A stretch of 62,962 nucleotides of DNA from a virus, in IMG/VR virus record IMGVR_UViG_3300034005_000004, positions 1 through 62,962 of that record; one strand, written 5' to 3'. Shown here piece by piece: positions 1-62,962 of this stretch. The position numbers and the translations under genes were made by a program. How positions within the stretch are numbered: position 1 is the first letter of the stretch; each line of letters starts with the position of its first letter. The notes under the pieces were generated by a model that was given only the letters and a program-made list of their open reading frames with translations, had not been told where the DNA came from and did not search any database.

Positions 1-140
1 ATAGCTACGCGGGATCTCTGCGCGGCTGAGCTTGCCCGCGCGGGCCGGCGCAGTTGCTTTTGGCTGCGAGGTGATCGCTCGCAGACGGAAGCGTCTACCA
101 GGACCTCGTAGCTGTGAATGTCTGCGCGGCCAGGTTACTG
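1..140 (+). repeat. Intergenic repeat cassette, copy A (right part; continues from 62838-62962 across the window junction)
   Basis: 1-127 reads identical to 40889-41015 and is the reverse complement (~4 mismatches) of 15772-15900; contains palindrome GCCCGCGCGGGC and hairpins CTGCGAG-gtgatcg-CTCGCAG, AGACG-gaag-CGTCT. Confidence 0.9.
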
Positions 141-202
141 AAGGGATGAGCTTATCGGACCCCTCGGAGACTAAAAAAAATCAAGAATTATGAAAATAAT
201 GT

Positions 203-231
203 TTGACAAGTGTATTACATCATTGTATACT
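203..231 (+). promoter_or_regulatory. Near-consensus sigma70 early promoter with A/T-rich UP-like region upstream
   Basis: TTGACA (203-208), 17-nt spacer, TATACT (226-231); A8 run and AT-rich tract at 173-200; followed by AAGGAG RBS and the first gene. Confidence 0.7.
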
Positions 232-270
232 CCTGACTGTTAGACGAGATTGAAAAAGGAGATTAAAACG

Positions 271-636
271 ATGACAAGCACGAAACTTACAGCGATGGAG
301 ATTCAAGAAATGATAGTAGGTAGCTTTGTTGATGCGGGCGATTACATTAATTTCATCCAGTCTGACGATAACAACGCGCCGGACTGGCAGCGCGTTAATC
401 AAGTCGAGATTGAGGGCGACGTTGAATACGACCAAGCTATTGCTCGCATTAAGGAGAGCTTCAAGCAAGCTTCGCTGGCGAGAATGGAAGCTGACATCAA
501 GGGCTATGTGTTCGACCAGGACGACACTTGCCTGCCTCTGTTTCGCTATGCTTCGCAAGAAGAGATAGAGACGATGGCTGAAATGAACTACGATCAAGCC
601 CGCGAAGAAATCGAACAGAACGGGACGCTTTTTTAA
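271..636 (+). CDS. Highly acidic early protein (first gene after the early promoter)
   Basis: ATG 271 preceded by AAGGAG (254-259); in frame with track ORF 250-636; D/E-rich sequence. Confidence 0.75.
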   Translation: MTSTKLTAMEIQEMIVGSFVDAGDYINFIQSDDNNAPDWQRVNQVEIEGDVEYDQAIARIKESFKQASLARMEADIKGYVFDQDDTCLPLFRYASQEEIETMAEMNYDQAREEIEQNGTLF

Positions 637-716
637 TCGAACCAACGAGGGTCGCAATCGGCCCTCAGTGGAATGACGGCCAGAGCAGCATTACGCGCCT
701 GAGCCAAAAGGAGGAG

Positions 717-929
717 ATGAAGGCGATGACAACTGAAAGAACAGTGAACAGAAATCGGAACAATGGCGCGCAGGCAAATCTCGTCAAGGCCGTCAAGGAA
801 CTCGGGCACCTGGCAAGTCCGCACTATTTGAAGGAGCTTGGTTACACGGAACAGGAAATCGAAAAGGCTGTCAGAGATGGTCAGCTCGAATGGCGCGGGG
901 ATGGCAACTTGAACATCAAAGAAGATTGA
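717..929 (+). CDS. Hypothetical early protein
   Basis: ATG preceded by AAGGAGG; 70-aa ORF co-oriented in the early operon. Confidence 0.65.
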   Translation: MKAMTTERTVNRNRNNGAQANLVKAVKELGHLASPHYLKELGYTEQEIEKAVRDGQLEWRGDGNLNIKED

Positions 930-1118
930 GTGGAATACATGAAATCAAAACTTACGCCCGTTGAGCGCCACGCCGAAACAGAGAGGGTCAAGCAGTTTCT
1001 CGACCTGTTTGCGGCTGGCAGTTTCCATGTCGGCAGGCTTCTTACCGTTGACGACATATCTTTGCTAACCGCTGTGGCGCTGCGCCTGCAAAGGGAGCAG
1101 GCAGAGGAGGGCGAGTAA
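930..1118 (+). CDS. Hypothetical early protein
   Basis: Starts directly after the previous stop (GTG 930 or ATG 939); 62 aa. Confidence 0.55.
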   Translation: MEYMKSKLTPVERHAETERVKQFLDLFAAGSFHVGRLLTVDDISLLTAVALRLQREQAEEGE

Positions 1119-1318
1119 TGCCAGCCAAGCAGGAAGATGCGGCGGAATTGAGGCCGACTTCGGTCAGACTGTCGGACCATACGCGAGCGTTGCTCGCCGC
1201 GCTCGGCAAGAAGTACGGCTCGCAGGGAGTGGCTGTTACGCTTGCCCTAGAGTTGCTCGCGCGCGAACCATATCGCAATGACGTAGATAAGCTAAACGGC
1301 AATCCCCGGAAGCGATGA
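1118..1318 (+). CDS. Ribbon-helix-helix (CopG/Arc-like) DNA-binding protein
   Basis: TAATG stop/start overlap; 'TSVRLSDHTRALLAALGKKYG' resembles the RHH beta-strand plus helix. Confidence 0.55.
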   Translation: MPAKQEDAAELRPTSVRLSDHTRALLAALGKKYGSQGVAVTLALELLAREPYRNDVDKLNGNPRKR

Positions 1319-1328
1319 GAGGTGTACG

Positions 1329-1580
1329 ATGCTCAAAAACATTGCTTTGGTCGTGATGATGATATGCGTCGTCGTCATGCTTTTGCATTCGCGGTCCTCT
1401 GGCAACTTGCAGGCAGAGAATGAAGGCTTGAGAGACAAGGTTGCGCTGCTTGAAGCTAAGGCCCGCGACTGCGACAGCTATCTTGCAAACGCGATGGCTG
1501 CGCAAGCTGCTTTCGATTCCGAGAAGCAGAGGCTAGAGCGCGAGATAGAGAGGCTGAAGAGGGAGAAAGGGGAGAGGTAA
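1329..1580 (+). CDS. Small membrane-anchored coiled-coil protein
   Basis: N-terminal hydrophobic segment IALVVMMICVVVMLL followed by a heptad-like charged tail; GAGG RBS. Confidence 0.6.
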   Translation: MLKNIALVVMMICVVVMLLHSRSSGNLQAENEGLRDKVALLEAKARDCDSYLANAMAAQAAFDSEKQRLEREIERLKREKGER

Positions 1581-1586
1581 GCAGCT

Positions 1587-1952
1587 ATGACTAGAGAGTC
1601 GATTGAACGCTCACAAGAGCTACTCGAATCGTTCGCACGAAGTTATGGGTTGCCGGTATCGGTCGGCTACTTCCCGCCGTCTCACGCGCAGGCTATCAAC
1701 TACAACGAGCGCACAATTCAATTCACAGATGACAGCTTTTCCATGTGCGGAATTTATGATCAAGGGAAGATAGTCGCCGTCGTCGAATTCTTGAAGAATT
1801 TCTGCACCTGTAATCAGCACGACTGCGACCACAGGCAGGACGCCATCGGCGCAGCCTTCACCCTGATTCAGGCACATCAGAAGTTCAACGCCGCAGAGTG
1901 GGATCGCCGCCGTGTTGAGGCCGCGATTGATTCGGGGAAAGGGTTGTTATGA
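1587..1952 (+). CDS. Hypothetical protein
   Basis: 121-aa ORF, co-oriented and tightly packed. Confidence 0.65.
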   Translation: MTRESIERSQELLESFARSYGLPVSVGYFPPSHAQAINYNERTIQFTDDSFSMCGIYDQGKIVAVVEFLKNFCTCNQHDCDHRQDAIGAAFTLIQAHQKFNAAEWDRRRVEAAIDSGKGLL

Positions 1953-1957
1953 AGTAT

Positions 1958-2158
1958 CTAGCTATGATCGGAGCAGCCGCCCGTGACCGCATGGCCGCCT
2001 ATTATGCCGTGACCGAGGCGACCACCCGCAAATGTGTGGCCGCCCGCAACTGTATGACCGCCCGCGACCGAGTGACCTGTTCCCACCGTATGACCGCCTG
2101 CGACCGTTCTACCGCCTTGTACAGTGTGTCCTGCTCTACCTGAATATGTATGTCCCAT
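1958..2158 (-). CDS. G-H-T hexapeptide-repeat small protein, paralogue 1
   Basis: MGHTYSGRAGHTVQGGRTVAGGHTVGTGHSVAGGHTVAGGHTFAGG...; variation concentrated at codon third positions; TGCTACAGT extended -10 (rc of 2168-2176) 9 nt before the ATG. Confidence 0.6.
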   Translation of the reverse strand: MGHTYSGRAGHTVQGGRTVAGGHTVGTGHSVAGGHTVAGGHTFAGGRLGHGIIGGHAVTGGCSDHS

Positions 2159-2191
2159 AGTGGCGAAACTGTAGCATAGGGAGGGCTTGCG
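2159..2191. promoter_or_regulatory. Divergent control cassette between GHT ORF 1 and ORF 2192-2293
   Basis: 2150-2198 matches the reverse complement of 51549-51597 at 45/49 positions; carries the extended -10 on the minus strand and a GGGAGGG RBS on the plus strand. Confidence 0.55.
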
Positions 2192-2293
2192 ATGAAAGGC
2201 TCAGAACTTATCAAGCTGATTCAGGCTGAAATAGACGCCTTTGAGCAGCCGACCAACAGGAATTATCCGCACCTTGCCCTCGCTCTACGGTGA
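2192..2293 (+). CDS. Small hypothetical protein (33 aa)
   Basis: ATG 7 nt after GGGAGGG; below the ORF-track size cut-off; same start context (ATGAAAG) as gene 51109-51555. Confidence 0.4.
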   Translation: MKGSELIKLIQAEIDAFEQPTNRNYPHLALALR

Positions 2294-2414
2294 TGCCTCT
2301 GTCGGCGCGATAATGGGATTGGAAAGGAGTAAACCAGGGCCAAAGCCTAAGCGAGCGAAGAAAAGGGGTGACAGTATACCAGAACAATTGTTTCTGAGTT
2401 GGAGGTGTTAAAAA

Positions 2415-2711
2415 ATGAGAGACCAATTGGAAAAAGCAGATTCACTGCTCAGCCAAACGCAGGACTTAATTCGGAAGTCCATAGCGACGACAGGTCGGTT
2501 TGAGCTACTCGAAAACGCAAAGGAAGTTGTGGAAATCGAGTGGCACGACCGAACTGAAACGCCACCGTGCGGCTTAATTTGGGCCAGTGATGGTTATGGC
2601 CTGTGGACGCTTCGCTCTGATGGAAAGCCGATTCCAGAAACGGCTACGGCAGTTAAGTTTTGGGCGGTCGCGTTAATCCCGAAACCGCCATTAATTGAAG
2701 CGAGAAAGTAA
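2415..2711 (+). CDS. Hypothetical protein
   Basis: GGAGG RBS upstream of ATG 2415; 98 aa. Confidence 0.7.
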   Translation: MRDQLEKADSLLSQTQDLIRKSIATTGRFELLENAKEVVEIEWHDRTETPPCGLIWASDGYGLWTLRSDGKPIPETATAVKFWAVALIPKPPLIEARK

Positions 2712-2756
2712 AGGTGTGGGTGACAGTATGCCAGTCATGGAGGAGGCTAGGAAGCG

Positions 2757-3170
2757 ATGAAGACTGAAGAACTCGAAAAAGAATTCGAGCGATTGAAGCT
2801 CGAGAATCCGATCCTGCGCGCCGCGCTTATGCTTCACAGGCGCGGTGACTGCTCGCTTGAAAATGCGCTCAAGTACGCGGTCGTATATCTCGCCAAAGAG
2901 AGCGCGGTATATAAAAACTCGGTGTTTCGGGCTCTTACGACATCGCGAGTGCCGCTTGATTTTGCTGACGGTCTTTCGCTGAGCGTGGATGCACCGCTCA
3001 GCGATGAGAGTGCGTGCTTCTTAGAGTCACTATTGCCGCGACTCCCCTTATACTGTCCGAAGTGTAAGCATCAGAGTCTCAATGATACCTGGCGGCGTTC
3101 CGGGGATGGTTGGCACTGTAGCCATTGTGGTCATCTGCTTGACGAAGCCGAAGCCGACAGATGTCACTGA
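2757..3170 (+). CDS. Hypothetical protein with C-terminal zinc ribbon
   Basis: CPKC...x17...CSHC pattern in the last 40 aa; GGAGGAGG RBS upstream. Confidence 0.7.
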   Translation: MKTEELEKEFERLKLENPILRAALMLHRRGDCSLENALKYAVVYLAKESAVYKNSVFRALTTSRVPLDFADGLSLSVDAPLSDESACFLESLLPRLPLYCPKCKHQSLNDTWRRSGDGWHCSHCGHLLDEAEADRCH

Positions 3171-3189
3171 CTAAAGATTTAAGGTTAAG

Positions 3190-3579
3190 ATGAAATTCAA
3201 AGACAGCGTATCTATAAACATCGACGGCGACGAGCTTGAGGACGAATCAACCCTCGACTCATACCGCGACCGCGCACTTATGGAGTCAATCGCTGAGATA
3301 GAGCGTCGTCGTCCCGATATGGCACAGCAACGCTCTGTAATTCACATCGCGGGCGAATACATAGGCGGCCAGCAGCGATGCGTGAGATGCTCGCGCGTGC
3401 TGATTGATAACAGGCATATTCAGATCATCGACGGCACGCGCGTGGCTATCTTCACGCGCGGTACAGATGTAGCCGAAGTGGCAGGCGGCTTCTGCTTCAG
3501 GAGCGGTCACGAATTGCGCGAAAACGAAGTTCCATGCTCGGATCAAAGCTCTGAAATTGAAATGATAATCAGGCAATAA
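3190..3579 (+). CDS. Hypothetical protein
   Basis: 129-aa ORF, last gene of the early block; followed by a weak hairpin plus T-run at 3588-3613. Confidence 0.65.
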   Translation: MKFKDSVSINIDGDELEDESTLDSYRDRALMESIAEIERRRPDMAQQRSVIHIAGEYIGGQQRCVRCSRVLIDNRHIQIIDGTRVAIFTRGTDVAEVAGGFCFRSGHELRENEVPCSDQSSEIEMIIRQ

Positions 3580-3587
3580 GAACGAAA

Positions 3588-3613
3588 AAGTTCGCCCGGC
3601 GTCAACTTTTTTC
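3588..3613 (+). terminator. Weak intrinsic terminator
   Basis: AAGTT...AACTT stem followed by TTTTTT. Confidence 0.35.
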
Positions 3614-3694
3614 TTTAACTGCCATCGCTTTATTGAACAGTAATTTACAATCGCGACGATTCGCTCGCACAGCACGCCTCGTAAATCCCACCTA

Positions 3695-3723
3695 TTGCGC
3701 AGCCATTTTTCTTATGCTATATG
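3695..3723 (+). promoter_or_regulatory. Candidate promoter sharing the TATGCTATA motif with the GHT loci
   Basis: TTGCGC (3695-3700), 17-nt spacer ending in TGC, TATATG (3718-3723). Confidence 0.35.
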
Positions 3724-3903
3724 CGTTTACTGTCAGGCCCCAAAGCATCAACCTGATAAAACGGCGACGAGCAAGGGTAACAAAAGCTGAATACGGTTCT
3801 CCCCGACAGGGTAGACAGGCAACGCCACTGCCTGTCGTGAGATTATGGCCCGCATTCAGCATAACTGTCTCTTGACCTACAAGAGATCGCGACGACGACA
3901 TCT

Positions 3904-4278
3904 TTGAAAGAACAAAAAAAAGCAAACCGCTTTCAGCGTCGCCAGGCCGCGCGGATAAGCGCGCGCGCAAGGAAGAGCAGACATGCAGGTCCCGAGATGA
4001 TGAGCGCCCGAGAGGTAGAGATGCGGGCGGCGAATCAAGCCCGCGTGAAAGAGAGCAGGGATAGCCGCGAAGTGATTGAGATTCGCAGGCACGGCCCGCG
4101 CGTATCGGAAAACTCGCGCATCCTTGAGCGTCAGATGATTTTCGCAGGCCCGCACACGGGCGGCGCGGTCTTAGATCAGTTGATCAGGAGCAATGAGCCC
4201 TGCTTCTCGTATGAGGCGGAGGGTGAGAACGGGCGCAGGTACAGGCGTGAGATTTACCGCGCGACCGTGAAGAGATAA
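3904..4278 (+). CDS. Arg-rich hypothetical protein (start uncertain: TTG 3904 or ATG 3997)
   Basis: Only sizeable + ORF in 3600-4550; followed by a GC hairpin at 4286-4323. Confidence 0.4.
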   Translation: MKEQKKANRFQRRQAARISARARKSRHAGPEMMSAREVEMRAANQARVKESRDSREVIEIRRHGPRVSENSRILERQMIFAGPHTGGAVLDQLIRSNEPCFSYEAEGENGRRYRREIYRATVKR

Positions 4279-4285
4279 AAAGAAT

Positions 4286-4323
4286 CGCGGGGGAGACGGG
4301 CGGCCAGGTCAGTCTCCCCCGCG
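4286..4323 (+). terminator. GC-rich hairpin (no U-tract)
   Basis: cgcgggggagac / gtctcccccgcg 12-bp stem with a 14-nt loop. Confidence 0.4.
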
Positions 4324-4550
4324 CACGATTGAACGACACTTACATCGGAAACAAATAGACGACCGGGCAAGTCGTTCAACCATGACCCGGTCGCTGGCCT
4401 CGCGGGGCGATGAAGTCTTCCGGCTTTGTCGCCCCGTTTGACGCGCTCAGAGATAGCAATTTGCGCCACACAAGTCAAGCGGCTTTTGTCCTGGGCGCTC
4501 AAATAATTTAAGCGTCGTCTAGACTAACCCCATGCACGATTCATAACCCC

Positions 4551-5312
4551 ATGCACGATAAAAAAAAGCAGCGTGAGATCGCGGACCCCGAAGGGGTGCG
4601 ATACCGGGTAATGACGCGCGGCGGCAAGGAGTGGCTTCAGCGGCTCTGCGACGCGAGGGACAACACCTGCGGGCGGCTCGCGATGGCGCATTCGCCGAAG
4701 TGCAGGCAGGACGGCGGCGCGACGCCGCGCGGGGCCGCGTCGGTTCACACGAAGACAGGCGAGCACTCTAAGGATTTCCAGACCCGCTTTCGCAAGCGGG
4801 CGGAAGAGTTCTTAGCGAACCGTGACGGCAAAGAGCTTGCCCGCGCGATTGCTTATGCTACGACGCTCGTAGAGGATGCCGTCGAGCGCGTAGACAGCTT
4901 CGAATCAGGCGCGGCGTGGCTTGCAGCGCAAGATGCGATGAACAGGAATGATCGCTGGTCGGCTAAGAAGATAAACCCCGGCGACGAGGCGGCGCGCGCA
5001 GAGCAGCTCGCAGAAGTGGAGCGAGCGTCGGACGATTTGAGGCGGGCGATCAAGCAGGGCGTTGCGGAGCATCACTCGAAAGAAGAGCTTAGGAAGCACG
5101 TCGAGTTTCAGACGAAGCTCGTCGAGCGCGAGACAGGCATCGAGGTCAAGACGGGGATGATGGTCGCCTTTCAAGAGCTTATCGCCGCGAGCAATCGCAC
5201 GTATGACATTTTGATGAAGTATGTCGAGCCTTCCAAACGAGCAGACCTACTCGACGAACTTTCAGGCATGGTGGCTCCAGCGGCTCAGAGATCGTTTATC
5301 GCGGGACATTGA
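4551..5312 (+). CDS. Putative terminase small subunit
   Basis: 253-aa basic/coiled ORF immediately upstream of, and overlapping, terL; assignment by position only. Confidence 0.45.
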   Translation: MHDKKKQREIADPEGVRYRVMTRGGKEWLQRLCDARDNTCGRLAMAHSPKCRQDGGATPRGAASVHTKTGEHSKDFQTRFRKRAEEFLANRDGKELARAIAYATTLVEDAVERVDSFESGAAWLAAQDAMNRNDRWSAKKINPGDEAARAEQLAEVERASDDLRRAIKQGVAEHHSKEELRKHVEFQTKLVERETGIEVKTGMMVAFQELIAASNRTYDILMKYVEPSKRADLLDELSGMVAPAAQRSFIAGH

Positions 5313-6780
5313 AGATCAGCAAGCGCAGGTAATAGACCGCCCTCTATTCAAGACCTACAGGCCGCACGGCGCGGCTGCTGAGCTTCATCGCAGAACGGAT
5401 AAAGAGATTCTCATTAGCGGCCCTGCCGGGACCGGGAAGAGCAGGGCGGACCTTGAGAAGCTCGACGATGTTCTGACTCAATACCCGGGCGCGCGCGGCC
5501 TCATCGTTCGTAAGACGCTCACAAGCCTGAAGAGTTCCGGCCTCGTCACCTTTGACGAAAAGGTCAGGCCGCAGGATAGAGGGGTCACCTTTAAAGGCGA
5601 GAGCGCGAAGCGGCCCGCTCAGTACACATACCCGAATGAATCCGTCGCCGTCATAGGCGGGCTTGATAAAGCCGACAAGGTACTCTCTAGCGAATACGAC
5701 ATCATCGTCGTCATTCAAGCCGAAGAGTTGACCGTAGATGACTGGGAAAAGCTGTTGACGCGACTGAGAAACCACGTCGTGCCTTTTCAGCAGCTCATTG
5801 CGGACGCGAACCCGGACGCCGAGACCCACTGGCTTAAACAGCGATGCAACGCGGGCGGCTGCGTCCTGCTCGAAAGCCGCCATGAAGACAACCCCGAGCT
5901 TTATGACCGCGAGCGGAAAGAATGGACGCCTCGCGGCAAAGAGTATATCGAGACCCTCGATAAGCTCACTGGCGTGCGAAAGCTGCGGCTGCGTTACGGG
6001 AAATGGGCGGCGGCAGAGGGCGGCGTGTACGAAGATGTTTATGATCCTCTGATTCACCTTGTTGACGACGACAAGTTGCGCGATTGGGGCATCATCGAAA
6101 ATGAAATCGGCGATCCGATCCGCCTCAATTCGAGCGTCGTCAGGCGCGTGCTCGCAGGCATTGACTGGGGTTTCACAAACCCCGGCGTGCTTCAGGTATG
6201 GCCCCAGGACGGCGACGGCAGGATCTATCGCGTCTTTGAAATCTACCAAACGGGAAAGACTATCGACTGGTGGATCGAAAAGGCGACCGAGGCGCGCGAC
6301 TATTTCGGCGTCGAGGTCTTTATCTGCGACCCTTCCGAGCCTGCATATATAGAGCAGTTCAAGCAGGCCGGGCTCAACGCCGTCGGCGGCTTTAACGACA
6401 TCGCCCCTGGCATACAGGCGGTCAGGCAGCGTTATCAACTAGCAGGCGATGGCCGCGCGCGAATCTACCTCAGACGCGATGCGCTGCTTGCTCGCGACCC
6501 GAAGCTTGAGGACAAAAAGAAGCCTTGCTGCACTGAAGAGGAGATCGACGGCTACGTCTGGGACAAGACGAAGCTCGGAGAGAAAGAGGAGCCTGTTAAG
6601 GTGAACAATCATGGCAATGACGCCAAGCGATACGTTGTCGCTCACCTTGACATCGAGGGCGCTGTGCAAGCGGCGGGCGGCGGCTCTGACCCCGAAGGCG
6701 AAACCTCACGCGACCGCATACGAGCGCGCGGCGGCATGCTCAGAGACAGGTTCGGCGCGGGTATGAAGAGAGGCAGATAG
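5221..6780 (+). CDS. terL: Terminase large subunit
   Basis: Walker A 'ISGPAGTGKS', Walker B-like 'YDIIVVIQAEE', acidic nuclease-like C-terminal half; followed by the portal gene. Confidence 0.85.
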   Translation: MSSLPNEQTYSTNFQAWWLQRLRDRLSRDIEDQQAQVIDRPLFKTYRPHGAAAELHRRTDKEILISGPAGTGKSRADLEKLDDVLTQYPGARGLIVRKTLTSLKSSGLVTFDEKVRPQDRGVTFKGESAKRPAQYTYPNESVAVIGGLDKADKVLSSEYDIIVVIQAEELTVDDWEKLLTRLRNHVVPFQQLIADANPDAETHWLKQRCNAGGCVLLESRHEDNPELYDRERKEWTPRGKEYIETLDKLTGVRKLRLRYGKWAAAEGGVYEDVYDPLIHLVDDDKLRDWGIIENEIGDPIRLNSSVVRRVLAGIDWGFTNPGVLQVWPQDGDGRIYRVFEIYQTGKTIDWWIEKATEARDYFGVEVFICDPSEPAYIEQFKQAGLNAVGGFNDIAPGIQAVRQRYQLAGDGRARIYLRRDALLARDPKLEDKKKPCCTEEEIDGYVWDKTKLGEKEEPVKVNNHGNDAKRYVVAHLDIEGAVQAAGGGSDPEGETSRDRIRARGGMLRDRFGAGMKRGR

Positions 6781-6781
6781 C

Positions 6782-8320
6782 TTGAACTCAAAGCCAAGAC
6801 CTAAATTAGCGGAGCGCGTCATTCGCCGGCTCTTCGGCTCTTACATTGATTCGCAGGTCACAGCTCAAGTAGAGGAGCGTCTGTCCAGGCAGGCAGTCTC
6901 GTACGGCTCTGACCCCGATGCGGGCGATGGCTTCCGCTCTATCGCTACGACACGCCGGGATCTGACGCCTGTAGATCAAGACAAGCTCATTAACATCGCG
7001 AGCTACCTCGCGAACGCGAACCCCCTCGCCTCGCGCATCAGGAAGCTGAACAGGGATTTCGTCATCGGCGACGGCATAACGATAGAGGCTGACGATAAAG
7101 AGACGATTCAGCCCATCATAGACCAGTTCTGGAAAGACCCGCTCAACAATTTCGACGAGTTTCAATTCGACGTAGTCGATTATCTTTCAATCTACGGTGA
7201 GCTAATCCTGCCTACTTTCGTAAACCCGTTCAACGGCAAGACCGTTGTCGGATGGGTTGACCCCGTAGAGGTTGATCGCGTGCTGCCCGATGCGACGAAT
7301 CGCCGAATCATGCGCCGCGTGCTTATGAAGTACGGCGCGTCTGCGGGCGCGAGCGACCTCGTCACGGTCGAGAGCAAGCGCCTCGTCTACGACATAGCGA
7401 ACGTAGTCACGGACCCGAACGATAAGGCATACGGCTACCGCAAGGGCAACGTCTTACATTTCAAGATCAACTGCGCGCCTGACGCGCGGCGTGGGCGCTC
7501 TGATTATGAAAGCCTGATTGATTACCTCGATATACTCGACCAGTCGATGTGGAACGACCTTGAGCGCGTACAGATGCTCCTCAAGTTCGTCTGGGATGTA
7601 ACCGTTGATAAGGCGACGCCGGAAGACGTGGAGAAATTCGTCAAGGCCGCCAAACTAGATAAAGAGCCGCCGCCTGGCGCTGTGCGCTATCACAACAAGG
7701 CGGTCGAGTTTAAGGCCGTGACGCCTGAGCTTAGGACGCAAGAGACCTGCAAGCTTGCAGACTCGACGCGAAAGTTCGTCATCGGCGCGGCGGGATTTTC
7801 GGACTTCTTCATCGGCTACACGGAGGGCGCGAACCGCGCCTCGTCAGATAACCTCGATAAGCCCATCCTGCAATCGCTTCAATCCAGGCAACGGAAGGTC
7901 CGCGCGATGTTTCGAGAGCTTATAGACTACGCCATAGACCAGCGCGCGCTATCCGCTGCGGGCCGCAGTCTGAAGCTAGGGCTTGAGACGGGCCGCATCT
8001 CGCGTAACTTCACAATCTCAATGCCGGAGCTTCACGTCAAAGACTTGAGCAAGGTAGGCAACATGATCGCGCAGCTTGGCTCCGCGCTCGACCTTGCGGT
8101 TGAGAAAGGATGGCTGAGCAATGAGACAGCGCAGACCGTCTTTGTGTCTCTCTTGCCTCAGTTCGGCCTTGAGCAGGTGAAGATAGACGAGGAGCTGAAG
8201 AGGATCGAAGCCGAGACGGCAGACAGGGAAGCTGCGGAGACCGAGAAGGCTAAGGCTAAGGAGAAGTCACTTGCCGATAAGTTAGACGGTGAAGAGAGCG
8301 ACGACGAAATGGTCGCCTGA
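6782..8320 (+). CDS. Portal protein
   Basis: 512 aa, directly after terL; acidic C-terminal tail; size and position typical. Confidence 0.75.
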   Translation: MNSKPRPKLAERVIRRLFGSYIDSQVTAQVEERLSRQAVSYGSDPDAGDGFRSIATTRRDLTPVDQDKLINIASYLANANPLASRIRKLNRDFVIGDGITIEADDKETIQPIIDQFWKDPLNNFDEFQFDVVDYLSIYGELILPTFVNPFNGKTVVGWVDPVEVDRVLPDATNRRIMRRVLMKYGASAGASDLVTVESKRLVYDIANVVTDPNDKAYGYRKGNVLHFKINCAPDARRGRSDYESLIDYLDILDQSMWNDLERVQMLLKFVWDVTVDKATPEDVEKFVKAAKLDKEPPPGAVRYHNKAVEFKAVTPELRTQETCKLADSTRKFVIGAAGFSDFFIGYTEGANRASSDNLDKPILQSLQSRQRKVRAMFRELIDYAIDQRALSAAGRSLKLGLETGRISRNFTISMPELHVKDLSKVGNMIAQLGSALDLAVEKGWLSNETAQTVFVSLLPQFGLEQVKIDEELKRIEAETADREAAETEKAKAKEKSLADKLDGEESDDEMVA

Positions 8321-8327
8321 GGTAATC

Positions 8328-8501
8328 ATGGATAACAGGCAGAGACTGGCAAACGCAATCGCAAACATGAGCGAGCTTGAAGTAGACCAGATCGTCGATG
8401 CTGTTCGCTACCGGGCGGGCGGCGATGACCTGTCCGAATGCTTTTCTGATGCCGTGCGAGCGATGCAGGCACAAGGGCTGCTCTCGGACATTGCGCTCTG
8501 A
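8328..8501 (+). CDS. Small hypothetical protein
   Basis: ATG 8328 after GAGG; in frame with track ORF 8289-8501. Confidence 0.5.
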   Translation: MDNRQRLANAIANMSELEVDQIVDAVRYRAGGDDLSECFSDAVRAMQAQGLLSDIAL

Positions 8502-8504
8502 TGT

Positions 8505-9389
8505 ATGACCGATGCGGAAATCAAGCGAGCTATCACGGCGCGGATCAAAGAGACGATTCGCGCTATAGAGCAGCACGAGCGCGAATACATTGCCCGCGCC
8601 GCGAAGCTTCTCGGCGCGCTTCGGCTTGAGATCATCGCGCGCATCGCAGAGAACTCCTCTGAGTTCGATGCAAGCGTGCTGAGACAGCTCAAGAACGCAA
8701 TAGAGGCCAGCCTTCAGCGATTCGAGCATGACGCCACGATAGCTATTCAACAGGATTTGCGCAGGGCGTTTGACCTCGGCGCGCAGCTCGTAGAGTCGCC
8801 CGTCGCTGTCGTCAATACGTCGTCGTCTCTTGTCGTGATCGACCGCGCTTCGATCCTCGTCGCCGCAGAGCATTCGGCAGACTTGATCAGAGACCTGACT
8901 GCGGAAGTACGAACAGGTGTAAACGCGATACTGCGGCGCGGGCTGCTCGGCGTCATAAGCAAAGCCGAAGCGATCAAGCTTATCGGCGCGCGGATAGACA
9001 AGCCCGGCTCTCTATTCAACAAGCCTTCAGCCCGCGCGGCTACGATATGGCGCACAGAGACATATCGAATGCAGGCGATCTCTACTCACGCGAGGATGAT
9101 CGAAAACGAGAGATTGATGCGGGGCGCAGGGTACACGCTCAAGCGGCGGTGGCTCTCGGCTCAAGACCTGAGAGTGCGCGGGCGTAAGAAGACAGACGAG
9201 TTCTCGCACGCCTTAGCCGACGGGCAGATCAGGGCGATCAATGAGCCGTTCGACATTCCCATACTGCTCAAGGGCGTGCCTGTAGGCTCAGAGCCTCTTG
9301 AATACCCGCGAGACCCGAACGGCTCGCCGGGGAATACGATCAACTGTAGATGCCTCGCGAGTCCTGTGATTGAAAGGACGGCTGCGTAG
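8505..9389 (+). CDS. Head morphogenesis / minor head protein (SPP1 gp7, Mu F-like)
   Basis: 'TIWRTETYRMQ' and C-terminal 'NTINCRCL' motifs recalled for this family; lies after the portal gene. Confidence 0.7.
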   Translation: MTDAEIKRAITARIKETIRAIEQHEREYIARAAKLLGALRLEIIARIAENSSEFDASVLRQLKNAIEASLQRFEHDATIAIQQDLRRAFDLGAQLVESPVAVVNTSSSLVVIDRASILVAAEHSADLIRDLTAEVRTGVNAILRRGLLGVISKAEAIKLIGARIDKPGSLFNKPSARAATIWRTETYRMQAISTHARMIENERLMRGAGYTLKRRWLSAQDLRVRGRKKTDEFSHALADGQIRAINEPFDIPILLKGVPVGSEPLEYPRDPNGSPGNTINCRCLASPVIERTAA

Positions 9390-9863
9390 ATGGATTTCTT
9401 TCTTTTATGGATCGTCGGTCTACTCGTTACTGCTCTGGTCGCTTACGCTTTGCGGGGAAGCACTTCAAGCGTTCCGATTATCCCGAATATGTCACCTGTG
9501 CCGAGACCGACCGTTAAGCCTGTAGCTACAGATACTACAAGGCGCTCGCCAGGTTTCTCTGACTTCTTTCTCGGCTACACGGAGGGCGCAAACCGCGCGT
9601 GTGGCTATTGCGGGCGCGAAGGTGGAAACAAAGCAACATGTGACGGATGCGGAGCGCCCCTGAGAATGCCGCCGGAGGCATTAAATGGGCAGATGGAATC
9701 AAGGCAGAAACAAGCTGCGCGCGATCACGCAGCCGCTCAGAGACTACTTCTGCGCATACGCAGGCTCGAAGGGAAAGCCAGCCGCCGTGCCGTGCAAGGT
9801 ACAGGGAGCAAGCGCAGAGCACGCCGCGAGAATGTTCGACATGGGGCAGGGGCGCAACCCTGA
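9390..9863 (+). CDS. Membrane-anchored small protein with a portal-like peptide and a zinc ribbon (3' third probably overprinted or non-functional)
   Basis: TM 'FFLLWIVGLLVTALVAYAL'; 'GFSDFFLGYTEGANRA' copies portal residues; 'CGYCG..x9..CDGCG'. Confidence 0.5.
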   Translation: MDFFLLWIVGLLVTALVAYALRGSTSSVPIIPNMSPVPRPTVKPVATDTTRRSPGFSDFFLGYTEGANRACGYCGREGGNKATCDGCGAPLRMPPEALNGQMESRQKQAARDHAAAQRLLLRIRRLEGKASRRAVQGTGSKRRARRENVRHGAGAQP

Positions 9864-10008
9864 ACATACCGTGCTTGTCTGGACGCCTGAGATGATCAAG
9901 CGCGGCTCTAAGCCTTTCACCTACAACCTGACTAATATAGGCGCAACCCGGCTCTCTCCGATGATGCCCGCACAGAAGATTCGCGGCTTTCACGATGACG
10001 TGATGTAG
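9685..10008 (+). CDS. Hypothetical protein
   Basis: GGAGG 6 nt upstream of ATG 9685; sequence looks more protein-like than the overlapping tail of 9390-9863. Confidence 0.6.
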   Translation: MGRWNQGRNKLRAITQPLRDYFCAYAGSKGKPAAVPCKVQGASAEHAARMFDMGQGRNPEHTVLVWTPEMIKRGSKPFTYNLTNIGATRLSPMMPAQKIRGFHDDVM

Positions 10009-10056
10009 GTATCCTGGAACTTCCCATTATAAGATAACTAACAAGGGTTGATTCTT

Positions 10057-10230
10057 ATGGATGAAATCAAGGAAACGGTCGAATACCTCAAGCGGCGCAT
10101 AATAGAAGAGCGGACCAAACCGGGAGTGAATACCGAGGACCTTCACTCTTTGGTCAAAGACATCTGCTACGATTTACTTAATACTGCGCGCGTGGAGGAT
10201 CTGGGCGGTTGCCCTCTATGTCAGTCGTAA
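10057..10230 (+). CDS. Small hypothetical protein
   Basis: ATG 10057, in frame with track ORF 10048-10230. Confidence 0.5.
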   Translation: MDEIKETVEYLKRRIIEERTKPGVNTEDLHSLVKDICYDLLNTARVEDLGGCPLCQS

Positions 10231-10815
10231 TGCTACGTTAAATGTAGGTACCTCGAAATTCCTGTCATACGATAACTGATAAATCGGTATTGCATTAAAG
10301 ATTTTTTATCTAGCGAAGACGATAAAAACTAAGGCTGACGACGAGGGCGCATCCCTGGCGATTGCGCCTTTCGCGGGCATAATATGCGCAACAAAGGCGC
10401 GCTCGTTTCAAGTGGCTTATTCGTCTTGCGCCTAACCCGGATAGAGCGAGGTATCCTTCGGGATTGAACGACGACGACGCATGCCGGATGGGGGCTATTA
10501 TCCCCCGGCCAGCGACCCGGCGACCGGATGCTCCCTTCGTGGAGTCAATTTTCATTCAATGCCGGGCAACCTAATCTGCCATGCGGCTCCTGATTCATGT
10601 CTCGCTCACGATCAGAACTTCACGAAGGGAGGTACACGTCGATGAAGTTTGAATAACGACATTGCCGCAACGCATAACGGGGTTCTCTGTGAAGAACGGG
10701 GGGATGGGCAACCATCCCTCATATATTGTTCCTTTGCTGCTAATAATATTAGCCATCAAAGACAATGGAATATTAAATGGAATATTTTCAGGATAATATC
10801 CCACGAGTTTGCCAC
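10231..10815 (+). ncRNA. Candidate structured non-coding RNA or leader region
   Basis: No convincing ORF; many local hairpins, two with UUCG loops (atcc-ttcg-ggat; terminator loop); possible closing stem 10311-10323 / 10417-10431; ends at two intrinsic terminators. Confidence 0.3.
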
Positions 10816-10844
10816 GCCCGCTGACTTCGGTTGGCGGGCTTTTC
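10816..10844 (+). terminator. Intrinsic terminator
   Basis: gcccgctgac-ttcg-gttggcgggc stem-loop followed by TTTTC. Confidence 0.7.
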
Positions 10845-10881
10845 CTATTGGATAGCAAATCTGTAGATCCTCCTCCGGTTT

Positions 10882-10917
10882 GCCCGCCGCACCTGCTCTC
10901 GCGGCGGGCCTTTTTTT
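10882..10917 (+). terminator. Intrinsic terminator
   Basis: gcccgccgc / gcggcgggc 9-bp stem followed by T7. Confidence 0.8.
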
Positions 10918-10949
10918 ATTGATAGCACTTTTCAACAGGAGGGAAGCAA

Positions 10950-11171
10950 ATGGCCGAAGCAAAGAAGAGAACGCTCACAGTACCGGAGCAAGAGTCGAGG
11001 GGCGATCAAATCGCTCTGCTTGCAAAGAAGTATAAGAGCCTCGCGGGGCTGCCTGACAGCCACGTTCACACGCGCTCAAAGGACGGCAAGACCGTGCTGC
11101 TACTCGACGGCACGAGGGTAACAGACGAGATCCTGAAGACAGCCGCGAAGCCTGAAAAGGAAGAGAAGTAA
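10950..11171 (+). CDS. Small hypothetical head-module protein
   Basis: GGAGGG RBS; 73 aa, Lys-rich. Confidence 0.65.
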   Translation: MAEAKKRTLTVPEQESRGDQIALLAKKYKSLAGLPDSHVHTRSKDGKTVLLLDGTRVTDEILKTAAKPEKEEK

Positions 11172-11224
11172 GCCCGAAGCAGTAAGCCCCGATCAATAAC
11201 ACTCACACGGCGAGCGCGTCTCGC

Positions 11225-13780
11225 GTGGGGATTTCTATGCTCATAATTCACATCAAACAGGCGGGCATTAACCTGTCCGAGATCATCAAGCTCGTCTGCA
11301 ATGCCGTGTGTGAGCAGTTCAAGCTCGCAAACGGCTACGACCATATTTATTACTGGCCCGACGAGATCTTCGACGATGCGGTCATAGTCAAGAGCCGCAT
11401 TGACGGCAAGCTGTACCGCCTGGGCTACACGATCACAGAGAAGACGGTCACCTTCGGGGAGGCCGTCGAGGTAGAAGAGAAATTCGTGCCCGTAGAGGCA
11501 GGCGGCCAGGTTGCGACAGAAGGCGATGCGATGCAGGTCTATCGCGTCGCGGAAGACGCGCAAGAGACCGAGCAGGAAGCGAGCATCGCGTTCACGGTCG
11601 GCCAGGCGCAGAAGGTAGACCCGAAGGGAATGCAGTGGCGATGCCAGGTCATCGGGTTCGGGATGTCTAAGACCCGCGACATCTGGGAGGCACCCATCTT
11701 CCGCCAGTCGCTGCCGCAGTGGGAGAACATCCCCTGCTACATAGATCACCCTTCAGAGTCAGAGATGCGCGACCTGCCCGAGCGGTCCGTCCAGAAGAAG
11801 TGCGGCTTCTGGTCTAACTTCGAGGTCACAGCGCAGGGCGTGAGCGCGACGCTCACGATAGCCCCGTCGTTCGCCTGGCTTGGCGAAAACCTCCTGTGGG
11901 CTCAGCAGCACAATCAGCCCGATTTCGCGGGCTTCTCAATCATAGCGCAGACCCGCGCGAAGCAAGTCACCGCCCCGGACAATCAACCAGCCCGTTTGCA
12001 CACGCAGATCGTAAGACCGCTCTCCGTTGACGTGGTCACGCAGGCTGCCGCAGACGGGCATCTACAAGTCGCCCTTGCATCGAATCGCGGGCGAGACAAC
12101 GAGGACAACATGAACAAAGAGTTACTAAGGTTGCTGTTTAACAACCCTCAGACCTTTGCCTTCGTGCGTCAGTCTCTCGCCGCAGATGGCGTGCAGGGAG
12201 TGACCGCGCAGACGACGGAAGACCAGCTCGTAAACATCGTAGTCGCAGACCAGAAACACGTTGATGCTGTCGGCACGCTCCTGAAGGTCGCGCAAGCGGC
12301 GGCGAGCATCTTCGCTCCGCCGGCGCAATCGCCCGTCGCTCAGGCTCAGCAGGCACCCGCTCCCGGCACGGCACCGGCTGCGGCTCCTACGATTGACGAC
12401 ATGCCCGTAGAGATTCAGCGCACTGTCATATCGCAAGCGATTAACGATTCGTCTGCGGGCGAAGCGGTCAAGCAGACATGGCGCGCGCGCTTCCTCAATC
12501 CGGTTACACCCGTGAAGGCCACAGTCGCGCAGGCGGCCATTCAGAGCGAGACCGAGCTGCTCGGCGTCTACGCGCAGGCAGGCATCGTGAACAACCCCTC
12601 GCGCGCCGAAGTAGGAACCGAGCAGGTAGACCGGTTCGCAATTGCTCTCGCAAAGTCATTCGATATTTCCTTCGAGGCGTTCAACTCTATTGCTGGCTGC
12701 CAGGATCAGGTCGTGCAGCAGAGCAACGGAAGATTTTTCCAGGCTGCGCAGGATGAATGGAACTCGATACCGAAGATCGTCTCGATCCGCGATTTCTATT
12801 CGCAAACGACAGGTGATGTGAACCTGCGTGGCGTTGCGCGTGGCTCTCGCCTTGCGCGGCAGGCCGTATGGGTAACCGCAGACTTTGCCGAGGCGCTCGC
12901 TAACGTCGTCAACAAGCGCCTTCTCATGGTCTACCGTGAAGAGTCGTACCCCTATGATTTGATATGCAAGATAGTGCCAGCCCGCGACTTCAAGCAGCGT
13001 CAGGCAATCCTGATGGGCTATTTCGCGGACCTTCCGGCGGTCGCCGAAAACGGCCCGTACCTTTCGCCTTCTGCTCTCACGGACACCAAAGAGGCTTATT
13101 CAATAAGCAAAAAAGGTCGTCTGGTTGAATTGACCCTTGAAGACCTCGCGAATGACGATCTTGCAGGTTTTTCGACCGTCGTTGCTCGCCTGGGCCGCAC
13201 GGCGAAGCGCACGCTTGCGAAGTTCGTCTTCAACGACCTCGTAATGTCGAACCCGACGATGGCGACAGATTCGCTCGCCGTCTTTCATACCTCGCACAAC
13301 AACCTGATCACAGATACGCTCGGCACGACGGGCTTGAAGAATGGCGTCGGCGCGCTCCTCTCGCAGACCGAGCCTGGCTCAAACGAGAAGATGTCTGTCT
13401 CGGTCGATAAGCTTCAGCTCTTCATCTCTCCCACGTCCTATGTTGACGCGCATGCCGTGACCGACTTCAACAACGCGGGCGGCGGCGAGACGAACGCTAC
13501 TGCGCAAGCGATCCGCCGCATGCGGATCACTCCGCACTCGATCAACGTATTCGAAGACGATAACGACTGGCTGTTGACAGCCTCTAATGCGGATGTGGAC
13601 ATGGTCGAGCTTGCCTTCTTCAACGGCAACGAAGAGCCGGAATTCTTTGTCCAAGATGATCCGCGCGAGGGCGTGTCGTTTTCGAATGATGTGATCTTGC
13701 GGCATAAGATCCGGCACATTTACGGCGGCGTCGTCGTCGATTATCGCGGGATGGTCAAGAGTGCTGTTGTTGACGAGTAA
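11225..13780 (+). CDS. Prohead protease - scaffold linker - major capsid protein fusion
   Basis: 851 aa; N-terminal third has 'CYIDHPSE' and 'AGFSIIAQT' protease-like motifs; Ala/Pro/Gln linker near aa 360-400; C-terminal ~400 aa capsid-like; strong terminator follows. Confidence 0.6.
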   Translation: MGISMLIIHIKQAGINLSEIIKLVCNAVCEQFKLANGYDHIYYWPDEIFDDAVIVKSRIDGKLYRLGYTITEKTVTFGEAVEVEEKFVPVEAGGQVATEGDAMQVYRVAEDAQETEQEASIAFTVGQAQKVDPKGMQWRCQVIGFGMSKTRDIWEAPIFRQSLPQWENIPCYIDHPSESEMRDLPERSVQKKCGFWSNFEVTAQGVSATLTIAPSFAWLGENLLWAQQHNQPDFAGFSIIAQTRAKQVTAPDNQPARLHTQIVRPLSVDVVTQAAADGHLQVALASNRGRDNEDNMNKELLRLLFNNPQTFAFVRQSLAADGVQGVTAQTTEDQLVNIVVADQKHVDAVGTLLKVAQAAASIFAPPAQSPVAQAQQAPAPGTAPAAAPTIDDMPVEIQRTVISQAINDSSAGEAVKQTWRARFLNPVTPVKATVAQAAIQSETELLGVYAQAGIVNNPSRAEVGTEQVDRFAIALAKSFDISFEAFNSIAGCQDQVVQQSNGRFFQAAQDEWNSIPKIVSIRDFYSQTTGDVNLRGVARGSRLARQAVWVTADFAEALANVVNKRLLMVYREESYPYDLICKIVPARDFKQRQAILMGYFADLPAVAENGPYLSPSALTDTKEAYSISKKGRLVELTLEDLANDDLAGFSTVVARLGRTAKRTLAKFVFNDLVMSNPTMATDSLAVFHTSHNNLITDTLGTTGLKNGVGALLSQTEPGSNEKMSVSVDKLQLFISPTSYVDAHAVTDFNNAGGGETNATAQAIRRMRITPHSINVFEDDNDWLLTASNADVDMVELAFFNGNEEPEFFVQDDPREGVSFSNDVILRHKIRHIYGGVVVDYRGMVKSAVVDE

Positions 13781-13813
13781 TCAGCCCTGACGATTCACGA
13801 ATAGCAGACAGAC

Positions 13814-13846
13814 CGAGGGCGGGCCGCGTGCCCGCCCTCGCCTTTT
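13814..13846 (+). terminator. Intrinsic terminator after the capsid gene
   Basis: cgagggcggg / cccgccctcg 10-bp stem followed by CCTTTTC. Confidence 0.75.
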
Positions 13847-13859
13847 CAGGAGAAAGAAT

Positions 13860-14906
13860 ATGAAATTGAAAAGATTCAATACCGTGATGGTCGGGGCTGT
13901 CGTCGCCGCGCTGCTCTGGCTCCCTTTGCTTTCGCTTGCGCCCGCAAGCGTCTACGCGCAGACTGCTAAGAACGTGCAGGTCGCCTTCGCGTCTGCGGCG
14001 CGAACAGCATCGGCGAACTCAAGCCCGTTCAGCGTTGGTGACGCAGACCATCTCGTCGCGTTCCTTTCTGTCACCGCAGGCACAGGGACGACGCCGACGC
14101 TCGACGTGAAAGCCCAGGACTCGCCCGACGGCGGCACGACATGGTTTGACCTCACGGGCATGAGCTTCGCGCAGGTGACAGGCTCTACGTCGTCTCAGAC
14201 GGTCTACGCGACCCGCACCTTCTCGCCAAAGATCAGGTTCGTGGCTACCATAGGCGGCACGACTCCGAGCTTCACCTTCTCTGTCCACTTCATAAGCTAC
14301 AAAGGCAACCCTATTGTCGTCGCGACCTCGGACGCGAACGCATCGAACCTCACATCAGGAACGATACCGCTCGCGCGGATCGTAGACCTGACGAATACCC
14401 AGGTCTCTGGCTCGGCGGCTATAGCATACAGCAAGCTCTCGCTGACCGGCTCTATAGTGAACGCAGACCTGTCAAGCTCTGCGGCGATAGCGAGCGGGAA
14501 GCTTGCCGAAGACGTTGCGCGAACAGCTTCAGTCACGATCCCGACCGCCCAGGTTCTGACGCTCAACGCCACGCCGCGCACGCTCGTGGCCGCTCCGGGC
14601 GCGGGCAAGATCACCCTGATAGATGAGATCACCTGCAAGCTTGTCTTCAACTCGGTTGCCTACACGGGCTCGAACGCGCTTGAGTTCAGGTACACGAACG
14701 GAAGCGGCGCGAAGGTGACAGCAGATATAAGCTCCTCTTTCCTGAATTCGGCGTCAGGCACAAACTACAGCAGCGTGAAGGGCGTAACGACTGCGCTCAC
14801 GCCTGTAGCTAACGCCGCCGTCGTCGTCTTCGTGCCCACCGCTGACCCAGGCGCGGGAAACTCCGATCTGGTCTTCACGATTAAATATCGAATCATCACA
14901 CCTTAG
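13860..14906 (+). CDS. Head-proximal protein with a signal-peptide-like N-terminus and a fibre-type repeat module
   Basis: 'MKLKRFNTVMVGAVVAALLWLPLLSLAPASVYA|Q'; segment 'GTIPLARIVDLTNTQVSGSAAIAYSKLSLTGSIVNADLSSSAAIASGKLA' is paralogous to tail fibre residues near 33480-33660. Confidence 0.6.
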   Translation: MKLKRFNTVMVGAVVAALLWLPLLSLAPASVYAQTAKNVQVAFASAARTASANSSPFSVGDADHLVAFLSVTAGTGTTPTLDVKAQDSPDGGTTWFDLTGMSFAQVTGSTSSQTVYATRTFSPKIRFVATIGGTTPSFTFSVHFISYKGNPIVVATSDANASNLTSGTIPLARIVDLTNTQVSGSAAIAYSKLSLTGSIVNADLSSSAAIASGKLAEDVARTASVTIPTAQVLTLNATPRTLVAAPGAGKITLIDEITCKLVFNSVAYTGSNALEFRYTNGSGAKVTADISSSFLNSASGTNYSSVKGVTTALTPVANAAVVVFVPTADPGAGNSDLVFTIKYRIITP

Positions 14907-15014
14907 ACCTGACGCGCCGCCTTCCGTGCCCGCAGTCAACGGCCAGGGCATCCCACTGCGGGCAACCGCTTGTATCGGTCGCTCTGGCCGTTGATGCCTT
15001 AGAGAGCAGAAGCG

Positions 15015-15758
15015 ATGGCAATATCAACTAGAAAAAAGTCTGACTTCGTCGAATATGTTTCGCACCGACTCATCAGGGACGGCTCACCGGACTCGCCTGG
15101 CGTGCTACAGCCGCCGGATTATGACGACGCGGTCGATGCTGCCCTTGAGCAGTACTCTAAAGACAACCCGCTTGAATTCGTGAAAGATATTGATGGCGAA
15201 GCAGGCGGGCTTCGCGTCGTCGCCGTGAGCGACCTGCCCGGCTTCGATGAAGACTTCTCAGGTGACCCGCGCATCGAGATCATAGATAACGCGAGCGGCG
15301 ATGTCATTACCGAGATAGATGTCCGTTATTGGAGGTATCGCCGGACGCCCGCCGGGCAGACCGTCGAGTTGCTAGAAGACTCTGCGGGCAGCGGTCAATC
15401 GCTGCGCTACACCTACAAGATCAAGCGCGTTATTGACGAATCCGACCCCGATCTTACGACCGTCCCCGATTCGGACTTCTATGCCTTCTGCAATCTCGCA
15501 GCATCGAAGGCAGCGCGGTATCTCGCGAACCATTACAAGCACACCCGCGAAGGCAGTTATATGCAGGGTGACGTGGTCTACTTCCGCACTAAGGCGTCAG
15601 AGTTTGAGAAGGCAGAGAAAGATCACAAGAATGAGTACAACAATCACATGGGGATAGGTAAAGACGTTGAGGCGTCAGCCGCCGTCGTCATCGTCAATCA
15701 GGATTTGAGCGATTCCCGAGGTATGGATCGCTTCACTCACGGGCGGCGGTTTCGTTGA
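15015..15758 (+). CDS. Hypothetical head-completion / connector protein
   Basis: 247-aa ORF at the end of the head block; position only. Confidence 0.55.
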   Translation: MAISTRKKSDFVEYVSHRLIRDGSPDSPGVLQPPDYDDAVDAALEQYSKDNPLEFVKDIDGEAGGLRVVAVSDLPGFDEDFSGDPRIEIIDNASGDVITEIDVRYWRYRRTPAGQTVELLEDSAGSGQSLRYTYKIKRVIDESDPDLTTVPDSDFYAFCNLAASKAARYLANHYKHTREGSYMQGDVVYFRTKASEFEKAEKDHKNEYNNHMGIGKDVEASAAVVIVNQDLSDSRGMDRFTHGRRFR

Positions 15759-15761
15759 GCG

Positions 15762-15975
15762 TTACCTGGGTGCGCAGACATTCACAGCTACGAAGTACTG
15801 GTAGACGCTTCCGTCTGCGAGCGATCACCTCGCAGCCAAAAGCAACTGCGCAGGCCCGCGCGGGCAAGCTCAGCCGCGTAGAGATCCCGCGTAGCTATTA
15901 ACGTCTACCCTCGAGCGTAGCCGTTCTCGTCTGCCGGATCCGCAGACCAGAACGTCTACCTCGTCGATCAATAAG
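15762..15975 (-). repeat. Intergenic repeat cassette, copy B (inverted)
   Basis: Reverse complement aligns with copies A and C; also carries a 43-nt near-palindrome centred on GGATCC (15917-15959). Confidence 0.9.
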
Positions 15976-15976
15976 A

Positions 15977-16483
15977 ATGAGCACAATCGCGATAGATACA
16001 ATCGTGAACGCCTGCTCGGATGTTCTGAAAGCTATTCCGAGCATCGGCGTCAGCGAGTCGGGCGAAAAGCTTGTGTACCCGCGCGTGCGCTATGTCAACG
16101 ACGGCAGAGACATTGAATTCAAAGTGCTCGTCGGGGATTACAACTTCTCGCCGCCGCGCGCTCATTTCTGGATGCTGTTCAATACGACAAGCATCCCGAT
16201 ACTCGACGGTTTCAGCAACCTCGTAGGCGTCGAGCACACGATCAAATTCTTCGGCCATATGGCCGTCGTAGACAGCGCGGCCCCTGAGCTTGAGAGCGCG
16301 TCTCTCTTTCGGGCCGAGATTGACGCTATCCTCGCCGCCTTCGCAGATTCGATTGACCTCGGCCTGGGCTGCTCGATCACTCATCAACAATTCAGAGTGT
16401 TGAATGCAGGCGACGGCCAGGCGGCGGGCGCTCTCTGTCACATAGCCGAGTGCGCGCTGCCCGTGACCGCTTACAACGTGTAG
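15977..16483 (+). CDS. Hypothetical head-tail joining protein
   Basis: 168-aa ORF starting 1 nt after the end of repeat B. Confidence 0.6.
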   Translation: MSTIAIDTIVNACSDVLKAIPSIGVSESGEKLVYPRVRYVNDGRDIEFKVLVGDYNFSPPRAHFWMLFNTTSIPILDGFSNLVGVEHTIKFFGHMAVVDSAAPELESASLFRAEIDAILAAFADSIDLGLGCSITHQQFRVLNAGDGQAAGALCHIAECALPVTAYNV

Positions 16484-16492
16484 GAGTTCACA

Positions 16493-17086
16493 ATGAGCGT
16501 TAAGTGTTTTTACCTTGAGCCTGCAAATAAAGTCCGCCGCTCCCTACGTCGCTTTGAAAGCGGCTCTAAATGCCCGTTGCCGCAAGGCTACCATGACGCC
16601 TCAATTGTGCTAGATGAAGTGCCTATTGAACGCGACGAGCGCGGGTATATTAGCAACACAACCGAGTGGCCTCATGACGACACACGGTGGCCTTCCCATT
16701 GTGCTTGCGGCTACGAGTTTAAATCGGAAGACCAGCATCAACTCTTTCTTGAGGAACTCTACAAACGCAGTGATACAGGAGAGCAATGTACCCTTCGCGA
16801 GGCCGGGCCTGGAGCGATGTGGGACGCATGGTGGATGGCTGAAGCGTACAAAGGCCCGGACGGTCGCTGCCTGGTGGTCAACTGCCCCAACGGTTTTTCG
16901 TGGATGATTGATGACCGCGCGAGTAACTGCACGATGCCTGCTGATAACACGCATAAATGCTGGATTCGTCATGGCGAGCCGCCAAACATTACGGTTGATA
17001 AAAACGGGGTCACCTGTAACGCGGGCGCAGGGTCCATTCAAGCAGGCGATTATCACGGATTCTTACGCGATGGTGAATTCACATAA
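16493..17086 (+). CDS. Hypothetical protein (Cys/Trp-rich)
   Basis: 197-aa ORF with GGAG RBS. Confidence 0.6.
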   Translation: MSVKCFYLEPANKVRRSLRRFESGSKCPLPQGYHDASIVLDEVPIERDERGYISNTTEWPHDDTRWPSHCACGYEFKSEDQHQLFLEELYKRSDTGEQCTLREAGPGAMWDAWWMAEAYKGPDGRCLVVNCPNGFSWMIDDRASNCTMPADNTHKCWIRHGEPPNITVDKNGVTCNAGAGSIQAGDYHGFLRDGEFT

Positions 17087-17111
17087 GCTCTCTTAATCGC
17101 ACGACATCTCA

Positions 17112-17606
17112 ATGGCTGAAGTGAAGGTCATTATCAGCGGCTATAGAGCCGAGGGGCTTGCCGCTCGCCTCAACTCTGCTTTCGCAGAAGAGGGCAGGGC
17201 GTTCATGGCGACGGCGACCGAGAAGATTCTAGGGACCTGGCAGGCCAGCTCTCCTGTTGATATAGGAGCCTACAGAAACAGTCAGACCGCATCAGTAGAA
17301 GTAGGCGGCTCTCAGATAACCGGGGCTGTTGGTACGCCGATCAATTACGGCTCAGTGTTAGAGCAGGGCAGGCGCGCAGGAAGCAGACAGCCCCCGACGG
17401 CTGCGCTCGAAGGATGGGTCGCAAGGAAGCTAGGCATCGCAGACCCGAAGACAGTTCGCTCCGTCGCATTCTTAGTTGCGCGGCGCATAGGCGAGCGCGG
17501 GCTTCCTGCGAAGCGACCGCTCGCGAAAGCCCTTGAAGAAAATCAGGCGTTCATCAAGCAATTATTCGAAGTAGATTTTGCAGCCGCTATAGCGAAGAGG
17601 CTTTAA
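17112..17606 (+). CDS. HK97 gp10-like tail-completion / neck protein
   Basis: Size, position and 'GAYRNS...PINYGSVLEQG' resemble the HK97 gp10 family (from memory). Confidence 0.5.
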   Translation: MAEVKVIISGYRAEGLAARLNSAFAEEGRAFMATATEKILGTWQASSPVDIGAYRNSQTASVEVGGSQITGAVGTPINYGSVLEQGRRAGSRQPPTAALEGWVARKLGIADPKTVRSVAFLVARRIGERGLPAKRPLAKALEENQAFIKQLFEVDFAAAIAKRL

Positions 17607-17629
17607 TTTCTCACACGCGAGGTAATCCA

Positions 17630-17992
17630 ATGTCAGATACAAGCACGACCTCTGCGGCAGATGCCGCTCAAGAGACGGCAGGGCGCGAGCCGAACAGCCG
17701 CAAGGTGAAGCTCCGCCGCATCACGCACAAGGTTCCTAAGCTGGATGAAAACAAGCAGCCGGTCTTAGACGATAAGCAAGAGCCCGTGATGGTCGATGAG
17801 CCTGTCGTTATGCTGACGCAGGCGAGCGTACCGCGCCCCGACAAGCCTTACGAGCATATAGAGCTTGACCCTAATCAAAATGAATTCGAGTTCAGCGTAG
17901 ATGATGCCGCGTACCTGTTACGCGAGCATCCGAGCGCGCTCGGAACGGTCCCTGATGCACCCACGAAGCTGAAAAGAAACGCAAAGGAGTAA
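17630..17992 (+). CDS. Hypothetical protein
   Basis: 120-aa ORF between the neck and tube genes. Confidence 0.55.
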   Translation: MSDTSTTSAADAAQETAGREPNSRKVKLRRITHKVPKLDENKQPVLDDKQEPVMVDEPVVMLTQASVPRPDKPYEHIELDPNQNEFEFSVDDAAYLLREHPSALGTVPDAPTKLKRNAKE

Positions 17993-17995
17993 TCC

Positions 17996-19015
17996 ATGCA
18001 ACCTGACAGTCAAGTTATAGCCTTCGCGATAGGTAAGAAAGAAGCGAACTACGGCGTCTCTGAAGGCAGCGGCCTTTACCTCACCTGGATTCCGGCGAAT
18101 CAGGTCGATTTCCCTGAGCTTGAATTGAAGTATAGGGACGACTCTTCGGATATAAACGGGATGCACGGGGCGACCGAGCGCGAGATAGAGTCTGCAATGG
18201 GGAAGAAGGCGTGGGTCTTTCAAGCAAGCATCGAAATGCTTGCCTTCGCCGCCGCCATGCAGCTCGGTCGCACGTCCGTGAGCGGGTCCGCCGATCCCTG
18301 GTCGCTGCTCGTCAAATGGCCCGACCTCTGCACGATCAATCCGCCTTCGTTCGGCTACTTTCACGGCGCGAACTGCGCGGGGCAGACAGGGACATTCAAA
18401 GACCGCAAGGGCGTCGTGATCGCTCAGCAGACTATCGAGATACCGGGGCGCGGCCCCATCAAGCATTCGCTTGCGCTCGTAGACGACGGCTCGATCACGC
18501 CTGACACATCGTTCTCCGTTCCCTCTTCTCCGACCTCGGTACAGAAGGTGCTCGGCTCGCATGCCGTGATACAGCTAGGCCCGCCAAGCTCTCTCGTCAA
18601 CCTCTCTGCGGCGAAGACGATCCGCGACTGCAAGATCACGATTAACTCAAACCCGAAACAGATATATGCGCCCGGCTCGAACGTCACGACGGTAGACGAG
18701 ATGCAATTCGGCGACGTGACCGACGAGGTAGACCTCACCGTGAAGGGCGACGAGTCCTCGGCCATCTTCGGATACTACACGAGCAAGACGCTTGTGCAGT
18801 TCACCTGCCTGATTGACCCGGGCGTTTCGCCGCTTCGAACATGGCTATACACGAAGACGAACTGCCACGTCGTATCGTGCAAGATGAAGCCCTCGGGGAA
18901 AGAGAGCCAGCTTGAAGTGAAGCTCGGCTCTCTTTCAACCTCTACCGACTTCAACGGCCCGGCGCAGATACTTGCGAAGACGGGCCTGGCTACGTGGCTT
19001 GTCTCAGCGCCGTAA
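17996..19015 (+). CDS. Putative major tail (tube) protein
   Basis: 339 aa, directly upstream of the chaperone pair, followed by a terminator as for other abundant structural genes. Confidence 0.55.
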   Translation: MQPDSQVIAFAIGKKEANYGVSEGSGLYLTWIPANQVDFPELELKYRDDSSDINGMHGATEREIESAMGKKAWVFQASIEMLAFAAAMQLGRTSVSGSADPWSLLVKWPDLCTINPPSFGYFHGANCAGQTGTFKDRKGVVIAQQTIEIPGRGPIKHSLALVDDGSITPDTSFSVPSSPTSVQKVLGSHAVIQLGPPSSLVNLSAAKTIRDCKITINSNPKQIYAPGSNVTTVDEMQFGDVTDEVDLTVKGDESSAIFGYYTSKTLVQFTCLIDPGVSPLRTWLYTKTNCHVVSCKMKPSGKESQLEVKLGSLSTSTDFNGPAQILAKTGLATWLVSAP

Positions 19016-19032
19016 TTAACGCTCACGCACGG

Positions 19033-19058
19033 GGCCGGGCTCTGCCCGGCCTCTTTCT
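19033..19058 (+). terminator. Intrinsic terminator or attenuator
   Basis: ggccgggc / gcccggcc stem followed by TCTTTCTATT. Confidence 0.6.
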
Positions 19059-19082
19059 ATTCACCCTAACAAAAAACGAGGA

Positions 19083-19490
19083 ATGACCATGTCACAAGAC
19101 GCCCCGATCAATGACCAGACGAACAGAGTCAACCCGCTCGACGAGCTTTTCGGCTCAGGCGATATACGAGTAAGCCTGCTCAAGCCCAACGGTGAAGAGT
19201 CAGGCGTCGTCGGCGTCTTCAAGCCGATAGAGCCGCAGCACAAGATTCGTTACGATCAGATCGTGCAGAAGGGCTTCGGCGGAAGAAAACCCAAATACGA
19301 CGACGGCGACAGGTACGCATTCCCGAAGGTGATAAAAGAGATCGAAGGCTTGACGCCGGAAGACTGCGGCGGCGTTGAGCCTGTTAAGTGGTGTCAGACG
19401 ACACCGAAAGGCTTCCTCTTGCTCAAAGCGTTGATGAATGGGTACTGGAATCAGACCGTCATTACCAGCGACGACGACGCAAAAAAGTAG
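19083..19490 (+). CDS. Tail assembly chaperone (gpG-like)
   Basis: 135 aa immediately upstream of the tape measure; ends ...GCA AAA AAG TAG. Confidence 0.75.
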   Translation: MTMSQDAPINDQTNRVNPLDELFGSGDIRVSLLKPNGEESGVVGVFKPIEPQHKIRYDQIVQKGFGGRKPKYDDGDRYAFPKVIKEIEGLTPEDCGGVEPVKWCQTTPKGFLLLKALMNGYWNQTVITSDDDAKK

Positions 19491-19927
19491 AAGCGGCGGC
19501 TTACATCATCCTCACGGCGCGCGATGGCAAAGACCCCTACATCATCGACAATCATCTCTCTATCAAGCGCGGCAATTTCTACGACTGCCCGGAAGAATCA
19601 ATTTGGGATGATGACGCGGACGGCTTGCGGCTCTTGCCCGAAGAGGCGCTCAGGGCTATAGAGGTTGCGCCCGGCTGTGACGCGCTTGAATGCCCCGCCT
19701 GCTGGCATCAATACGAGATGTGGTCGGACGTAATCGAAGCGACGGGCGCGGCTGAGTATGGCGATAGAGTATTCTACGCCCTCAACCTGATCGCTTATAT
19801 CGAGGAATGGGGCGATAGGTCGGGAATCACCCTCGAAGACTGGAACGATCTTGAAATCGTAAAGCGTAAGATTCGACAGATCGAGGAGCATGCCCGGTAT
19901 GAGGCGAGCAAGCCGAAGAGTTCTTAA
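19083..19927 (+). CDS. Tail assembly chaperone, -1 frameshift product (gpGT-like)
   Basis: Slippery heptamer A_AAA_AAG at 19481-19487; the -1 frame continues open (VEAAAYIILTARDG...) to 19927, abutting the tape measure start. Confidence 0.7.
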
Positions 19928-22848
19928 TGTCAGCTAACCCTAATCAAACCAGGATAGAGGTCGTGATCGACGCCGCTCGCGCGAACGTCGAGGCAAGCAA
20001 GCTTGAGCAGAGCATGAAAGGCTACGAGAAGGCCGCTCAGTCTGCGGGTGCAGGTGTGCAGGGTGGATTGAACAGAGCAGAGCAGGCCGTTCAAAGCAAC
20101 GCGCAGCGCCTCGGCCAGCTAAAGGGTCAAATCGATCAGGTCAACGCTGCGCTAAGAGAAGAGACCTTAATCCTGCAAGGTCAACGTCAGTATCAAGAGC
20201 AGGCATTCGGCGCGGGTAGGGTCAAAGAAGCGGAACTGTACGCGAACAAGATCAAAGAGACTGAGGGGAAGCTAGGGGAGTTGCTCGTTCAAAAGGCGCA
20301 GCTCGGCGAACAGTCGAAAAAGTTGTCTGATTCGCTCACGAGCACGACGGGCGCGTTCGATAGGTTGACGACTCGCGTCGCGGTCGGGCGTAACCTGTTT
20401 GCTGGCGCAGATGCGGCCATAGAAGGCTTAGTACGGGCGAGCGGCGGAATCGCTTTGCAGTGGAGTCTCTTGATAACCTTAGCTGCCGCGCTGTTGCCTC
20501 TCTTGAGCAGTCTCTTTAAGGCAAAGAAAAACATTGTCGAGATAGATCAAGAGTCCGCAACCGTGAACGCCTTGCTTGCCAGGTCAACAGGCGACGCGAC
20601 CCGCGTGAATGCGGACTTACTTACCAGCTTCAGCAATCTTGCATCTCAGCAGAAGTCCTACACAAAAGACACAACCGAACTCGCCACGAAGATGCAGGCG
20701 CTTGAGTCTGAGGGGCGCATCGTCGGCCAGGTCATAGATGCGGATGGCAAAATCTTTCGCGTTGGCGCGCAATCAACAGGCGAGCTGCAAGACAGGATAG
20801 TCGAACTTAATAAGTCGCTTGCTGACCAGGAGAAGTCTTTACAGCCCGCGCTCGAATCGCTCAAGTCTCTGCGCACGCTTTACGGCTTGAATACAGATCA
20901 ACTGCTCGCGATAGCAGAACGCCTCCGCATCTTCAATGCTGAGACGGAAGATGGCGCGCGCATTCGCGAGTTTTTCAGAGAGCAGCTAGAGAAAGAGCCT
21001 GAAGCGCTGAGAGAGGTTGCGAAAGAGGTAGATAAGGTAACGAAGAGCACTTTTGATCTTACAAACGCCGCCCGCCTCGCTTCTCTCGCGATCAAAGAGA
21101 TCAAGCCGCCGCAAATCGACTTCGGCGCTGTGCAGGGGGTCTCAGGCGCAGAGTCCCGGTTGAATCAAGGCTTGCGCACGCTTGAGGCTGCCGGGGTTGA
21201 AGATAGAGCGACGCAGGCCCGCGCGCTCGCTTCCGAGATAAAAAGTCTGCGTGAAGAGATGATGCGCGAAGTTGCAGCGGGCGCGAGCATGGCCGAGATT
21301 ACGATGCGCCTGTTGATCCCCACGAAGGAGCTGCTCGCGGAGAACGAGAAACAGGAGAGAGCATATAAGAAAATTCATGACGCTTACACTAAAGCAGATC
21401 AACTGGCGAAGGCTTTAGCTGGCACGACGAGCAATCTCAGAAAGGAATTGGAGCAGGCCAATGCGGCGACCGATGCGGTAGAAGGAGGAAGCTTTGAGGC
21501 ACGTCAGCGCAAGGCGCAGGCCGCATATCAGGATCGCGTCAGAGACTTGCAGCGCAACAATCAGGCGACAGCAGAGAACCTCGCGCTCGCCGAAGCGATC
21601 TACAAAGCTCATTACGAGAAGATCAAACAGGACTCAACGCGCGCATATTTAGACATCCAGGAAAGGCTTGCCGCAATTCAGGGCGATAGCCTTCAAGATG
21701 AATTCGCCAGGCACAGGGCGAATATTCAAAAGATGCTGGACGAAGACATCAAATTCATGCGCGAGAAGGGGCAGAGCGAGAGTCAGATTCATGCCTATAC
21801 CATTTTATTCAAACAGGCCCGCGAGGATGAATACAATAGGTGGCGAAAGAATGAATACGACAAGACTTTGAAGCAGTTCGTCGCGGCAGAACAGAAGGTC
21901 GCGGGCGAAATCTATCACATTCGAAAGAAGCTCCTCGACGACACGAAGGAAAGCACGCTCTTGTGGTTTAAGCAGCGGCATGATCTTGAGCTTAATTCGA
22001 TGAAAGAGGCCATGCGGCTCCGCGAGCAGCTAGAGCGGCGAACGCTCTCAGGCGGCGCAAGCGACAATCAGAATTTCGAGAACAATCTGCATCTTGAGAG
22101 AAGCATAGAACAGCTCCGCAAGCTCGGACTTGAAGCGCGCGATGTGGATGAAATCTTCGGCTCTGCTTCCCTGTCTGTTGACCAGTTCGTAAGGCGCGTG
22201 AACATCCTACAGCAGTATGCAAACGGCGACGTTTTAGGCGGGCTGAAGTCTTCATTCTTAGATTTGATAAGCATTCAGAACGTCGCCATGACGACGGCGG
22301 GCGCATTCCCTAACGCGATGCAGGAAGCCTTCACCCAGGCAATCGTCTACGGCAAGAATTTTATAGAGGTATTCGGTAAGACCCTGCTTGCCGGCATCCT
22401 TAGCGCGATAGGGCAGAAGGCTATAGCAGAAGGCACGTATCATATTTTGGCCGGGACCGCGAAGCTGTTCAACCCGTTTACTGCGGCAGACGGCGCGCGC
22501 GAAATAGCGGCGGGCGTGGCTCTCGTCGCGTTCGGTTCTGCTCTGGTTGCGAGCGCGTCTGCGATTACGAGCACCCTGAACAAAAAGCAGGCGTCAGGCG
22601 GCGCGGGCGCTTCGAGCGGGCAAGGCTCCGGCGGGTCTGCGACCGATAGCGGAAGGCCAGAGCCTCGCAACGTGCCGATAGCATTTCCGACTACGGGCAG
22701 CAACGGGGGGCAGACTGTCATCAAGCTTGACCGGGCTGGCACGCGCGATTTTCTCGAAGGGCAGGGCGTCTTGACGGCGAAATCAATCGGCTCGCGAGAC
22801 TTCCCTATACTTGAGAAGGCAGTTAAGAGGATGAAGAAGGCGAGCTAA
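19927..22848 (+). CDS. Tape measure protein
   Basis: 973 aa, long coiled-coil regions plus hydrophobic Ala/Gly segments; follows the frameshifted chaperones. Confidence 0.85.
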   Translation: MSANPNQTRIEVVIDAARANVEASKLEQSMKGYEKAAQSAGAGVQGGLNRAEQAVQSNAQRLGQLKGQIDQVNAALREETLILQGQRQYQEQAFGAGRVKEAELYANKIKETEGKLGELLVQKAQLGEQSKKLSDSLTSTTGAFDRLTTRVAVGRNLFAGADAAIEGLVRASGGIALQWSLLITLAAALLPLLSSLFKAKKNIVEIDQESATVNALLARSTGDATRVNADLLTSFSNLASQQKSYTKDTTELATKMQALESEGRIVGQVIDADGKIFRVGAQSTGELQDRIVELNKSLADQEKSLQPALESLKSLRTLYGLNTDQLLAIAERLRIFNAETEDGARIREFFREQLEKEPEALREVAKEVDKVTKSTFDLTNAARLASLAIKEIKPPQIDFGAVQGVSGAESRLNQGLRTLEAAGVEDRATQARALASEIKSLREEMMREVAAGASMAEITMRLLIPTKELLAENEKQERAYKKIHDAYTKADQLAKALAGTTSNLRKELEQANAATDAVEGGSFEARQRKAQAAYQDRVRDLQRNNQATAENLALAEAIYKAHYEKIKQDSTRAYLDIQERLAAIQGDSLQDEFARHRANIQKMLDEDIKFMREKGQSESQIHAYTILFKQAREDEYNRWRKNEYDKTLKQFVAAEQKVAGEIYHIRKKLLDDTKESTLLWFKQRHDLELNSMKEAMRLREQLERRTLSGGASDNQNFENNLHLERSIEQLRKLGLEARDVDEIFGSASLSVDQFVRRVNILQQYANGDVLGGLKSSFLDLISIQNVAMTTAGAFPNAMQEAFTQAIVYGKNFIEVFGKTLLAGILSAIGQKAIAEGTYHILAGTAKLFNPFTAADGAREIAAGVALVAFGSALVASASAITSTLNKKQASGGAGASSGQGSGGSATDSGRPEPRNVPIAFPTTGSNGGQTVIKLDRAGTRDFLEGQGVLTAKSIGSRDFPILEKAVKRMKKAS

Positions 22849-22889
22849 CGCTTGCGCTCAAGATTTCGCATCAAGTAGACTGCGCGCAA

Positions 22890-23279
22890 ATGAGGCGTGC
22901 CGTGTTGATCTTTTGCGCGCTGTGCGTTACCGCCTGCTCGGGCCGCGCGTCTCTGACGCCTGAACAGGCGATCATCGGCCATTGGATGAATGAAAGGGGA
23001 GACGTACATTACTTTTTCACGAAAGATGCTTTTACTATAGTCGAAGCAGGTAAAGCGCCGCCGCCTGTTCAATATCGGGTCACGGAGATAAGAGACAAAA
23101 GCAATCAGCTAATGATCGACGTAGGCCCGCCGGGGCAGCCCGCCAGGCGGTTGACCCTGACGTTCTCAGATGACAGGAGGAGCCTTGTCACGACAGACGA
23201 GCTTCAAGGCATTCGCTTACCGCCCGCAAGATGGAGCTACGTTGACGCCGAACAGGCTCCGCAGTACATAGAGGACTAA
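22890..23279 (+). CDS. Lipoprotein (moron-like)
   Basis: 'MRRAVLIFCALCVTAC|SG' lipobox-like signal; inserted between the tape measure and distal tail genes. Confidence 0.6.
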   Translation: MRRAVLIFCALCVTACSGRASLTPEQAIIGHWMNERGDVHYFFTKDAFTIVEAGKAPPPVQYRVTEIRDKSNQLMIDVGPPGQPARRLTLTFSDDRRSLVTTDELQGIRLPPARWSYVDAEQAPQYIED

Positions 23280-23812
23280 TAATAGAAATTCACCATCACG
23301 TCAGCAGGCATCCCGAACGTGACCCCTGCGCCTTGCCCGGTTACGAGCGTTAGTTGATGAGTCGCGAAGCTTAGCCTTAGAGACGCGCTCGCCGTGAACG
23401 TCGGGCCGTCCGGTCTTACCTCTGCGGCGGCACTGCCGCAGTCGAGGAACTCAAATGCTCCAGGCGAATGGCAAAAGGCGGTCTCGCTCGAATCCCTGAA
23501 TTGATACACGCGCGTCTCCTGGGTGAATGAGTCTTGCGTGAACAAACCCCTCAACAGTATCGGCGGCACAGGCACGAGCCCGTCAGGCGAATTATCGCCG
23601 ACCAGATGCGTGATGCTTACTTCGACTCTTACGGGAACGTCCTGGCGCGGTATGGGCAGGGGCAGTGTATCGCCTAAAGCCATCGTCTTCTTGATCTGAA
23701 AGAAATGAGAGTTCGGGTCTTTGATCGCTTTTTGAGCGAGCGCGTCATGTTGAAGCGTCGCCCCTGCGATAAAGCAGAGCGCGCAGAGCGCCGCCGTCAG
23801 TGATTTTTTCAT
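23276..23812 (-). CDS. Secreted protein (moron-like, opposite strand)
   Basis: 'MKKSLTAALCALCFIAGATLQHDALA|Q' signal peptide; the only minus-strand gene within the structural arm. Confidence 0.6.
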   Translation of the reverse strand: MKKSLTAALCALCFIAGATLQHDALAQKAIKDPNSHFFQIKKTMALGDTLPLPIPRQDVPVRVEVSITHLVGDNSPDGLVPVPPILLRGLFTQDSFTQETRVYQFRDSSETAFCHSPGAFEFLDCGSAAAEVRPDGPTFTASASLRLSFATHQLTLVTGQGAGVTFGMPADVMVNFYY

Positions 23813-23880
23813 AGATGGTCGCCTTTCTTTCTTGAGATAGGCCCGCATGAAACCTTAATTACAGGAACTAAGTCAAGCGC

Positions 23881-24252
23881 ATGCCGAACGTCTTTCCATA
23901 CTTGGGCAGCTATGGAAGCAGGCAGAAGACTTCCTATCGCAGCCTTGTTCGTGAGTACGACGACAACACGTATCGCCGGTACTCTAAAAGCACTGCGAAG
24001 CATGGCGAGCTAAGCATCCCCTTTGATAGCTACTCCTTGACGAAGAGAAATGCGGTCCAGGCTTTCTTCGAGGCGAATTGGAACCTTGAGTTTTACATAT
24101 ACGTCTGGCCCGAAGCCTCTGCGGTAGATTCAGGCGGCTCTTCCACGACGGGCCGCCATCTCGCGCGCTTCGACGCTGACCCTGAACTTGAATGGGAAAA
24201 TAGATCAAGCTGCGCATACGGCGGCGCGCTCAAGATTATACTGCTCAGTTAA
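23881..24252 (+). CDS. Small tail protein (distal-tail-like position)
   Basis: 123-aa ORF preceding the giant tail protein. Confidence 0.5.
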   Translation: MPNVFPYLGSYGSRQKTSYRSLVREYDDNTYRRYSKSTAKHGELSIPFDSYSLTKRNAVQAFFEANWNLEFYIYVWPEASAVDSGGSSTTGRHLARFDADPELEWENRSSCAYGGALKIILLS

Positions 24253-24257
24253 ACGCC

Positions 24258-24455
24258 ATGATCAAGATAACGGACATCGCGCCCGTACAGATAATGCAGA
24301 CGGACGGCTCTATCGCGGCTGAAGAGTTCGCGACGATAGCCTTCTATCACGACGGCCAGCAAGAGGCGCAGATAAAGATGCGCTTGTCTGACCTGCCCGA
24401 AGGCGTCAGCGCGGAAGACGGGCAGAATGAGCTTGAGCTTGTAAGGAAATCGTAA
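24258..24455 (+). CDS. Small hypothetical tail-module protein
   Basis: 65-aa ORF, co-oriented. Confidence 0.5.
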   Translation: MIKITDIAPVQIMQTDGSIAAEEFATIAFYHDGQQEAQIKMRLSDLPEGVSAEDGQNELELVRKS

Positions 24456-24473
24456 CCCCTCCTCAGTTGCCCC

Positions 24474-27400
24474 ATGCCGAGAACGGTACCAAGCGGAATA
24501 ACAGCGCTTCGCGGTGTGTCTGCTACCCGTGCGCCTCTGTGGCTTATGAAGTGGGAGCTGAGCAGCGGCACGCGGTACTATTCGAGCGGGCAGCAGGTGA
24601 GCTACGGCGGAAACACCTACCTGAAGAACCGCGTCAAATCAATACCTTCATTCCAGGCAGGCTACATAGACCGCAAAGATCGCGACTTCTCGCGGCTTGA
24701 GATAGAGCTTGATAACCTTGCCGACGACGGAAGCTCAAGCTTTCCGTTCACCGTGCTTGACGCCTCGGTCAACTTCGAAGACTCTAAAATCACTATCTAC
24801 GCATACTCGCCCGACGCCTCGGATGCCGCGCTCATGTGGTGGGGCTTCGCGGGCCGCCCACGCTTCAACGGGAAGGATAAGACGGTGACGGTCGGCGCGA
24901 GCTTCTTCTGGGACTCCCTCGACCTTCAGATACCCGCCAAATTGCTGCAACAGGCAGGATTCAACCCGCTGGAAACCTCCTCACAAAATTCGGAAGAGAA
25001 TCAAGACGAATTTTCCATCCCTATCATCTTCGGAGCGGGCGATCTGAAGGTCCGCCCGCTCATCTATCGCAAGCTCACAAACGGCTCCACGCTCGGCGTC
25101 AATTTCATACTATCAGGCACGCAATCGGGCGCGGCCTTCTCCTCTTCTGATCTGACCGCTCAGGCGATGAAGCTCTTCGGCAACACGCCTGCCTCGCGCA
25201 TAATCTTCTTTACGGGCGGCGCAGACAGCGCGATAGCTCCCACGAACCTGACCGCCTTCCCCGACGGCGCAGCTCACCCGCTTGTGGCCTACGGCTACGC
25301 CGAATTCCCCATCACGAATGAGATCAAAGACCGGATCGAGGATCTGAGGCCGCGCGACATCAAATGCCGCATCGCGAATGGCCGCCCGCTCGTAGACACC
25401 GGCCTGCCTTCCGAGAATATCCCCCTCATCGTCAAAGACATACTGCGCGACCCGATTTATGGCTGCGGGCTTCCGAACTCGCTCTTCGATGCGACCGTCC
25501 TCACGTCAACGGCGAATTACACCGGGACTCGCTACCAGGCGCGGTACGAGCTGCACGAGCAGGTCACGATAACGTCGCTCATCCAGCAGATGTTAGGCGA
25601 CGCGCACTGCTACATCACCTTCGACAACGGCCTGATACAGATACGGGCGAAGAGAAACAATGAATCATCCGTCGCCACGTTTGCGACGTGCGACTCCGGT
25701 TTCTCTGGCAGGAAGATTGACGGCGACTCGGTTGAAGCCTGGGAGAAAGATTTCTCCGAGCTTGTCAACCAGGCGACGCTCAAGTTCAGAAAGAAGCGCG
25801 AGGCGCGCGACATCGCGACCCTCTACGACCCGAACGCGCAGGCCCGCGCGGGCGGCACGGCTAAGAAGGTCGTCGGCATAGAGATAGACGAATGGGACAA
25901 CGGCGGGCTCTACGATTATCCTCAGGTACAGATCAACCTTGCAATCCTGATCCGCGAGGAGCAGAACGGGAACCTGTTCATCTCTTTTGATTCGCCTTTG
26001 TGGGACTGCCTCGACGTATCGCCCGGCGACATCATCACGGTGCGCTCGCCCGACATACCGAACAACGGCAGCAACTTTTTATTCCGCGTCAAGAAGCAGA
26101 CCTTTGACACGGAAAATTTCACAGTCGGCTTGACATGCCAGGTCTACAAGACGGCAATCTATAATGACGACGCCGTCGCTTTAGGCGTTGACCTGCTTCG
26201 CGGCGCAGATGACACGTCCGCGATGGGCCGCCCGCCTGATGTCGTTCCGGTGAGCCTCGCGGTTCAGGACGTAGGAACGAACGACGGAGAAGGCAAACAG
26301 GCTACGCTGCGCGCGACGTTCACTGTCCCTGCATTCGACCCTACGGCGGAGCAGGCGGAAGGCACATTCAGAGAGCCGCCCATCGCAGAGGTCGAGATCT
26401 GGTGGCACTTCACGGATGAGAGCATCAACCTGTGCAGGCGCGGCGGCAGCCTCAAGGTGACGCAGACGAACGCCGCCCAGCAGCTCTTCATAGATTTTCA
26501 TACTGACTACAGGAAGACGAAGACGGTCGAGGCTTTCTTCGTCTCTATAGGGGCAAACCGCGCCCGCGCGCCGCTCGGCTACATCCCCGACCCGAGCCGC
26601 GTTACGGTGTTGAACACGAACCTGAGCGCGACCGCGCCAGATGCGCTCGTGAACAATAACTCTATATTCAACGCGAATGATTACGTCATTATAGAGCGCG
26701 AGATCGCGCGGCTCGTCTCTCAAACCTCGGGCGCTCTGCACTTCGTAAACACGGGCGGCAATCGCCAGGCATTCTTCGATACGATCTCTATAGGGCATCC
26801 GGCAGGGACCGAGGTCTCGGTCGCGAAGCTGAGCTATCCTTCACTCACCCGGAGCCTGGACACGCCACGATTCACGTATCCTGTAGTCGTCGCGCGCGAC
26901 ATCCTCCAGCGGGGCGGCGATGGCGTCCGCGTTCGCTGGCTTGATATTAGCGCGGATAACGAAGAGGCATACCTCATCTACTGGTCTACCGCCGCAGACG
27001 CAAGCACGAACGCGAACAAGCTCGGCTCTACAACTCCGGCATGGTATCTGTCCGATCCGCTTGCGCCGCCCGCAGGCGTGAACCTGCTTTCTACGACAAG
27101 GCAGCGCCATCACTGGATACCGGAAGAGGACATCGGCACGGTAGGCACGGCGGTCTATGTGCGGGTAGCTGCGCGCAACAATAAGCGAAACTTCTCTTCC
27201 GCGCTCTCTGCGTTGCTCAATTCGAGCGTGGCAGCGCCCGGAAGCAACGCGCCGCCCTCGACTGCGCCGACAGTGCCATCGCTCACCGCGATTATTCAAA
27301 ACATCCCGAAGGCGGGCTCGACGGGCGAAGCATCTGTCACGCTTCGCATATTCGCGAGCGAGTCGGATCATAGCGTTACCTTTATTCAGGCCAGCGCTCA

Positions 27401-29570
27401 AGAGATCATCATTGCGCTCACGAACCCGCAGGGCAAGACAGAGCTATTCCACTTCGATGTGACCGACGGAACGCAGGTCTCTCAAGATTGCGTACTCACG
27501 CTCACTATGGCCGCGCTGTACGTCTGGACTAAGACGATACTTAAAAGCGTTTCGCGAGGCCCGATCTCAACAGGCTCGGTCAATATTGCGGCGGGCGGGT
27601 TCCAGGTGAGCGCGACGGCCATCACGGGATTGCAGGTTACGTCTATCACCGCAGACGACGAGCGGCACTCGCAGATCGCATATCAATTCGTGCAGCCCAC
27701 GCCACCCGTGCTGCTCGCAAAGGCGATCTTCTTTCGGCAGATAAGCGCGGACCCGACCTACTACAAGAAAGAGGTCGAGCACATACAGGCCGATAGCGCG
27801 CTGCTTGTCGCCGGGACCGTCTTCAACAACGGCTCGGCGCGTCACCCGAAAAACACCGCCTGTAACTGGAAGGTGCAACTTGTAGCGACGGACGGCTCGA
27901 CGGTGACGAGCGCAGGCTTCAGCAACACGTCGAGAGACGAAGACACCGGGCCGCCTAACAACGGCGTCGCTCTCACGATCAAGCGCGCGCGCCTCAAGAA
28001 AGGCGGCAAGCTGCTCTTAGACTTCGATCTGCCCCTCGCGCAAATGAACACGCACACGAAGAATGTGCTCATCATCCATGACAACAATGCGACGGGCGCA
28101 GGCAGGCGGTTCTATGATCCCGCGACATCCGCCTGGGTCGCGACGTACCCGGACGGCACGACGGAGCTGTCGCTTGAGAAAGGCGGCGCAAGCGGGCTGC
28201 ACATTTCGCCGGCCGAAATATTCGTCGGAGGAAGAACGCAATTCTTTGTTCGTGTGGGCGTATGGAACGCCTTCAACGGCGGCTCGGCTACGTACAGCGG
28301 GGATCTCACGAACCCGATCACGCAGGCGGGATCTGAAGCCGACTCTGTAATCACTGATACGGCAACGCCTAACAACGGGACTCCTTTCGCCGCACCTTCG
28401 GTCGAGGTAAACAGCAAGGGGATCACGGTCGAGTTCCCTATAGTCGGCGTTCCTCAGATGACTACCTTCAAGAGCGCGTCGATTAGAATTCAGATACAGG
28501 ACATCTCCGGCGCGGGCGGTTGCTACTGGAATGGGAAGCGCGGCGCGAACATGGTCACAAGCCTCTCCGTGATAGACATAGACATCGGGCGGGAGGGCGC
28601 ATGGACGAAGAACATGCACCGCGAGGACGTTCGCCGCGCGTTTCAAAATCAGTTCGGCTCCTCCGCTCAGCCCTTTTTCTTAAACCTGAATTACACGCTC
28701 ACGAATGCGCTCGGCACGACAGGATCATTCGCAAAAACAATCCTCTATTCGGATTGGCTCGACGCATTCGGCACGCGCGAGGCCGCGTTAGTATTAGATG
28801 TCGCCGCGCCCATGTCGTCGAACCCTTTTCAGCTATTACCGAACAGTGATTTCTTCGACGGCGACGGCAGCGTACAGCCGGGTTTTCACACGCTCAAAGA
28901 CTTCGCCCGCTGGCTCGGATCAAATCCCGGCACATCACAGAGCCGGTACATAGACAACACGCTGAATTCAATCTATTGGGACTTCATTAACCATCTCGTG
29001 ATCTTCAGGGCGATTGACCGCTGGCTTGTTACTGACAATCGAGGGTCAGACGACATCAACCTGAACGTCCGGGGCATAGAGCCTACGCTTGCAATCGGGG
29101 ACTGGACGAATGTGCAATTTCAGGCGAAGTCGCCTAATACGACATTCGCCGCGTTGCTCATGCGGGCGGGACTGTATGACGGTCTCGGCAATCTGCTATC
29201 CACGTCGCCTGACATCGCGCTTGCGGCGGGTCAGACACTAGGCGCGACGATGCAGCCGTTCGGATCCAGGTTTCAGCTCACGTCGCTGCCTGGGGGCTCT
29301 GATAAGAACCTGTACTTTGCTCTCCGAATCCTGTCGTCTACGCCCGCGATAGATGACTCGCACTTGTTTGCAGTGGATAGATTCAATTACCTGCGCGGCA
29401 GAAGCCCCGGTGCCTTCGGGCAGCGCGCGAAGGTTGAAAACCGAAGACCTTATGCCTACTCGCAAGGGGTAAGCCCTTCCGCCGCATCCCAGGTCGATCT
29501 TGGCAACTCGGTCAATGCAAATTCCGGTTTTTTCGACGATAACACCGGGGGGAGATTTCAGGTCTTATGA
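24474..29570 (+). CDS. Giant central tail / host-specificity protein
   Basis: 1698 aa; N-terminal region resembles GTA/lambda-J-type tail tip proteins (from memory); position after TMP and small tail proteins. Confidence 0.7.
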   Translation: MPRTVPSGITALRGVSATRAPLWLMKWELSSGTRYYSSGQQVSYGGNTYLKNRVKSIPSFQAGYIDRKDRDFSRLEIELDNLADDGSSSFPFTVLDASVNFEDSKITIYAYSPDASDAALMWWGFAGRPRFNGKDKTVTVGASFFWDSLDLQIPAKLLQQAGFNPLETSSQNSEENQDEFSIPIIFGAGDLKVRPLIYRKLTNGSTLGVNFILSGTQSGAAFSSSDLTAQAMKLFGNTPASRIIFFTGGADSAIAPTNLTAFPDGAAHPLVAYGYAEFPITNEIKDRIEDLRPRDIKCRIANGRPLVDTGLPSENIPLIVKDILRDPIYGCGLPNSLFDATVLTSTANYTGTRYQARYELHEQVTITSLIQQMLGDAHCYITFDNGLIQIRAKRNNESSVATFATCDSGFSGRKIDGDSVEAWEKDFSELVNQATLKFRKKREARDIATLYDPNAQARAGGTAKKVVGIEIDEWDNGGLYDYPQVQINLAILIREEQNGNLFISFDSPLWDCLDVSPGDIITVRSPDIPNNGSNFLFRVKKQTFDTENFTVGLTCQVYKTAIYNDDAVALGVDLLRGADDTSAMGRPPDVVPVSLAVQDVGTNDGEGKQATLRATFTVPAFDPTAEQAEGTFREPPIAEVEIWWHFTDESINLCRRGGSLKVTQTNAAQQLFIDFHTDYRKTKTVEAFFVSIGANRARAPLGYIPDPSRVTVLNTNLSATAPDALVNNNSIFNANDYVIIEREIARLVSQTSGALHFVNTGGNRQAFFDTISIGHPAGTEVSVAKLSYPSLTRSLDTPRFTYPVVVARDILQRGGDGVRVRWLDISADNEEAYLIYWSTAADASTNANKLGSTTPAWYLSDPLAPPAGVNLLSTTRQRHHWIPEEDIGTVGTAVYVRVAARNNKRNFSSALSALLNSSVAAPGSNAPPSTAPTVPSLTAIIQNIPKAGSTGEASVTLRIFASESDHSVTFIQASAQEIIIALTNPQGKTELFHFDVTDGTQVSQDCVLTLTMAALYVWTKTILKSVSRGPISTGSVNIAAGGFQVSATAITGLQVTSITADDERHSQIAYQFVQPTPPVLLAKAIFFRQISADPTYYKKEVEHIQADSALLVAGTVFNNGSARHPKNTACNWKVQLVATDGSTVTSAGFSNTSRDEDTGPPNNGVALTIKRARLKKGGKLLLDFDLPLAQMNTHTKNVLIIHDNNATGAGRRFYDPATSAWVATYPDGTTELSLEKGGASGLHISPAEIFVGGRTQFFVRVGVWNAFNGGSATYSGDLTNPITQAGSEADSVITDTATPNNGTPFAAPSVEVNSKGITVEFPIVGVPQMTTFKSASIRIQIQDISGAGGCYWNGKRGANMVTSLSVIDIDIGREGAWTKNMHREDVRRAFQNQFGSSAQPFFLNLNYTLTNALGTTGSFAKTILYSDWLDAFGTREAALVLDVAAPMSSNPFQLLPNSDFFDGDGSVQPGFHTLKDFARWLGSNPGTSQSRYIDNTLNSIYWDFINHLVIFRAIDRWLVTDNRGSDDINLNVRGIEPTLAIGDWTNVQFQAKSPNTTFAALLMRAGLYDGLGNLLSTSPDIALAAGQTLGATMQPFGSRFQLTSLPGGSDKNLYFALRILSSTPAIDDSHLFAVDRFNYLRGRSPGAFGQRAKVENRRPYAYSQGVSPSAASQVDLGNSVNANSGFFDDNTGGRFQVL

Positions 29571-30169
29571 GCACGGGCATGCACCTTACTGATCGCGACC
29601 GCGCCGTAATCGCAGCTCAGGAAAACCTCGACGCGCTCAAGGCTCAGCTTGATCTCGCAATCGCCGACGGAACGGCTACGCTTCAGATGCTCGAAGCAGT
29701 GCAGGCGGCACAGGCTCACGTCAAGCACGTCGGCGCGATGCCTATGAAATTCGTCTGCGCTTTAGGCAAAGGGCAGGCGAAGGTCGCGAAGGATCATATT
29801 ATCCTGCATGTCTGCGCGGTCACCTATTTTCACGCCGATGCGGTTCATATAAACAGCGACGGCGAAGAGATTCGGGGCGCGTACCAGTTCGTCGAGTATG
29901 ACAAGGATCAACTGCGCAAAATTCCGGTGTGCGGCGGCTGCAACGGCAAAGCATTGCTACACGAGCAACTGCACGAGCGCGCGATAGACGCGGAAGCTGA
30001 CCCGCGCCGCTCGGTTCAGGCCGCTTTCGGAAACTTCATAAGGGAGCGCGACGAGGCTCAGGCAAGACATCAAGCGCTCATAGAAGAGAACGCGAGGCTG
30101 CAAGAGCGCAATCAAGAGTTAGAGCGCGAGCTTCGCCGCCTGCGCCCTGCCGGAGAGGAGAAAGCCTGA
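29567..30169 (+). CDS. Coiled-coil tail-associated protein
   Basis: ATGA overlap with the upstream gene; C-terminal heptad-rich segment. Confidence 0.6.
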   Translation: MSTGMHLTDRDRAVIAAQENLDALKAQLDLAIADGTATLQMLEAVQAAQAHVKHVGAMPMKFVCALGKGQAKVAKDHIILHVCAVTYFHADAVHINSDGEEIRGAYQFVEYDKDQLRKIPVCGGCNGKALLHEQLHERAIDAEADPRRSVQAAFGNFIRERDEAQARHQALIEENARLQERNQELERELRRLRPAGEEKA

Positions 30170-30870
30170 TGCCCTTTCTACTCGATTACACTGACGAGAA
30201 CGGGACTAACTACCCCGCATCGTACTGGGTCATTCGTTACTACACTGCGAACGACCCGGCGCAATCCGGCCAGGTCCACTTCTTCGGGTACGCGGACGTT
30301 GAAGCTTTCGACCGAGGCAATGACGAGATAGGGAGGCAGTCTTACACGATAACCGATGTCTCTATCTATGACCTCTATTTCGGCAAGGCGCATGTGCCTA
30401 CGACGGAGGCGTTCCTGACGCTGCTTGAGCGCATCGGGCTCAACGTGCCGACGCCGGGCGCTTCGTTTTTTAACTCGGGGAGCCAGCTTTCGAGCGTGCG
30501 CCCGCTGTCGCTTGAGATAGGCGCTGAGAATCCCTCGCGCGTCGTCGTCGTGTTCACCGCAGAGGTAGATTTTCAGCCGACGGGTAATTTTCTCTCCGGC
30601 ATCACGATTAAGGTCAATGGCGTCGCGGCTACGATCTCTACGGCTACGCAGACGGGCCTTCCGACAACGCTCCAATACAACCTGAGCGCGCCCGTTGAGA
30701 TCGACGATGTCGTCACCTGGGAATACGACGCGAGCGCGGGATTCCTTGAAGACGCGGCGGGGCTGACCTTGCAGACGTTCACGCCGCTTGACGTGACGAA
30801 CAACCTCGGGCGGCACCTGTGGTTTAACACGAAAGATAATTCTGCTCACGTACTGACGATAGGACTATAG
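30169..30870 (+). CDS. Hypothetical tail-associated protein
   Basis: TGATG overlap; 233 aa. Confidence 0.6.
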   Translation: MPFLLDYTDENGTNYPASYWVIRYYTANDPAQSGQVHFFGYADVEAFDRGNDEIGRQSYTITDVSIYDLYFGKAHVPTTEAFLTLLERIGLNVPTPGASFFNSGSQLSSVRPLSLEIGAENPSRVVVVFTAEVDFQPTGNFLSGITIKVNGVAATISTATQTGLPTTLQYNLSAPVEIDDVVTWEYDASAGFLEDAAGLTLQTFTPLDVTNNLGRHLWFNTKDNSAHVLTIGL

Positions 30871-30872
30871 AC

Positions 30873-31535
30873 ATGGCAAACAACATCCCCATAATCGACC
30901 AGGGCGGCGCGACCAAGACTCTAAAGACTACAGATAATGCAGGCATCCATACCCCGCATCATAATGTTGACCAGCTCGCGGCGGGCGCATCTGCCGACAT
31001 AGGGGCGCTCGGCGACGCGAAGGTCATCACGGACGCGACGGGAAGCGTGCTCGCCTTCCTGCGCGGCATCGTCTACCTCATAGCGACGCTCTTACCTGCT
31101 TCGCTAGGGCAGAAGCTTATGGCCGCTTCGCTCTCCGTCGTGATCGCTTCAGACCAGACGGCGATACCCATCGCGGCGGGCTCTGCCTCAATCGGCGGCG
31201 TGAAGTGGAATGGGGTGCATTGGGCCGCCTCGCCCATCTCTCTTGAGTCAGCCGACCTTAGCTCTATAGGCGACCTCACGCAAGCGCCCACATCGGGGCA
31301 GAAGATCGTGATTGACGAGCTGTGGGTGAGCACGATCACTGCCATGACGCTCACGATCACGGAAGAGACTACTTTGACCGTGCTCAAGACTTTCTATTTG
31401 CCCGCGAATTCAGAGCCGTTCCTGTTCAAGCCGCTCGTCGGGCTCAAGCTCGCCACCGCAGATAAGAAGGCTCGCATACAGGCGTCGGCGGCAGGCAGCA
31501 TATCCATCTACGCCAGCTATCATAGCGAAGCCTAA
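30873..31535 (+). CDS. Hypothetical tail-associated protein
   Basis: 220-aa ORF. Confidence 0.6.
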   Translation: MANNIPIIDQGGATKTLKTTDNAGIHTPHHNVDQLAAGASADIGALGDAKVITDATGSVLAFLRGIVYLIATLLPASLGQKLMAASLSVVIASDQTAIPIAAGSASIGGVKWNGVHWAASPISLESADLSSIGDLTQAPTSGQKIVIDELWVSTITAMTLTITEETTLTVLKTFYLPANSEPFLFKPLVGLKLATADKKARIQASAAGSISIYASYHSEA

Positions 31536-31594
31536 GCCGCATTGCCGATTATCCGGCCTTAAATGAGGTTGAAAACCAAGCAAAGGGGAAATCT

Positions 31595-32014
31595 ATGTCA
31601 TCTAAAATCAGAAGCATAAAACAGGCGCGCGCGCAGAAGCCTAAGCCGGGCGTGATTAAAGTTAAGCTGAGTACTGTCGTGGACTCGGTCGGCGCGCTTC
31701 AGCAGCTTGCGCAACAACCTATGGCCGCGCGGTTCACGTACACGCTGAGCAAGGCCCTCAGGGCCGTGCAGGAAGAGGTGCAGGCGTTTGAAGCCGCGCG
31801 GAAATCGCTCAACGAAAAGTACGGCACGCTCAACGCGGAGATGAACAAGTATGACATCCGCGAGGAAGATGTCGCCAAGTGGGAGGCCGAATACCAGGGG
31901 TTGCTCGATACCGAGGTCGATCTCGCGATCATGCCGGTCAGGCTTGAGCAGATAGGCAACGCTTTGATGAGCGCGGCGGCCATGTTCGCGCTCGAATGGT
32001 TGATAGTAGAGTAG
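31595..32014 (+). CDS. Hypothetical protein (possible fibre assembly factor)
   Basis: 139 aa, directly upstream of the tail fibre; position only. Confidence 0.5.
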   Translation: MSSKIRSIKQARAQKPKPGVIKVKLSTVVDSVGALQQLAQQPMAARFTYTLSKALRAVQEEVQAFEAARKSLNEKYGTLNAEMNKYDIREEDVAKWEAEYQGLLDTEVDLAIMPVRLEQIGNALMSAAAMFALEWLIVE

Positions 32015-32024
32015 AGAGCTAGAG

Positions 32025-35000
32025 ATGCCAACTCCAGCAGAATGCGCGGTAACCGACATCCTCTACCGTATGACGGATGAGGGCGTTTACGAGCCGTTCC
32101 CGAACTGCCCGGTCACCATAATAAAAGTCCGCCACAGTGAGGCGTTCTTCAGCACGGAGCGGGCCGTCGTGCGCGCGGATGAGAACGGGCTTGTCACGCT
32201 CAGGCTCCCCCAGTCCTCGACCGTCTGGGTTTACGCAGAGGCGACGAACCTCAACGCGTCGGGAGGGGTGCGCCTGACAATCCCGGCGGCGGCTTCGGCA
32301 ACGCTATTCTCGCTCGTCTCTGCGGCGAGCGTTCCCGCAAGCGGCCTCGTCGTGCAGCGGCTCGGCTCTCACCTGCTCAACCGGGAAGGCACGCTCAATT
32401 TCAACGGCTCGTATTTCGGCGTGACGGAGACGACGCCAGGCACTGCGGCGGTGACGATCTCCGTCTTCGGCCCTTCAGGCCCCGCTCACGCGCCGGGCCT
32501 CGTGCCTGACCCGGGCCCGGTCGCAGGCGCGGCCCGGTTCCTCTGCGAAGACGGGACATGGCAAGAGCCTGCGGGCGGCGGCTCGGGCCTCTGGGGCGGC
32601 ATCACAGGCACGCTCTCAGATCAGGTAGACCTACAGAGCGCGCTCGACGCGAAGGCACCCACATCGCACGCACATGCAATAGCGGACGTGACCGGGCTGC
32701 AATCTGCCCTCAACGGCAAGGCCGCTCTCTCTCACACTCATGCTCAGTCTGATGTCACAAACCTGGTCTCAGACCTTGCCGCAAAGCAGCCGCTCGACGC
32801 GACTTTGACCGCGCTCGCCGCCTTTAACTCAAACGGCGTGATAGTGCAGACCGCGACGGATACTTTCGCGGCCCGAACTCTCACCGGGACCGCGAACCGG
32901 CTCACGGTTGCGAACGGCAATGGAGCGGGCGGCAACCCTACTTTTAACATAGACACGACTCTTCTGCCTTCTCCCGTGCTTGCAGACGCAGGCAAATTCC
33001 TGAAGGCGACGGCGGCAGACGCATACGCGCCAGCGGCGATAGCCATAGGCGACGTGACGAGCCTGCAAGCGGCATTAGACGCGAAGCAGAACTCGCTCGG
33101 CTTCACCCCTGAGAACGCTGCCAACAAAGACCAGGCGAGCGGGTACGCGGGACTAGACGGCGCGGGGAAGATAAACCCGTCGCATCTCCCGGCCATAGCT
33201 ATCAGCTCGTTTCTCGGCTCTGTGGCGTCGCAGGCCGCGATGCTTGCGCTTTCAGGCGAGCGCGGCGACTGGTGCGTGCGCACGGACGTTAGCGCGACCT
33301 ACATCCTGATAGCAGACGACGCGAGCCAGCTTGCCTCATGGCAGATCGTCGTGACGCCCCTCGATGCGGTCTCCTCTATCTTCGGGCGAACGGGCGCGGT
33401 GACCGCGCAGAATAACGATTACACATGGGCGCAGATCAATAAAACTACTTCGAGCCTCGCGGACATAACGACCCGCTCCGCTTCAGACCTTTCGAGCGGC
33501 ACGCTTCCGCTCGCGCGGCTCTCGGGCATCACGAACACAGAGATAGCTTCGGGCGCGGCAATCGCGTACAGCAAGCTCAACCTCTCCGCGAGCATAGTCA
33601 ACGCAGACGTAGCGAGCGGCGCTGCCATCGCTCTTTCAAAGCTCGCCTCCGGGTCAAGCATAGTCACATCTGTCGTTAATGACACGAACGTGACCGGCTC
33701 GGTCTCCGCTAATGCGCTTACGCTCGGCTGGTCGGGCGCTCTCTCGAAAGCTCGTCAGCACGCAGCGACCGCATACACGGACCAGGCGAACACGTTCACC
33801 GTCGCGCAGACACTTCCCCTCGTAGACAAAGCGGGGCAGCTCTTCAACGTGAAGGCGTTTGGCGCTCTAGGCAACGGATCGACAGACGATCTGGCCGCGC
33901 TTCAGGCGGCAGACGCGGCGGCGGCAGCGGTCGGGGGGATAGTCTACCTTCCGCCCGGCACATACGCGATTTCAGCGCCTTTCCTGCCGTCTGAGGGCGT
34001 CACCGTTTTAGGAGCAGGGCGAAAGGCATCTTTTTTGAAGGCGCTCGCGGGCTTCGACAGCGGCCTGGCAGAGTCTCAGTTGATCGCGTGGAACGGGCTC
34101 AGCTACATCACGATAAGCGACATAGGCTTTGTATCGAACGGCCAGAACGCGCAGGGCTTCAAGATAGAAGACTCTATAAATTCGACTGTGCGCAATTGCC
34201 ACTTCGATTCTGGCTGCCAGCGCATGGGCATCATCGGCGGCACGACGACGCAGAACATCACGATCACCCATAACGTCTCCGAAGGCACAACGCTTGCCGA
34301 AAACCTTGCCATCGTAGACGCCTGCTATTGCGAGGTGAGCTTCAACCATATCAAGCAGCCGACCACATCGAACATCTTCAACGGCGTGGAGTTCTTCCTC
34401 GTCACGCCCGGCGCGATGGTAGGCAATAAGATCATCGGCAACACGTTTGAAAACTCCGGGACCGCAGGCGTGGCCGCAGGCGGGGACGTTCAAACGACTG
34501 TGGCCGGCAATACCTTCGTGAGCTGTAACTATGCTCTGCTCGGCGACGAGAACGCCGGGACGCCCTCCGTCGGAGGGACGTTCAGCGGCAACGTGATCAT
34601 ATCACCCGTATCTGCCGCCGTGCTCTTTCAGAGCGCGCATGACTGGACGGTGAGCGCAAATACAGTGAGGGGCTCGGCAGGCGCGGGCATGATCATTGGC
34701 GGCACGGGCCATGTCATAGAAGGTAACTCCGTCGTGGGCTCCGCCTCGGTAGGCTTCAGTATTCTCGGGAGCTACAACACCGTTACAGGGAATAGCGCGG
34801 TCGATAACTCTCGCGGCTTCGGCGTGAGCGGAGACAGCAACGCGATTCACGACAACGTAGCTACTGACACGCGCACGCCTAAGGTGCAGGACTTCGGGCT
34901 GGTATTTACGAGCGGTGCCGATAACAACATCTACGGCGGCAACATGCTCACGGGGAACCTCAACGGCACCATTTCGGATGCCGGGAGCGGGAACCTCTCT

Positions 35001-35771
35001 GCTGTAAAGACAGGAGACTCCCCGCGCTTCGCGACCGTCACCGTAACGGCAAACCTGACGAAAGACGCTACAAAACTTTATCTCGACCTCGACACCTCCG
35101 GGGTGACGGGCTTCCCGTCGGCGGATTTCGTCTTCGGCGGCGGCGGCATATTCCGCGTAGCTAAGGTCAGCGTCGTCGGCACCAATGATATTTTCTTCCA
35201 GGCGCTGCCGCCTTCGTCGGCAGGCTTCGGAATTATAGAGACGTACGGCGGCGCAGGCACGGGGCTGAGCACGGGCGGGCCGGGACAGCCCATCTTGATG
35301 TTGCCGAACAGGACCGAGCGCGGGCGGTTCGACGACAACGGGCTTTCCGTCACGGGCATATTGAGCGTCAGCCCGAATTATCCGAACGGCTTGAAGTTCG
35401 ACTCCTCGACCTTGATGTATGGCGGGTCGAGCAACTTCACCTTCTACGACTTCAGCCAGAACAACGCGAGGATAGGCAACGTCGGCGTCAGGCTCGCGAG
35501 CAACAGGCAGCTTGCATGGGCTAACACGAACGACGCGACGCAGGCTGCGGATACGGGGCTTGACCGCAACGCGGCGGGCGTCGTCGAGGTGAACAACGGC
35601 ACGCCCGGAACGCTCAGAGACTTCAAGGCCCGGGCCATCAACCTTTCATCCCTGACGCCTTCGGGCAGCGCAGACAGCACGGGCAATCAAGGCGATTTCA
35701 GGTGGGATGATTCTTTCGTGTACGTGAAGACAAGCGGCGGCTGGAAGCGTTCGGCCCTTTCGACGTTCTAA
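32025..35771 (+). CDS. Tail fibre / tailspike with a right-handed beta-helix (pectate-lyase-like depolymerase) domain
   Basis: 1248 aa; 'FNVKAFGALGNGSTDDLAALQAA...VYLPPGTYAIS' cap motif followed by repetitive G-N-x-(V/I) beta-helix rungs. Confidence 0.75.
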   Translation: MPTPAECAVTDILYRMTDEGVYEPFPNCPVTIIKVRHSEAFFSTERAVVRADENGLVTLRLPQSSTVWVYAEATNLNASGGVRLTIPAAASATLFSLVSAASVPASGLVVQRLGSHLLNREGTLNFNGSYFGVTETTPGTAAVTISVFGPSGPAHAPGLVPDPGPVAGAARFLCEDGTWQEPAGGGSGLWGGITGTLSDQVDLQSALDAKAPTSHAHAIADVTGLQSALNGKAALSHTHAQSDVTNLVSDLAAKQPLDATLTALAAFNSNGVIVQTATDTFAARTLTGTANRLTVANGNGAGGNPTFNIDTTLLPSPVLADAGKFLKATAADAYAPAAIAIGDVTSLQAALDAKQNSLGFTPENAANKDQASGYAGLDGAGKINPSHLPAIAISSFLGSVASQAAMLALSGERGDWCVRTDVSATYILIADDASQLASWQIVVTPLDAVSSIFGRTGAVTAQNNDYTWAQINKTTSSLADITTRSASDLSSGTLPLARLSGITNTEIASGAAIAYSKLNLSASIVNADVASGAAIALSKLASGSSIVTSVVNDTNVTGSVSANALTLGWSGALSKARQHAATAYTDQANTFTVAQTLPLVDKAGQLFNVKAFGALGNGSTDDLAALQAADAAAAAVGGIVYLPPGTYAISAPFLPSEGVTVLGAGRKASFLKALAGFDSGLAESQLIAWNGLSYITISDIGFVSNGQNAQGFKIEDSINSTVRNCHFDSGCQRMGIIGGTTTQNITITHNVSEGTTLAENLAIVDACYCEVSFNHIKQPTTSNIFNGVEFFLVTPGAMVGNKIIGNTFENSGTAGVAAGGDVQTTVAGNTFVSCNYALLGDENAGTPSVGGTFSGNVIISPVSAAVLFQSAHDWTVSANTVRGSAGAGMIIGGTGHVIEGNSVVGSASVGFSILGSYNTVTGNSAVDNSRGFGVSGDSNAIHDNVATDTRTPKVQDFGLVFTSGADNNIYGGNMLTGNLNGTISDAGSGNLSAVKTGDSPRFATVTVTANLTKDATKLYLDLDTSGVTGFPSADFVFGGGGIFRVAKVSVVGTNDIFFQALPPSSAGFGIIETYGGAGTGLSTGGPGQPILMLPNRTERGRFDDNGLSVTGILSVSPNYPNGLKFDSSTLMYGGSSNFTFYDFSQNNARIGNVGVRLASNRQLAWANTNDATQAADTGLDRNAAGVVEVNNGTPGTLRDFKARAINLSSLTPSGSADSTGNQGDFRWDDSFVYVKTSGGWKRSALSTF

Positions 35772-35995
35772 GCTACGAGCAATGATATGCCTCAAGAAAA
35801 AAGGCGAAATATAACTAAGTTATAACCGGAAATGAGGATGGATTCGTGTAACTCAATCGCTTATTGGGCTTAGAACGTCATGCGTTAAAAACTACACTTT
35901 AATGAGACGCATACTTTACAAAACGAGCATAACAGCGCGCATACTTAAATCACCTGCCGAGTGAAGGCTCCGCGCCCTAAAGGGCAAGGCTTCTT

Positions 35996-36607
35996 ATGTC
36001 ACAGCACGAGCAAAACAAATCCTTAACGGTTGATTGGTTGACGCCGCCCTATATCACAGAGGCGTTGCCAGTCTTTGACCTTGATCCGTGCGCGAGTACG
36101 CATCAAACATTAGCGACGGCGCGCAGGATGATCGTGTTACCGGAAGATGGTTTGCAGGTCAAGTGGGAAGGTAGCATTTGGCTCAATCCTCCTTATGGTC
36201 ACAAGCAGATCGCACCGTGGATGCGTAGGATGGCGCGGCACAACAACGGTGTCGCTCTTGTCTTTGCGAGGGTCGAAACCAAGTGGTTTCACCGTTTGGT
36301 TTGGCCTTTCGCTTCCGGTTTCTTCTTTTTTGAGGGCAGGCTGTCGTTTGTTCACGGGCAGGCATTAACGGACAGACAAAAATATGGAGGCAACGCGGCA
36401 TCGCCTTCCGTGCTGGTTGCCTACGGCAGACAATGTGAAGAATGGATTCGCAACCTAAAACTCTCTGGTCATTTCATTGCGAATCATCAATCAACTAACG
36501 ATCCCATCGCGGCCATCGAGGCCGCTCAGGGATACCAAATTCCTCCCTCAGCTAAAGTGGCCCACTTTGAAGATTCAAGCGCAGCATCGGGCCATCTGCC
36601 CGATTGA
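35996..36607 (+). CDS. Phage-type DNA N6-adenine methyltransferase (PF05869-like)
   Basis: 'DWLTPPYI', 'FDLDPCAS', 'WLNPPYG' motifs; lies in a lower-GC island. Confidence 0.7.
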   Translation: MSQHEQNKSLTVDWLTPPYITEALPVFDLDPCASTHQTLATARRMIVLPEDGLQVKWEGSIWLNPPYGHKQIAPWMRRMARHNNGVALVFARVETKWFHRLVWPFASGFFFFEGRLSFVHGQALTDRQKYGGNAASPSVLVAYGRQCEEWIRNLKLSGHFIANHQSTNDPIAAIEAAQGYQIPPSAKVAHFEDSSAASGHLPD

Positions 36608-36703
36608 ATCGTCGTTTTGCTAATGTTTACGACCGCTGAATAGTGGCCCGGTTTAAGCTCTATAATCCAGCTCTGGGCCAGCGCCACAAATGTCCTGTAT
36701 CGA

Positions 36704-36739
36704 CGAGGCATGCTCAACGGAGCGGCCTCGTTTTCTTTT
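36704..36739 (+). terminator. Intrinsic terminator
   Basis: cgaggc / gcctcg stem followed by TTTTCTTTT. Confidence 0.5.
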
Positions 36740-36848
36740 GCCCGGTAACTATGAATGATAGCCGATCCCGCTTCTGAGACTACAGCCGCTCAGATAGCAT
36801 CCTCACAAAAAGTTGCCGTGATTCTGCCGGAAGGGGGCAACGCAGCTA

Positions 36849-37694
36849 ATGGCAGTAAAGCCGATTCTTGAGAGCCTGCGCTACCTGCGCGGGCGGCGAA
36901 TCTACATAAGCAAAAAGAGCATAGCCGCGTTCGTCGCGCTCGGGCTTGCGGGCGTGCTCACGCTCGCGCTCATCGTCTACAACCTGATTCGGTTTCGCCA
37001 TTACCAGGCGTGGGTGAGTCACACGCGGCAGGTCATAGGGGAGATTCGCGGGCTGCATGCTGCCGTCGTCGAGGCGGAAACGGGGCAGTCGCGGTTCGTC
37101 ATCACTCAAGATGGCGATTACCTGGACAACTACAAGGGGGCGCGGGCGAGCGCGTACGCGCAGGTAGAAAAGATGGAGACGCTTACTGCGGACAACCCGA
37201 ACCAGCGCGCGCTCATTCGCGAGGTGAGAGAGGCGATAGATGCCCGCCTCGCGACCCTTGCGACGGGGATAGAGCTGCGCGGGGCGCAGGGCCTTGACGT
37301 GACGCGCCAGGCGATGCTCACCGGGACCGGCAAGCGGCAGATGGACGGGATACGCGAGCTGATAACAAGGATGGAAAACGAGGAGATGCGCCTGCTCCGC
37401 GCGCGGGCGGGTAATGTGAGGGCGCAATGGGTTCAAACGCTCGCGATGCTGATTACGCCGCTGCCTCTCGCTTTGATCTTCCTCTTCCTGATAGGCGCGC
37501 TCGTCAATAAAGACATGGTCGATAAGGTGAAAGAGATGGAAGAGAGACAGGCCGCGAGTGAAGCGATCCTGCGTCACACGGAGGGCGTCAGGGCATTGAT
37601 GAAGAAAGAAGACCTGACATTTGATGCGATTCTTTCAGAGTCGGAGAGATTACTGAAAGAGCTTGAGATGCTCGCGCGCGCCCTCCCGAACTAA
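36849..37694 (+). CDS. Stand-alone CHASE3 sensor-domain membrane protein (no output domain)
   Basis: TM - 'WVSHTRQVIGEI...EAETGQSRFVITQDGDYLDNY...MDGIRELITRMENEEMRLL' (CHASE3 signature) - TM - ~70-aa coiled tail. Confidence 0.7.
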   Translation: MAVKPILESLRYLRGRRIYISKKSIAAFVALGLAGVLTLALIVYNLIRFRHYQAWVSHTRQVIGEIRGLHAAVVEAETGQSRFVITQDGDYLDNYKGARASAYAQVEKMETLTADNPNQRALIREVREAIDARLATLATGIELRGAQGLDVTRQAMLTGTGKRQMDGIRELITRMENEEMRLLRARAGNVRAQWVQTLAMLITPLPLALIFLFLIGALVNKDMVDKVKEMEERQAASEAILRHTEGVRALMKKEDLTFDAILSESERLLKELEMLARALPN

Positions 37695-37712
37695 CGAACC
37701 CGGAGATGGTAA

Positions 37713-38114
37713 ATGTCCCAATCGCAACCGCCCAACTTAAACGATCCCGCGACCTTTCAAGCGCTCATCTCGCTGCTCGCGCTTCACCGCGAGGGCTTGC
37801 AGCGCGTGGGAGAAAGGTTTGACGACGCAGAGCGGCATGTAACGCTCGGCTCGCTCGACCGGGAATTTCAGCGGCTCCGCCAGGACTGCGACGGCGTCGA
37901 GACCATGCTGAAGAACGGCAACGGTCTGCTCGTTAGGTTCGAGAGGCTAGAGAACCGCGTCTCTAATCTCGAAGAGCATAACCGCTTAAGGAATTCGCAG
38001 ACGGAGAAGAGCAGCACCCGCAAATGGGACATCGTCCTGCTACTGCTCGGCTTCCTTCTGAGCAGCGTCTTAGGCGCGGCTATAACTCAGTGGCTTTCAC
38101 ACCTGCCGAAATAG
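37713..38114 (+). CDS. Tail-anchored coiled-coil membrane protein (lysis-module candidate)
   Basis: C-terminal TM 'WDIVLLLLGFLLSSVLGAAITQW'. Confidence 0.55.
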   Translation: MSQSQPPNLNDPATFQALISLLALHREGLQRVGERFDDAERHVTLGSLDREFQRLRQDCDGVETMLKNGNGLLVRFERLENRVSNLEEHNRLRNSQTEKSSTRKWDIVLLLLGFLLSSVLGAAITQWLSHLPK

Positions 38115-38124
38115 GAGCCTTTAA

Positions 38125-38529
38125 ATGAACCTGACTGTGATAAGAAACACGTTCACACCTAACAGCACAATGGGAGAGATTTACGTCGATGGCGCGTTCG
38201 AATGCTACACGCTCGAAGACGTTTGCCGCGCGCAGAAGATCAAGCACGAGACGGCCATCCCGCCGGGCGTCTATCAAGTCGCCGTAACCCCGTCCGCCCG
38301 CTTCAAGCGGGACCTGCCTTTGCTGCTCAACGTGCCTGAGTTCGAAGGCATCAGGATTCACCCCGGCAACACGAAGGCAGACACGTCGGGCTGCATCCTC
38401 GTCGGGGCAACAAAGGGCGCGGACCGCATCGGCAACAGCCGCACGGCGTTTCATGCCCTTTTTGAAAAGATCAAGGCCGCGCTCCGCGATGGCGAGAAAG
38501 TACAAATCGAGATAATCGAGAAGAGATGA
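38125..38529 (+). CDS. DUF5675 / YkuD-like protein, candidate cell-wall hydrolase
   Basis: 'IRIHPGNTKADTSGCILVG' matches the H...GC catalytic arrangement of the L,D-transpeptidase fold and the DUF5675 signature (from memory). Confidence 0.5.
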   Translation: MNLTVIRNTFTPNSTMGEIYVDGAFECYTLEDVCRAQKIKHETAIPPGVYQVAVTPSARFKRDLPLLLNVPEFEGIRIHPGNTKADTSGCILVGATKGADRIGNSRTAFHALFEKIKAALRDGEKVQIEIIEKR

Positions 38530-38813
38530 GGAGAACTATGCCAGAACCATGTGACCACAGGAAGCTCGGCGTGGGTCAAATTCCATTTCGCGACCGCGTC
38601 GTTCATAACGTCTGCCTCGATTGCGGCGAAGACCTCGGGCCGGTCGTTCGAGAGGCTGTGATGCTTTACGAGAACGGTCCCTGCTCGCCCCCTACGGGGA
38701 TAGTAGAAGGGCAAACGACAGTGACAGTGCCGGAAGCGAGATTGCAAGAACTGAAGCAAGAAGCTCCCCGCTGGCACCCGATGTTGAGGGCCGTAATTGA
38801 GACGTACCCCTAA
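38526..38813 (+). CDS. Hypothetical protein
   Basis: ATGA overlap with the upstream gene; 95 aa. Confidence 0.55.
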   Translation: MRRTMPEPCDHRKLGVGQIPFRDRVVHNVCLDCGEDLGPVVREAVMLYENGPCSPPTGIVEGQTTVTVPEARLQELKQEAPRWHPMLRAVIETYP

Positions 38814-38824
38814 AGGGTGAAAAG

Positions 38825-39079
38825 ATGACACGCATAACAGAGAGCATAGCAAAAGCCGTAGATGCGCACGCGACGGAGCTGATCCTATTTATGTGGGCCG
38901 TAGTCGTGCTGATCGCATACTGCGTCAAGCCCCTGCCTGAACTCCTCGGGATTCTCAGCGGGGCCGCAGCCGCACTGTATGCAATCGCGCAGAAGCGCCC
39001 GAAGACAGAAGTCGCAGCGCAGATTGAGAATGCCGATCAAGTAAAGGTGAATTCGCGCGATCAAGTAACGATGAATTGA
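38825..39079 (+). CDS. Two-TM small membrane protein (holin-like)
   Basis: Hydrophobic segments 'LILFMWAVVVLIAYCV' and 'LLGILSGAAAALYAIA', charged C-terminus. Confidence 0.5.
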   Translation: MTRITESIAKAVDAHATELILFMWAVVVLIAYCVKPLPELLGILSGAAAALYAIAQKRPKTEVAAQIENADQVKVNSRDQVTMN

Positions 39080-39142
39080 CCATGCGGAGTCAGGTTTGAC
39101 TCCGCGAGCAGCTTCACCGCTCGCGCGGGGTCAGCGCGACAA

Positions 39143-39152
39143 GGGGGGGGGG
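39143..39152 (+). repeat. G10 homopolymer immediately upstream of the methyltransferase ATG
   Basis: Counted as ten consecutive G ending 1 nt before ATG 39153. Confidence 0.85.
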
Positions 39153-39968
39153 ATGAGTAGGCCTTTCACGTTAATGTTCGGAGATTGCCTAGACCGAATG
39201 AGCGAGATAGCACAAGGTAGCGTCAATATGGTTGCGGCTGACTTACCGTATAAGGCAACTATTCACGCATGGGATTCAATCATACCGTGCGAACCGCTCT
39301 GGAAGCAGTACAAGCGAGTTACGACGCGAAACGCAGCCATAGTGCTTACAGCCATCCAGCCATTCGCAAGTCTTCTAGTGATGAGCAATTTGAAAATGTT
39401 TCGCTATGAGCTAATAGCAGAAAAGACCATGCCTACGATGTTTCAGCAAGCGAAGAAAATGCCATTAAGAAAACATGAAAACGTGCTGGTGTTCTATAGG
39501 AAGTTGCCGACCTATAACCCGCAGTTTGAGGCCGGGAAACCTTACAAGCGCGCCGCTGGCAGCGGTGATCGAAAGGCCAGCGGATTTCATTCTCAAGCAA
39601 TTGTCAAAACGGCTATTGATAATAAAGGCACGCGCTACCCCGGCAGCGTGAAGAAATTCTCTAATTCAAATCACGGATTACTGCACCCGACCCAGAAATC
39701 AATCGAACTGATGGAGTATCTAATAAAGACATACTCAAACGAAGGCGACACGATTCTAGATAACGCGATGGGGTCAGGTACTACGGGCGAGGCATGTATT
39801 AATCTTAATCGGAAATTCATCGGCATAGAGAAAGACCCGCATTATTTCGAGGTCGCACAGGAACGAATCGAGAAGGCATGGGCCAGGAGAGAGATGGGCA
39901 TAACACCGCTCCCAAATATGCCGTTGTTCCCCGCGCCTAGCCAGGCGCGGTTCATCGAAGAAGGCTAG
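39153..39968 (+). CDS. DNA methyltransferase, N4/N6 (PF01555-like, beta class)
   Basis: 'VAADLPYK' (DPPY variant) N-terminal and 'TILDNAMGSGTTGEAC' AdoMet motif C-terminal. Confidence 0.75.
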   Translation: MSRPFTLMFGDCLDRMSEIAQGSVNMVAADLPYKATIHAWDSIIPCEPLWKQYKRVTTRNAAIVLTAIQPFASLLVMSNLKMFRYELIAEKTMPTMFQQAKKMPLRKHENVLVFYRKLPTYNPQFEAGKPYKRAAGSGDRKASGFHSQAIVKTAIDNKGTRYPGSVKKFSNSNHGLLHPTQKSIELMEYLIKTYSNEGDTILDNAMGSGTTGEACINLNRKFIGIEKDPHYFEVAQERIEKAWARREMGITPLPNMPLFPAPSQARFIEEG

Positions 39969-40012
39969 AAGGCAAGAGTGAATCCTGAAATCAAGGCTCC
40001 TTGTGAGCGGCT

Positions 40013-40765
40013 TCACCTTTTCATTTCTTGAATCGCAGCGAGAACGGCCTGACGCTCAAGCAGGGGCATGTTCTGAAGCTTCTTTTGCCATCGCTCTGTT
40101 TTCCTCTTGATCCTTTGCCGCTCGGTCTTGTCTCTTCCGAGGTACCTGTAGTCGTGAAGCTCGACGGGCTCGGGATAATTCATCCAGAGGTATTCGGTCG
40201 CCTGCGTGCCGTTGCGCGTGATCGCCTGATAGGTCAGGACGCGCCAGCCCTCAAGCACCTGTTCGTAGAGGCTTGAGCGATAGCCTGAGATCATTACCGG
40301 GCAGCGGAATCGCTTAAGCAGCTTCAGGAGTTGCAGATGTTGAAGGTCTGAGAATTCGCGCTCGTAGATGAGGGCCTTCTTGTGAGAGCGAGACTCAAGC
40401 AGGTACGGCGGGTCAAGGTAGATGAACTCGTCGCCCTTGAGCTTGAGATTTGAGAGTAAGGATATCGCGCAGCCGCAAATGACTGCCGTGCGCTGGCGGC
40501 TGCCGGGGTAGATACATTTGACTGCTTCGTCGATGCAGTTGTTTATGTCTACTGATCCAGGAAGGACCTCGCAGCCGATAGCGTCTGCGGTCGACCGGGC
40601 GACGGCAGGGTCGAGTTCTATGATGAGATTCACTTCTGCGGGCCGTGTGAAGCGCGAGATCGCGGCAGAGCCGCCGAAGGCTTCTATCTTCACACGATGC
40701 GGCGGTATCTGATTGATGATCGTCTGATAGACGCCCATTCCGTTCTTACTTCCAGGGTAATTCAT
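40013..40765 (-). CDS. dam: DNA adenine methyltransferase, D12/Dam class
   Basis: 'YPGSKNGM' N-terminal motif and 'IYLDPPYL' catalytic motif. Confidence 0.8.
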   Translation of the reverse strand: MNYPGSKNGMGVYQTIINQIPPHRVKIEAFGGSAAISRFTRPAEVNLIIELDPAVARSTADAIGCEVLPGSVDINNCIDEAVKCIYPGSRQRTAVICGCAISLLSNLKLKGDEFIYLDPPYLLESRSHKKALIYEREFSDLQHLQLLKLLKRFRCPVMISGYRSSLYEQVLEGWRVLTYQAITRNGTQATEYLWMNYPEPVELHDYRYLGRDKTERQRIKRKTERWQKKLQNMPLLERQAVLAAIQEMKR

Positions 40766-40772
40766 ACCCTGT

Positions 40773-40801
40773 AGAGTAGACGAAACTATCTACGCGGTCA
40801 A
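40773..40801 (-). promoter_or_regulatory. Candidate promoter giving a leaderless dam mRNA
   Basis: Minus strand: TTGACC (rc 40796-40801), 17-nt spacer, TACTCT (rc 40773-40778), 7 nt, then ATG at 40765. Confidence 0.45.
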
Positions 40802-40809
40802 GAACTTTC

Positions 40810-41030
40810 TTATTGATCGACGAGGTAGACGTTCTCGTCTGCCGGTGATCACGCAGACATTCAGGGCTACGCTCGAGGGTAGACGTTAATAGCTACGCGG
40901 GATCTCTGCGCGGCTGAGCTTGCCCGCGCGGGCCGGCGCAGTTGCTTTTGGCTGCGAGGTGATCGCTCGCAGACGGAAGCGTCTACCAGGACCTCGTAGC
41001 TGTGAATGTCTGCGCTGGCCAGGTAAAGAC
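40810..41030 (+). repeat. Intergenic repeat cassette, copy C
   Basis: 40853-41015 reads identical to 62864-62899 plus 1-127 (163 nt). Confidence 0.9.
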
Positions 41031-41031
41031 A

Positions 41032-41838
41032 ATGCCAGACTTAGAGAAAAGAAAAATAGAGTTGATCTTCAGCCGCGAGGTATTCAAAACCGCCCTCTGG
41101 GCAACGCTCGCGGTCTGCGCCGTCGTCCTCACTTACGAGATCATAAAGACCTCGCGCGCGGTACGTCACCAGGCGGAAGCGGGCGCGGTCTATAACGAGC
41201 AGTTGCAGGCGATCATAGGTGAAGCCAGGGACGCCGTCCGCGACGTGCATGAGACGACGACGCAACTCAAGAAAGAGATACCCCGCGTCGTCTCAAACCT
41301 CGACGGGGCGGTGACGGATACGCGAACAGTGATACGCTCGCTCAACGGCCCTGTAATCGCGATCAACGGCGTCGTCGCAGACATCAGGCGCGATACCCTG
41401 CCGCTCGTCAACACGAACCTGTCGAGCCTGAACGACAACCAGATCAAGCTCGGAGAGACGATAGAGGTCACGAGAGACGGTCTGAAAGAGATCGTCTCGT
41501 CTCTTTCGCTCGCAGGACAAGACATCAGGCTTATAACCTCTGACCCCGCGCTTCAATCATTGCCGGAAGAGATCAACGCCCTCACGAAAAGCCTGAACCG
41601 GACGGCGGGCAAGGTCGAAGTCATCGCGGATGATCTGCACGCCACAGGGCAGAATGTCGCGGGCGTCACGGGCAACCTGAATCTAATGTCTGCCGACGCG
41701 CAGAAGTGGAGCCATGCCCTGCTATTCCCGCCGCGAGAGAAAGGCTTCGCAGGGTTCTTAAAGAGATACGTGCTTGCGCCTCTCAAGACATCGGGCGGCG
41801 TAGTCTACCTGTGGGTCAAGATCCTTAACGGCATGTAG
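41032..41838 (+). CDS. Membrane-anchored coiled-coil protein
   Basis: ATG 41032 directly after the repeat; TM 'ALWATLAVCAVVLTYEII'; long helical region. Confidence 0.6.
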   Translation: MPDLEKRKIELIFSREVFKTALWATLAVCAVVLTYEIIKTSRAVRHQAEAGAVYNEQLQAIIGEARDAVRDVHETTTQLKKEIPRVVSNLDGAVTDTRTVIRSLNGPVIAINGVVADIRRDTLPLVNTNLSSLNDNQIKLGETIEVTRDGLKEIVSSLSLAGQDIRLITSDPALQSLPEEINALTKSLNRTAGKVEVIADDLHATGQNVAGVTGNLNLMSADAQKWSHALLFPPREKGFAGFLKRYVLAPLKTSGGVVYLWVKILNGM

Positions 41839-41882
41839 CTCATCACTCATCACCTTTCATCAAACCCGAATAAGAGGACATC

Positions 41883-43661
41883 ATGATTAGAAAAGCCATC
41901 ATTCTACTGCTCTGCTTTGCCTGCATCCATTTTCATCCCGCGCCTGCCTACGCGCAGTCTGAGCCGCCCGAGCCGCCGCGCGTATTCCTAGACACCGCCT
42001 ACGCCCAAGCGGCGGGCATTAAGATCATCGTCGGGGCGCGTGAGGACTTCCAGAGCGCGCTCAACGTCGGACATCTCGGCGATGAGATCATCCTGACGGC
42101 AGGCGTAACCAAGCCCGGCAACTTCACGCTGCCCGCCAAATCAGGAACCGCCCCGCTCATAATCCGCACGTCGAATCTGGATGCGCTCGAAGAGGGCAGG
42201 CGCGTCGGCCCGGCTGACGCTACGAATATGCCGAAGCTGGTTAGCCCGAACAGCGACCCCGTCATCTTGGCGGCTCCGGGCGCGCACCATTATCGCTTCG
42301 TCGGGATTGAATTCTCTTCGCGCGTCGATATGAACAACCTGATCGCGCTCGGCGACGGCTCGGAGACAGATGTTTCGAGAGCGCCGTCTGACCTCACGAT
42401 TGACCGCTGCTACGCGCATGGCCTGGCGAACCTCAAGCTCCGTCGCGGCATCGCCCTCAACAGTGCGCGCACGGCGATCATCGACTCCTATATCTCAGAG
42501 GTCCACGAGGTAGGGGCAGACTCTCAAGCCATCTGCGGGTGGAACGGCCCCGGCCCTTTCAAGATCGTGAATAACTATCTTGAATCGGCGGGCGAAAATG
42601 TAATGTTCGGAGGCGCAGACCCGAAGATTCAAGGGCTAGTGCCGTCAGACATAGAACTGCGACGAAATAAATTCTTCAAGCCTCTAAGCTGGAACCCTTT
42701 CGACAAAGAGAACTTTCAGCCGCTCAGCGGCCAGGCGGTGACGTGGACGACGAACTCGCAGCCCTGCGCGTCGGAAGAACAGGGCCGTCGTTTACCGCCT
42801 CGGTACGTCGCGGCGGGCGGCTGCACAGCTCGGCACTGGTCTGTGAAGAACCTGCTTGAGCTGAAGAACGCGCAGCGCGTCCTGATTGAAGGGAACCTCT
42901 TTGAGAACAATTGGGCGGACGCTCAATCGGGCTATGCGATCTTGTTTAAGTCCGTCAACCAGGACGGGGCGGCGGCATGGTGCATCACTCAAGACGTAGA
43001 CTGTAAAAACAACATCGTGCGCCGTTCGCCCGGGGGCGTGAACGTGCTCGGCTTTGACGCTTCTCAGCCCGGGCAGAAGGCCCGGCGCGTGAGCGTGAGG
43101 AATAATCTATTTGACGACATCGCAGGCTCATTCCTTCAAATCTCAGACGCGCCCGACGTGAGCGCAGATCACAATACAATTCTGCACGGCGGCAACGTCA
43201 TCACGGCGTACGGCCCCGCGAGCCCCGGCTTCACCTACACGAACAACCTATCGCGCCATAACGCCTTCGGCGTGAAGGGAGATAGTCAAGGGACCGGCTT
43301 GCCTACGCTGAATGCTTACTTCACCGGGTATGCCTTCACAAAGAACGTGCTTGCGGGCGGCAACTCTTCGCTCTACCCGCCCGACAACTATTTCCCTGCT
43401 TCGCTCGATTCTGTGGGGTTCGTTGACGCGGCAAGCGGCAATTACAGGCTCTCCTCTTCGAGCGTCTATAGGAACGCAGGCACGGACGGGCGCGACCTCG
43501 GCGCAGACATAGACGCGATAGAAGCTGCGATGCGTGGCGTCGTCGTGCCGCCGCCCGTCCCGCCCTCGGTTAATCTCACCGTGCCGCCTGAAGGCATCGA
43601 CATCGAATACAGGGACGTGCGCACGGGCAGGGTCATTCTCACGGTGAGGCTGCGACCTTAA
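41883..43661 (+). CDS. Secreted right-handed beta-helix protein (polysaccharide lyase/hydrolase-like)
   Basis: Signal peptide 'MIRKAIILLLCFACIHFHPAPAYA|Q'; repeated N-N-x / G-G-x rungs. Confidence 0.6.
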   Translation: MIRKAIILLLCFACIHFHPAPAYAQSEPPEPPRVFLDTAYAQAAGIKIIVGAREDFQSALNVGHLGDEIILTAGVTKPGNFTLPAKSGTAPLIIRTSNLDALEEGRRVGPADATNMPKLVSPNSDPVILAAPGAHHYRFVGIEFSSRVDMNNLIALGDGSETDVSRAPSDLTIDRCYAHGLANLKLRRGIALNSARTAIIDSYISEVHEVGADSQAICGWNGPGPFKIVNNYLESAGENVMFGGADPKIQGLVPSDIELRRNKFFKPLSWNPFDKENFQPLSGQAVTWTTNSQPCASEEQGRRLPPRYVAAGGCTARHWSVKNLLELKNAQRVLIEGNLFENNWADAQSGYAILFKSVNQDGAAAWCITQDVDCKNNIVRRSPGGVNVLGFDASQPGQKARRVSVRNNLFDDIAGSFLQISDAPDVSADHNTILHGGNVITAYGPASPGFTYTNNLSRHNAFGVKGDSQGTGLPTLNAYFTGYAFTKNVLAGGNSSLYPPDNYFPASLDSVGFVDAASGNYRLSSSSVYRNAGTDGRDLGADIDAIEAAMRGVVVPPPVPPSVNLTVPPEGIDIEYRDVRTGRVILTVRLRP

Positions 43662-43730
43662 CCGCTTTCTTTCGGGCGCGTGAATTGCGCGCAATCAATC
43701 AATCAACAACAGGAGAACAGGAGAAATATT

Positions 43731-44231
43731 ATGTTTGGAATAAGAAGTTTTTTATCTCGTCATTTCGACGCGCTCAGAAAAGCATTCGGCTGGATAAGGA
43801 AACAGGAGAATCAAGAAAAGGTAGCTAAGGAGATCGCGGTCGCGCTCGATCTGTCCGAGAAGGCCGCGCCCGCCGTCAGGCAGATCTCGGCGGCTCTGGG
43901 CGGCGATGACCTGGTCGTTCTGTCAGGGTCGGCACTGGCAGCGGCTAACAGGACAGGCATCAAGATCGAGCATATCTTAGAGGAGCCTGACTGGCATAAG
44001 AAGGTCGGCCTGGCGCTTGACCTTGCGGGGAACTCGCTCAAAGAGGAGATCCGCGAGATGCTGCCGGCGCTCGAACGTGGCATCGAGATCGACGGCAAGA
44101 TCATCAAGACGGCTGAGCAGCTTGACGCGCTCAGCGCTAACGTCTTTCACACGCCCGCGCAGATTGCGATTCGGGCGCTGCGGGTCGCAGGCGAAATAGG
44201 CAGCATCGCATCGCAGGCGGCAAGGAATTGA
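43731..44231 (+). CDS. Hypothetical protein
   Basis: ATG 43731 after AGGAGAACAGGAG; in frame with track ORF 43680. Confidence 0.6.
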   Translation: MFGIRSFLSRHFDALRKAFGWIRKQENQEKVAKEIAVALDLSEKAAPAVRQISAALGGDDLVVLSGSALAAANRTGIKIEHILEEPDWHKKVGLALDLAGNSLKEEIREMLPALERGIEIDGKIIKTAEQLDALSANVFHTPAQIAIRALRVAGEIGSIASQAARN

Positions 44232-44235
44232 GTGT

Positions 44236-44272
44236 GGCCGCTCCGCCTCCTGCCAGAGTACGCGGAGCGGCC
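44236..44272. terminator. GC hairpin at a convergent gene boundary
   Basis: ggccgctccgc / gcggagcggcc 11-bp stem. Confidence 0.5.
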
Positions 44273-44345
44273 CATAGCGATGCTGCGGTAACGGGCCTGT
44301 GGGGCGGGCCCGCGCTCTCGTATGGGCGCAACCGCCGCATCGCTG

Positions 44346-44390
44346 CCCGGCGTCGTACTAGGACTTGCCGCGACGCCGGGTTATCCTTTA
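44346..44390 (+). terminator. Hairpin followed by a T-rich tract
   Basis: cccggcgtcg / cgacgccggg 10-bp stem followed by TTATCCTTTA. Confidence 0.5.
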
Positions 44391-44531
44391 TGGTTTGAAT
44401 CAGAGCGCATTCAGATGAAGCCCCGTTAAGCTGATTTAAGAGGTTGGCAGGCCGTCCGACTCGTTAGACGCCGGAACCTGACAATCGCTTACAGGTCAAT
44501 TAAGCGCTTCCCGCACTAGTCGAATTCCCTT

Positions 44532-44804
44532 CTAGCTCCCTTGCGCGCCCGGCCATATAGTTGCCACGACGCCGACAAGGTCTATTTCTCTAAGTCGCTC
44601 GCAAATACAATTCGGGCACAGCAAGCCACAACCTTTATGATGAGTCGGATTGATTCGCTCCCATACTTCGTGCGGCAGTGAAAGGTCGGCAAAGTTGTCG
44701 TAAGGAATTCGGCAATCGTAACATACGCCCTGCGGGCACTCGTCGTCTCTGTACTTCCATTGCTTCTTAATGCCAAAGGAATTGACGTAATAGTCTGGCT
44801 CCAT
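44532..44804 (-). CDS. Cys-rich small protein
   Basis: 'CPQGVCYDCRIPY...CGLLCPNCIC' zinc-binding pattern; 90 aa. Confidence 0.6.
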   Translation of the reverse strand: MEPDYYVNSFGIKKQWKYRDDECPQGVCYDCRIPYDNFADLSLPHEVWERINPTHHKGCGLLCPNCICERLREIDLVGVVATIWPGAQGS

Positions 44805-44869
44805 TGAATCAACCTATTGCGGCCCGACAGGGCGACACCGCGACGTGTCAAGGTGTCGCGGTCAGTGCG

Positions 44870-46396
44870 TTACTGATGAAGTGTCACCTTAAAGCCTCTC
44901 TCTACGAGGCCGTGCAGTCTCTTCTGATGAGAGTCGAATTCATCTTTAGTCATCAGAATGTCATGGCGTGATTTCTTGAGCGAGTGAAACAGCCGCCCGG
45001 TGCGCTGAATCTCTTGCTGCCTTGAGCCGAACAGGAAATCGACCTCGATGATATGCTCAAGGTCATCGAGCGACACGCCCATATCCATGACGCGCGAAGC
45101 CACGAACGCGGGTGACTGCCTGGCCGTCGTCATGCGCCCGTTCGTCCCGCCGTGAACGTGCGGAAGGTTGAGGCGTTTCGCTATCTGCGCGCCGAGGTCT
45201 ATTGCGTCTGAAAAGATGAGCGTCTTCTTACTTGAATCGAACAACTCTGCGGCCTTGTTGATCTTCTGCGCCTTGCTCGGCACTATCCAGACGTTTACCT
45301 CGTGATACTGCTTTCCGAGCGTCTTCATCAACTCACGCCAGTCATGACCGATAGGGAACCCCGTGAGCGCGAAGATGTAATTCGTTCGGCCATCTTCCCT
45401 GTAGGGTGAGGCAGAGAGCCCGATTCTATACTTCGTCTTGAGCGTGGCAAGCCGGGAAAATGAGGTAGCAGGCAGGCGATGGCACTCGTCGAACAGTACA
45501 ACGTCCCATTCGTGCTTTGCTACTTTCTCATAAGCCTGATATGTCACGATCCTTAGAGCCGAGCTTTCATGGCTTCCCTCTTCCCGCCCTAGTCGGGGGG
45601 CGTATTTTCTGAAGTAGTCTTTCCATTGGTCGATAAGCGTCTTCGTCGGCACGACGATCAGCTTTCTACCATTGATCGAGTCGAGACACTTCATGGCGAA
45701 AAACGACTTGCCCGCGCCCGTCATCCAATAAACCCCGACTGCGCCAAGCTCAAGCCATCGCAGATAAGCGTCTTGCTGGAATTGATACCTGCCTCCGCAG
45801 GTGAAACTAATGGAGGGCTCCCTGTAATCCTGAGTGGCTACGGGCCGCGCCGCGAAAGGCAGATAGCCGTCGTCGATCATCTGAGCGAGCAGTTGAAACT
45901 CTTTGCCGCGCGTGATGTATCCGACGTCGCCCTTGATGCGGCTCAAGAAGGGTCTATATCTCTCGGCTGCCGCCCTGCCGTTTTGATCGAAAGTAAGAAG
46001 ACCGTCCGCGACCGAGAAGGCTACGGGCGTCTGCTCAAGCCCGGTAGCTTCGCTGATCGACTCAGGAACGCTGCCAAGCCAAAGCGTGTACCGATTGACA
46101 AGAAAAACATTGTAAGAATCTGTGGCGAACTCAAGCCAGCCGACGGCGAAGTCTATAAACTTTGGGACTATGCAATACCACTCATGGGCGCGCCTTTGTA
46201 TGAGAACGTATGGCTGTTTAAGGAAGGCGCGAAACGCCTCCTCGTCGAGCGCAGGGTATATCGAATTACTGAGAGCAAGCGTCTTCTCTTTTGCCTGGCG
46301 CAATGATTCTTCTGCATGATCTAGAGCCGCTCGTGCTACCGCAAGCTGGTCGTTGAAGAATGTCATCGGTTCCTTTCGCGCTTCGATAAGGCTCAA
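44870..46396 (-). CDS. Superfamily-2 DNA helicase (DEAD/DEAH, XPB/ResIII-like)
   Basis: Walker A 'MTGAGKS', 'FDECH' motif II, 'SASP' motif III, 'QQEIQRTGR' motif VI. Confidence 0.85.
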   Translation of the reverse strand: MSLIEARKEPMTFFNDQLAVARAALDHAEESLRQAKEKTLALSNSIYPALDEEAFRAFLKQPYVLIQRRAHEWYCIVPKFIDFAVGWLEFATDSYNVFLVNRYTLWLGSVPESISEATGLEQTPVAFSVADGLLTFDQNGRAAAERYRPFLSRIKGDVGYITRGKEFQLLAQMIDDGYLPFAARPVATQDYREPSISFTCGGRYQFQQDAYLRWLELGAVGVYWMTGAGKSFFAMKCLDSINGRKLIVVPTKTLIDQWKDYFRKYAPRLGREEGSHESSALRIVTYQAYEKVAKHEWDVVLFDECHRLPATSFSRLATLKTKYRIGLSASPYREDGRTNYIFALTGFPIGHDWRELMKTLGKQYHEVNVWIVPSKAQKINKAAELFDSSKKTLIFSDAIDLGAQIAKRLNLPHVHGGTNGRMTTARQSPAFVASRVMDMGVSLDDLEHIIEVDFLFGSRQQEIQRTGRLFHSLKKSRHDILMTKDEFDSHQKRLHGLVERGFKVTLHQ

Positions 46397-46476
46397 GGGG
46401 CATCATAGACACCCCTTGAGCAAGCGACGCGCTACTGCAAAGCTAGAGTCGCAGCGACGCCGCGACGAATTACCCG

Positions 46477-47004
46477 TCAAGTGAACGTGCTCGAAAGCAT
46501 CCTCTCTGCTCTCGCCTGTAGCGTCGCCGTTGTCGCGTCGTGCAGCGCGCAGGGCTGGCCCGCTTCCGTCGCGCAACGGCCCATGCACGAGATGTGAGAG
46601 GTTTTGATGCCGCACTGCTCGCACTGCTCGCTTACCCCCATCGTGTTATCGACGCGGCAGAAATAGAAGGCGAGCGGCTTAAAGACAGGCGGCCTCGTGT
46701 AATTGAACGATCTCCTCCACGACGGAAGAGACATGTTGTCGATGAGAAGCTCAACCACTTTCCCGGGGGTTAGCCCCCGGCGCGTGATGGCGCTGAGCAA
46801 CTCTTCTGCTTTTTGTTGGTTCTTGACGAGCGCGAACGTGATGACCTTGCCCGCGCGTTGTGCGGTTACGATCCGCGCACCTGGGTATCTCGCTCTGAGC
46901 CGCCGCCTCGGGTTATGCCCGGGTGTCGGCGACTTGTACGAGATAGGCGCATACCCCTCCTTGAGCAAGTCGAGCAAGCTTGCCTTCTCCGGGGCGTCCG
47001 TCAT
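46477..47004 (-). CDS. Hypothetical protein with C-terminal Cys cluster
   Basis: ATG 47004 after GAGGTG; 'CEQCG...CMGRC' near the C-terminus. Confidence 0.55.
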   Translation of the reverse strand: MTDAPEKASLLDLLKEGYAPISYKSPTPGHNPRRRLRARYPGARIVTAQRAGKVITFALVKNQQKAEELLSAITRRGLTPGKVVELLIDNMSLPSWRRSFNYTRPPVFKPLAFYFCRVDNTMGVSEQCEQCGIKTSHISCMGRCATEAGQPCALHDATTATLQARAERMLSSTFT

Positions 47005-47154
47005 AGCGACACCTCGCAGAGAAGCGTTCCCGCGCACACTTGCGACAACATTATCTGCTTGTGCATGATATTTGGGCCTTTCGACGTGCCTTAGTCTCAC
47101 GTCAGAGGCGGGTCGGGCGCTTATGGGTTCTCAAGCCAAGCTCCCGGCCCTTTG

Positions 47155-48006
47155 TCAATTCCGCACACCGTTATCTTGCGATGGGGGAAGACGCGAAGGC
47201 CCGTCGCGGGTGCGAGCGCAAAGACGAACGCGCTCTATTACGTGGATCGTCAGAGGGCGGGCCTTGACGGCCCCCGCCTTTGCCCTCCTGATGCAGAGGA
47301 ATACTAGAATTGCTATGAAGAGCAGGCGGGCGGTGCGCCTGATTCGCTTCACGCTTTTGACGACGACGAGGATCGCCCTTCTCTCAAGCTCCCTTATGTC
47401 GTCGCCTATCTCTTGCCCCGTCTCTCGCCACTCCGGGTACACGTTTGAAAGCGGTGAGGCGCAGACCGTTCGAGCGATGCGCGCCGCCTCTTCAAGCCGT
47501 CCCGTCGCGTGCAGCTCTACGGCCAGGCTGTTCAGCACGTCAAGGTAGAGGCGCGGATTGAACCGCGCGATTGCACGCGCGGCGGGCATGATGCCTTCAA
47601 GTATCGCGAGCGCGCGGCGGTGATCGCCCTCAATAGACATTAGTAAAGCGATTGCGCGTTGCGCTTCGATGCGCGTTGAAATATCTGCCTGCGGGATTCT
47701 TGAAACATCTTCGAAATACGAAAGGTAAGCATAAGGATTACCCTTGAATCGCTCCACCGCTCCCAAAGACAAGATCGCTCGCGCTCTGAATTCAGCGGGC
47801 GCGTTCTCCGCCGCTCTTTCAAATAGAGCTTGAGCCTGTCTTAAATCACCCTGACCGTTGTTTTGAACTGCCAGTCCTGAGTAGTAATCGGCAATGGCCC
47901 TATACTTTCGGCGGTCGGCCATTACCTGGCTAATCAGCCGTAACTCGTCGAACCTGCGGAGCGTAACCGCATGGTCGGCAAGCTGTATTAGCCCTTGCGC
48001 CGACAC
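47155..48006 (-). CDS. TPR-repeat protein with C-terminal TM (start tentative; ORF open to 48270)
   Basis: Several A-x-x-x-(Y/F)...A helical-hairpin repeats; GTG 48006 avoids overlap with the divergent gene 48032-48292. Confidence 0.55.
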   Translation of the reverse strand: MSAQGLIQLADHAVTLRRFDELRLISQVMADRRKYRAIADYYSGLAVQNNGQGDLRQAQALFERAAENAPAEFRARAILSLGAVERFKGNPYAYLSYFEDVSRIPQADISTRIEAQRAIALLMSIEGDHRRALAILEGIMPAARAIARFNPRLYLDVLNSLAVELHATGRLEEAARIARTVCASPLSNVYPEWRETGQEIGDDIRELERRAILVVVKSVKRIRRTARLLFIAILVFLCIRRAKAGAVKARPLTIHVIERVRLCARTRDGPSRLPPSQDNGVRN

Positions 48007-48031
48007 ATCTTTCTGAAAGGACGATAAAGAA

Positions 48032-48292
48032 ATGAGAATTAAACGAGTGTTCGCAACCCTGATACTCTGTCTGTATCTATCATTGACCGCCCTCGCGGGC
48101 CATACGACGCCGGGCGGCGCGTACTGCGATGGCGTGTGCGTGCAAAGCAAATGCTCCGTCTGCGGGGCAGCATGCACGGACGGAAACGCCCCTATCTCGC
48201 AAGATGAGAGCAAAGGCGCGTCAACTGATATGCCCGAGGACGTATTGGTGATTGCCTTTCTCTTGTTCATGGTCTATAGATTTCGCAGTTAA
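48032..48292 (+). CDS. Secreted Cys-rich peptide with a GHTTPGG N-terminus and a PEP-CTERM-like anchor
   Basis: Signal 'MRIKRVFATLILCLYLSLTALA|GHTTPGG'; 6 Cys; C-terminal 'PEDVLVIAFLLFMVYRFRS'; high GC3 in this frame. Confidence 0.5.
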   Translation: MRIKRVFATLILCLYLSLTALAGHTTPGGAYCDGVCVQSKCSVCGAACTDGNAPISQDESKGASTDMPEDVLVIAFLLFMVYRFRS

Positions 48293-48486
48293 CGGCTGAG
48301 CGGTCAACCAGCTTGAGCGGTAGGGGAGAGCTGGCTGGCCTGCTTTAGTCGGGTAACTCTCAACCAGCAGGGGCTAATCTTTTTAGTGCTGAGTCTTTTT
48401 GATTCTGTGCTCGTCGGATTATGCCCCTGCTTCCTTGTCACCGCGATACCTCTCTTTACATACGCTACTTCAGTCGCGAATCACTG

Positions 48487-48663
48487 CTATTGAGAACCGT
48501 TAATTCTCCGCAGGATTCGTTTCAGCTTGCAGCGCTGACACCAGAGCGATTCAATCCGCTCGCCTTTGAAATAATAAACGTGTATTGGTCGTCTACCGCA
48601 TGACCAGCAAAGACCTTTCGCGGCGGTACTGTCATAGTGCTGATCGAACGCTTGCTGACTCAA
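48487..48663 (-). CDS. Small zinc-ribbon protein (58 aa, TTG start)
   Basis: 'CWSCG...x19...CQRC'; GAGG upstream; below the track size cut-off. Confidence 0.3.
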   Translation of the reverse strand: MSQQAFDQHYDSTAAKGLCWSCGRRPIHVYYFKGERIESLWCQRCKLKRILRRINGSQ

Positions 48664-48864
48664 TTGATCGCCTCATCTCTACTAAGCTATCGCCACATTA
48701 ACATACTAATGCGGTAGTAGTCTGATCAAGAAAATTCCCTTCCATTCGCCTCTCTAAAATCATCGTCATTTGCTCAGTTTTTCTGCCGGAGATTATCGGT
48801 CTGAGTAGCCGCGCATACATCGTGAAATATAACTCCGGGCGCGGCGTTGCTACTATCGCGCGCC

Positions 48865-49116
48865 ATGATCCGTTATCTCATACGAAAGGTCGCTCAGAAG
48901 AAAGGCATCGCTAATCCTTATCAGCTCGCGCAGGCAACGGAGCTGCCGTATGAGTCTTGCCGTCGCCTCTGGGCCGATGATACATCGTCCATGTCGAAAG
49001 AGACGCTCGCCCGCCTCTGCGCAACGCTCAACGTGCAGCCTGCCGACTTGATTGACTGGATACCTGAGAATCGCGACCTCCCTCCTACGAAACGGCATCA
49101 GAGACGACGGTTATAA
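48865..49116 (+). CDS. XRE/Cro-type HTH regulator (paralogue of 53219-53530)
   Basis: 'NPYQLAQATELPYESCRRLW...ETLARLCATLNVQPADLI' aligns with the 53219 protein. Confidence 0.7.
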   Translation: MIRYLIRKVAQKKGIANPYQLAQATELPYESCRRLWADDTSSMSKETLARLCATLNVQPADLIDWIPENRDLPPTKRHQRRRL

Positions 49117-49128
49117 TGGACATGGCTC

Positions 49129-49398
49129 TTATGAGCGCGCATCTAGCCGACGGAGATGCTTTTCTACAGTTGACGCATCGTGCTTCAATGCGTCCAGCAA
49201 CGCAGAGACGCCGCAGATCGCCGCCTTCTCCTCGTCTTGTATATCACCGTTTTTAACCAGGGTGTTGTCCAGCGCGCGCAGGCTGAACATTACCCCGATC
49301 TTATCCGAAGCAATATCTCTCACGTCGCAGAGCACCAATTTGTAGACGCTGATTTCGGCGATGGTGCGCTCGGATTTTATATCAACTCGTGATTGCAT
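49129..49398 (-). CDS. Hypothetical protein
   Basis: 89-aa ORF at the end of the leftward operon. Confidence 0.5.
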   Translation of the reverse strand: MQSRVDIKSERTIAEISVYKLVLCDVRDIASDKIGVMFSLRALDNTLVKNGDIQDEEKAAICGVSALLDALKHDASTVEKHLRRLDARS

Positions 49399-49414
49399 CT
49401 TTTTCCCTTCACGC

Positions 49415-49894
49415 TCACAGCTTCTTAACGTACATCTCTAAATCAACGCGCTTGATACGACGCGCCCTGCCCGGCAACCGCTTCAGCTTGCCCTCCTGAA
49501 TCGCCTCAATGATATGAGACTTACCCAGGCCCGATAGCGCGACAGCTTCATCTACTGTCAGCACGAGCTTGATCGCGAGCTGACGGAGGTCGCGCGCGGG
49601 GGCCGCCGCCGCGCCTGGCTGAGACATGGCCTGCGCGATTTGCAAGCCGACCTGCTGGCCGATAGATTGCGCGATGATCGCGACCTCTTCGCCACGACGC
49701 GCGATGGCTGTCGTGGCGGGCTGTCGCGGCTCCTCCATCTTCAGCTTGAGCGCGCTCACTTCCCTTTCGTCGTAGAGCGCGCGCCTGTCGTCGTCGTAGG
49801 TGACGTGCAGCAAGCCCTTCGCGGTGTAGCGTTCAATCGCGCGGGTTGAGGTTCCTAGTATTTCTGATGCTTCCTTCTTGGTTAGCTTTTTCAT
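49415..49894 (-). CDS. Tandem excisionase/MerR-type HTH DNA-binding protein
   Basis: 'LTKKEASEILGTSTRAIERY' and 'LTVDEAVALSGLGKSHIIEAI' helix-turn-helix segments. Confidence 0.6.
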   Translation of the reverse strand: MKKLTKKEASEILGTSTRAIERYTAKGLLHVTYDDDRRALYDEREVSALKLKMEEPRQPATTAIARRGEEVAIIAQSIGQQVGLQIAQAMSQPGAAAAPARDLRQLAIKLVLTVDEAVALSGLGKSHIIEAIQEGKLKRLPGRARRIKRVDLEMYVKKL

Positions 49895-49951
49895 AATGGC
49901 CGCAAGATAGCACGACGGCGCGACAGCGACAAGCGTCGAGGTGTCGTGTCG

Positions 49952-50293
49952 TCAATCAACGTAATCGAACTCTATTCGGTTAATGACCTTATCAACCGGA
50001 CATCTATTGTGCTTTGAAAACATCTCGACAAACCCTTCCGGCTCAAGATCAGGGAAGCCCTCAAGGATGCACTCTTCTTTCGTGATGGCGTTGAGCGGCT
50101 CGGGCCGATTGCTCACGCATCTACCCAGATCGAGATATACGATCTTCTCGCCTTTCTTCAACCCCTGGCACTGCTTAACCATGTTGAACAATTCGCCCGG
50201 TTTAAGGTCGGCCCATCCGAGGCGGCGAGTAACGCGCTTCGTGCGGTTCCTGATCTGTTCTTCTGTGATCATGAAGCTCATGTTTCTCGGCAT
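49952..50293 (-). CDS. ASCH-domain protein
   Basis: 'MSFMITEEQIRNRTKRVTRRLGW...' typical ASCH N-terminus; start ATG 50293 after AAAGGTG. Confidence 0.65.
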   Translation of the reverse strand: MPRNMSFMITEEQIRNRTKRVTRRLGWADLKPGELFNMVKQCQGLKKGEKIVYLDLGRCVSNRPEPLNAITKEECILEGFPDLEPEGFVEMFSKHNRCPVDKVINRIEFDYVD

Positions 50294-50335
50294 CTGCTTA
50301 CACCTTTCTAAAGCGCGTGCTATACTCAGCGCACT
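50294..50335. promoter_or_regulatory. Divergent control region; extended -10 TGCTATACT for GHT ORF 2
   Basis: TATACT at 50321-50326 preceded by TGC; ATG at 50336, 9 nt downstream; no SD. Confidence 0.5.
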
Positions 50336-50614
50336 ATGCAAGATCAATTAAACAACGGTCACACGCTTGCGGGCGGTCATGCGGTCACAAACGCCCGCCT
50401 CGGTCACGCCACGCCCGGCGGCAGAAATGGTCATACGGTCAGCGGCGGTAGAACAGCAATAGGCGGTCGCCTCAGTAATACTCCCGTCGTCGGACATACA
50501 ATAGGAGGCGGCAGAACGGGTCATACAATTACAGGCGGCCACACCTGGAGCGGGGGGCATACGCTCGGGGGTGGGCATAGCCTCGTCGGCGGAAGATCCG
50601 GTCATACGTGTTGA
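50336..50614 (+). CDS. G-H-T hexapeptide-repeat small protein, paralogue 2
   Basis: 92 aa: ...GHTLAGGHAVTNARLGHATPGGRNGHTVSGGRTAIGG...GHTITGGHTWSGGHTLGGGHSLVGGRSGHTC; third-position wobble pattern. Confidence 0.6.
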   Translation: MQDQLNNGHTLAGGHAVTNARLGHATPGGRNGHTVSGGRTAIGGRLSNTPVVGHTIGGGRTGHTITGGHTWSGGHTLGGGHSLVGGRSGHTC

Positions 50615-51128
50615 CGCGCCCGATGTGAACGCGAGGGAAGGCGGCGCACCATTGCGGCGCAGTCTTCCATTTCCAGGCAACAGTTCCGCCGATAAAAACA
50701 ACATCGGCATTATTGGGAACGTCTTTCCTGGTCATGCCGTCTTGCACGGCGAAGGCGAGCTTGAACCCGTAAGACTCGACGACGACGCTCCACTTGTCCC
50801 ACTCTTTAAGAGTGCCGTCGCGGTCGGCAACAACATCAGGGACAAGGGCCCAGAGCGGGGGCTGTCCCGCGAGCGCCGCCCGGTACGCCCATTCGAGTAG
50901 CTGAAGGTATGCAGGCTCGCTCCACGCGGTTCCGTTTTCCCAGGCAGGAAAACGGTTATTATCTAAAGCGTAAGGGAGCCATCTGTAGGGGCCGCGCTGC
51001 CCTGTCGGGCCGTAAAGATGACCGAGCAAGCCGGAGTATTTCGTCGCCCAATGATGCACGAGGGCTTTACTTGAATTTGCGGGCATAACCATCATAGGTT
51101 TGTATTCCTCACGCGCTCTTGCGCTCAT
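50529..51128 (-). CDS. Hypothetical protein (faint resemblance to DNA/tRNA transglycosylase-like phage proteins)
   Basis: 'VFIGGTVAWKWK' and 'HIGRVNT' motifs; the last 86 nt overlap the 3' end of GHT ORF 2. Confidence 0.55.
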   Translation of the reverse strand: MSARAREEYKPMMVMPANSSKALVHHWATKYSGLLGHLYGPTGQRGPYRWLPYALDNNRFPAWENGTAWSEPAYLQLLEWAYRAALAGQPPLWALVPDVVADRDGTLKEWDKWSVVVESYGFKLAFAVQDGMTRKDVPNNADVVFIGGTVAWKWKTAPQWCAAFPRVHIGRVNTYDRIFRRRGYAHPRAYAPRSRCGRL

Positions 51129-51555
51129 ACGACGACGACGTTACCTCGCACGCTCTGGCGTTCAGGTGATCTATCAGGTAGCGCGCGGCCCGGCGGTTCA
51201 ACTCCTCAGGCCTCAGCTTGAAGAGTTCCGCGCACTCGCGCTCCGCATAGATCCCCGCGCTGTTTGCGATGGCGTTAATGCAGACAAGCTGCTTCGGGGT
51301 TACGAGACTGCTCATTCTGCGCGCAACGGGATCGCCTTCAAACGCTCGCACGGGAGCGACGGGAGCGAAGCGCGGAGGCTCAAGCCCGGACAGGTTAGAA
51401 AGCAGACCGCGCAGCTCGAAGAGAGCCAGGTCTATAGCAGGGGCATCGCGCTCTATCAGAGCGTCAATCCTGCCCTGTATCAATAGCCGTATATGCTCGA
51501 CAGGCGACAAGCCCTGTCGTGTCGCGGTCCCTTCCGGCTGTGAATGATCTTTCAT
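51109..51555 (-). CDS. Hypothetical protein
   Basis: GGGAGGA RBS plus ATGAAAG start; 148 aa. Confidence 0.65.
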   Translation of the reverse strand: MKDHSQPEGTATRQGLSPVEHIRLLIQGRIDALIERDAPAIDLALFELRGLLSNLSGLEPPRFAPVAPVRAFEGDPVARRMSSLVTPKQLVCINAIANSAGIYAERECAELFKLRPEELNRRAARYLIDHLNARACEVTSSSYERKSA

Positions 51556-51588
51556 CGCAAATCCTCCCTATGCTATAGTCTCGCCACT
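51556..51588. promoter_or_regulatory. Divergent control cassette; extended -10 TGCTATAGT for GHT ORF 3
   Basis: TATAGT at 51574-51579 preceded by TGC; ATG at 51589, 9 nt downstream. Confidence 0.5.
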
Positions 51589-51795
51589 ATGGGACATGTA
51601 TACGGTTCAGGCAGAATGGGTCACGTTCTAGGCAGCGGCAGAGCAGACCATTCGACCACAGGCGGTTGCTCTGGTCACAACACAACTAGCGGTCATACTA
51701 TGTCTGGGAGCCACGCGCTTAGTGGTGGCCGCATAGTCCCGGGCGGTCGCACGGTAGCCGGCGGCTGCTCCGTTCATGGATTGATGGGCGGCTGA
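51589..51795 (+). CDS. G-H-T hexapeptide-repeat small protein, paralogue 3
   Basis: MGHVYGSGRMGHVLGSGRADHSTTGGCSGHNTTSGHTMSGSHALSGGRIVPGGRTVAGGCSVHGLMGG. Confidence 0.55.
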   Translation: MGHVYGSGRMGHVLGSGRADHSTTGGCSGHNTTSGHTMSGSHALSGGRIVPGGRTVAGGCSVHGLMGG

Positions 51796-51915
51796 TTTCA
51801 TATAGTTTATGCCACGATGTTTGCCCCGTTGAGGTTCGTCATCGCCCCCGCCTTTCGTGCCTCGCGCCTGATGCGGCGTTACGCTATTCAATCGTCGCGT
51901 AGCTGCGCCAGGTAT

Positions 51916-52032
51916 TTATAGTTGATCTAGGTTGAAGCCTCTGCCGGTGTACCATTCGCTGTAGGCATCACGCCCTTCCCTTGTCAGCGCCAGCTCATCT
52001 CCAAAGCCGCTTAGGAGTCCGGCCCGCTTCAT
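51916..52032 (-). CDS. Small hypothetical protein (38 aa)
   Basis: ATGA stop/start overlap with gene 52029-52586; below the track cut-off. Confidence 0.4.
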   Translation of the reverse strand: MKRAGLLSGFGDELALTREGRDAYSEWYTGRGFNLDQL

Positions 52033-52586
52033 CCGACCCCCGCGATTGGAGACCCCACGCCTTCAGGCTGGGGAGGAAAATCGCATCCCTGAGCCGCCTC
52101 AATGGCGGCGATAGGGATAACGTATTGGTTAGGGTACCGCTCCAAGATTACGAGCTTGCTTCGCTTTGACACTCCGCACTTGACGAATCCTGCTTTTAAG
52201 AAATAGTAGCCAGGATTTGTCGAGCGAATCTTGCGCGGATTGACGTAAGTGTAAAGCCGCTGATTCGGCCATTTCTCCCAAGCAAGTTCGCAGGCTTCCA
52301 ATATCAAAGTGCTGCTTAAAATCTGTCCTTCGTTTCTGAATACAGCACAGTTGATTCCTTGCTGCCCATCATCGCTGATGAACTTTCGCCACACGAACAG
52401 AGCATCACAAGCGGCAGTTAGCAATACCCTATACTCGCCGGGGCCAACAAACTTGAGCGGCTTCCGACCGTCTTTGTATCGCCTGCGCGAATAATGACGG
52501 TCAAATAGTTCACGCGCTCGATAGTCCGCATCTTTAGCTTCGTACCAATAACCCTCTTTGAGTTTTAGATATTGCTGCGTTGCCAT
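52029..52586 (-). CDS. Conserved phage protein, possibly acetyltransferase-like fold
   Basis: 'INCAVFRNEG' and 'PGYYFLKAGF' segments recalled from phage proteins sometimes annotated GNAT-like. Confidence 0.55.
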   Translation of the reverse strand: MATQQYLKLKEGYWYEAKDADYRARELFDRHYSRRRYKDGRKPLKFVGPGEYRVLLTAACDALFVWRKFISDDGQQGINCAVFRNEGQILSSTLILEACELAWEKWPNQRLYTYVNPRKIRSTNPGYYFLKAGFVKCGVSKRSKLVILERYPNQYVIPIAAIEAAQGCDFPPQPEGVGSPIAGVG

Positions 52587-52621
52587 TAACCTTCCGCCCT
52601 TAGCAAGAGAAGCCCCGTCGT

Positions 52622-52807
52622 TTACGGCGCGGGAGTAGTTACCAGACCGATGTGAGGTTTGACCGCTGCATCAAACCAGAGCTTTCCATTTTCCTGTCCG
52701 GTGATGTAACCGCCGTTGCTCGCTTCGATCATTAGAATTGCCCTTGCTATGCTGTCGCTAATCATCGCCGCTTCCCCTTTCATCATGCAGACGCGACAAC
52801 ACGACAC
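52622..52807 (-). CDS. Small hypothetical protein
   Basis: 61-aa ORF in the leftward early operon. Confidence 0.45.
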   Translation of the reverse strand: MSCCRVCMMKGEAAMISDSIARAILMIEASNGGYITGQENGKLWFDAAVKPHIGLVTTPAP

Positions 52808-52837
52808 CCTGACACGTCGCGGTGTCGCGGTTATCTC

Positions 52838-53059
52838 TTAAAGTATGTTTGGGTTATTGAAGTCCGCGAAGCTCATCGGCTCGCCGCCTTCGCGCACGGC
52901 GAAAGCGCAGTAATCGTCATAGCGAGCGAGCAGCAAATCAATGTTCGACGGGCGCTTGATTCGCCTTTCTTCCGCTTCCTCTGCGGCGGCGTGCGCCTCT
53001 TTGAGTCGCTCGAATGCTTCGCTCTTGTTAGGCGCGGGCTGCGTGGTAAGTGTATTCAT
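52838..53059 (-). CDS. First gene of the leftward operon (73 aa)
   Basis: ATG 53059 after GGAG; downstream of the leftward promoter. Confidence 0.6.
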   Translation of the reverse strand: MNTLTTQPAPNKSEAFERLKEAHAAAEEAEERRIKRPSNIDLLLARYDDYCAFAVREGGEPMSFADFNNPNIL

Positions 53060-53122
53060 GTTTGTCTCCGTTGTGAGTCTTCGCTGCTTTATTTGCAGTC
53101 TGTTAATGTCATTACAGCTAGG

Positions 53123-53211
53123 AATTCTACAACAAGTTAGTAGCGTGGTCAAGAAAATTCTACAACAAGTTAGTAAAAACTGCTTGCAATTATCAAAAAT
53201 GTGTAGATAAT
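53123..53211. promoter_or_regulatory. Divergent promoter/operator switch region
   Basis: 20-nt direct repeats AATTCTACAACAAGTTAGTA at 53123-53142 and 53156-53175, third half-site AAGTTAGTA at 53241-53249; leftward TTGACC-17-TAGAAT, rightward TTGCAA(53184)-16-GATAAT(53206). Confidence 0.65.
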
Positions 53212-53218
53212 AGCGGCT

Positions 53219-53530
53219 ATGGTGAATAGCTCGTCACAAAAAGTTAGTAAGCCGCGAGCGCGAAACTTGCAACAAGGAAGAAGAAAAGCTAAGCTTCGGC
53301 GCGTGATAACTTTCATAGTTAAAGAGATTGCGATTCGGGCAGGCTTTAAGAACCCGAATGAGCTTGCGGAAGCAACAGGCTTGCACTATGAGAGCGTTCG
53401 CCGTCTCTGGACCGGGACTTCGCGGCGGCTCGATTTAGATACCCTTGAGAAGCTTTGCCTGACGCTTCAGGTTCCTCCCGGCCAGCTATTCTCTTTTGAT
53501 TTCGAGTTCAAGAAGACGGATAAGCAATGA
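53219..53530 (+). CDS. XRE/Cro-type HTH regulator
   Basis: 'NPNELAEATGLHYESVRRLW...LEKLCLTLQVPPGQLF'; ATG lies 7 nt after the -10, so it is probably leaderless. Confidence 0.7.
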   Translation: MVNSSSQKVSKPRARNLQQGRRKAKLRRVITFIVKEIAIRAGFKNPNELAEATGLHYESVRRLWTGTSRRLDLDTLEKLCLTLQVPPGQLFSFDFEFKKTDKQ

Positions 53531-53651
53531 CCGCTCTTGCTGAAAAGTGTAATTACCTGAAATGAGGTTAAGGCAAATAGTCGAACCCCTGTTAGAGCTT
53601 TCGCGCTTGCAATTAGCAGCGCGTGAAACCATGTGAAACAAGGAGTAAGCC

Positions 53652-54254
53652 ATGCCACAATCCGGGGCTGCACCATCAAGGGGTAACGCGATTCAAGATT
53701 ACGTCACCGTAGCCGAGCGCATAGAGAAATTCTATGAGCGGTTCCCTGAAGGCAGGATCATCACGAACATCATAGAGCACGAGAGGGAGACGGGCTTCAT
53801 CCTGTTTCAGGCGATGATCTACAGGAACGCGACCGATGAGACGCCCTGCGCGACAGGACATGCGTATGAGATGAAATCAGAGGGCCACGTTCAGCGCACT
53901 AGCTATATCGAGGTAGGAGAGACGAGCGCGGTAGGCAGGGCGTTAGCGATGGCGGGCTTTGAAGTGAGAAGGGGGATCGCAAGCCGGGAAGAGATGAGCA
54001 AAGCGTCGAGAGCCGACGGCTCTGGGGCTGTGACTGATGCGAAGAAAGAATCCTTCACTGAGGAGAATTGGCAGGCGGGCGAAGGCGCGCGAAAAAACAT
54101 CACGGATAAAGAGCTTGTTGCGGCTGAGCGTACCGGAAAGACTGTGCATGATCTTCGCGGCTACATAGCGGAGAAGTACAAGACGCGCGAGCCCTGGGCG
54201 CTGACGGCGCAACAGGTCGCTGACTACGGCAGCTATCTCGGGAAGGTGAAATAG
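53652..54254 (+). CDS. Conserved replication/recombination-module protein (possible ssDNA annealing, Sak3/DUF1071-like)
   Basis: 'SYIEVGETSAVGRALAMAGF' motif recalled from phage recombination proteins; position upstream of the initiator. Confidence 0.35.
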   Translation: MPQSGAAPSRGNAIQDYVTVAERIEKFYERFPEGRIITNIIEHERETGFILFQAMIYRNATDETPCATGHAYEMKSEGHVQRTSYIEVGETSAVGRALAMAGFEVRRGIASREEMSKASRADGSGAVTDAKKESFTEENWQAGEGARKNITDKELVAAERTGKTVHDLRGYIAEKYKTREPWALTAQQVADYGSYLGKVK

Positions 54255-54556
54255 TGAATTGCACTTCTCAAAATATGGATTCAGGTGTATGCTCCGAGAC
54301 CTAGCGCCTCGCTAGAAAGAAAGAGACCCGGAAGCGTTCCAACCGCCGCCGGGTCAAGATGGTTATGAGGTCGAACTTGCGGAACGACTCACACCGGAAA
54401 CAGGCTGATACTATCACCCGATTACTCGCGTGTAAAGCCCTATTTTCGTTGTGCGTCTTCCGCGACCGGAGAACGCACGATGGTAAGCTTCCCACCCGAT
54501 AGACGCACCTTAACTCACACACATACCGGGGCGACCTCTAAAGCGGAGGTTTCAAG

Positions 54557-55501
54557 ATGAGCATTCAAGTTATGAATCTCGTGTGGCAGAACGCGCCATA
54601 CCAGGAAGGCACGCTGCTCGTTTTGCTAGCTCTTGCCGATTGGTCAGACGACGACGGTAAATCATTCCCTTCAATCCCAAAGCTTTCTATCAAAGCGCGG
54701 CAGAGCGAGCGGAACATCCGCTACGCGCTGAAGCGCCTCGAAAAAGACGGCGTCGTCGCGATTAAGAGGGCTGTAGGCAGGGGCAATCAGAGTACCTATC
54801 AGATCAACCTGGCGAAGCTCAGGCAGATGCCCGCCGTCGGAATAAAAGGTGAAAATATTGCAGGTTTTAGAGGAGGGAGAAAACCTGCAAAGTCGAACAG
54901 GGAAAACCTGCAAAGTCGAACGGAAAACCTGCAAAGTCGAACAAGCCCATCATTTGTTATGAACCATCATGATAACCATCATGGTAATACGTCATCATCA
55001 GGCGACGACGCGAAGGTATCTCAGATGCTCTCTCATGACGGAGGCCAGGCGGATGCGAAGCAAGAGAGGGCTTGCCGCTCGCTCTTAAAGAGATTTCCCG
55101 CCGAGCCTGTAGAGCGATTCCTTGCCTGTTACGACGATGCTGTCTCGCAGATTCTTCCGCCCGGCCAGAAGCGCACCCGGGAGAGATGGCGCGAGGTCTT
55201 CCTCGGCTGGCGCACGGTAGAGACCTACTTCCCGCAATGGCTCAAGCTCAACCCTGCGTCGTCGTCGAACGGTCGGGATGATTGGCGTTCGGCTACCCGC
55301 AAGATAATAAGCGGCCTGAACTGCGATGTCATGACGGATACAGAGCTGAAGCACGTCGTCGGGCTGCTCGACGAAATTGACGAAGGCCGGGGAGACTTCG
55401 CGGTATTTAAAGCGCTCCTAGAAAGCCCTGAGTTGCCCGCCGGGTTGAGGGAGAAGTGTCTGGCGGTCGCGGATGGGCGCGTTGGAGGAGCGAAGCGATG
55501 A
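54557..55501 (+). CDS. Replication initiator-like winged-HTH protein
   Basis: N-terminal 'LLVLLALADWSDDDGKSFPSIPKLSIKARQSERNIRYALKRLEKDGVV'; iterons embedded in the gene. Confidence 0.6.
   Translation: MSIQVMNLVWQNAPYQEGTLLVLLALADWSDDDGKSFPSIPKLSIKARQSERNIRYALKRLEKDGVVAIKRAVGRGNQSTYQINLAKLRQMPAVGIKGENIAGFRGGRKPAKSNRENLQSRTENLQSRTSPSFVMNHHDNHHGNTSSSGDDAKVSQMLSHDGGQADAKQERACRSLLKRFPAEPVERFLACYDDAVSQILPPGQKRTRERWREVFLGWRTVETYFPQWLKLNPASSSNGRDDWRSATRKIISGLNCDVMTDTELKHVVGLLDEIDEGRGDFAVFKALLESPELPAGLREKCLAVADGRVGGAKR
54857..54942 (+). repeat. Iteron array (candidate replication origin) inside the initiator gene
   Basis: GAAAACCTGCAAAGTCGAAC at 54879, 54902 and 54923 (23- and 21-bp spacing), plus inverted TTGCAGGTTTT upstream. 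Confidence 0.6.
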
Positions 55502-55659
55502 ACAATTCAAAAGACAAAGAGGGCGAAGATCAAACCGAAACACGCGAATGCGATCAGGCGACATCTTTCGACGTGCGTGAGTGGACCGAAGCGGATTGGC
55601 GGCGGCTAGAGAACACGCTGCACGTCGCATGGGTCCGAAGAATGGCGCGATTGAATTAG
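55498..55659 (+). CDS. Small acidic hypothetical protein
   Basis: ATGA overlap, GGAGGAG RBS. Confidence 0.55.
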   Translation: MNNSKDKEGEDQTETRECDQATSFDVREWTEADWRRLENTLHVAWVRRMARLN

Positions 55660-55666
55660 GGGATAT

Positions 55667-56527
55667 ATGAAGCACATTGTTGGGTTCTCAGGCGGAATAG
55701 ACTCTCAGGCTTGCGCCCGTTGGGTGCTGAATCGCTTCGGCCCTGAAGATACGATCATCGTTAATTCAGACGCTGGCGGCAACGAAGACCCGATCACTAC
55801 AGCTCATGTCGAATGGTATTCCGAGAATGTTCATCCTGTTGTGATGCTCTCGCCAATCGTCGCAGACATGGGCGGTCGAGCGAAGGGCAAGATCGCCGAG
55901 CTAGGGCTATCCCCGAACGATCCGCTCACCTTTGACCTGCTCGCAATTCTTAAACAGCGCTTTCCGAGCCGGAAAGCGCAATTCTGCACCGAACACCTGA
56001 AGCTTATACCGATGCTCCGCTGGCAGCAGCTAGTCTTCAGCGTGGGCGGTCAGTACGAAAGGGAGGATTACGAGCGGTACGCAGGGGTTCGCCGCGATGA
56101 AAGCGAGAAGCGTAGACACGCTTTAGAGCGAGAGTGGGACGCCCTATTTGACTGCTGGCTGAATCGCCCACTCGTAGAGTGGGATAAGCAGCGATGCTTC
56201 GATTACGTGCATTCTCACGGGGAAGAATCGAATCCTCTTTACAGATTGGGCTTTAATCGGGTTGGCTGCGCGCCGTGTATCAATTCGGGCAAAGATGACA
56301 TCCTGGCGTGGGTCCAAAGGCGGCCCGCGATGATCGAAAAGATTCGCGTTTGGGAAAACCGCGTTGGTCGCCCATATTTCCCGCCGATGGTTCCAGGCAT
56401 GTATATCAACTGGATTGATGACGTTATTCAGTGGGCGCAGACCTCGCACGGCGGCAGGCAGGCGAACTTTCTGCGCGTCTTGAATGATCGACCTAACTGC
56501 GAGAGCAAGTATGGATTATGCGAGTGA
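55667..56527 (+). CDS. PP-loop ATP pyrophosphatase, PAPS-reductase-like
   Basis: 'FSGGIDSQA' PP-loop, 'GVRRDESEKR', 'RVGCAPC' motifs. Confidence 0.75.
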   Translation: MKHIVGFSGGIDSQACARWVLNRFGPEDTIIVNSDAGGNEDPITTAHVEWYSENVHPVVMLSPIVADMGGRAKGKIAELGLSPNDPLTFDLLAILKQRFPSRKAQFCTEHLKLIPMLRWQQLVFSVGGQYEREDYERYAGVRRDESEKRRHALEREWDALFDCWLNRPLVEWDKQRCFDYVHSHGEESNPLYRLGFNRVGCAPCINSGKDDILAWVQRRPAMIEKIRVWENRVGRPYFPPMVPGMYINWIDDVIQWAQTSHGGRQANFLRVLNDRPNCESKYGLCE

Positions 56528-56578
56528 GCAGCGGTCATTGATGACCGCAGAGATTCAGTAGAAATGTAACGGAGGAAG

Positions 56579-56854
56579 ATGATGGAACCAGCAACCGAGA
56601 TCAACAGGAAATCGCGCAGGGGAGGCAGAGCGAAGCAGGCGAACTTGCCCGGCATGGAAGATCGCAGGATCAAAGACATTCACAGCGCGGCAGAGAGTTA
56701 CGTCGCCGTCCGTGATGAGCGCATGCGGCTCACAACCGAAGAGGTGGAGGCAAAGAAGAAGCTCGGAGAGGCATATGAAGAAGCACAACATGACGAGCTA
56801 CAGCTTCGACGGGCTTCAGGTGACCGTAGAGCAAGACGTTGTCGAGACAGTTAA
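56579..56854 (+). CDS. Small conserved phage protein (possibly frameshifted; see finding)
   Basis: 'LPGMEDRRIKDIHSAAESYVAVRDERMRLTTEEVEAKKKL'; the expected continuation is in the +1 frame (56775-56885). Confidence 0.5.
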   Translation: MMEPATEINRKSRRGGRAKQANLPGMEDRRIKDIHSAAESYVAVRDERMRLTTEEVEAKKKLGEAYEEAQHDELQLRRASGDRRARRCRDS

Positions 56855-56881
56855 GGTCAAGGTCGCGAAGAAAGAGGAAGA

Positions 56882-57754
56882 GTGATCTCCAGCAAGCTGA
56901 TAACACTTGAAAGACGACTGCCTGAGCGTGATGCAATCAGGGTCTTTCCTGCGCGTAACAAGTGGACACCTGACGACGAGCTTGCATTCGTCGGCGATCC
57001 TCCTCTTGAAGCATTTCGGCCTGGCACGCCTGATACTCCCGTGCTTGTCAGCGTTACCTTCACCTGGCATCGTCGCGAAGGCGAAAGGCTTCAGGCTGCG
57101 TGGGGTCAATATTACAGGGACGTGCGAATTGGCGGGCCTGCTTATGGTAACCCCGGCGGTGAGTTCACGCCGGGGCTGTTTATAAAGCGCGGCTGCACGA
57201 TCACAAGTAGAGGATGCTCAAAGAAGTGTGGTTGGTGTGATGTGCCGACCCGTGAAGGCGCGATCCGCGAGCTTGATATTAAGCCGGGCTGGATTGTGCA
57301 GGATAACAACCTGCTTGCCTGCTCAGAAGATCACATCCGCCGCGTTTTCGAGATGCTCAAGGAACAGAAGCGACGAATCTATTTCAATGGCGGCCTTGAT
57401 AAGCATTACTTGAAAGACTGGCATCGGCTCCTGTTTGACTCAATCCATATAGGCGAGCTGTGGTTTGCCTGTGATACCGCCGCAGACATTCCGCACTTAG
57501 AGAGAGCCGCGAAAATCTTAGACGGCATCCCGCTCAGAAAGCGGCGCTGTTACACGATGATAGGTTATGACGGCGAGAGCCTGGCAGATGCAGAGCGCAG
57601 AATTGAGCGCGTCTTTCGATTAGGTTTCATGCCTTTCTGTCAACTCTACCAGCCGGAGGAAACGAAGGTGTACCCGCTTGAGTGGCGACAGCTTCATCGG
57701 AAATGGTCACGCCCGGCGGCCTATATGCCTGGCGTGAGCGAGGGCGAAGGCTGA
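56882..57754 (+). CDS. Radical SAM enzyme
   Basis: 'CSKKCGWC' CX3CX2C cluster motif near aa 110; GTG start overlapping the upstream stop. Confidence 0.7.
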   Translation: MISSKLITLERRLPERDAIRVFPARNKWTPDDELAFVGDPPLEAFRPGTPDTPVLVSVTFTWHRREGERLQAAWGQYYRDVRIGGPAYGNPGGEFTPGLFIKRGCTITSRGCSKKCGWCDVPTREGAIRELDIKPGWIVQDNNLLACSEDHIRRVFEMLKEQKRRIYFNGGLDKHYLKDWHRLLFDSIHIGELWFACDTAADIPHLERAAKILDGIPLRKRRCYTMIGYDGESLADAERRIERVFRLGFMPFCQLYQPEETKVYPLEWRQLHRKWSRPAAYMPGVSEGEG

Positions 57755-57759
57755 AGGCT

Positions 57760-58308
57760 ATGACGACGATTCATCTGAGCGCAAATGAAGCATCACGCCT
57801 CGGCCTGCTTGAGCCGATAGAGGATGCATTCTGCGCCCAGATGGTCAGGGCGGGCCTCGACGTTCGTGAGCGTGATGTTCTGTTTCACGACGAGCGGCAA
57901 TGGCGCGCGGATTACGTCGTCGTCGTGTGTGACTCAGGCGGGCGCACTCATCGCGTCATGGTAGAGCTTGACGGCGGCATCTTCGATAACTCACGCGGCC
58001 CGGCCTGTCGCGTGTGCAGGCGACCGCAGCCGGGCGCGCACGGCACAGGCAAAGGGATCATGCGCGACATCGAAAAATCAAACGAGGCTCAACGGCTCGG
58101 CTACTTGTTTGTAAGAATCCCAACTCATTGGGTAAGGGACTCGCGCGGCAATATGATCACGCGCGGGATCGACTACCTGCAACTGTTCATCGAAACGATA
58201 AAACAAAAGAAGGTCACAGATGGATCAAGCAACAAAGACAGGCGAGCTGCCCGGCCCGGTATCGTTCGTGCAAAACGAGGACGAAGCTATCCTCGTCGTA
58301 GAGCTTGA
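57760..58308 (+). CDS. PD-(D/E)XK (Vsr/DUF559-like) endonuclease-fold protein
   Basis: 'VMVELDGGIF...GAHGTGKGIMRDIEKSNEAQRLGYLFVRI' resembles the E-x-D-G...D-x-x-K arrangement. Confidence 0.5.
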   Translation: MTTIHLSANEASRLGLLEPIEDAFCAQMVRAGLDVRERDVLFHDERQWRADYVVVVCDSGGRTHRVMVELDGGIFDNSRGPACRVCRRPQPGAHGTGKGIMRDIEKSNEAQRLGYLFVRIPTHWVRDSRGNMITRGIDYLQLFIETIKQKKVTDGSSNKDRRAARPGIVRAKRGRSYPRRRA

Positions 58309-58789
58309 GGCGAAAGACATCACGACGGCCCACGTCAGCGCGACCGACGGCGTTCATCATTACCGCATATCGGTCCCGTCAGTGTTGATCCCTCAGAGCG
58401 CACAGGAGGGCGAGACCCTGTTCATGCTCTGCGTTCGCAAGGGCGTGATAGAGGCGGCGATGCAGGGCGTTGAAGACGTAGAGATCGCCGATATGGTAAG
58501 GCACGTCGCGCCGAGGCTCATCGAGGGCATCGTCTCAGACTGCCCCTATAAGATCACTCACGTCTACGTGCAAGAGATTTCAACCAACAGGGACACGCCC
58601 ATCGTCTCGCCTGTCTGCCCCGTCGGAGTCTATACGACAAGACTCTACCCGTGCGTGCTGCCCGCCGTTTTCCTGGTAGACGGCGCTGAGCCAGGCTCTA
58701 AGCACACAATCGTTTCTTTCCCTGGCACGATCAGCGCGGAGAAGCTCGACGGCTTGATCCGGGCGGCGACGGAAGGCGGTGCGGAATGA
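58220..58789 (+). CDS. Hypothetical protein
   Basis: 189-aa ORF; 89-nt overlap with the upstream ORF tail. Confidence 0.55.
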   Translation: MDQATKTGELPGPVSFVQNEDEAILVVELEAKDITTAHVSATDGVHHYRISVPSVLIPQSAQEGETLFMLCVRKGVIEAAMQGVEDVEIADMVRHVAPRLIEGIVSDCPYKITHVYVQEISTNRDTPIVSPVCPVGVYTTRLYPCVLPAVFLVDGAEPGSKHTIVSFPGTISAEKLDGLIRAATEGGAE

Positions 58790-59094
58790 GCTTGATATGG
58801 ACCGAGGCGCAGGGGGCAAGCCCCTTCGATTATCTCTCTCGTCTTCTTTCGCGCGCAGGGGTAGCTATAGACAGGATGCTCACGCGCCTGCTCATCAAAG
58901 ACGCGCCCGTAAAGCCGAGGCGGATCACGGCGACGATGATCGTCTGCGGCGACTGCGCCGGCAGGGCAGCAAACCCGCGAAAGACGATGCTCGCGGTTGA
59001 CGCGCTTTCCGGTGAGAGCTGCTGCGCAGACTGCGGCGGTCGATCATACGTGCTTGCTTCCAAGATGCGCGCAAGGTTGGAGGTCGAAGGTTGA
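58786..59094 (+). CDS. Zinc-ribbon hypothetical protein
   Basis: 'CGDCAG...x24...CADCGG'. Confidence 0.55.
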   Translation: MSLIWTEAQGASPFDYLSRLLSRAGVAIDRMLTRLLIKDAPVKPRRITATMIVCGDCAGRAANPRKTMLAVDALSGESCCADCGGRSYVLASKMRARLEVEG

Positions 59095-59111
59095 GCGTAG
59101 CGAACGCGACA

Positions 59112-59201
59112 ATGAGCCAGGCGATGCGCGTCTTAACGTCTCGCGGCACGGTGCAGTATTACACGCCGCCCGAATACATTGAGAATCGAAGAAAAGGGTA
59201 G
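59112..59201 (+). pseudogene. N-terminal remnant of a phage Dam-type methyltransferase
   Basis: 29-aa ORF 'MSQAMRVLTSRGTVQYYTPPEYIENRRKG*'; 'YYTPPEYI' parallels 'DWLTPPYI' of gene 35996; truncated at a lower-GC insertion. Confidence 0.3.
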
Positions 59202-59202
59202 T

Positions 59203-59706
59203 ATGGAAAAAGCAATAAGTGAAGTGATAGCAAAGCAGTATGACCTTAGAACCCCAGAAGGCCAAATGGGTGAATTTGCAGAAAAGGTAATATGGGAACT
59301 ATCACCGCATTCAAAGCCCGATGAATCTGACCCGATGGAAACGCTCAAACGATTGCTTGATGAGCGTGAAAAGCTTCAGGGTCGAATTATCAATGCTAAT
59401 GCCCTTATCAGTGACCTGTCGGGTGAGGATATAGACGATGCTCTTGAGGCCGACTTATCCTTGCGTATTCTAAGTTGGGCTACCCATGTTGATGCTTTCC
59501 AGCTTGCGGCAAAGCTGAATGAGCATAGAGCGATACAGCTTGAATACATAATCGGTCGCGCCGCGAAAGAATTGCTATCTCTTAAAGTGTCGGTGACTCC
59601 AAATACGCCAGCGTATGCCGCAGTAGATTTCGCACGCCATCTACGGATGACCGAAGGCGACTCTGAGGCTGATACCGACTTTGACGACATAATAGACCCT
59701 GAATGA
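59203..59706 (+). CDS. Acidic hypothetical protein in a lower-GC island
   Basis: ATG 59203; D/E-rich, ends 'EADTDFDDIIDPE'. Confidence 0.6.
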   Translation: MEKAISEVIAKQYDLRTPEGQMGEFAEKVIWELSPHSKPDESDPMETLKRLLDEREKLQGRIINANALISDLSGEDIDDALEADLSLRILSWATHVDAFQLAAKLNEHRAIQLEYIIGRAAKELLSLKVSVTPNTPAYAAVDFARHLRMTEGDSEADTDFDDIIDPE

Positions 59707-59888
59707 CCGGCAACAGAATCCCCTGCGTTCACGCGGCGGGAGGTTTCAATCCAACACGAAAGGAGAATCCAATTAGGAAGCTGAAAACCTGCTAGAAACT
59801 CACAAGGGGCGGCTCGTCGGGGGACGGGCCGCTTCCTACAACAGACAACAGCGCGCAGCAAGACGCGCAAACTCACGACGGAGACGAC

Positions 59889-61016
59889 ATGGCTGAGAAA
59901 ACAAGTATCGAATGGACTGACGCGACATGGAACCCGATTCGGGGTTGCTCACGGGTTTCTGAAGGCTGTCGTAACTGCTACGCGGAAGGGATTGCCGCGA
60001 GGTTCTCTGGAGCAAGGCGAGCCTACGAGGGACTCGCGCAGATGACGACGAGCGGGCCGCGATGGACTGGCGAAGTGCGTTTGATTGAGGACCATCTTCA
60101 AGACCCGCTAAGGTGGAAGAGCCCCCGCAGAATATTCGTCAACTCGATGAGCGATCTATTTCATGAATCAATTCCTGACGAGTGGGTAGATAGAATCTTT
60201 GCCGTCATGGCGCTTGCACCGCAGCACACCTTTCAGGTTCTGACGAAGCGAGCGGAGAGGCTTCCCGGTTACTTTAGCCAGATACATCACTGTGGCCCGT
60301 ATACCGACGTTATTACGCGGATTGCGGCTCACACGGAGACTATCGCGCCTATTAGACTCAGAAAGCTATGGCCTCTGCCTAACGTGCAGCTCGGCGTCTC
60401 GGTCGAGGATCAGAAGACGGCAGATGAGCGCATACCACATCTACTCAATACACCCGCTGCTGTTCGCTTTATTTCAGCGGAGCCGCTGCTCGGGCCGATT
60501 GACGTTGAACGGTATCTTGACCCTACAGGGTTCCAATGCATTGACCCTGACTGCGTTCACCGTTATCTCAAGTTTGTCGATGAAGACGATTATGAAACGA
60601 CATCGGATAACGACCCGATATGCCGTGACTGCGGCCAGGTAGGAACATGGACGGGTTATGAGCGTGGGGTTGATTGGGTGATCGTCGGCGGCGAATCAGG
60701 ACACAGCGCGCGGCCCATGCATCCACAATGGGCCAGGGGCTTGCGCGATCAATGCGATGCAGCCGGGGTGAGCTTCTTTTTTAAACAATGGGGTGAGTAT
60801 CGGCCTTTCACCCAAGCCGAAGTGGATGATCTATCAACGCCGGGGAGGCTTGTTGATGCTTACTGCGAGTGTGGGTATTACTGCGATGAAGCAGTCGGAC
60901 ACGTAGATCACGGAGCATTCCCGATGCGTCGCGTAGGCAAAAAGAAGGCGGGCCGCTTGCTCGATGGCCGAACCTGGGATGAGTTCCCTAACACAACGGA
61001 GCAGCATGACAGCTAA
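59889..61016 (+). CDS. Phage Gp37/Gp68 family (DUF5131) three-Cys protein
   Basis: 'SIEWTDATWNPIRGCSRVSEGCRNCYAE' N-terminal signature; 'GGESG' and 'FFFKQWGE' C-terminal motifs. Confidence 0.75.
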   Translation: MAEKTSIEWTDATWNPIRGCSRVSEGCRNCYAEGIAARFSGARRAYEGLAQMTTSGPRWTGEVRLIEDHLQDPLRWKSPRRIFVNSMSDLFHESIPDEWVDRIFAVMALAPQHTFQVLTKRAERLPGYFSQIHHCGPYTDVITRIAAHTETIAPIRLRKLWPLPNVQLGVSVEDQKTADERIPHLLNTPAAVRFISAEPLLGPIDVERYLDPTGFQCIDPDCVHRYLKFVDEDDYETTSDNDPICRDCGQVGTWTGYERGVDWVIVGGESGHSARPMHPQWARGLRDQCDAAGVSFFFKQWGEYRPFTQAEVDDLSTPGRLVDAYCECGYYCDEAVGHVDHGAFPMRRVGKKKAGRLLDGRTWDEFPNTTEQHDS

Positions 61017-61191
61017 GAAACTAGATAGCGCGCAGCGTCGTCGTCCTGCATCGAATAAAGACCGCCTGGCTGACGATCCTGTCTACCTCGTGCCTATGGA
61101 GTTATCGACCGACTACATCGCCGTGAGCCTTGAGAGGGCGTCGCTGCTCGGTCTTGAGCCGCGCCTTGTTCAGAAGAGCAAGCGGAAATGA
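61006..61191 (+). CDS. Small hypothetical protein
   Basis: ATG 61006 overlapping the upstream 3' end. Confidence 0.45.
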   Translation: MTAKKLDSAQRRRPASNKDRLADDPVYLVPMELSTDYIAVSLERASLLGLEPRLVQKSKRK

Positions 61192-61406
61192 CCAGACGGG
61201 CGCGAGGCGCGACGCACCGCTTCTGCGTCCACTGTGAGCGGTTGAAGCTCGTCGAGGAGATGGAGCCGTTATCGTGCGGGCTTCCTTCGGATTGCTGTAA
61301 AGAATGCGCGAGGGAGATAGACGATATGCTTGAGCAGGGGCGTGAATTCTTACTCAAGAAGTGGGAGGCGGATGCGAAGCGAGAGCGCGAAAAGGGGTTG
61401 AGATGA
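61188..61406 (+). CDS. Small Cys-containing hypothetical protein
   Basis: ATGA overlap; 'CVHC...CCKEC'. Confidence 0.5.
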   Translation: MTRRARGATHRFCVHCERLKLVEEMEPLSCGLPSDCCKECAREIDDMLEQGREFLLKKWEADAKREREKGLR

Positions 61407-61921
61407 CTGCCTATCAGATATATAGAGGCTCTGACGGCGCAATGACCCGCCGCTTTTATGCTGCGCTTGAGAAGCGCGGCCCGGTCGGCCTCGTGGCGAT
61501 GAATCTATTCAGGGCGCAGAAATGCTCTAAGCGGGCGAAGAAGTACGGCCCTTATGCTGGCGTTGGCGGCTCATCCTTTCGCGACCTCGCATACGAGCGC
61601 AAGGCTTACTCGCTAAAAGAGCTTGTTAGTGTCCTCAAAGAACACGGAGCTGCGCTCGGCATCATGTTTGGCTGGGGAAGAGACGAAGCGCAGGGCGTAA
61701 ACAAGTGGGTGCTGTACGTGGAGCTGCCCGGCGACGGCGGGCCTCAAATTCAACAGGTATCTTTTCACTCGCCTGATCGCTACGACGGGCCTGACTACCC
61801 CGGCAAATGGGACGGGCGGCACGCGAGTGAAGAGAGAATAATCAGCTTTTGCCAGAAGGTATTCGATGGACAAACAAGAGACCAGGCGAGCCGCGCTGAG
61901 AGTGTTATCGCGGCTCATTGA
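61403..61921 (+). CDS. Hypothetical protein
   Basis: ATGA overlap at 61403; 172 aa. Confidence 0.6.
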   Translation: MTAYQIYRGSDGAMTRRFYAALEKRGPVGLVAMNLFRAQKCSKRAKKYGPYAGVGGSSFRDLAYERKAYSLKELVSVLKEHGAALGIMFGWGRDEAQGVNKWVLYVELPGDGGPQIQQVSFHSPDRYDGPDYPGKWDGRHASEERIISFCQKVFDGQTRDQASRAESVIAAH

Positions 61922-62315
61922 CGACGCGCTTTACCGCGCAGAGGTAGACGAGCGAGACGCGGCTGACCCCGAAGAGGTCAGGGCAATAGAGCTAGAGCTT
62001 GAGCGCATGGCCGCCGCCTTCAGGCACACGCAGAGCTACGCGGTGACGTTCTACGACGAGCAGGGCAAGGCCGTCTTGCAAGACAGCTTCACCTATAACG
62101 GCAAAGAGAGCAGGCAAGAGTTTCCGATAGCAGCCGTCGGCAATGTTCTCTCCGTCAGCCGTGAAGAGGCGGAGCGGCTGGGCATTAGGACTCATAGCAT
62201 CGCCGTCGTGAGCGATGCGATAAAGAAGCAAGACGCTCTTGCTCAGAAGCGCGCTCAGCGTAAGAGCAGGCCGAAGATGAGGACGATTACATCTACAAGG
62301 AAGGTGAGAGCATGA
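61866..62315 (+). CDS. Hypothetical protein
   Basis: 149-aa ORF. Confidence 0.55.
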   Translation: MDKQETRRAALRVLSRLIDDALYRAEVDERDAADPEEVRAIELELERMAAAFRHTQSYAVTFYDEQGKAVLQDSFTYNGKESRQEFPIAAVGNVLSVSREEAERLGIRTHSIAVVSDAIKKQDALAQKRAQRKSRPKMRTITSTRKVRA

Positions 62316-62482
62316 AGGAGGACGACGAATATGCGGCAAACGAAGGGCGCGAGTTCTTGCCCTTGATTCTTGAAGGAGAAGCTCTTGAGATCGACCTTGA
62401 AGAGAAAGACGATTGGGAAATCATTACTTGGCTTGAAGAGTTAGGCTACAGATGGAACGGCGGAAGCTGGATCGCAGCCTAA
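62312..62482 (+). CDS. Small acidic hypothetical protein (56 aa)
   Basis: ATGA overlap with the upstream gene; below the track cut-off. Confidence 0.45.
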   Translation: MKEDDEYAANEGREFLPLILEGEALEIDLEEKDDWEIITWLEELGYRWNGGSWIAA

Positions 62483-62496
62483 CACGGAGTTACAGC

Positions 62497-62784
62497 ATGT
62501 CACTCAAGCAATCAATCGAGCAGTTAGGCGTCGAGATACTGGCGAACGGAGACGAGCAGCGCGTTATGCTCCGCTGCTCGGACCGCCGCGTGCTGTCTCT
62601 TGCCCTTGCCATGATCGCAGGGCAGCTATCAATAGCCGCGCCCGAGATCCGCGTATGCACGATAGATCATAGGTACAGGGCTGCTACATACCCCAGGGAG
62701 CATTACGAAGCATTGCTTGATCATCTCTGGGAAGGCGAATACCCTGCAAGCATCTCCGTGCTATTGCAGGGTATTCGCAGGTAG
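62497..62784 (+). CDS. Hypothetical protein
   Basis: ATG 62497, in frame with track ORF 62452. Confidence 0.55.
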   Translation: MSLKQSIEQLGVEILANGDEQRVMLRCSDRRVLSLALAMIAGQLSIAAPEIRVCTIDHRYRAATYPREHYEALLDHLWEGEYPASISVLLQGIRR

Positions 62785-62837
62785 CGTCCGATAATCCCGC
62801 TGCTTGGCATATTTGATATTTGAAAGAGGGGGTAAAA

Positions 62838-62962
62838 GTAGCCGTTCTCGTCTGCGGGATCCGGCAGACATTCAGGGCTACGCTCGAGGGTAGACGTTAA
62901 TAGCTACGCGGGATCTCTGCGCGGCTGAGCTTGCCCGCGCGGGCCGGCGCAGTTGCTTTTGG
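62838..62962 (+). repeat. Intergenic repeat cassette, copy A (left part); 62900-62962 duplicates 1-63
   Basis: 62864-62899 equals 40853-40888; the terminal 63 nt are identical to the window start. Confidence 0.9.

What the first reader, a model, noticed from the sequence alone, without database searches (positions are those of the whole stretch)
40810..41030. Palindrome-dense non-coding cassette of ~210 bp present three times at module boundaries (two direct, one inverted)
The copies lie at 62838-62962 plus 1-~140 (A), 40810-41030 (C, same orientation) and 15762-15975 (B, inverted). By my alignment A and C are identical over 163 nt (62864-62899 plus 1-127 versus 40853-41015). B differs at about 4 positions in the 127-nt core. 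The cassette carries at least 7 G(T/C)AGAC / GTCT(A/G)C half-sites in both orientations. It also has a perfect 12-bp palindrome GCCCGCGCGGGC and hairpins CTGCGAG-gtgatcg-CTCGCAG and AGACG-gaag-CGTCT. Placement is non-random: A precedes the early promoter, B separates the head and tail blocks, and C separates the methylase/lysis block from the second arm. B and C share an extra 16-mer cttattgatcgacgag on the side facing an outward-reading gene (15977, dam). No recombinase gene is present. Options include multi-site regulator binding or bidirectional control regions, a multi-copy small RNA, or mobile regulatory cassettes analogous to the PeSL elements of T4-type phages. They could also be recombination substrates. 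Recombination between A and C would split the genome into about 40.9 and 22 kb, and B x C would invert about 25 kb.
Basis: seen in the sequence. Interest (0 to 1): 0.7.

Follow-up and report, generated by a model that had tools for sequence, protein, structure and literature searches.

The report
Mobile palindromic cassette in a phage
A roughly 220-bp non-coding cassette built from 18-bp palindromes sits three times in an uncultured soil-phage genome and looks like a small insertion element that has spread within the genome, a known but rare kind of thing in phages whose mobilising or binding protein is still unknown.

Summary
Three copies exist: A at 62838-62899 plus 1-138, B at 15761-15977 (inverted), and C at 40807-41027. 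A and C are identical over 163 nt, and B differs at 9 of those 163 positions. Independent assemblies from other samples reproduce B whole and four of the five junctions checked at A and C.

Each copy carries five 18-bp palindromes of the form GYAGAC-N6-GTCTRC, spaced 25-28 bp apart in a 3+2 layout. They flank a GC-rich hairpin region that ends in a T-run.

The main new result is that copy B is a 217-bp insertion. In a relative, the two flanking genes abut with an ATGA stop/start overlap. In the window the cassette sits there, flanked by a duplicated TGAGC. Copy C borders a two-methylase block that a second relative lacks.

The cassette contains no sigma-70 promoter and matches no Rfam family. 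B's substitutions break predicted pairs without compensation, yet none falls in a half-site. About 60 proteins were scanned and none is a recombinase, transposase or partition protein. No homologue of the cassette was found in any collection searched.

Best reading: a MITE-like, non-autonomous insertion element whose palindromes are protein-binding sites. The main rival, which may also be a complement, is a regulator-site array, because extra sites sit at a putative promoter of the adjacent methylase gene. Interest is moderate.

The parts
62838..62899 (+). Copy A, left part. It holds op1 (62838-62855, GTAGCC variant), op5 (62864-81) and the start of op3. It lacks the 18-nt left terminus seen in B and C. 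Bases 62900-62962 repeat window 1-63.
   Evidence: The left junction is reproduced at 100% in MEGAHIT contigs from ERZ27253070 and ERZ27253098.
1..138 (+). Copy A, right part. It holds the rest of op3, the central hairpins, op2 (81-98), op4 (108-125) and the right terminus CCAGGTTAC (130-138).
   Evidence: The right junction is reproduced at 100% in L006, L007 and L063.
15761..15977 (-). Copy B, full length (217 bp) and inverted. It is an insertion relative to L058. The 18-bp sites lie at 15774, 15801, 15891, 15917 and 15942. Its last base supplies the A of the ATG of gene 15977-16483.
   Evidence: An independent 31.8-kb contig reads through it at 100% identity (L004).
15756..15760 (+). Left copy of the duplicated target TGAGC. 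It contains the TGA stop of gene 15015-15758.
   Evidence: alignment A3 against the empty site in L058
15978..15982 (+). Right copy of the duplicated target TGAGC. It contains the TG of the ATG of gene 15977-16483.
40807..41027 (+). Copy C, full length. The left terminus is TTCTTATTGATCGACGAG (40807-40824) and the right terminus is CCAGGTAA(A). An AGG in the right terminus lies 8 nt upstream of the ATG of gene 41032-41838.
   Evidence: The left junction is reproduced at 100% in L001 and L003.
40825..40842 (.). op1, GTAGAC GTTCTC GTCTGC
   Evidence: (0 mismatches)
40853..40870 (.). op5, GCAGAC ATTCAG GGCTAC. It is the left arm of the 19-bp inverted repeat that bounds the 163-nt core.
40879..40896 (.). 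op3, GTAGAC GTTAAT AGCTAC
40897..40968 (+). GC-rich centre. It holds a long imperfect hairpin around the 12-bp palindrome GCCCGCGCGGGC (40922-40933), then TTGCTTTTGG, then the hairpin CTGCGAG-GTGATCG-CTCGCAG (40952-40972). It looks like a weak intrinsic terminator in this orientation only.
   Evidence: (flagged in copy B)
40969..40986 (.). op2, GCAGAC GGAAGC GTCTAC. Both half-sites match the consensus, and the site is identical in all three copies.
40996..41013 (.). op4, GTAGCT GTGAAT GTCTGC. It is the right arm of the inverted repeat that bounds the core.
40776..40793 (.). Extra 18-bp site GTAGACGAAACTATCTAC, outside the cassette. It overlaps a possible leftward promoter of the adjacent methylase gene (TTGACC-17-TACTCT, ATG 7 nt downstream). 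Its surroundings resemble the op3 region at 24 of 33 positions.
   Evidence: The promoter is my reading; the scan tool did not flag it.
40469..40588 (.). Four weaker 18-bp sites (40469, 40508, 40535, 40571; 1-2 mismatches each) inside the 5' coding part of the adjacent methylase gene. Unexplained.
   Evidence: My estimate of the chance expectation is about 0.035 sites per 325 bp.
40013..40765 (-). D12-class (Dam-type) N6-adenine DNA methyltransferase gene, divergent from copy C. Together with the N6_N4 methylase gene at 39096-39968 it is absent from relative L060.
203..231 (+). Near-consensus sigma-70 promoter TTGACA-17-TATACT, about 65 bp downstream of copy A. It is not part of the repeat.

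Best explanation
The cassette is a 217-222-bp non-coding, non-autonomous insertion element of the MITE type that has multiplied inside this phage genome.

Shown:
- There are three near-identical copies.
- Copy B is an exact 217-bp insertion into the overlapping stop/start junction of two head-module genes. It duplicates 5 bp of target (TGAGC), so the left copy keeps the TGA stop and the right copy keeps the (A)TG start.
- Copy C lies at the edge of a 1.9-kb two-methylase block that a second relative lacks.

Inferred:
- Insertion proceeds through a 5-bp staggered cut of the target.
- It is catalysed in trans by an unidentified protein, from the host or the phage.
- That protein recognises the 18-bp dyad sites GYAGAC-N6-GTCTRC. 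One site lies 18 nt from the left end, one lies 13-15 nt from the right end, and three are internal.
- Copies survive only where they do not break an operon. The only terminator-like feature (GC hairpin plus TTGCTTTT) points with transcription at the end of the right-arm operon (A). It sits between divergent genes in C and is antisense inside the late operon in B.
- Gene conversion among the copies keeps them alike. A and C are identical in the core, whereas the left block is a mosaic among A, B and C.
- The dyad sites may also have been taken over for regulation of the neighbouring methylase gene.
For: - Empty site. In L058 the homologues of genes 15015-15758 (78% amino-acid identity, same C-terminus) and 15977-16483 (63%) abut with an ATGA overlap. 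The window has 217 extra bp there, flanked by TGAGC on both sides.
- Second relative. L060 has the neighbours of C in the same order but has no cassette, no methylase genes and no 18-bp sites with up to 1 mismatch in 13.7 kb.
- Age of the copies. They are 94-100% identical to each other, whereas flanking proteins are only 63-78% identical to those of relatives.
- Shared termini. B and C have both termini in common although their flanks are unrelated.
- No conserved coding frame. ORFs that cross the copies run on into unrelated flanks.
- Core structure. The 163-nt core is bounded by a 19-bp inverted repeat, and the cassette folds as a long hairpin on either strand, with z = -5.75 and -4.88.
- Half-sites are spared. 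None of the 9 differences between B and A/C falls in the 48 nt of half-sites. My estimate of the chance of that is about 0.04.
- Orientation fits operon tolerance.
- Precedent. MITEs are known in phage genomes but are rare, reported in about 0.2% of viruses (PMC11602168).
Against: - The outer termini (TTCTTATTGATC... and the reverse complement GTTACCTGG...) are not convincing inverted repeats and do not end in the usual TG/CA.
- Only B shows a target duplication. A lacks the left 18 nt, and C has no flanking duplication.
- The TGAGC pattern would also arise if the relative had lost the cassette by deletion between 5-bp repeats. I judge that less likely, because such repeats would have had to pre-exist exactly at a stop and a start codon.
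- No transposase was found in the phage. No other copies were found in any host-like genome, metagenome, plasmid or phage collection searched.
- Three copies and a single empty site are a small sample.
- 18-bp sites outside the element, at the putative promoter of the methylase gene and inside that gene, point to a role beyond transposition.
Confidence: 0.5

Rival explanations
1. The cassette is a fixed array of binding sites for a dimeric DNA-binding protein (a regulator, or an architectural or silencing protein). The array was duplicated to three control points of the genome and is kept by selection. The protein binds the five 18-bp dyads per copy and controls adjacent transcription: the methylase gene, gene 41032, the boundary before the early promoter, and the head/tail junction. 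Mobility would be incidental or absent. This can coexist with the best explanation if a mobile element has been taken over for regulation.
For: - Site geometry (6-N6-6 dyads, 25-28 bp apart, in groups of 3 and 2) resembles lambdoid operator arrays (the comparison rests on my own knowledge).
- Half-sites are spared by all core differences between the copies, while spacers and linkers vary.
- One extra site overlaps a possible promoter of the methylase gene, and four weaker sites lie inside that gene, all outside the repeat.
- Each copy has 3-4 GATC sites next to a Dam-type methylase gene.
- Dispersed dyad sites of unknown, non-promoter function are known in Cluster O mycobacteriophages (PMC4351075).
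Against: - No sigma-70-type promoter lies inside or overlaps any cassette site. The strong early promoter lies 65 bp beyond copy A.
- The phage's Cro/CI-type gene has its own, different repeats in the switch region, and the O-like replication initiator has its own iterons.
- Relatives manage without the cassette at the B and C positions.
- Selection on short binding sites does not explain 100% identity of the spacers, the linkers and the 72-bp centre between A and C.
- No candidate binding protein was identified.
Confidence: 0.25
2. Each copy encodes or forms a structured RNA. This could be a small RNA, or a cis-acting element in the mRNA such as a processing, stability or anti-termination element, that works through the long hairpin.
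For: The predicted fold is very stable, at -108.9 kcal/mol for 199 nt with z = -5.75. A hairpin followed by TTGCTTTT could mark a 3' end. ERIC- and Correia-type elements act in this way when transcribed (my own knowledge).
Against: - No promoter lies upstream within the repeat.
- No Rfam family matches, even at E up to 10 apart from two chance microRNA-family hits.
- The opposite strand folds almost as well (z = -4.88), as expected for DNA-level palindromes.
- The central 81 nt alone fold no better than shuffles (z = -0.03).
- In B, 5 of the 6 substitutions at paired positions break the pair and none is compensated.
- B is transcribed, if at all, in the opposite sense to A.
Confidence: 0.06
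3. The copies are sites for programmed site-specific recombination. A x C would split the genome into 40.9-kb and 22-kb circles, and B x C would invert 25 kb. The 18-bp dyads would serve as core or accessory sites, as in res, hix or dif systems.
For: Dyads with 6-bp spacers that are identical between the copies fit the layout of recombinase core sites. Multi-site arrays resemble res sites. Both comparisons are inference from my own knowledge.
Against: - No integrase, resolvase, invertase or transposase domain was found in about 60 proteins.
- Either rearrangement would separate or invert essential modules.
- Gene order across C matches relative L060, which has no cassette.
- Every assembly seen agrees with one arrangement, although short-read contigs cannot span A or C.
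Confidence: 0.05
4. Copy A is the physical end of the phage DNA (a direct terminal repeat, or a pac or cos region). The internal copies would be relics.
For: The contig ends lie inside copy A and overlap by 63 bp. Multi-site protein-binding arrays with GATC sites occur in some packaging sites such as P1 pac (my own knowledge).
Against: - The contig ends, and all MEGAHIT contig ends, fall where a repeat longer than k forces a break: 141 nt into the 163-nt identical core.
- Two internal copies that are near-identical to a packaging site would cut the genome.
- The cassette lies 4.4 kb from the terminase genes.
Confidence: 0.03

Closest known systems
Bacterial MITEs and palindromic intergenic elements (Correia, ERIC, RUP type), including the rare 'vMITEs' reported in phage genomes (PMC11602168)
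   Same: It is small, non-coding and intergenic, with several near-identical copies. The whole element is an imperfect long palindrome. One copy is flanked by a short target duplication, and a relative has the empty site. No transposase lies inside it.
   Different: The outer termini are not clear inverted repeats. The body is built from five 18-bp dyad sites rather than one pair of terminal repeats. Only three copies exist, all in one phage lineage, and no copies were found in any bacterial genome searched. No cognate transposase is known.
Mycobacteriophage mobile elements MPME1/2 (ultra-small mobile elements of Cluster G and F phages; recalled from Sampson et al. 2009 and mentioned in PMC5356059, not read here)
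   Same: It is a short element that is phage-borne, present or absent between close relatives, and inserted between genes.
   Different: By my recollection, MPMEs are about 440 bp, carry a small ORF, have 11-bp inverted repeats and occur once per genome. The cassette here has no ORF and three copies.
PeSLs of T4-type phages (PMC2839356, PMC4122927)
   Same: It is a repeated intergenic cassette with a stem-loop, found at the borders of variable gene blocks. Copy C borders a block that is absent from a relative.
   Different: PeSLs are short composite units of an early promoter plus a terminator, and they act as homology patches for recombination. This cassette has no promoter, is three to four times longer, and copy B carries a target duplication typical of transposition.
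Operator arrays of lambdoid phages, and dispersed dyad sites such as the Cluster A stoperators and the Cluster O 17-bp repeats (PMC4351075)
   Same: It has 17-18-bp two-fold symmetric sites in arrays with about 25-bp spacing, or dispersed around the genome, and these are predicted to bind a dimeric protein.
   Different: Here the whole 160-220 bp, including spacers and a 72-bp centre, is repeated nearly exactly. The sites do not overlap recognisable promoters. No repressor gene is adjacent, and the Cro/CI-type gene has different repeats.
IS200/IS605-derived palindrome-associated elements and REP/REPIN elements
   Same: It has subterminal hairpins at similar distances from each end, GTAG-containing palindromes, and a REPIN-like long hairpin.
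   Different: Those elements make no target duplication and insert next to a fixed tetra- or pentanucleotide. Here B has a 5-bp duplication and the flanks of the three copies share no motif. No Y1 transposase gene was found, and the element is not high-copy in any genome searched.

Membership tests
MITE (non-autonomous class II element) | Short, non-coding, no transposase inside | tested here: met
   The element is 217-222 bp. ORFs that cross the copies continue into unrelated flanks and are not conserved.
MITE (non-autonomous class II element) | Several near-identical copies | tested here: met
   There are three copies. A and C are identical over 163 nt, and B matches at 154 of 163.
MITE (non-autonomous class II element) | Terminal inverted repeats of at least 10 bp at the element ends | tested here: inconclusive
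   The outer termini TTCTTATTGATCGACGAG and (reverse complement) GTTACCTGG... align poorly on reading. A good 19-bp inverted repeat bounds the inner 163-nt core in A and C, and dyad sites lie 18 nt and 13-15 nt from the two ends.
MITE (non-autonomous class II element) | Target-site duplication of 2-10 bp | tested here: inconclusive
   B is flanked by TGAGC (15756-60 and 15978-82), which is single in the empty site of L058. C has no flanking duplication, and A is truncated on the left.
MITE (non-autonomous class II element) | Empty site in a related genome | tested here: met
   L058 has the two flanking genes abutting with an ATGA overlap. L060 lacks C together with the methylase block.
MITE (non-autonomous class II element) | Cognate autonomous element or transposase with matching ends | tested here: not met
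   No transposase domain was found in about 60 window proteins. The ends do not recur elsewhere in the window. No copies were found in the GTDB or JGI pattern scans, which used an op2-op4 pattern. The true host genome is unknown.
PeSL (promoter-early stem-loop cassette) | Sigma-70 early promoter inside the cassette | tested here: not met
   The scans found no promoter-like site inside any copy.
PeSL (promoter-early stem-loop cassette) | Stem-loop or terminator joined to the promoter | tested here: inconclusive
   A GC-rich hairpin plus TTGCTTTT is present. The scan flagged it only in copy B.
Phage operator array (repressor or Cro type) | Arrays of two-fold symmetric 17-18-bp sites | tested here: met
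   There are five sites per copy, spaced 25-28 bp apart. The window has 32 sites against 6.8 expected.
Phage operator array (repressor or Cro type) | Sites overlap the regulated promoters | tested here: not met
   There are no promoters in the cassettes. Only the extra site at 40776 overlaps a weak candidate promoter for the methylase gene.
Phage operator array (repressor or Cro type) | Cognate repressor gene adjacent, or binding shown | not testable with these tools
   The Cro/CI-type gene at 53219-53530 sits beside different 20-nt repeats. No binding data exist.
IS200/IS605-type palindrome-associated element or REP/REPIN | No target duplication, and insertion 3' of a fixed short target | tested here: not met
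   B has a 5-bp duplication. The left flanks of B and C differ (GCTCA and GAACT).
Rfam-type structured RNA | Match to a family, or covariation supporting a fold | tested here: not met
   There is no match at gathering score, and only chance microRNA-family hits at E up to 10. B breaks 5 of 6 pairs with no compensation.
Replication origin (iterons for the O-like initiator) | Iterons for the phage's own initiator | tested here: not met
   The O-like gene at 54557-55501 carries its own three 21-nt iterons plus an inverted copy at 54858-54943. These are unrelated to the cassette sites.
Site-specific recombination site (res, hix, dif, att) | Cognate recombinase encoded or known | tested here: not met
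   No tyrosine or serine recombinase domain was found in the proteins scanned. Host enzymes cannot be excluded.

The most novel reading that the evidence does not exclude
The cassette is a phage-resident, self-spreading array of binding sites. A protein encoded by the phage, among its many unannotated genes, would both recognise the 18-bp dyads and move the cassette. New copies would then place genes (the methylase gene, gene 41032, the head/tail junction) under that protein's control, or insulate operons from each other. This would be a mobile operator or insulator, mobilised by a previously undescribed kind of enzyme.
Probability: 0.12. Interest if true: 0.75.

Novelty: new variant of a known kind. 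Interest (0 to 1): 0.4.

Why it matters
Transposable elements are strongly selected against in phage genomes, and documented cases are few. This case has a clean empty site, a target duplication that preserves both an overlapping stop codon and a start codon, and three copies whose orientation fits operon tolerance. It is therefore a tidy natural example of how a selfish or regulatory cassette can spread within a virus of an uncultured soil lineage; the contig was binned with Blastocatellia. The five-dyad architecture predicts a specific DNA-binding or mobilising protein that could be fished out experimentally. On the practical side, the 163-nt identical repeats break short-read assemblies of this phage and could lead to mis-joins or false claims of circularity.

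Tried and rejected
- Homologues of the cassette. I found none by blastn in INPHARED phages or PLSDB plasmids, and none by an exact 23-mer in IMG/VR. A two-dyad pattern run over JGI metagenomes and GTDB genomes gave only chance-level, unrelated hits.
- Terminase relatives. The best are at most 48% identical in IMG/VR and 54% in the protein collection. None of the IMG/VR loci fetched carries the dyad sites or a comparable dispersed cassette.
- Population variation. All independent assemblies are 100% identical in the cassettes, so no covariation test was possible.
- Replication origin: rejected, because the O-like gene has its own iterons.
- Cro/CI operators: rejected, because the switch region has different repeats.
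- Genome-wide excess of GYAGAC (137 against 59 expected): this is mostly GCAGAC on the coding strand, so it is a composition effect and not dispersed sites.
- Search for a binding or mobilising protein. Pfam and PHROG scans of about 60 proteins found HTH proteins but no recombinase, transposase or ParAB. PDB sequence searches of four unknown proteins returned nothing.
- Diversity-generating retroelement, CRISPR-like repeats, attP and LexA box: considered and dropped. There is no reverse transcriptase, no integrase, the spacing is wrong, and the differences between copies are not adenine-specific.
- Tandem repeats next to homologues of the methylase in IMG/VR loci: these are perfect arrays at contig ends, probably assembly artefacts, and are unrelated.
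- The supplement of the vMITE paper is not held as text, so I could not search it for this sequence.

Full report
**What is there**

The window is a 62,899-bp phage-like genome whose first 63 bases repeat its last 63. It carries a large terminase subunit, a portal protein, a capsid protein, a 1,698-aa and a 1,248-aa tail-type protein, three DNA methylases, an O-like replication initiator and a Cro/CI-type HTH protein. NCBI holds the same contig under 'Blastocatellia bacterium'. It has no nucleotide match in INPHARED, no tRNA and no Rfam match.

The reported cassette is real and occurs three times:
- A at 62838-62899 plus 1-138,
- B at 15761-15977, inverted,
- C at 40807-41027.

A and C are identical over exactly 163 nt. 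B differs from them at 9 of those 163 positions, 4 of them within the 127-nt core.

**Not an artefact**

Independent assemblies from other samples confirm the copies. A 31.8-kb contig reads straight through B at 100% identity. Three of the four junctions at A and C (the gene-62784 flank into A, A into the gene-271 flank, and the methylase flank into C) are reproduced at 100%. Those contigs stop 141 nt into the 163-nt identical core, which is what a k=141 assembler must do. The ends of the window also fall inside copy A for this kind of reason. The 63-bp overlap therefore says little about physical DNA ends.

The junction from C into gene 41032 was not read directly in another assembly. The order of the two arms across C is supported by relative L060. 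There the homologue of gene 38825-39079 lies one small gene away from the homologue of gene 41032-41838.

**Anatomy**

Each copy holds five 18-bp sites of the form GYAGAC-N6-GTCTRC. In C they start at 40825, 40853, 40879, 40969 and 40996, giving start-to-start spacings of 28, 26, 90 and 27 bp. With up to two mismatches the window has 32 such sites against 6.8 expected. Fifteen lie in the cassettes and five more lie immediately left of C.

Between the third and fourth site lies a 72-bp GC-rich stretch with three hairpins and the run TTGCTTTTGG. The second and fifth sites are reverse complements of each other, so the 163-nt core is bounded by a 19-bp inverted repeat. The cassette folds into one long hairpin on either strand, with z = -5.75 and -4.88. 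The centre alone is unremarkable, with z = -0.03.

B and C share an 18-nt left terminus that A lacks. All three share the right terminus CCAGGTWA. Each copy has 3-4 GATC sites, against about one expected.

**The key result: an empty site**

A 923-bp metagenome contig, L058, encodes homologues of the two genes that flank B. They are 78% identical over the last 60 residues (ending at the same residue) and 63% identical over 168 residues. In L058 the two genes abut with an overlapping ATGA stop/start.

Aligned to the window, homology runs up to ...TTTCGT TGAGC on the left and resumes at (A)TGAGC ACAATCG on the right. The 217 bp between are the cassette, and TGAGC is present once in L058 but twice in the window. 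The left copy supplies the TGA stop. The right copy, with the element's last A, supplies the ATG.

This is the signature of an insertion with a 5-bp target duplication. The reverse reading, a deletion in L058 between pre-existing 5-bp repeats, would need those repeats to have sat exactly on a stop and a start codon. It also fits poorly with copies that are 94-100% alike while the flanking proteins are 63-78% identical to those of relatives.

A second relative, L060 (part of a 65-kb contig), has C's neighbours but neither the cassette nor the two methylase genes. It has no 18-bp site with up to one mismatch in 13.7 kb.

**What it is not**

- It is not a promoter cassette. No sigma-70-like site lies inside any copy, although good ones exist elsewhere, at 203-231 and at 53124-53152 and 53184-53211.
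- It is not the replication origin. The O-like gene has its own three 21-nt iterons plus an inverted copy.
- It is not the Cro/CI operator set. The switch region has different 20-nt repeats.
- A structured RNA is unlikely. There is no promoter and no Rfam match, both strands fold alike, and in B five of the six substitutions at paired positions break the pair with no compensation.
- No integrase, resolvase, transposase or ParA/ParB domain appeared in about 60 proteins.

**What favours protein binding**

None of the nine core differences between B and A/C touches the 48 nt of half-sites. By my calculation the chance of that is about 0.04. Instead the differences fall in an N6 spacer, in the centre, and in the linker between the fourth and fifth sites.

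One further site at 40776-40793 lies outside the repeat. It overlaps what I read as a weak leftward promoter for the adjacent Dam-type methylase gene (TTGACC-17-TACTCT, with the ATG 7 nt downstream). Its surroundings resemble the third-site region at 24 of 33 positions. Four weaker sites lie inside the 5' part of that methylase gene. I cannot explain these last four.

**Most likely mechanism**

I read the cassette as a MITE-like, non-autonomous insertion element.

The steps shown are multiplication to three copies, one clean insertion with a target duplication, and one copy at the border of a lineage-specific block.

The steps inferred are:
- a staggered 5-bp target cut by a protein supplied in trans;
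- recognition of the dyad sites by that protein;
- survival only where operons are not broken: the hairpin plus T-run points with transcription only at the end of the right-arm operon (A), lies between divergent genes in C, and is antisense in the late operon (B);
- gene conversion among the copies, since the left block is a mosaic of A, B and C features while the A and C cores are identical.

The main weaknesses are poor outer terminal inverted repeats, a target duplication at only one copy, and no known transposase. A fixed regulator-site array is the main rival, and it may be a second role of the same element.

**Comparison with known systems**

The closest kinds are bacterial MITEs and palindromic intergenic elements, and their rare phage counterparts, reported in about 0.2% of viruses (PMC11602168). 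Next come the mycobacteriophage MPMEs. PeSLs of T4-type phages (PMC4122927) share the idea of a repeated cassette at the borders of variable blocks, but they are defined by an early promoter, which is absent here. Operator arrays and the unexplained 17-bp dyad repeats of Cluster O mycobacteriophages (PMC4351075) share the site geometry but not the exact repetition of 160-220 bp.

I rate this as a new variant of a known kind, of moderate interest.

Noticed in passing
L069:1535-1633; L074:6553-6696; L071:1325-1486 and 1-403; also L073, L075, L076, L048, L049, L053, L057: My two-dyad pattern hit tandem arrays of an 18-nt hairpin, GCAGACG-(A/G)GGA-CGTCTGC, with a 25-29-bp period. They sit in intergenic DNA of MAGs from very different phyla (Acidobacteriota, Prevotellaceae, Cloacimonadota, Pontiellaceae and others). 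They share nothing with the window beyond the half-sites that the pattern required. The GGA-type loops and the breadth of taxa are curious.
   Followed up: partly
window 40469-40588: Four 18-bp dyad-like sites (1-2 mismatches each, spaced 39, 27 and 36 bp) lie inside the 5' coding part of the Dam-type methylase gene. This is far more than chance for a 120-bp stretch, and I have no explanation for it.
   Followed up: partly
window 2145-2198 and 51549-51602; also 1956-1999 and 51742-51785: A second dispersed repeat: a 54-nt inverted pair (89% complementary) that ends in GGGAGG...ATG, plus a weaker neighbouring pair. It looks like a shared promoter or 5' leader with a paralogous small gene, present in both the left early region and the leftward right-arm operon.
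   Followed up: no
window 54858-54943: Three tandem 21-nt repeats, GAAAACCTGCAAAGTCGAAC(A/G), plus an inverted partial copy, lie inside the O-like replication initiator gene (54557-55501). This is probably the origin of replication, laid out as in lambda.
   Followed up: partly
window 53123-53250: Two exact 20-nt direct repeats, AATTCTACAACAAGTTAGTA, and a third partial copy lie between divergent promoter-like sites next to the Cro/CI-type HTH gene (53219-53530). This is probably the genetic switch, with its own operators.
   Followed up: partly
window 35996-36607, 39096-39968, 40013-40765: The genome encodes three DNA methyltransferases: a PF05869 Dam-type, an N6_N4 type and a D12-class Dam-type. 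The last two form a block that relative L060 lacks. L060 instead has a C5 methylase gene elsewhere.
   Followed up: partly
window 1-63 and 62900-62962: The 63-bp end overlap lies wholly inside copy A. The 163-nt identical repeat makes every MEGAHIT contig stop exactly 141 nt into it. Circularity of this contig is therefore inferred from repeat overlap, not from unique sequence.
   Followed up: yes
window 36849-37694; 55667-56527; 56882-57754; 59889-61016: Some of the gene content is unusual for a phage: a CHASE3-domain protein, a PAPS-reductase-like protein next to a radical-SAM-like protein, and a DUF5131 protein.
   Followed up: no
window 10000-11225 and 48271-49414: Two stretches of about 1.1-1.2 kb have lower GC content (0.49-0.51) and no long ORF. 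The first contains two strong terminator-like hairpins, at 10699-10720 and 10816-10839.
   Followed up: no

Follow-up and report, generated by a model that had tools for sequence, protein, structure and literature searches.

The lambda cI gene transcribed from PRM is an example of a leaderless gene. According to PMC3160421, leaderless genes of bacteria are marked by a TANNNT element immediately ahead of the start codon. Three related mini-genes of a soil phage, which probably encode peptides of 66–92 residues composed of G-H-T-hydrophobic-x-G repeats, resemble leaderless bacterial and phage genes in two features. They carry a TG-extended TATAST-like −10 where the Shine–Dalgarno (SD) sequence would be, and their ATG lies within reach of the predicted transcription start. 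The distance from the hexamer A to the ATG at these GHT loci is 14 nt, the outer limit of the interval from −14 to −8 quoted in PMC3160421, and a spacer of 9 nt is among the longest to be expected of a true leaderless start, which counts against this reading. The first T of the hexamer is located 15 nt before the ATG, in contrast to the usual distance of about 12 nt, so a leader of 2–3 nt is as likely as none.

Phage morons, autonomous accessory genes that bring their own promoter and lie between operon genes, are similar in other respects. The GHT ORFs are small, occupy operon gaps with a promoter-like element of their own and have no counterpart beside TerL in three distant relatives, and one of the copies disrupted a neighbouring gene. 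Unlike morons, they are present as three paralogous copies in one genome, all of them antisense, with no clear terminators. No integrase was found among the ORFs scanned. The cis-antisense RNAs of temperate phages, such as lambda oop and P22 sar, are also short units placed head-on in phage operons. However, those RNAs are short, structured, terminated and non-coding, whereas the GHT loci contain a frame of 66–92 codons with a coding signature and no structure signal.

Among proteins, the left-handed beta-helix hexapeptide repeats (PF00132/PF14602) share the six-residue period, a single aliphatic position and Gly-rich turns, and G-H-T strings occur in LpxA-type hexads as well. The register is different, being hydrophobic-x-G-G-H-T with His at i+4 in the GHT peptides and [LIV]-[GAED]-x2-[STAV]-x, with a small residue at i+4, in the known family; the GHT peptides are also too short (about 3–5 coils) and are broken by insertions of 2–3 residues. 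Plant shepherins (GGH repeats) and the Helicobacter nickel-storage protein Hpn are small, Gly/His-rich, cationic and of low complexity, like the GHT peptides. There is no sequence relationship with either of them, and the GHT peptides have a lower His content (10–14%), fixed Thr and hydrophobic positions and a phage context. In secreted Terriglobales proteins (L219, L167 and L155), arrays of the form (G-G-H-[TA]-A-[QA])n demonstrate that GGHT hexapeptide repeats exist in Acidobacteriota, the phylum to which the contig is binned. Unlike the GHT peptides, these arrays are near-perfect tandem repeats in signal-peptide proteins of about 550 aa, with no hydrophobic position, and they were not retrieved by the GHT profile search.

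Three GHT loci

Open frames of G-[HR]-[TAS]-hydrophobic-x-G hexads are present at three loci of the window, that is, the whole stretch of 62,962 bp analysed. A preliminary description of this DNA had reported a family of hexapeptide-repeat ORFs, each antisense to its operon, and had listed ten GHT 9-mers for locus 2. The ORFs, their translations and all ten 9-mers were found exactly as described:

1958–2158, minus strand: GHT mini-gene 1, 66 aa, MGHTYSGRAGHTVQGGRTVAGGHTVGTGHSVAGGHTVAGGHTFAGGRLGHGIIGGHAVTGGCSDHS
50336–50614, plus strand: GHT mini-gene 2, 92 aa
51589–51795, plus strand: GHT mini-gene 3, 68 aa

All three ORFs are antisense to the surrounding gene block. The predicted products are cationic peptides of 6–9 kDa with about 30% Gly and no Lys or Glu; Cys is confined to the vicinity of the C-terminus. 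One predicted segment is TVAGGHTVGTGHSVAGGHTVAGGHTFAGGR. A collagen-like G-x-y repeat was rejected, as Gly is not found at every third residue, and a type I toxin was rejected because the peptides are not hydrophobic (GRAVY −0.2 to −0.5). A template/variable repeat pair of a DGR was also discarded: the repeat variation does not fit, and no reverse transcriptase was found among the ORFs scanned.

The repeat is also visible at the nucleotide level. The string GGNCAYAC occurs 18 times in the window, compared with 8.1 ± 2.8 in shuffles, none of which attains 18, and 13 of the 18 sites lie inside the three loci, which together span about 690 nt. An 18-nt period was detected by TRF at 2020–2107 in locus 1, and the string CGCCTCGGTCACG is common to loci 1 and 2. 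The direct repeats of 18-nt period, present at three sites of which one precedes the terminase genes by about 2.4 kb, might represent a DNA-level array of protein-binding sites (GGTCATACG arrays), such as iterons, a pac site or operators. This reading is extremely unlikely. Every third base of the core varies, the 18-nt period is not helical and the phase is lost at indels of 3, 6 and 9 nt; moreover, better-conserved 21-nt tandem repeats (93% matches) are already present inside the O-like gene, at 54879–54943.

Promoter-like elements and putative leaderless layout

The pattern TGCTA[TC]A[CG]T is found only three times on both strands of the window, in each case exactly 9 nt before a GHT ATG. 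The −10 hexamers (TATACT, TATAGT and TACAGT) are all TG-extended, and the 9-nt spacers cagcgcact, ctcgccact and ttcgccact contain no SD-like purine run. Both features had been pointed out in the preliminary description. At the level of consensus matching, the sigma-70 scan recovers the TG-extended site of locus 2, and loci 1 and 3 feature an extended −10 without a −35. The elements in question, together with two internal controls, are as follows:

2168–2176, minus strand: TGCTACAGT, a −10-like element with TG extension that precedes the mini-gene 1 ATG by 9 nt
50297–50326, plus strand: promoter-like site of mini-gene 2, CTTACA + 18 nt + TG-TATACT
51571–51579, plus strand: −10 TGCTATAGT of mini-gene 3, within the locus 3 control region
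50636–50668, plus strand: hairpin followed by AUUUCC, a possible weak terminator, 22 nt after the mini-gene 2 stop
48848–49116, plus strand: internal control, Cro/C1-type HTH (HTH_26) gene of 83 aa (gene 48865–49116), TGCTACTAT + 8 nt + ATG, no SD
49415–49912, minus strand: internal control, MerR/HTH_17 gene of 159 aa (gene 49415–49894), TGCTATCTT + 9 nt + ATG, no SD

A broader pattern, TGCTAYnnT, has 11 sites in the window, and five of them are followed at 8–9 nt by an ATG opening a reading frame of 66 aa or more (binomial p ~6e-6, or ~1.5e-4 for four hits when loci 1 and 3 are approximated as one). The called starts of both Pfam-supported HTH genes coincide with ATGs placed 8–9 nt after TGCTAYnnT; the Cro/C1-type product matches PF13443 with an E-value of 2.7e-14, its domain beginning at residue 6. 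Since the same layout precedes two Pfam-supported regulators, the phage appears to apply the leaderless design to real genes, which lends further support to the leaderless reading proposed earlier.

At locus 2, the promoter-like site and the SD region belonging to the divergent minus-strand ORF that starts at 50293 overlap. A −10 adjoining the neighbour's SD region, in units that all lie head-on inside operons, is consistent with another explanation, in which a cis-antisense RNA is the functional product, damping the operon by transcriptional collision or an RNA duplex, and the ORF is incidental. At locus 2 its target would be the 3′ end of the dpdA-like gene, at locus 3 the spacer preceding the 148-aa gene and at locus 1 the gene 1587–1952. 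The atypical codon usage described below and the retention of some nucleotide strings (CGCCTCGGTCACG in loci 1 and 2) agree with this explanation, as does a peptide without a homologue, and the antisense RNA would be an automatic consequence of promoter firing. Nevertheless, we consider it unlikely that the RNA is the functional product. Such an RNA needs neither an ATG at a fixed distance of 9 nt, nor a frame of 66–92 codons, nor period-3 variability, nor a column of hydrophobic codons, and perfect complementarity in cis needs no repeat. RNA folding of the GHT loci on both strands was no better than in shuffles (z from −1.7 to +1.7), Rfam gave 0 matches and the tRNA search gave nothing. The terminator scans revealed no terminator-like site directly downstream of the GHT genes, and the hairpin at 50636–50668, in a region with z = −2.0, was not picked up by them.

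Probable coding signal in the GHT frame

The preliminary description had concluded that selection acts on the peptide rather than on a DNA or RNA repeat, because the 9-mers are invariant at positions 1, 2, 4 and 5. This argument is circular, since the units had been picked by being G-H. The period-3 test was redone on 27 hexads chosen by register (18-nt units) and not by G-H identity. Mean entropy was 1.23 bits at the first, 1.07 at the second and 1.69 at the third codon position, and the third position was the most variable in all six codon columns. The pN/pS ratio among the units was 0.63 in the GHT frame vs. 1.07 in the codon-aligned antisense frame, a value of 0.63 being attained in just 2 of 300 column-order shuffles. 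At the fourth position of the hexad, 20 of the 27 units have a middle T, and hydrophobic residues are encoded there by 12 different codons, mostly NTN (GTA, GTC, GTG, GTT, TTT, ATA, CTT, ATT, CTC, CTA and ATG) plus TGG for Trp. Period-3 variability thus favours the GHT frame over both the antisense frame and a plain DNA or RNA repeat, and this part of the earlier claim stands.

The GHT frame alone runs without a stop from the ATG through the whole repeat at every one of the three loci. Composition shuffles remained open in 0.095, 0.043 and 0.089 of trials; for all three frames at once, this corresponds to a probability of about 4e-4. Long-range offsets between the paralogues are multiples of 3, not of 18.

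Other indicators weigh against the claim of peptide-level selection. GGT accounts for 24 of 67 Gly codons (36%) in the GHT ORFs vs. 8% in the phage (p 1.5e-10), and AGA for 8 of 13 Arg codons vs. 12% (p 3e-5). GC3 is 0.53 compared with 0.68 for the phage, and the log-likelihood per codon (−0.1 to −0.2) is below that of every long gene. This atypical usage could reflect residual DNA-level repeat identity or a constraint at the nucleotide level. In DNA-only alignments of whole loci, pN/pS in the GHT and antisense frames was 0.60 vs. 0.60, 0.67 vs. 0.92 and 0.85 vs. 0.88, which means that the constraint between loci is weak and the strands are scarcely told apart. The seven other assemblies of the phage are 100% identical to this one, leaving no microdiversity for a population-level test, and the GHT frame was not called by the gene callers in any of the eight. 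Taken together, peptide coding by the GHT ORFs is moderately supported.

The codon-aligned antisense frame is almost open too, and in locus 1 it has an ATGA overlap with the upstream gene. Real genes might then lie on the operon strand, at 1949–2143 (plus), 51628–51804 (minus) and 50348–50710 (minus), co-transcribed with their neighbours and encoding repeats of the [RCSG]-[MV]-[TASP] type. In their favour, they are oriented like the operons, the start of the ORF at 1949 and the upstream stop share the sequence ATGA, gene calling in one assembly produced 49 aa of the locus 2 antisense frame and the pN/pS of loci 1 and 3 is 0.60 in either frame. We regard such genes as very unlikely, given that the variable positions would be first codon positions, with a pN/pS of 1.07 among units, and that the log-likelihood per codon is below that of the GHT frame at every locus. 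In addition, the locus 2 version overlaps dpdA by about 180 nt in a different frame, the locus 3 version has no SD, stops cut the frame near the GHT 5′ ends and no Pfam match above noise was obtained.

Neighbouring genes and duplication

The direct neighbours of the GHT genes are the DpdA-like gene, orphan ORFs and the HTH regulators. Each GHT gene is arranged back-to-back with a neighbouring operon gene, the start codons being 33–42 nt apart and pointing in opposite ways. The relevant features are listed below:

2150–2198, minus strand: control region common to loci 1 and 3, 45 of 49 nt identical
51549–51597, plus strand: locus 3 control region, the counterpart of 2150–2198
2192–2293, plus strand: divergent 33-aa ORF, preceded by a strong SD (AGGGAGGG) and paralogous, in truncated form, to the N-terminus of the 148-aa gene at locus 3
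51109–51555, minus strand: orphan gene of 148 aa, arranged back-to-back with mini-gene 3 at a distance of 33 nt between the start codons
50529–51128, minus strand: DpdA-like gene, the last ~20 codons of which are antisense GHT repeats

Within the segment 2150–2198 lie the −10, the spacer and ATGGGACAT, together with the complement of the divergent ORF's start codon and SD. Loci 1 and 3 share 92% identity in the 49-nt control region and about 66% in the ORF bodies. The 33-aa ORF of locus 1 shares 46% identity over 24 aa with the 148-aa gene of locus 3 (E 0.002), and the word-indexed protein search revealed no homologue of the latter. Judged by this sequence similarity, loci 1 and 3 are a segmental duplication.

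Mini-gene 2 overlaps the 3′ end of the convergent DpdA-like ORF by 86 nt, which agrees with the overlap given in the preliminary description. The conserved C-terminal G.DS.DGT block is missing from the DpdA-like gene, and locus 2 replaced this conserved C-terminus. A split or intron-interrupted dpdA was rejected, as no DS.DGT motif was found in any minus-strand frame downstream of the cassette.

The damaged dpdA-like gene and the truncated ORF of locus 1 look like rearrangement debris. The loci could then be non-functional relics, i.e., a decaying duplicated 18-nt DNA repeat that is stop-free by chance and lies beside promoter-like strings; the orphan sequences, the atypical codon usage and the weak constraint between loci fit as well. 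We find this rather improbable. The ATG, the promoter and the open frame are kept in all three copies despite the divergence of the bodies and next to a well-conserved control region, the period-3 variability is significant and three open frames are hardly expected by chance. Furthermore, inert gaps of 200–470 nt are seldom kept in phage genomes.

The same genome encodes a radical-SAM protein (56882–57754) and a PAPS-reductase-like PP-loop protein (55667–56527), and the recurring core-like motifs, which contain His, Thr and Cys, are reminiscent of multi-core precursors of RiPPs (post-translationally modified ribosomal peptides). The suggestion in the preliminary description that the peptides are RiPP-like substrates of these enzymes is nevertheless highly improbable. 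Genes for RiPP precursors adjoin those of the modifying enzymes, usually on one strand or in one operon; here both enzyme genes lie 4–6 kb away in a separate, oppositely oriented replication operon beside the O-like initiator. The surroundings of the peptides showed no leader peptide, recognition-element domain, protease or exporter, and no precursor family of NCBIfam or Pfam was matched; PAPS-reductase and radical-SAM genes are themselves common phage accessory genes (phrog_424 and phrog_9298).

Searches for relatives and structure prediction

Profile searches and structure prediction, which the preliminary description had recommended, yielded no related family and no confident model. In a megablast search with the region, none of 50,697 phage records matched, and the 92-aa peptide had no hit in the word-indexed protein search. 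An exact look-up in a collection of 15 billion proteins contained no GHT ORF or start variant. The HMM profile of the three peptides retrieved from 1.84 billion representatives only unrelated low-complexity proteins (best E 1.3e-5). Scans of IMG/VR with two promoter-start patterns, one GHT codon pattern and peptide patterns returned nothing related. Among the matches listed for metagenome contigs (G-H-x3-G-G-H codon pattern) and for genome contigs (G-H-T codon pattern), only simple GGH, GHTAQ-type or similar repeats were found. The flanks of three TerL relatives, the nearest TerL being 54% identical, and of one DpdA relative harbor no GHT ORFs.

Pfam, PHROGs and NCBIfam contain no family for the GHT peptides, and hmmscan against Pfam returned no match for any of the three with the threshold set to E ≤ 0.1 and to E ≤ 10. 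In the PDB profile search, E-values were 0.8 or higher. AlphaFold2 models had a pLDDT of 40 with the three-sequence alignment and 44 with a single sequence, without secondary structure, on an input too shallow to exclude a fold. The His-ladder beta-solenoid put forward in the preliminary description thus finds no backing in these models or in the Hexapep and PDB comparisons.

Proposed function and significance

We favour, somewhat above even, the explanation that the GHT loci are paralogous, autonomous, moron-like leaderless mini-genes for an orphan peptide family, with the peptide as the selected product. A host sigma-70-type RNA polymerase would start at the TG-extended −10 (TGCTAYAST) with little or no need for a −35. 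The transcript would begin 0–3 nt before the ATG and would be translated as a leaderless mRNA, producing a cationic peptide of G-[HR]-[TAS]-hydrophobic-x-G hexads. Our best guess is that this peptide is a flexible His/Arg-rich module binding metal ions or nucleic acid. Each unit would fire head-on into its operon, and its RNA would for that reason automatically be antisense to the operon as well, so throttling of the operon by GHT antisense transcription is possible.

A combined version can also be formulated, in which the GHT loci constitute a dual-function class of leaderless mini-genes placed head-on against operon ribosome-binding regions. The RNA would throttle the operon, and the repeat peptide, as yet unseen and possibly a metal-dependent His-ladder solenoid or a multi-core radical-SAM substrate, would act on the host; the cassette would be duplicative and able to overwrite genes such as dpdA. 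We hold this version to be quite improbable.

Should the loci prove not to be expressed, they would be a warning that coding signatures may be imitated by repeat DNA. If real, the peptides represent a protein family without a relative in any database searched, missed by gene callers in all eight assemblies, and a concrete case of hidden small-protein content in environmental phages. The three-copy head-on arrangement offers a simple genetic system for separating the effects of the peptide from those of the antisense RNA. The analysis also suggests that the TGCTAYnnT-N8-9-ATG layout could be used to detect further genes of this kind in phages whose hosts are Acidobacteriota-like.

Three Candidate GHT Mini-Genes

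Three small ORFs built of G-[HR]-[TAS]-hydrophobic-x-G hexads, here termed the GHT mini-genes (loci 1–3), are located as listed below. Each ORF starts back-to-back with the next operon gene, which begins on the opposite strand.

Positions of the GHT ORFs and of the facing start codons
1958–2158, minus strand: locus 1, 66 aa; ATG 2158 (minus) and ATG 2192 (plus) separated by 33 nt
50336–50614, plus strand: locus 2, 92 aa; ATG 50336 (plus) and ATG 50293 (minus) separated by 42 nt
51589–51795, plus strand: locus 3, 68 aa; ATG 51589 (plus) and ATG 51555 (minus) separated by 33 nt

The coordinates and translations of the preliminary description were all confirmed in the window. The hexad parses nearly all of each ORF, interrupted by occasional inserts of 2–3 residues; as had also been reported, all three ORFs run against the neighboring gene block and locus 2 shares 86 nt with ORF 50529–51128. 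The motif GGNCAYAC occurs at 18 sites in the window (8.1 ± 2.8 in shuffles), 13 of them inside the three loci (~690 nt in all), and the GHT motif is restricted to these loci within the window. The computed peptides have masses of 6.2–9.0 kDa and pI values of 9.5–12, contain 28–32% Gly and 10–14% His, no Lys or Glu, and carry Cys near the C-terminus only. The GHT loci are a real, unusual sequence feature.

Genome Organization

The window is a metagenomic phage contig of 62,962 bp with 56% GC, deposited also within a 'Blastocatellia bacterium' MAG. No DNA-level similarity to any phage record was found, and the best identity of the large terminase among 5.8 billion clustered proteins was 54%. The block of rightward genes, inside which locus 1 lies, extends from ~53.6 kb to the contig end and from the contig start to ~44 kb; the leftward block (53.15 to 44.9 kb) contains loci 2 and 3. 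Between the blocks, at 53124–53211, lie divergent sigma-70-like promoters (minus strand, TTGACC-17-TAGAAT; plus strand, TTGCAA-16-GATAAT) adjoining an HTH_26 gene (~53219–53530), likely forming together an early genetic switch. The O-like replication-initiator gene (54557–55501, plus) contains three 21–22-nt tandem repeats at 54879–54943 (plus; GAAAACCTGCAAAGTCGAACAG, 93% matches), an arrangement similar to that of lambda-type iterons, where the origin lies within the initiator gene.

The other genes include a PAPS-reductase-like gene (55667–56527, plus; phrog_424), followed by a radical-SAM domain gene (56882–57754, plus; phrog_9298, CxxxCxxC at 57215), and DUF5131 at 59889–61016. Three DNA methyltransferase genes (35996–36607, 39096–39968 and 40013–40765 (minus)) bring Dam-like, N6_N4_Mtase and D12 classes into one 63-kb phage. 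Together with the DpdA-like gene (50529–51128, minus), this predicted gene content suggests a heavy investment in DNA modification. An ORF at 36849–37694 (plus) strongly matches the CHASE3 sensor domain (E 2.7e-35), an unusual phage cargo.

Putative Promoters and Start Codons

The extended −10 element ascribed to these ORFs is present: TGCTA[TC]A[CG]T occurs three times in the window, counting both strands, always 9 nt before a GHT ATG. An acceptable −35 exists at locus 2 alone (CTTACA, 18 nt, TG-TATACT), and loci 1 and 3 would depend on their TG-extended −10. A generic scan of the window for TGnTAnnnT with a start codon after it gave the most informative new finding: the same design was recovered before two certainly real genes.

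Genes sharing the promoter design
48848–49116, plus strand: Cro/C1-type HTH gene, TGCTACTAT + 8 nt + ATG 48865
49415–49912, minus strand: MerR/HTH_17 (excisionase-like) gene, TGCTATCTT + 9 nt + ATG 49894

Neither gene is preceded by a Shine–Dalgarno sequence (SD), and the starts chosen by gene callers are the ATGs after TGCTAYnnT. The Cro/C1-type product matches PF13443 (E 2.7e-14) from residue 6; its gene is antisense to the leftward operon, as expected of a repressor gene. An ATG stands at +8 or +9 for 5 of the 11 TGCTAYnnT sites in the window (p ~6e-6); counting loci 1 and 3 roughly as one leaves four hits (p ~1.5e-4). TGCTAYnnT followed after 8–9 nt by an ATG, with no SD, looks like a leaderless promoter class of the phage or its host. 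The proposal that the GHT mRNAs are leaderless gains support: the layout recurs at two real genes and agrees with TANNNT just before the start codon, the signal published for leaderless genes in bacteria (PMC3160421). The −10-to-ATG spacing is ~3 nt above the leaderless mode, so that a leader of 0–3 nt is expected.

At 38695–38851 (minus), a TGCTATGCT element is followed after 7 nt by the ATG of a 47-aa ORF, antisense to the rightward block and hydrophobic in its C-terminal half, which may be one more leaderless mini-gene.

Coding Signal of the Repeats

Selection on the peptide had been argued from invariant positions 1, 2, 4 and 5 of the repeat. This argument is circular, since the units had been chosen for G-H, and the uninterrupted arrays were therefore recut in register, which gave 27 units of 18 nt. 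At codon positions 1, 2 and 3 the mean entropy was 1.23, 1.07 and 1.69 bits, and in each of the six codon columns the third position varied most. For unrelated columns the chance of this is (1/3)^6, ~0.001, or ~0.01 without the two Gly anchor codons. Nei–Gojobori pN/pS among the units was 0.63 in the GHT frame, against 1.07 in the codon-aligned antisense frame; of 300 column-order shuffles, just 2 came down to 0.63. The other low-ratio frame, on the opposite strand and with third positions in common with the GHT frame, is full of stops. At hexad position 4, 20 of the 27 units have a middle T between freely varying bases, giving V, L, I, F, M and, once, W. This pattern agrees with a peptide and would be difficult to account for by a DNA or RNA motif; a DNA-binding array, to which the repetition itself might point, is the least probable of the readings considered. 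The GHT frame is the sole frame open from ATG to repeat end at all three loci (after composition shuffling, 9.5%, 4.3% and 8.9% of trials remained open), and over long range the paralogues are offset from one another by multiples of 3 rather than of 18.

Several observations run counter to coding. GGT makes up 36% of Gly codons in the GHT ORFs versus 8% in the phage, AGA 8 of 13 Arg codons versus 12%, and GC3 is 0.53 versus 0.68; the log-likelihood per codon is lower than that of every long gene. Whole-locus pN/pS, from DNA-only alignments, is 0.60–0.85 with the strands barely separated. These figures would suit a decaying repeat relic, a reading we consider unlikely beside the period-3 variability among units. 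The codon-aligned antisense frame is nearly open, and at locus 1 its start overlaps the upstream gene as ATGA; even so, a true gene on the operon strand, with its ratio of 1.07, seems very improbable. Of these readings, a peptide encoded in the GHT frame has the best support, short of proof, and the evidence for it, purely intrinsic, is moderate.

Duplication and the DpdA-like Gene

The complement of the facing gene's SD adjoins the GHT −10 (cctccct at loci 1 and 3, cacctttc at locus 2). Loci 1 and 3 form a segmental duplication. The 33-aa ORF at 2192–2293 (plus) has a perfect SD and matches residues 25–45 of the protein of the 148-aa orphan gene (51109–51555, minus), of whose N-terminus it is a truncated paralogue; the duplication therefore took in the neighbor's 5′ end. 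The control regions of the two loci are identical at 45 of 49 nt and the ORF bodies at ~66%, a difference that points to selection acting on the former.

The DpdA-like ORF aligns with three homologues until '...RVNTYDRIF' and lacks their conserved C-terminal 'C..G.DS.DGT' block, replaced by ~20 codons of antisense GHT repeat; its PHROG alignment ends at profile position 166 of 212. No remnant of the block was found beyond the locus 2 cassette. Locus 2 has overwritten part of this gene, and the transglycosylase gene is probably truncated or inactive; if TGT enzymes are a guide, the lost block may contain a catalytic Asp. The nearest IMG/VR relative (45% identity, on sequence L001) neighbors a terminase, a QueD-like ORF (recognized by eye) and a 149-aa ORF, none of which lies beside the DpdA-like gene here.

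Searches for Relatives

The GHT peptides are absent from a 15-billion-protein collection, and no match came from a word-indexed protein search or from Pfam, PHROGs, NCBIfam or the PDB sequences. The profile search suggested for placing them in a family found no relative among 1.84 billion representatives, only unrelated low-complexity repeats. A codon-degenerate DNA scan of IMG/VR, able to reveal uncalled ORFs, returned simple repeats only, as did scans of metagenome and genome contigs among the matches listed. Eight assemblies of the phage are identical over loci 2 and 3. AlphaFold2 gave pLDDT 40–44 and no secondary structure, from input too shallow to speak for or against a solenoid. By profile as well as by register, the peptides fail the tests for the left-handed beta-helix hexapeptide family and fall outside it.

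Terriglobales (Acidobacteriota) encode signal-peptide proteins of ~550 aa (L219:2762–4513, L167:4319–5944 (minus) and L155:1184–2881) in which long (G-G-H-[TA]-A-[QA])n arrays precede a conserved Gly/His/Tyr/Trp-rich domain. The hexapeptide arrays of these secreted proteins contain GGHT but are simple tandem repeats, and the likeness of the proteins to the phage peptides is compositional only.

The earlier idea of RiPP substrates fared poorly. Radical-SAM and PAPS-reductase genes are present in the phage, but both lie 4–6 kb off within the replication operon, and the units belong to no RiPP precursor family; we hold this origin to be highly improbable.

Proposed Nature of the GHT Loci

We favor, with modest confidence, three paralogous moron-like leaderless mini-genes encoding orphan cationic Gly/His/Thr hexad-repeat peptides, with transcripts that would automatically be antisense to the surrounding operons as well, which leaves some room for the antisense RNA being the product and the ORF incidental; RNA folding of the loci on both strands was not better than shuffles and Rfam, none of whose families includes the units, gave no match there, and we rate this reading as rather unlikely. 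The peptides of the favored mini-genes might, as a guess, be flexible His/Arg-rich binders of metal or nucleic acid. In their mode of action the units would resemble phage morons and also leaderless regulator genes, of which lambda cI from PRM is an example. The GHT gene family is without relatives, and its kind of element, the small self-promoted phage accessory ORF, is already familiar.
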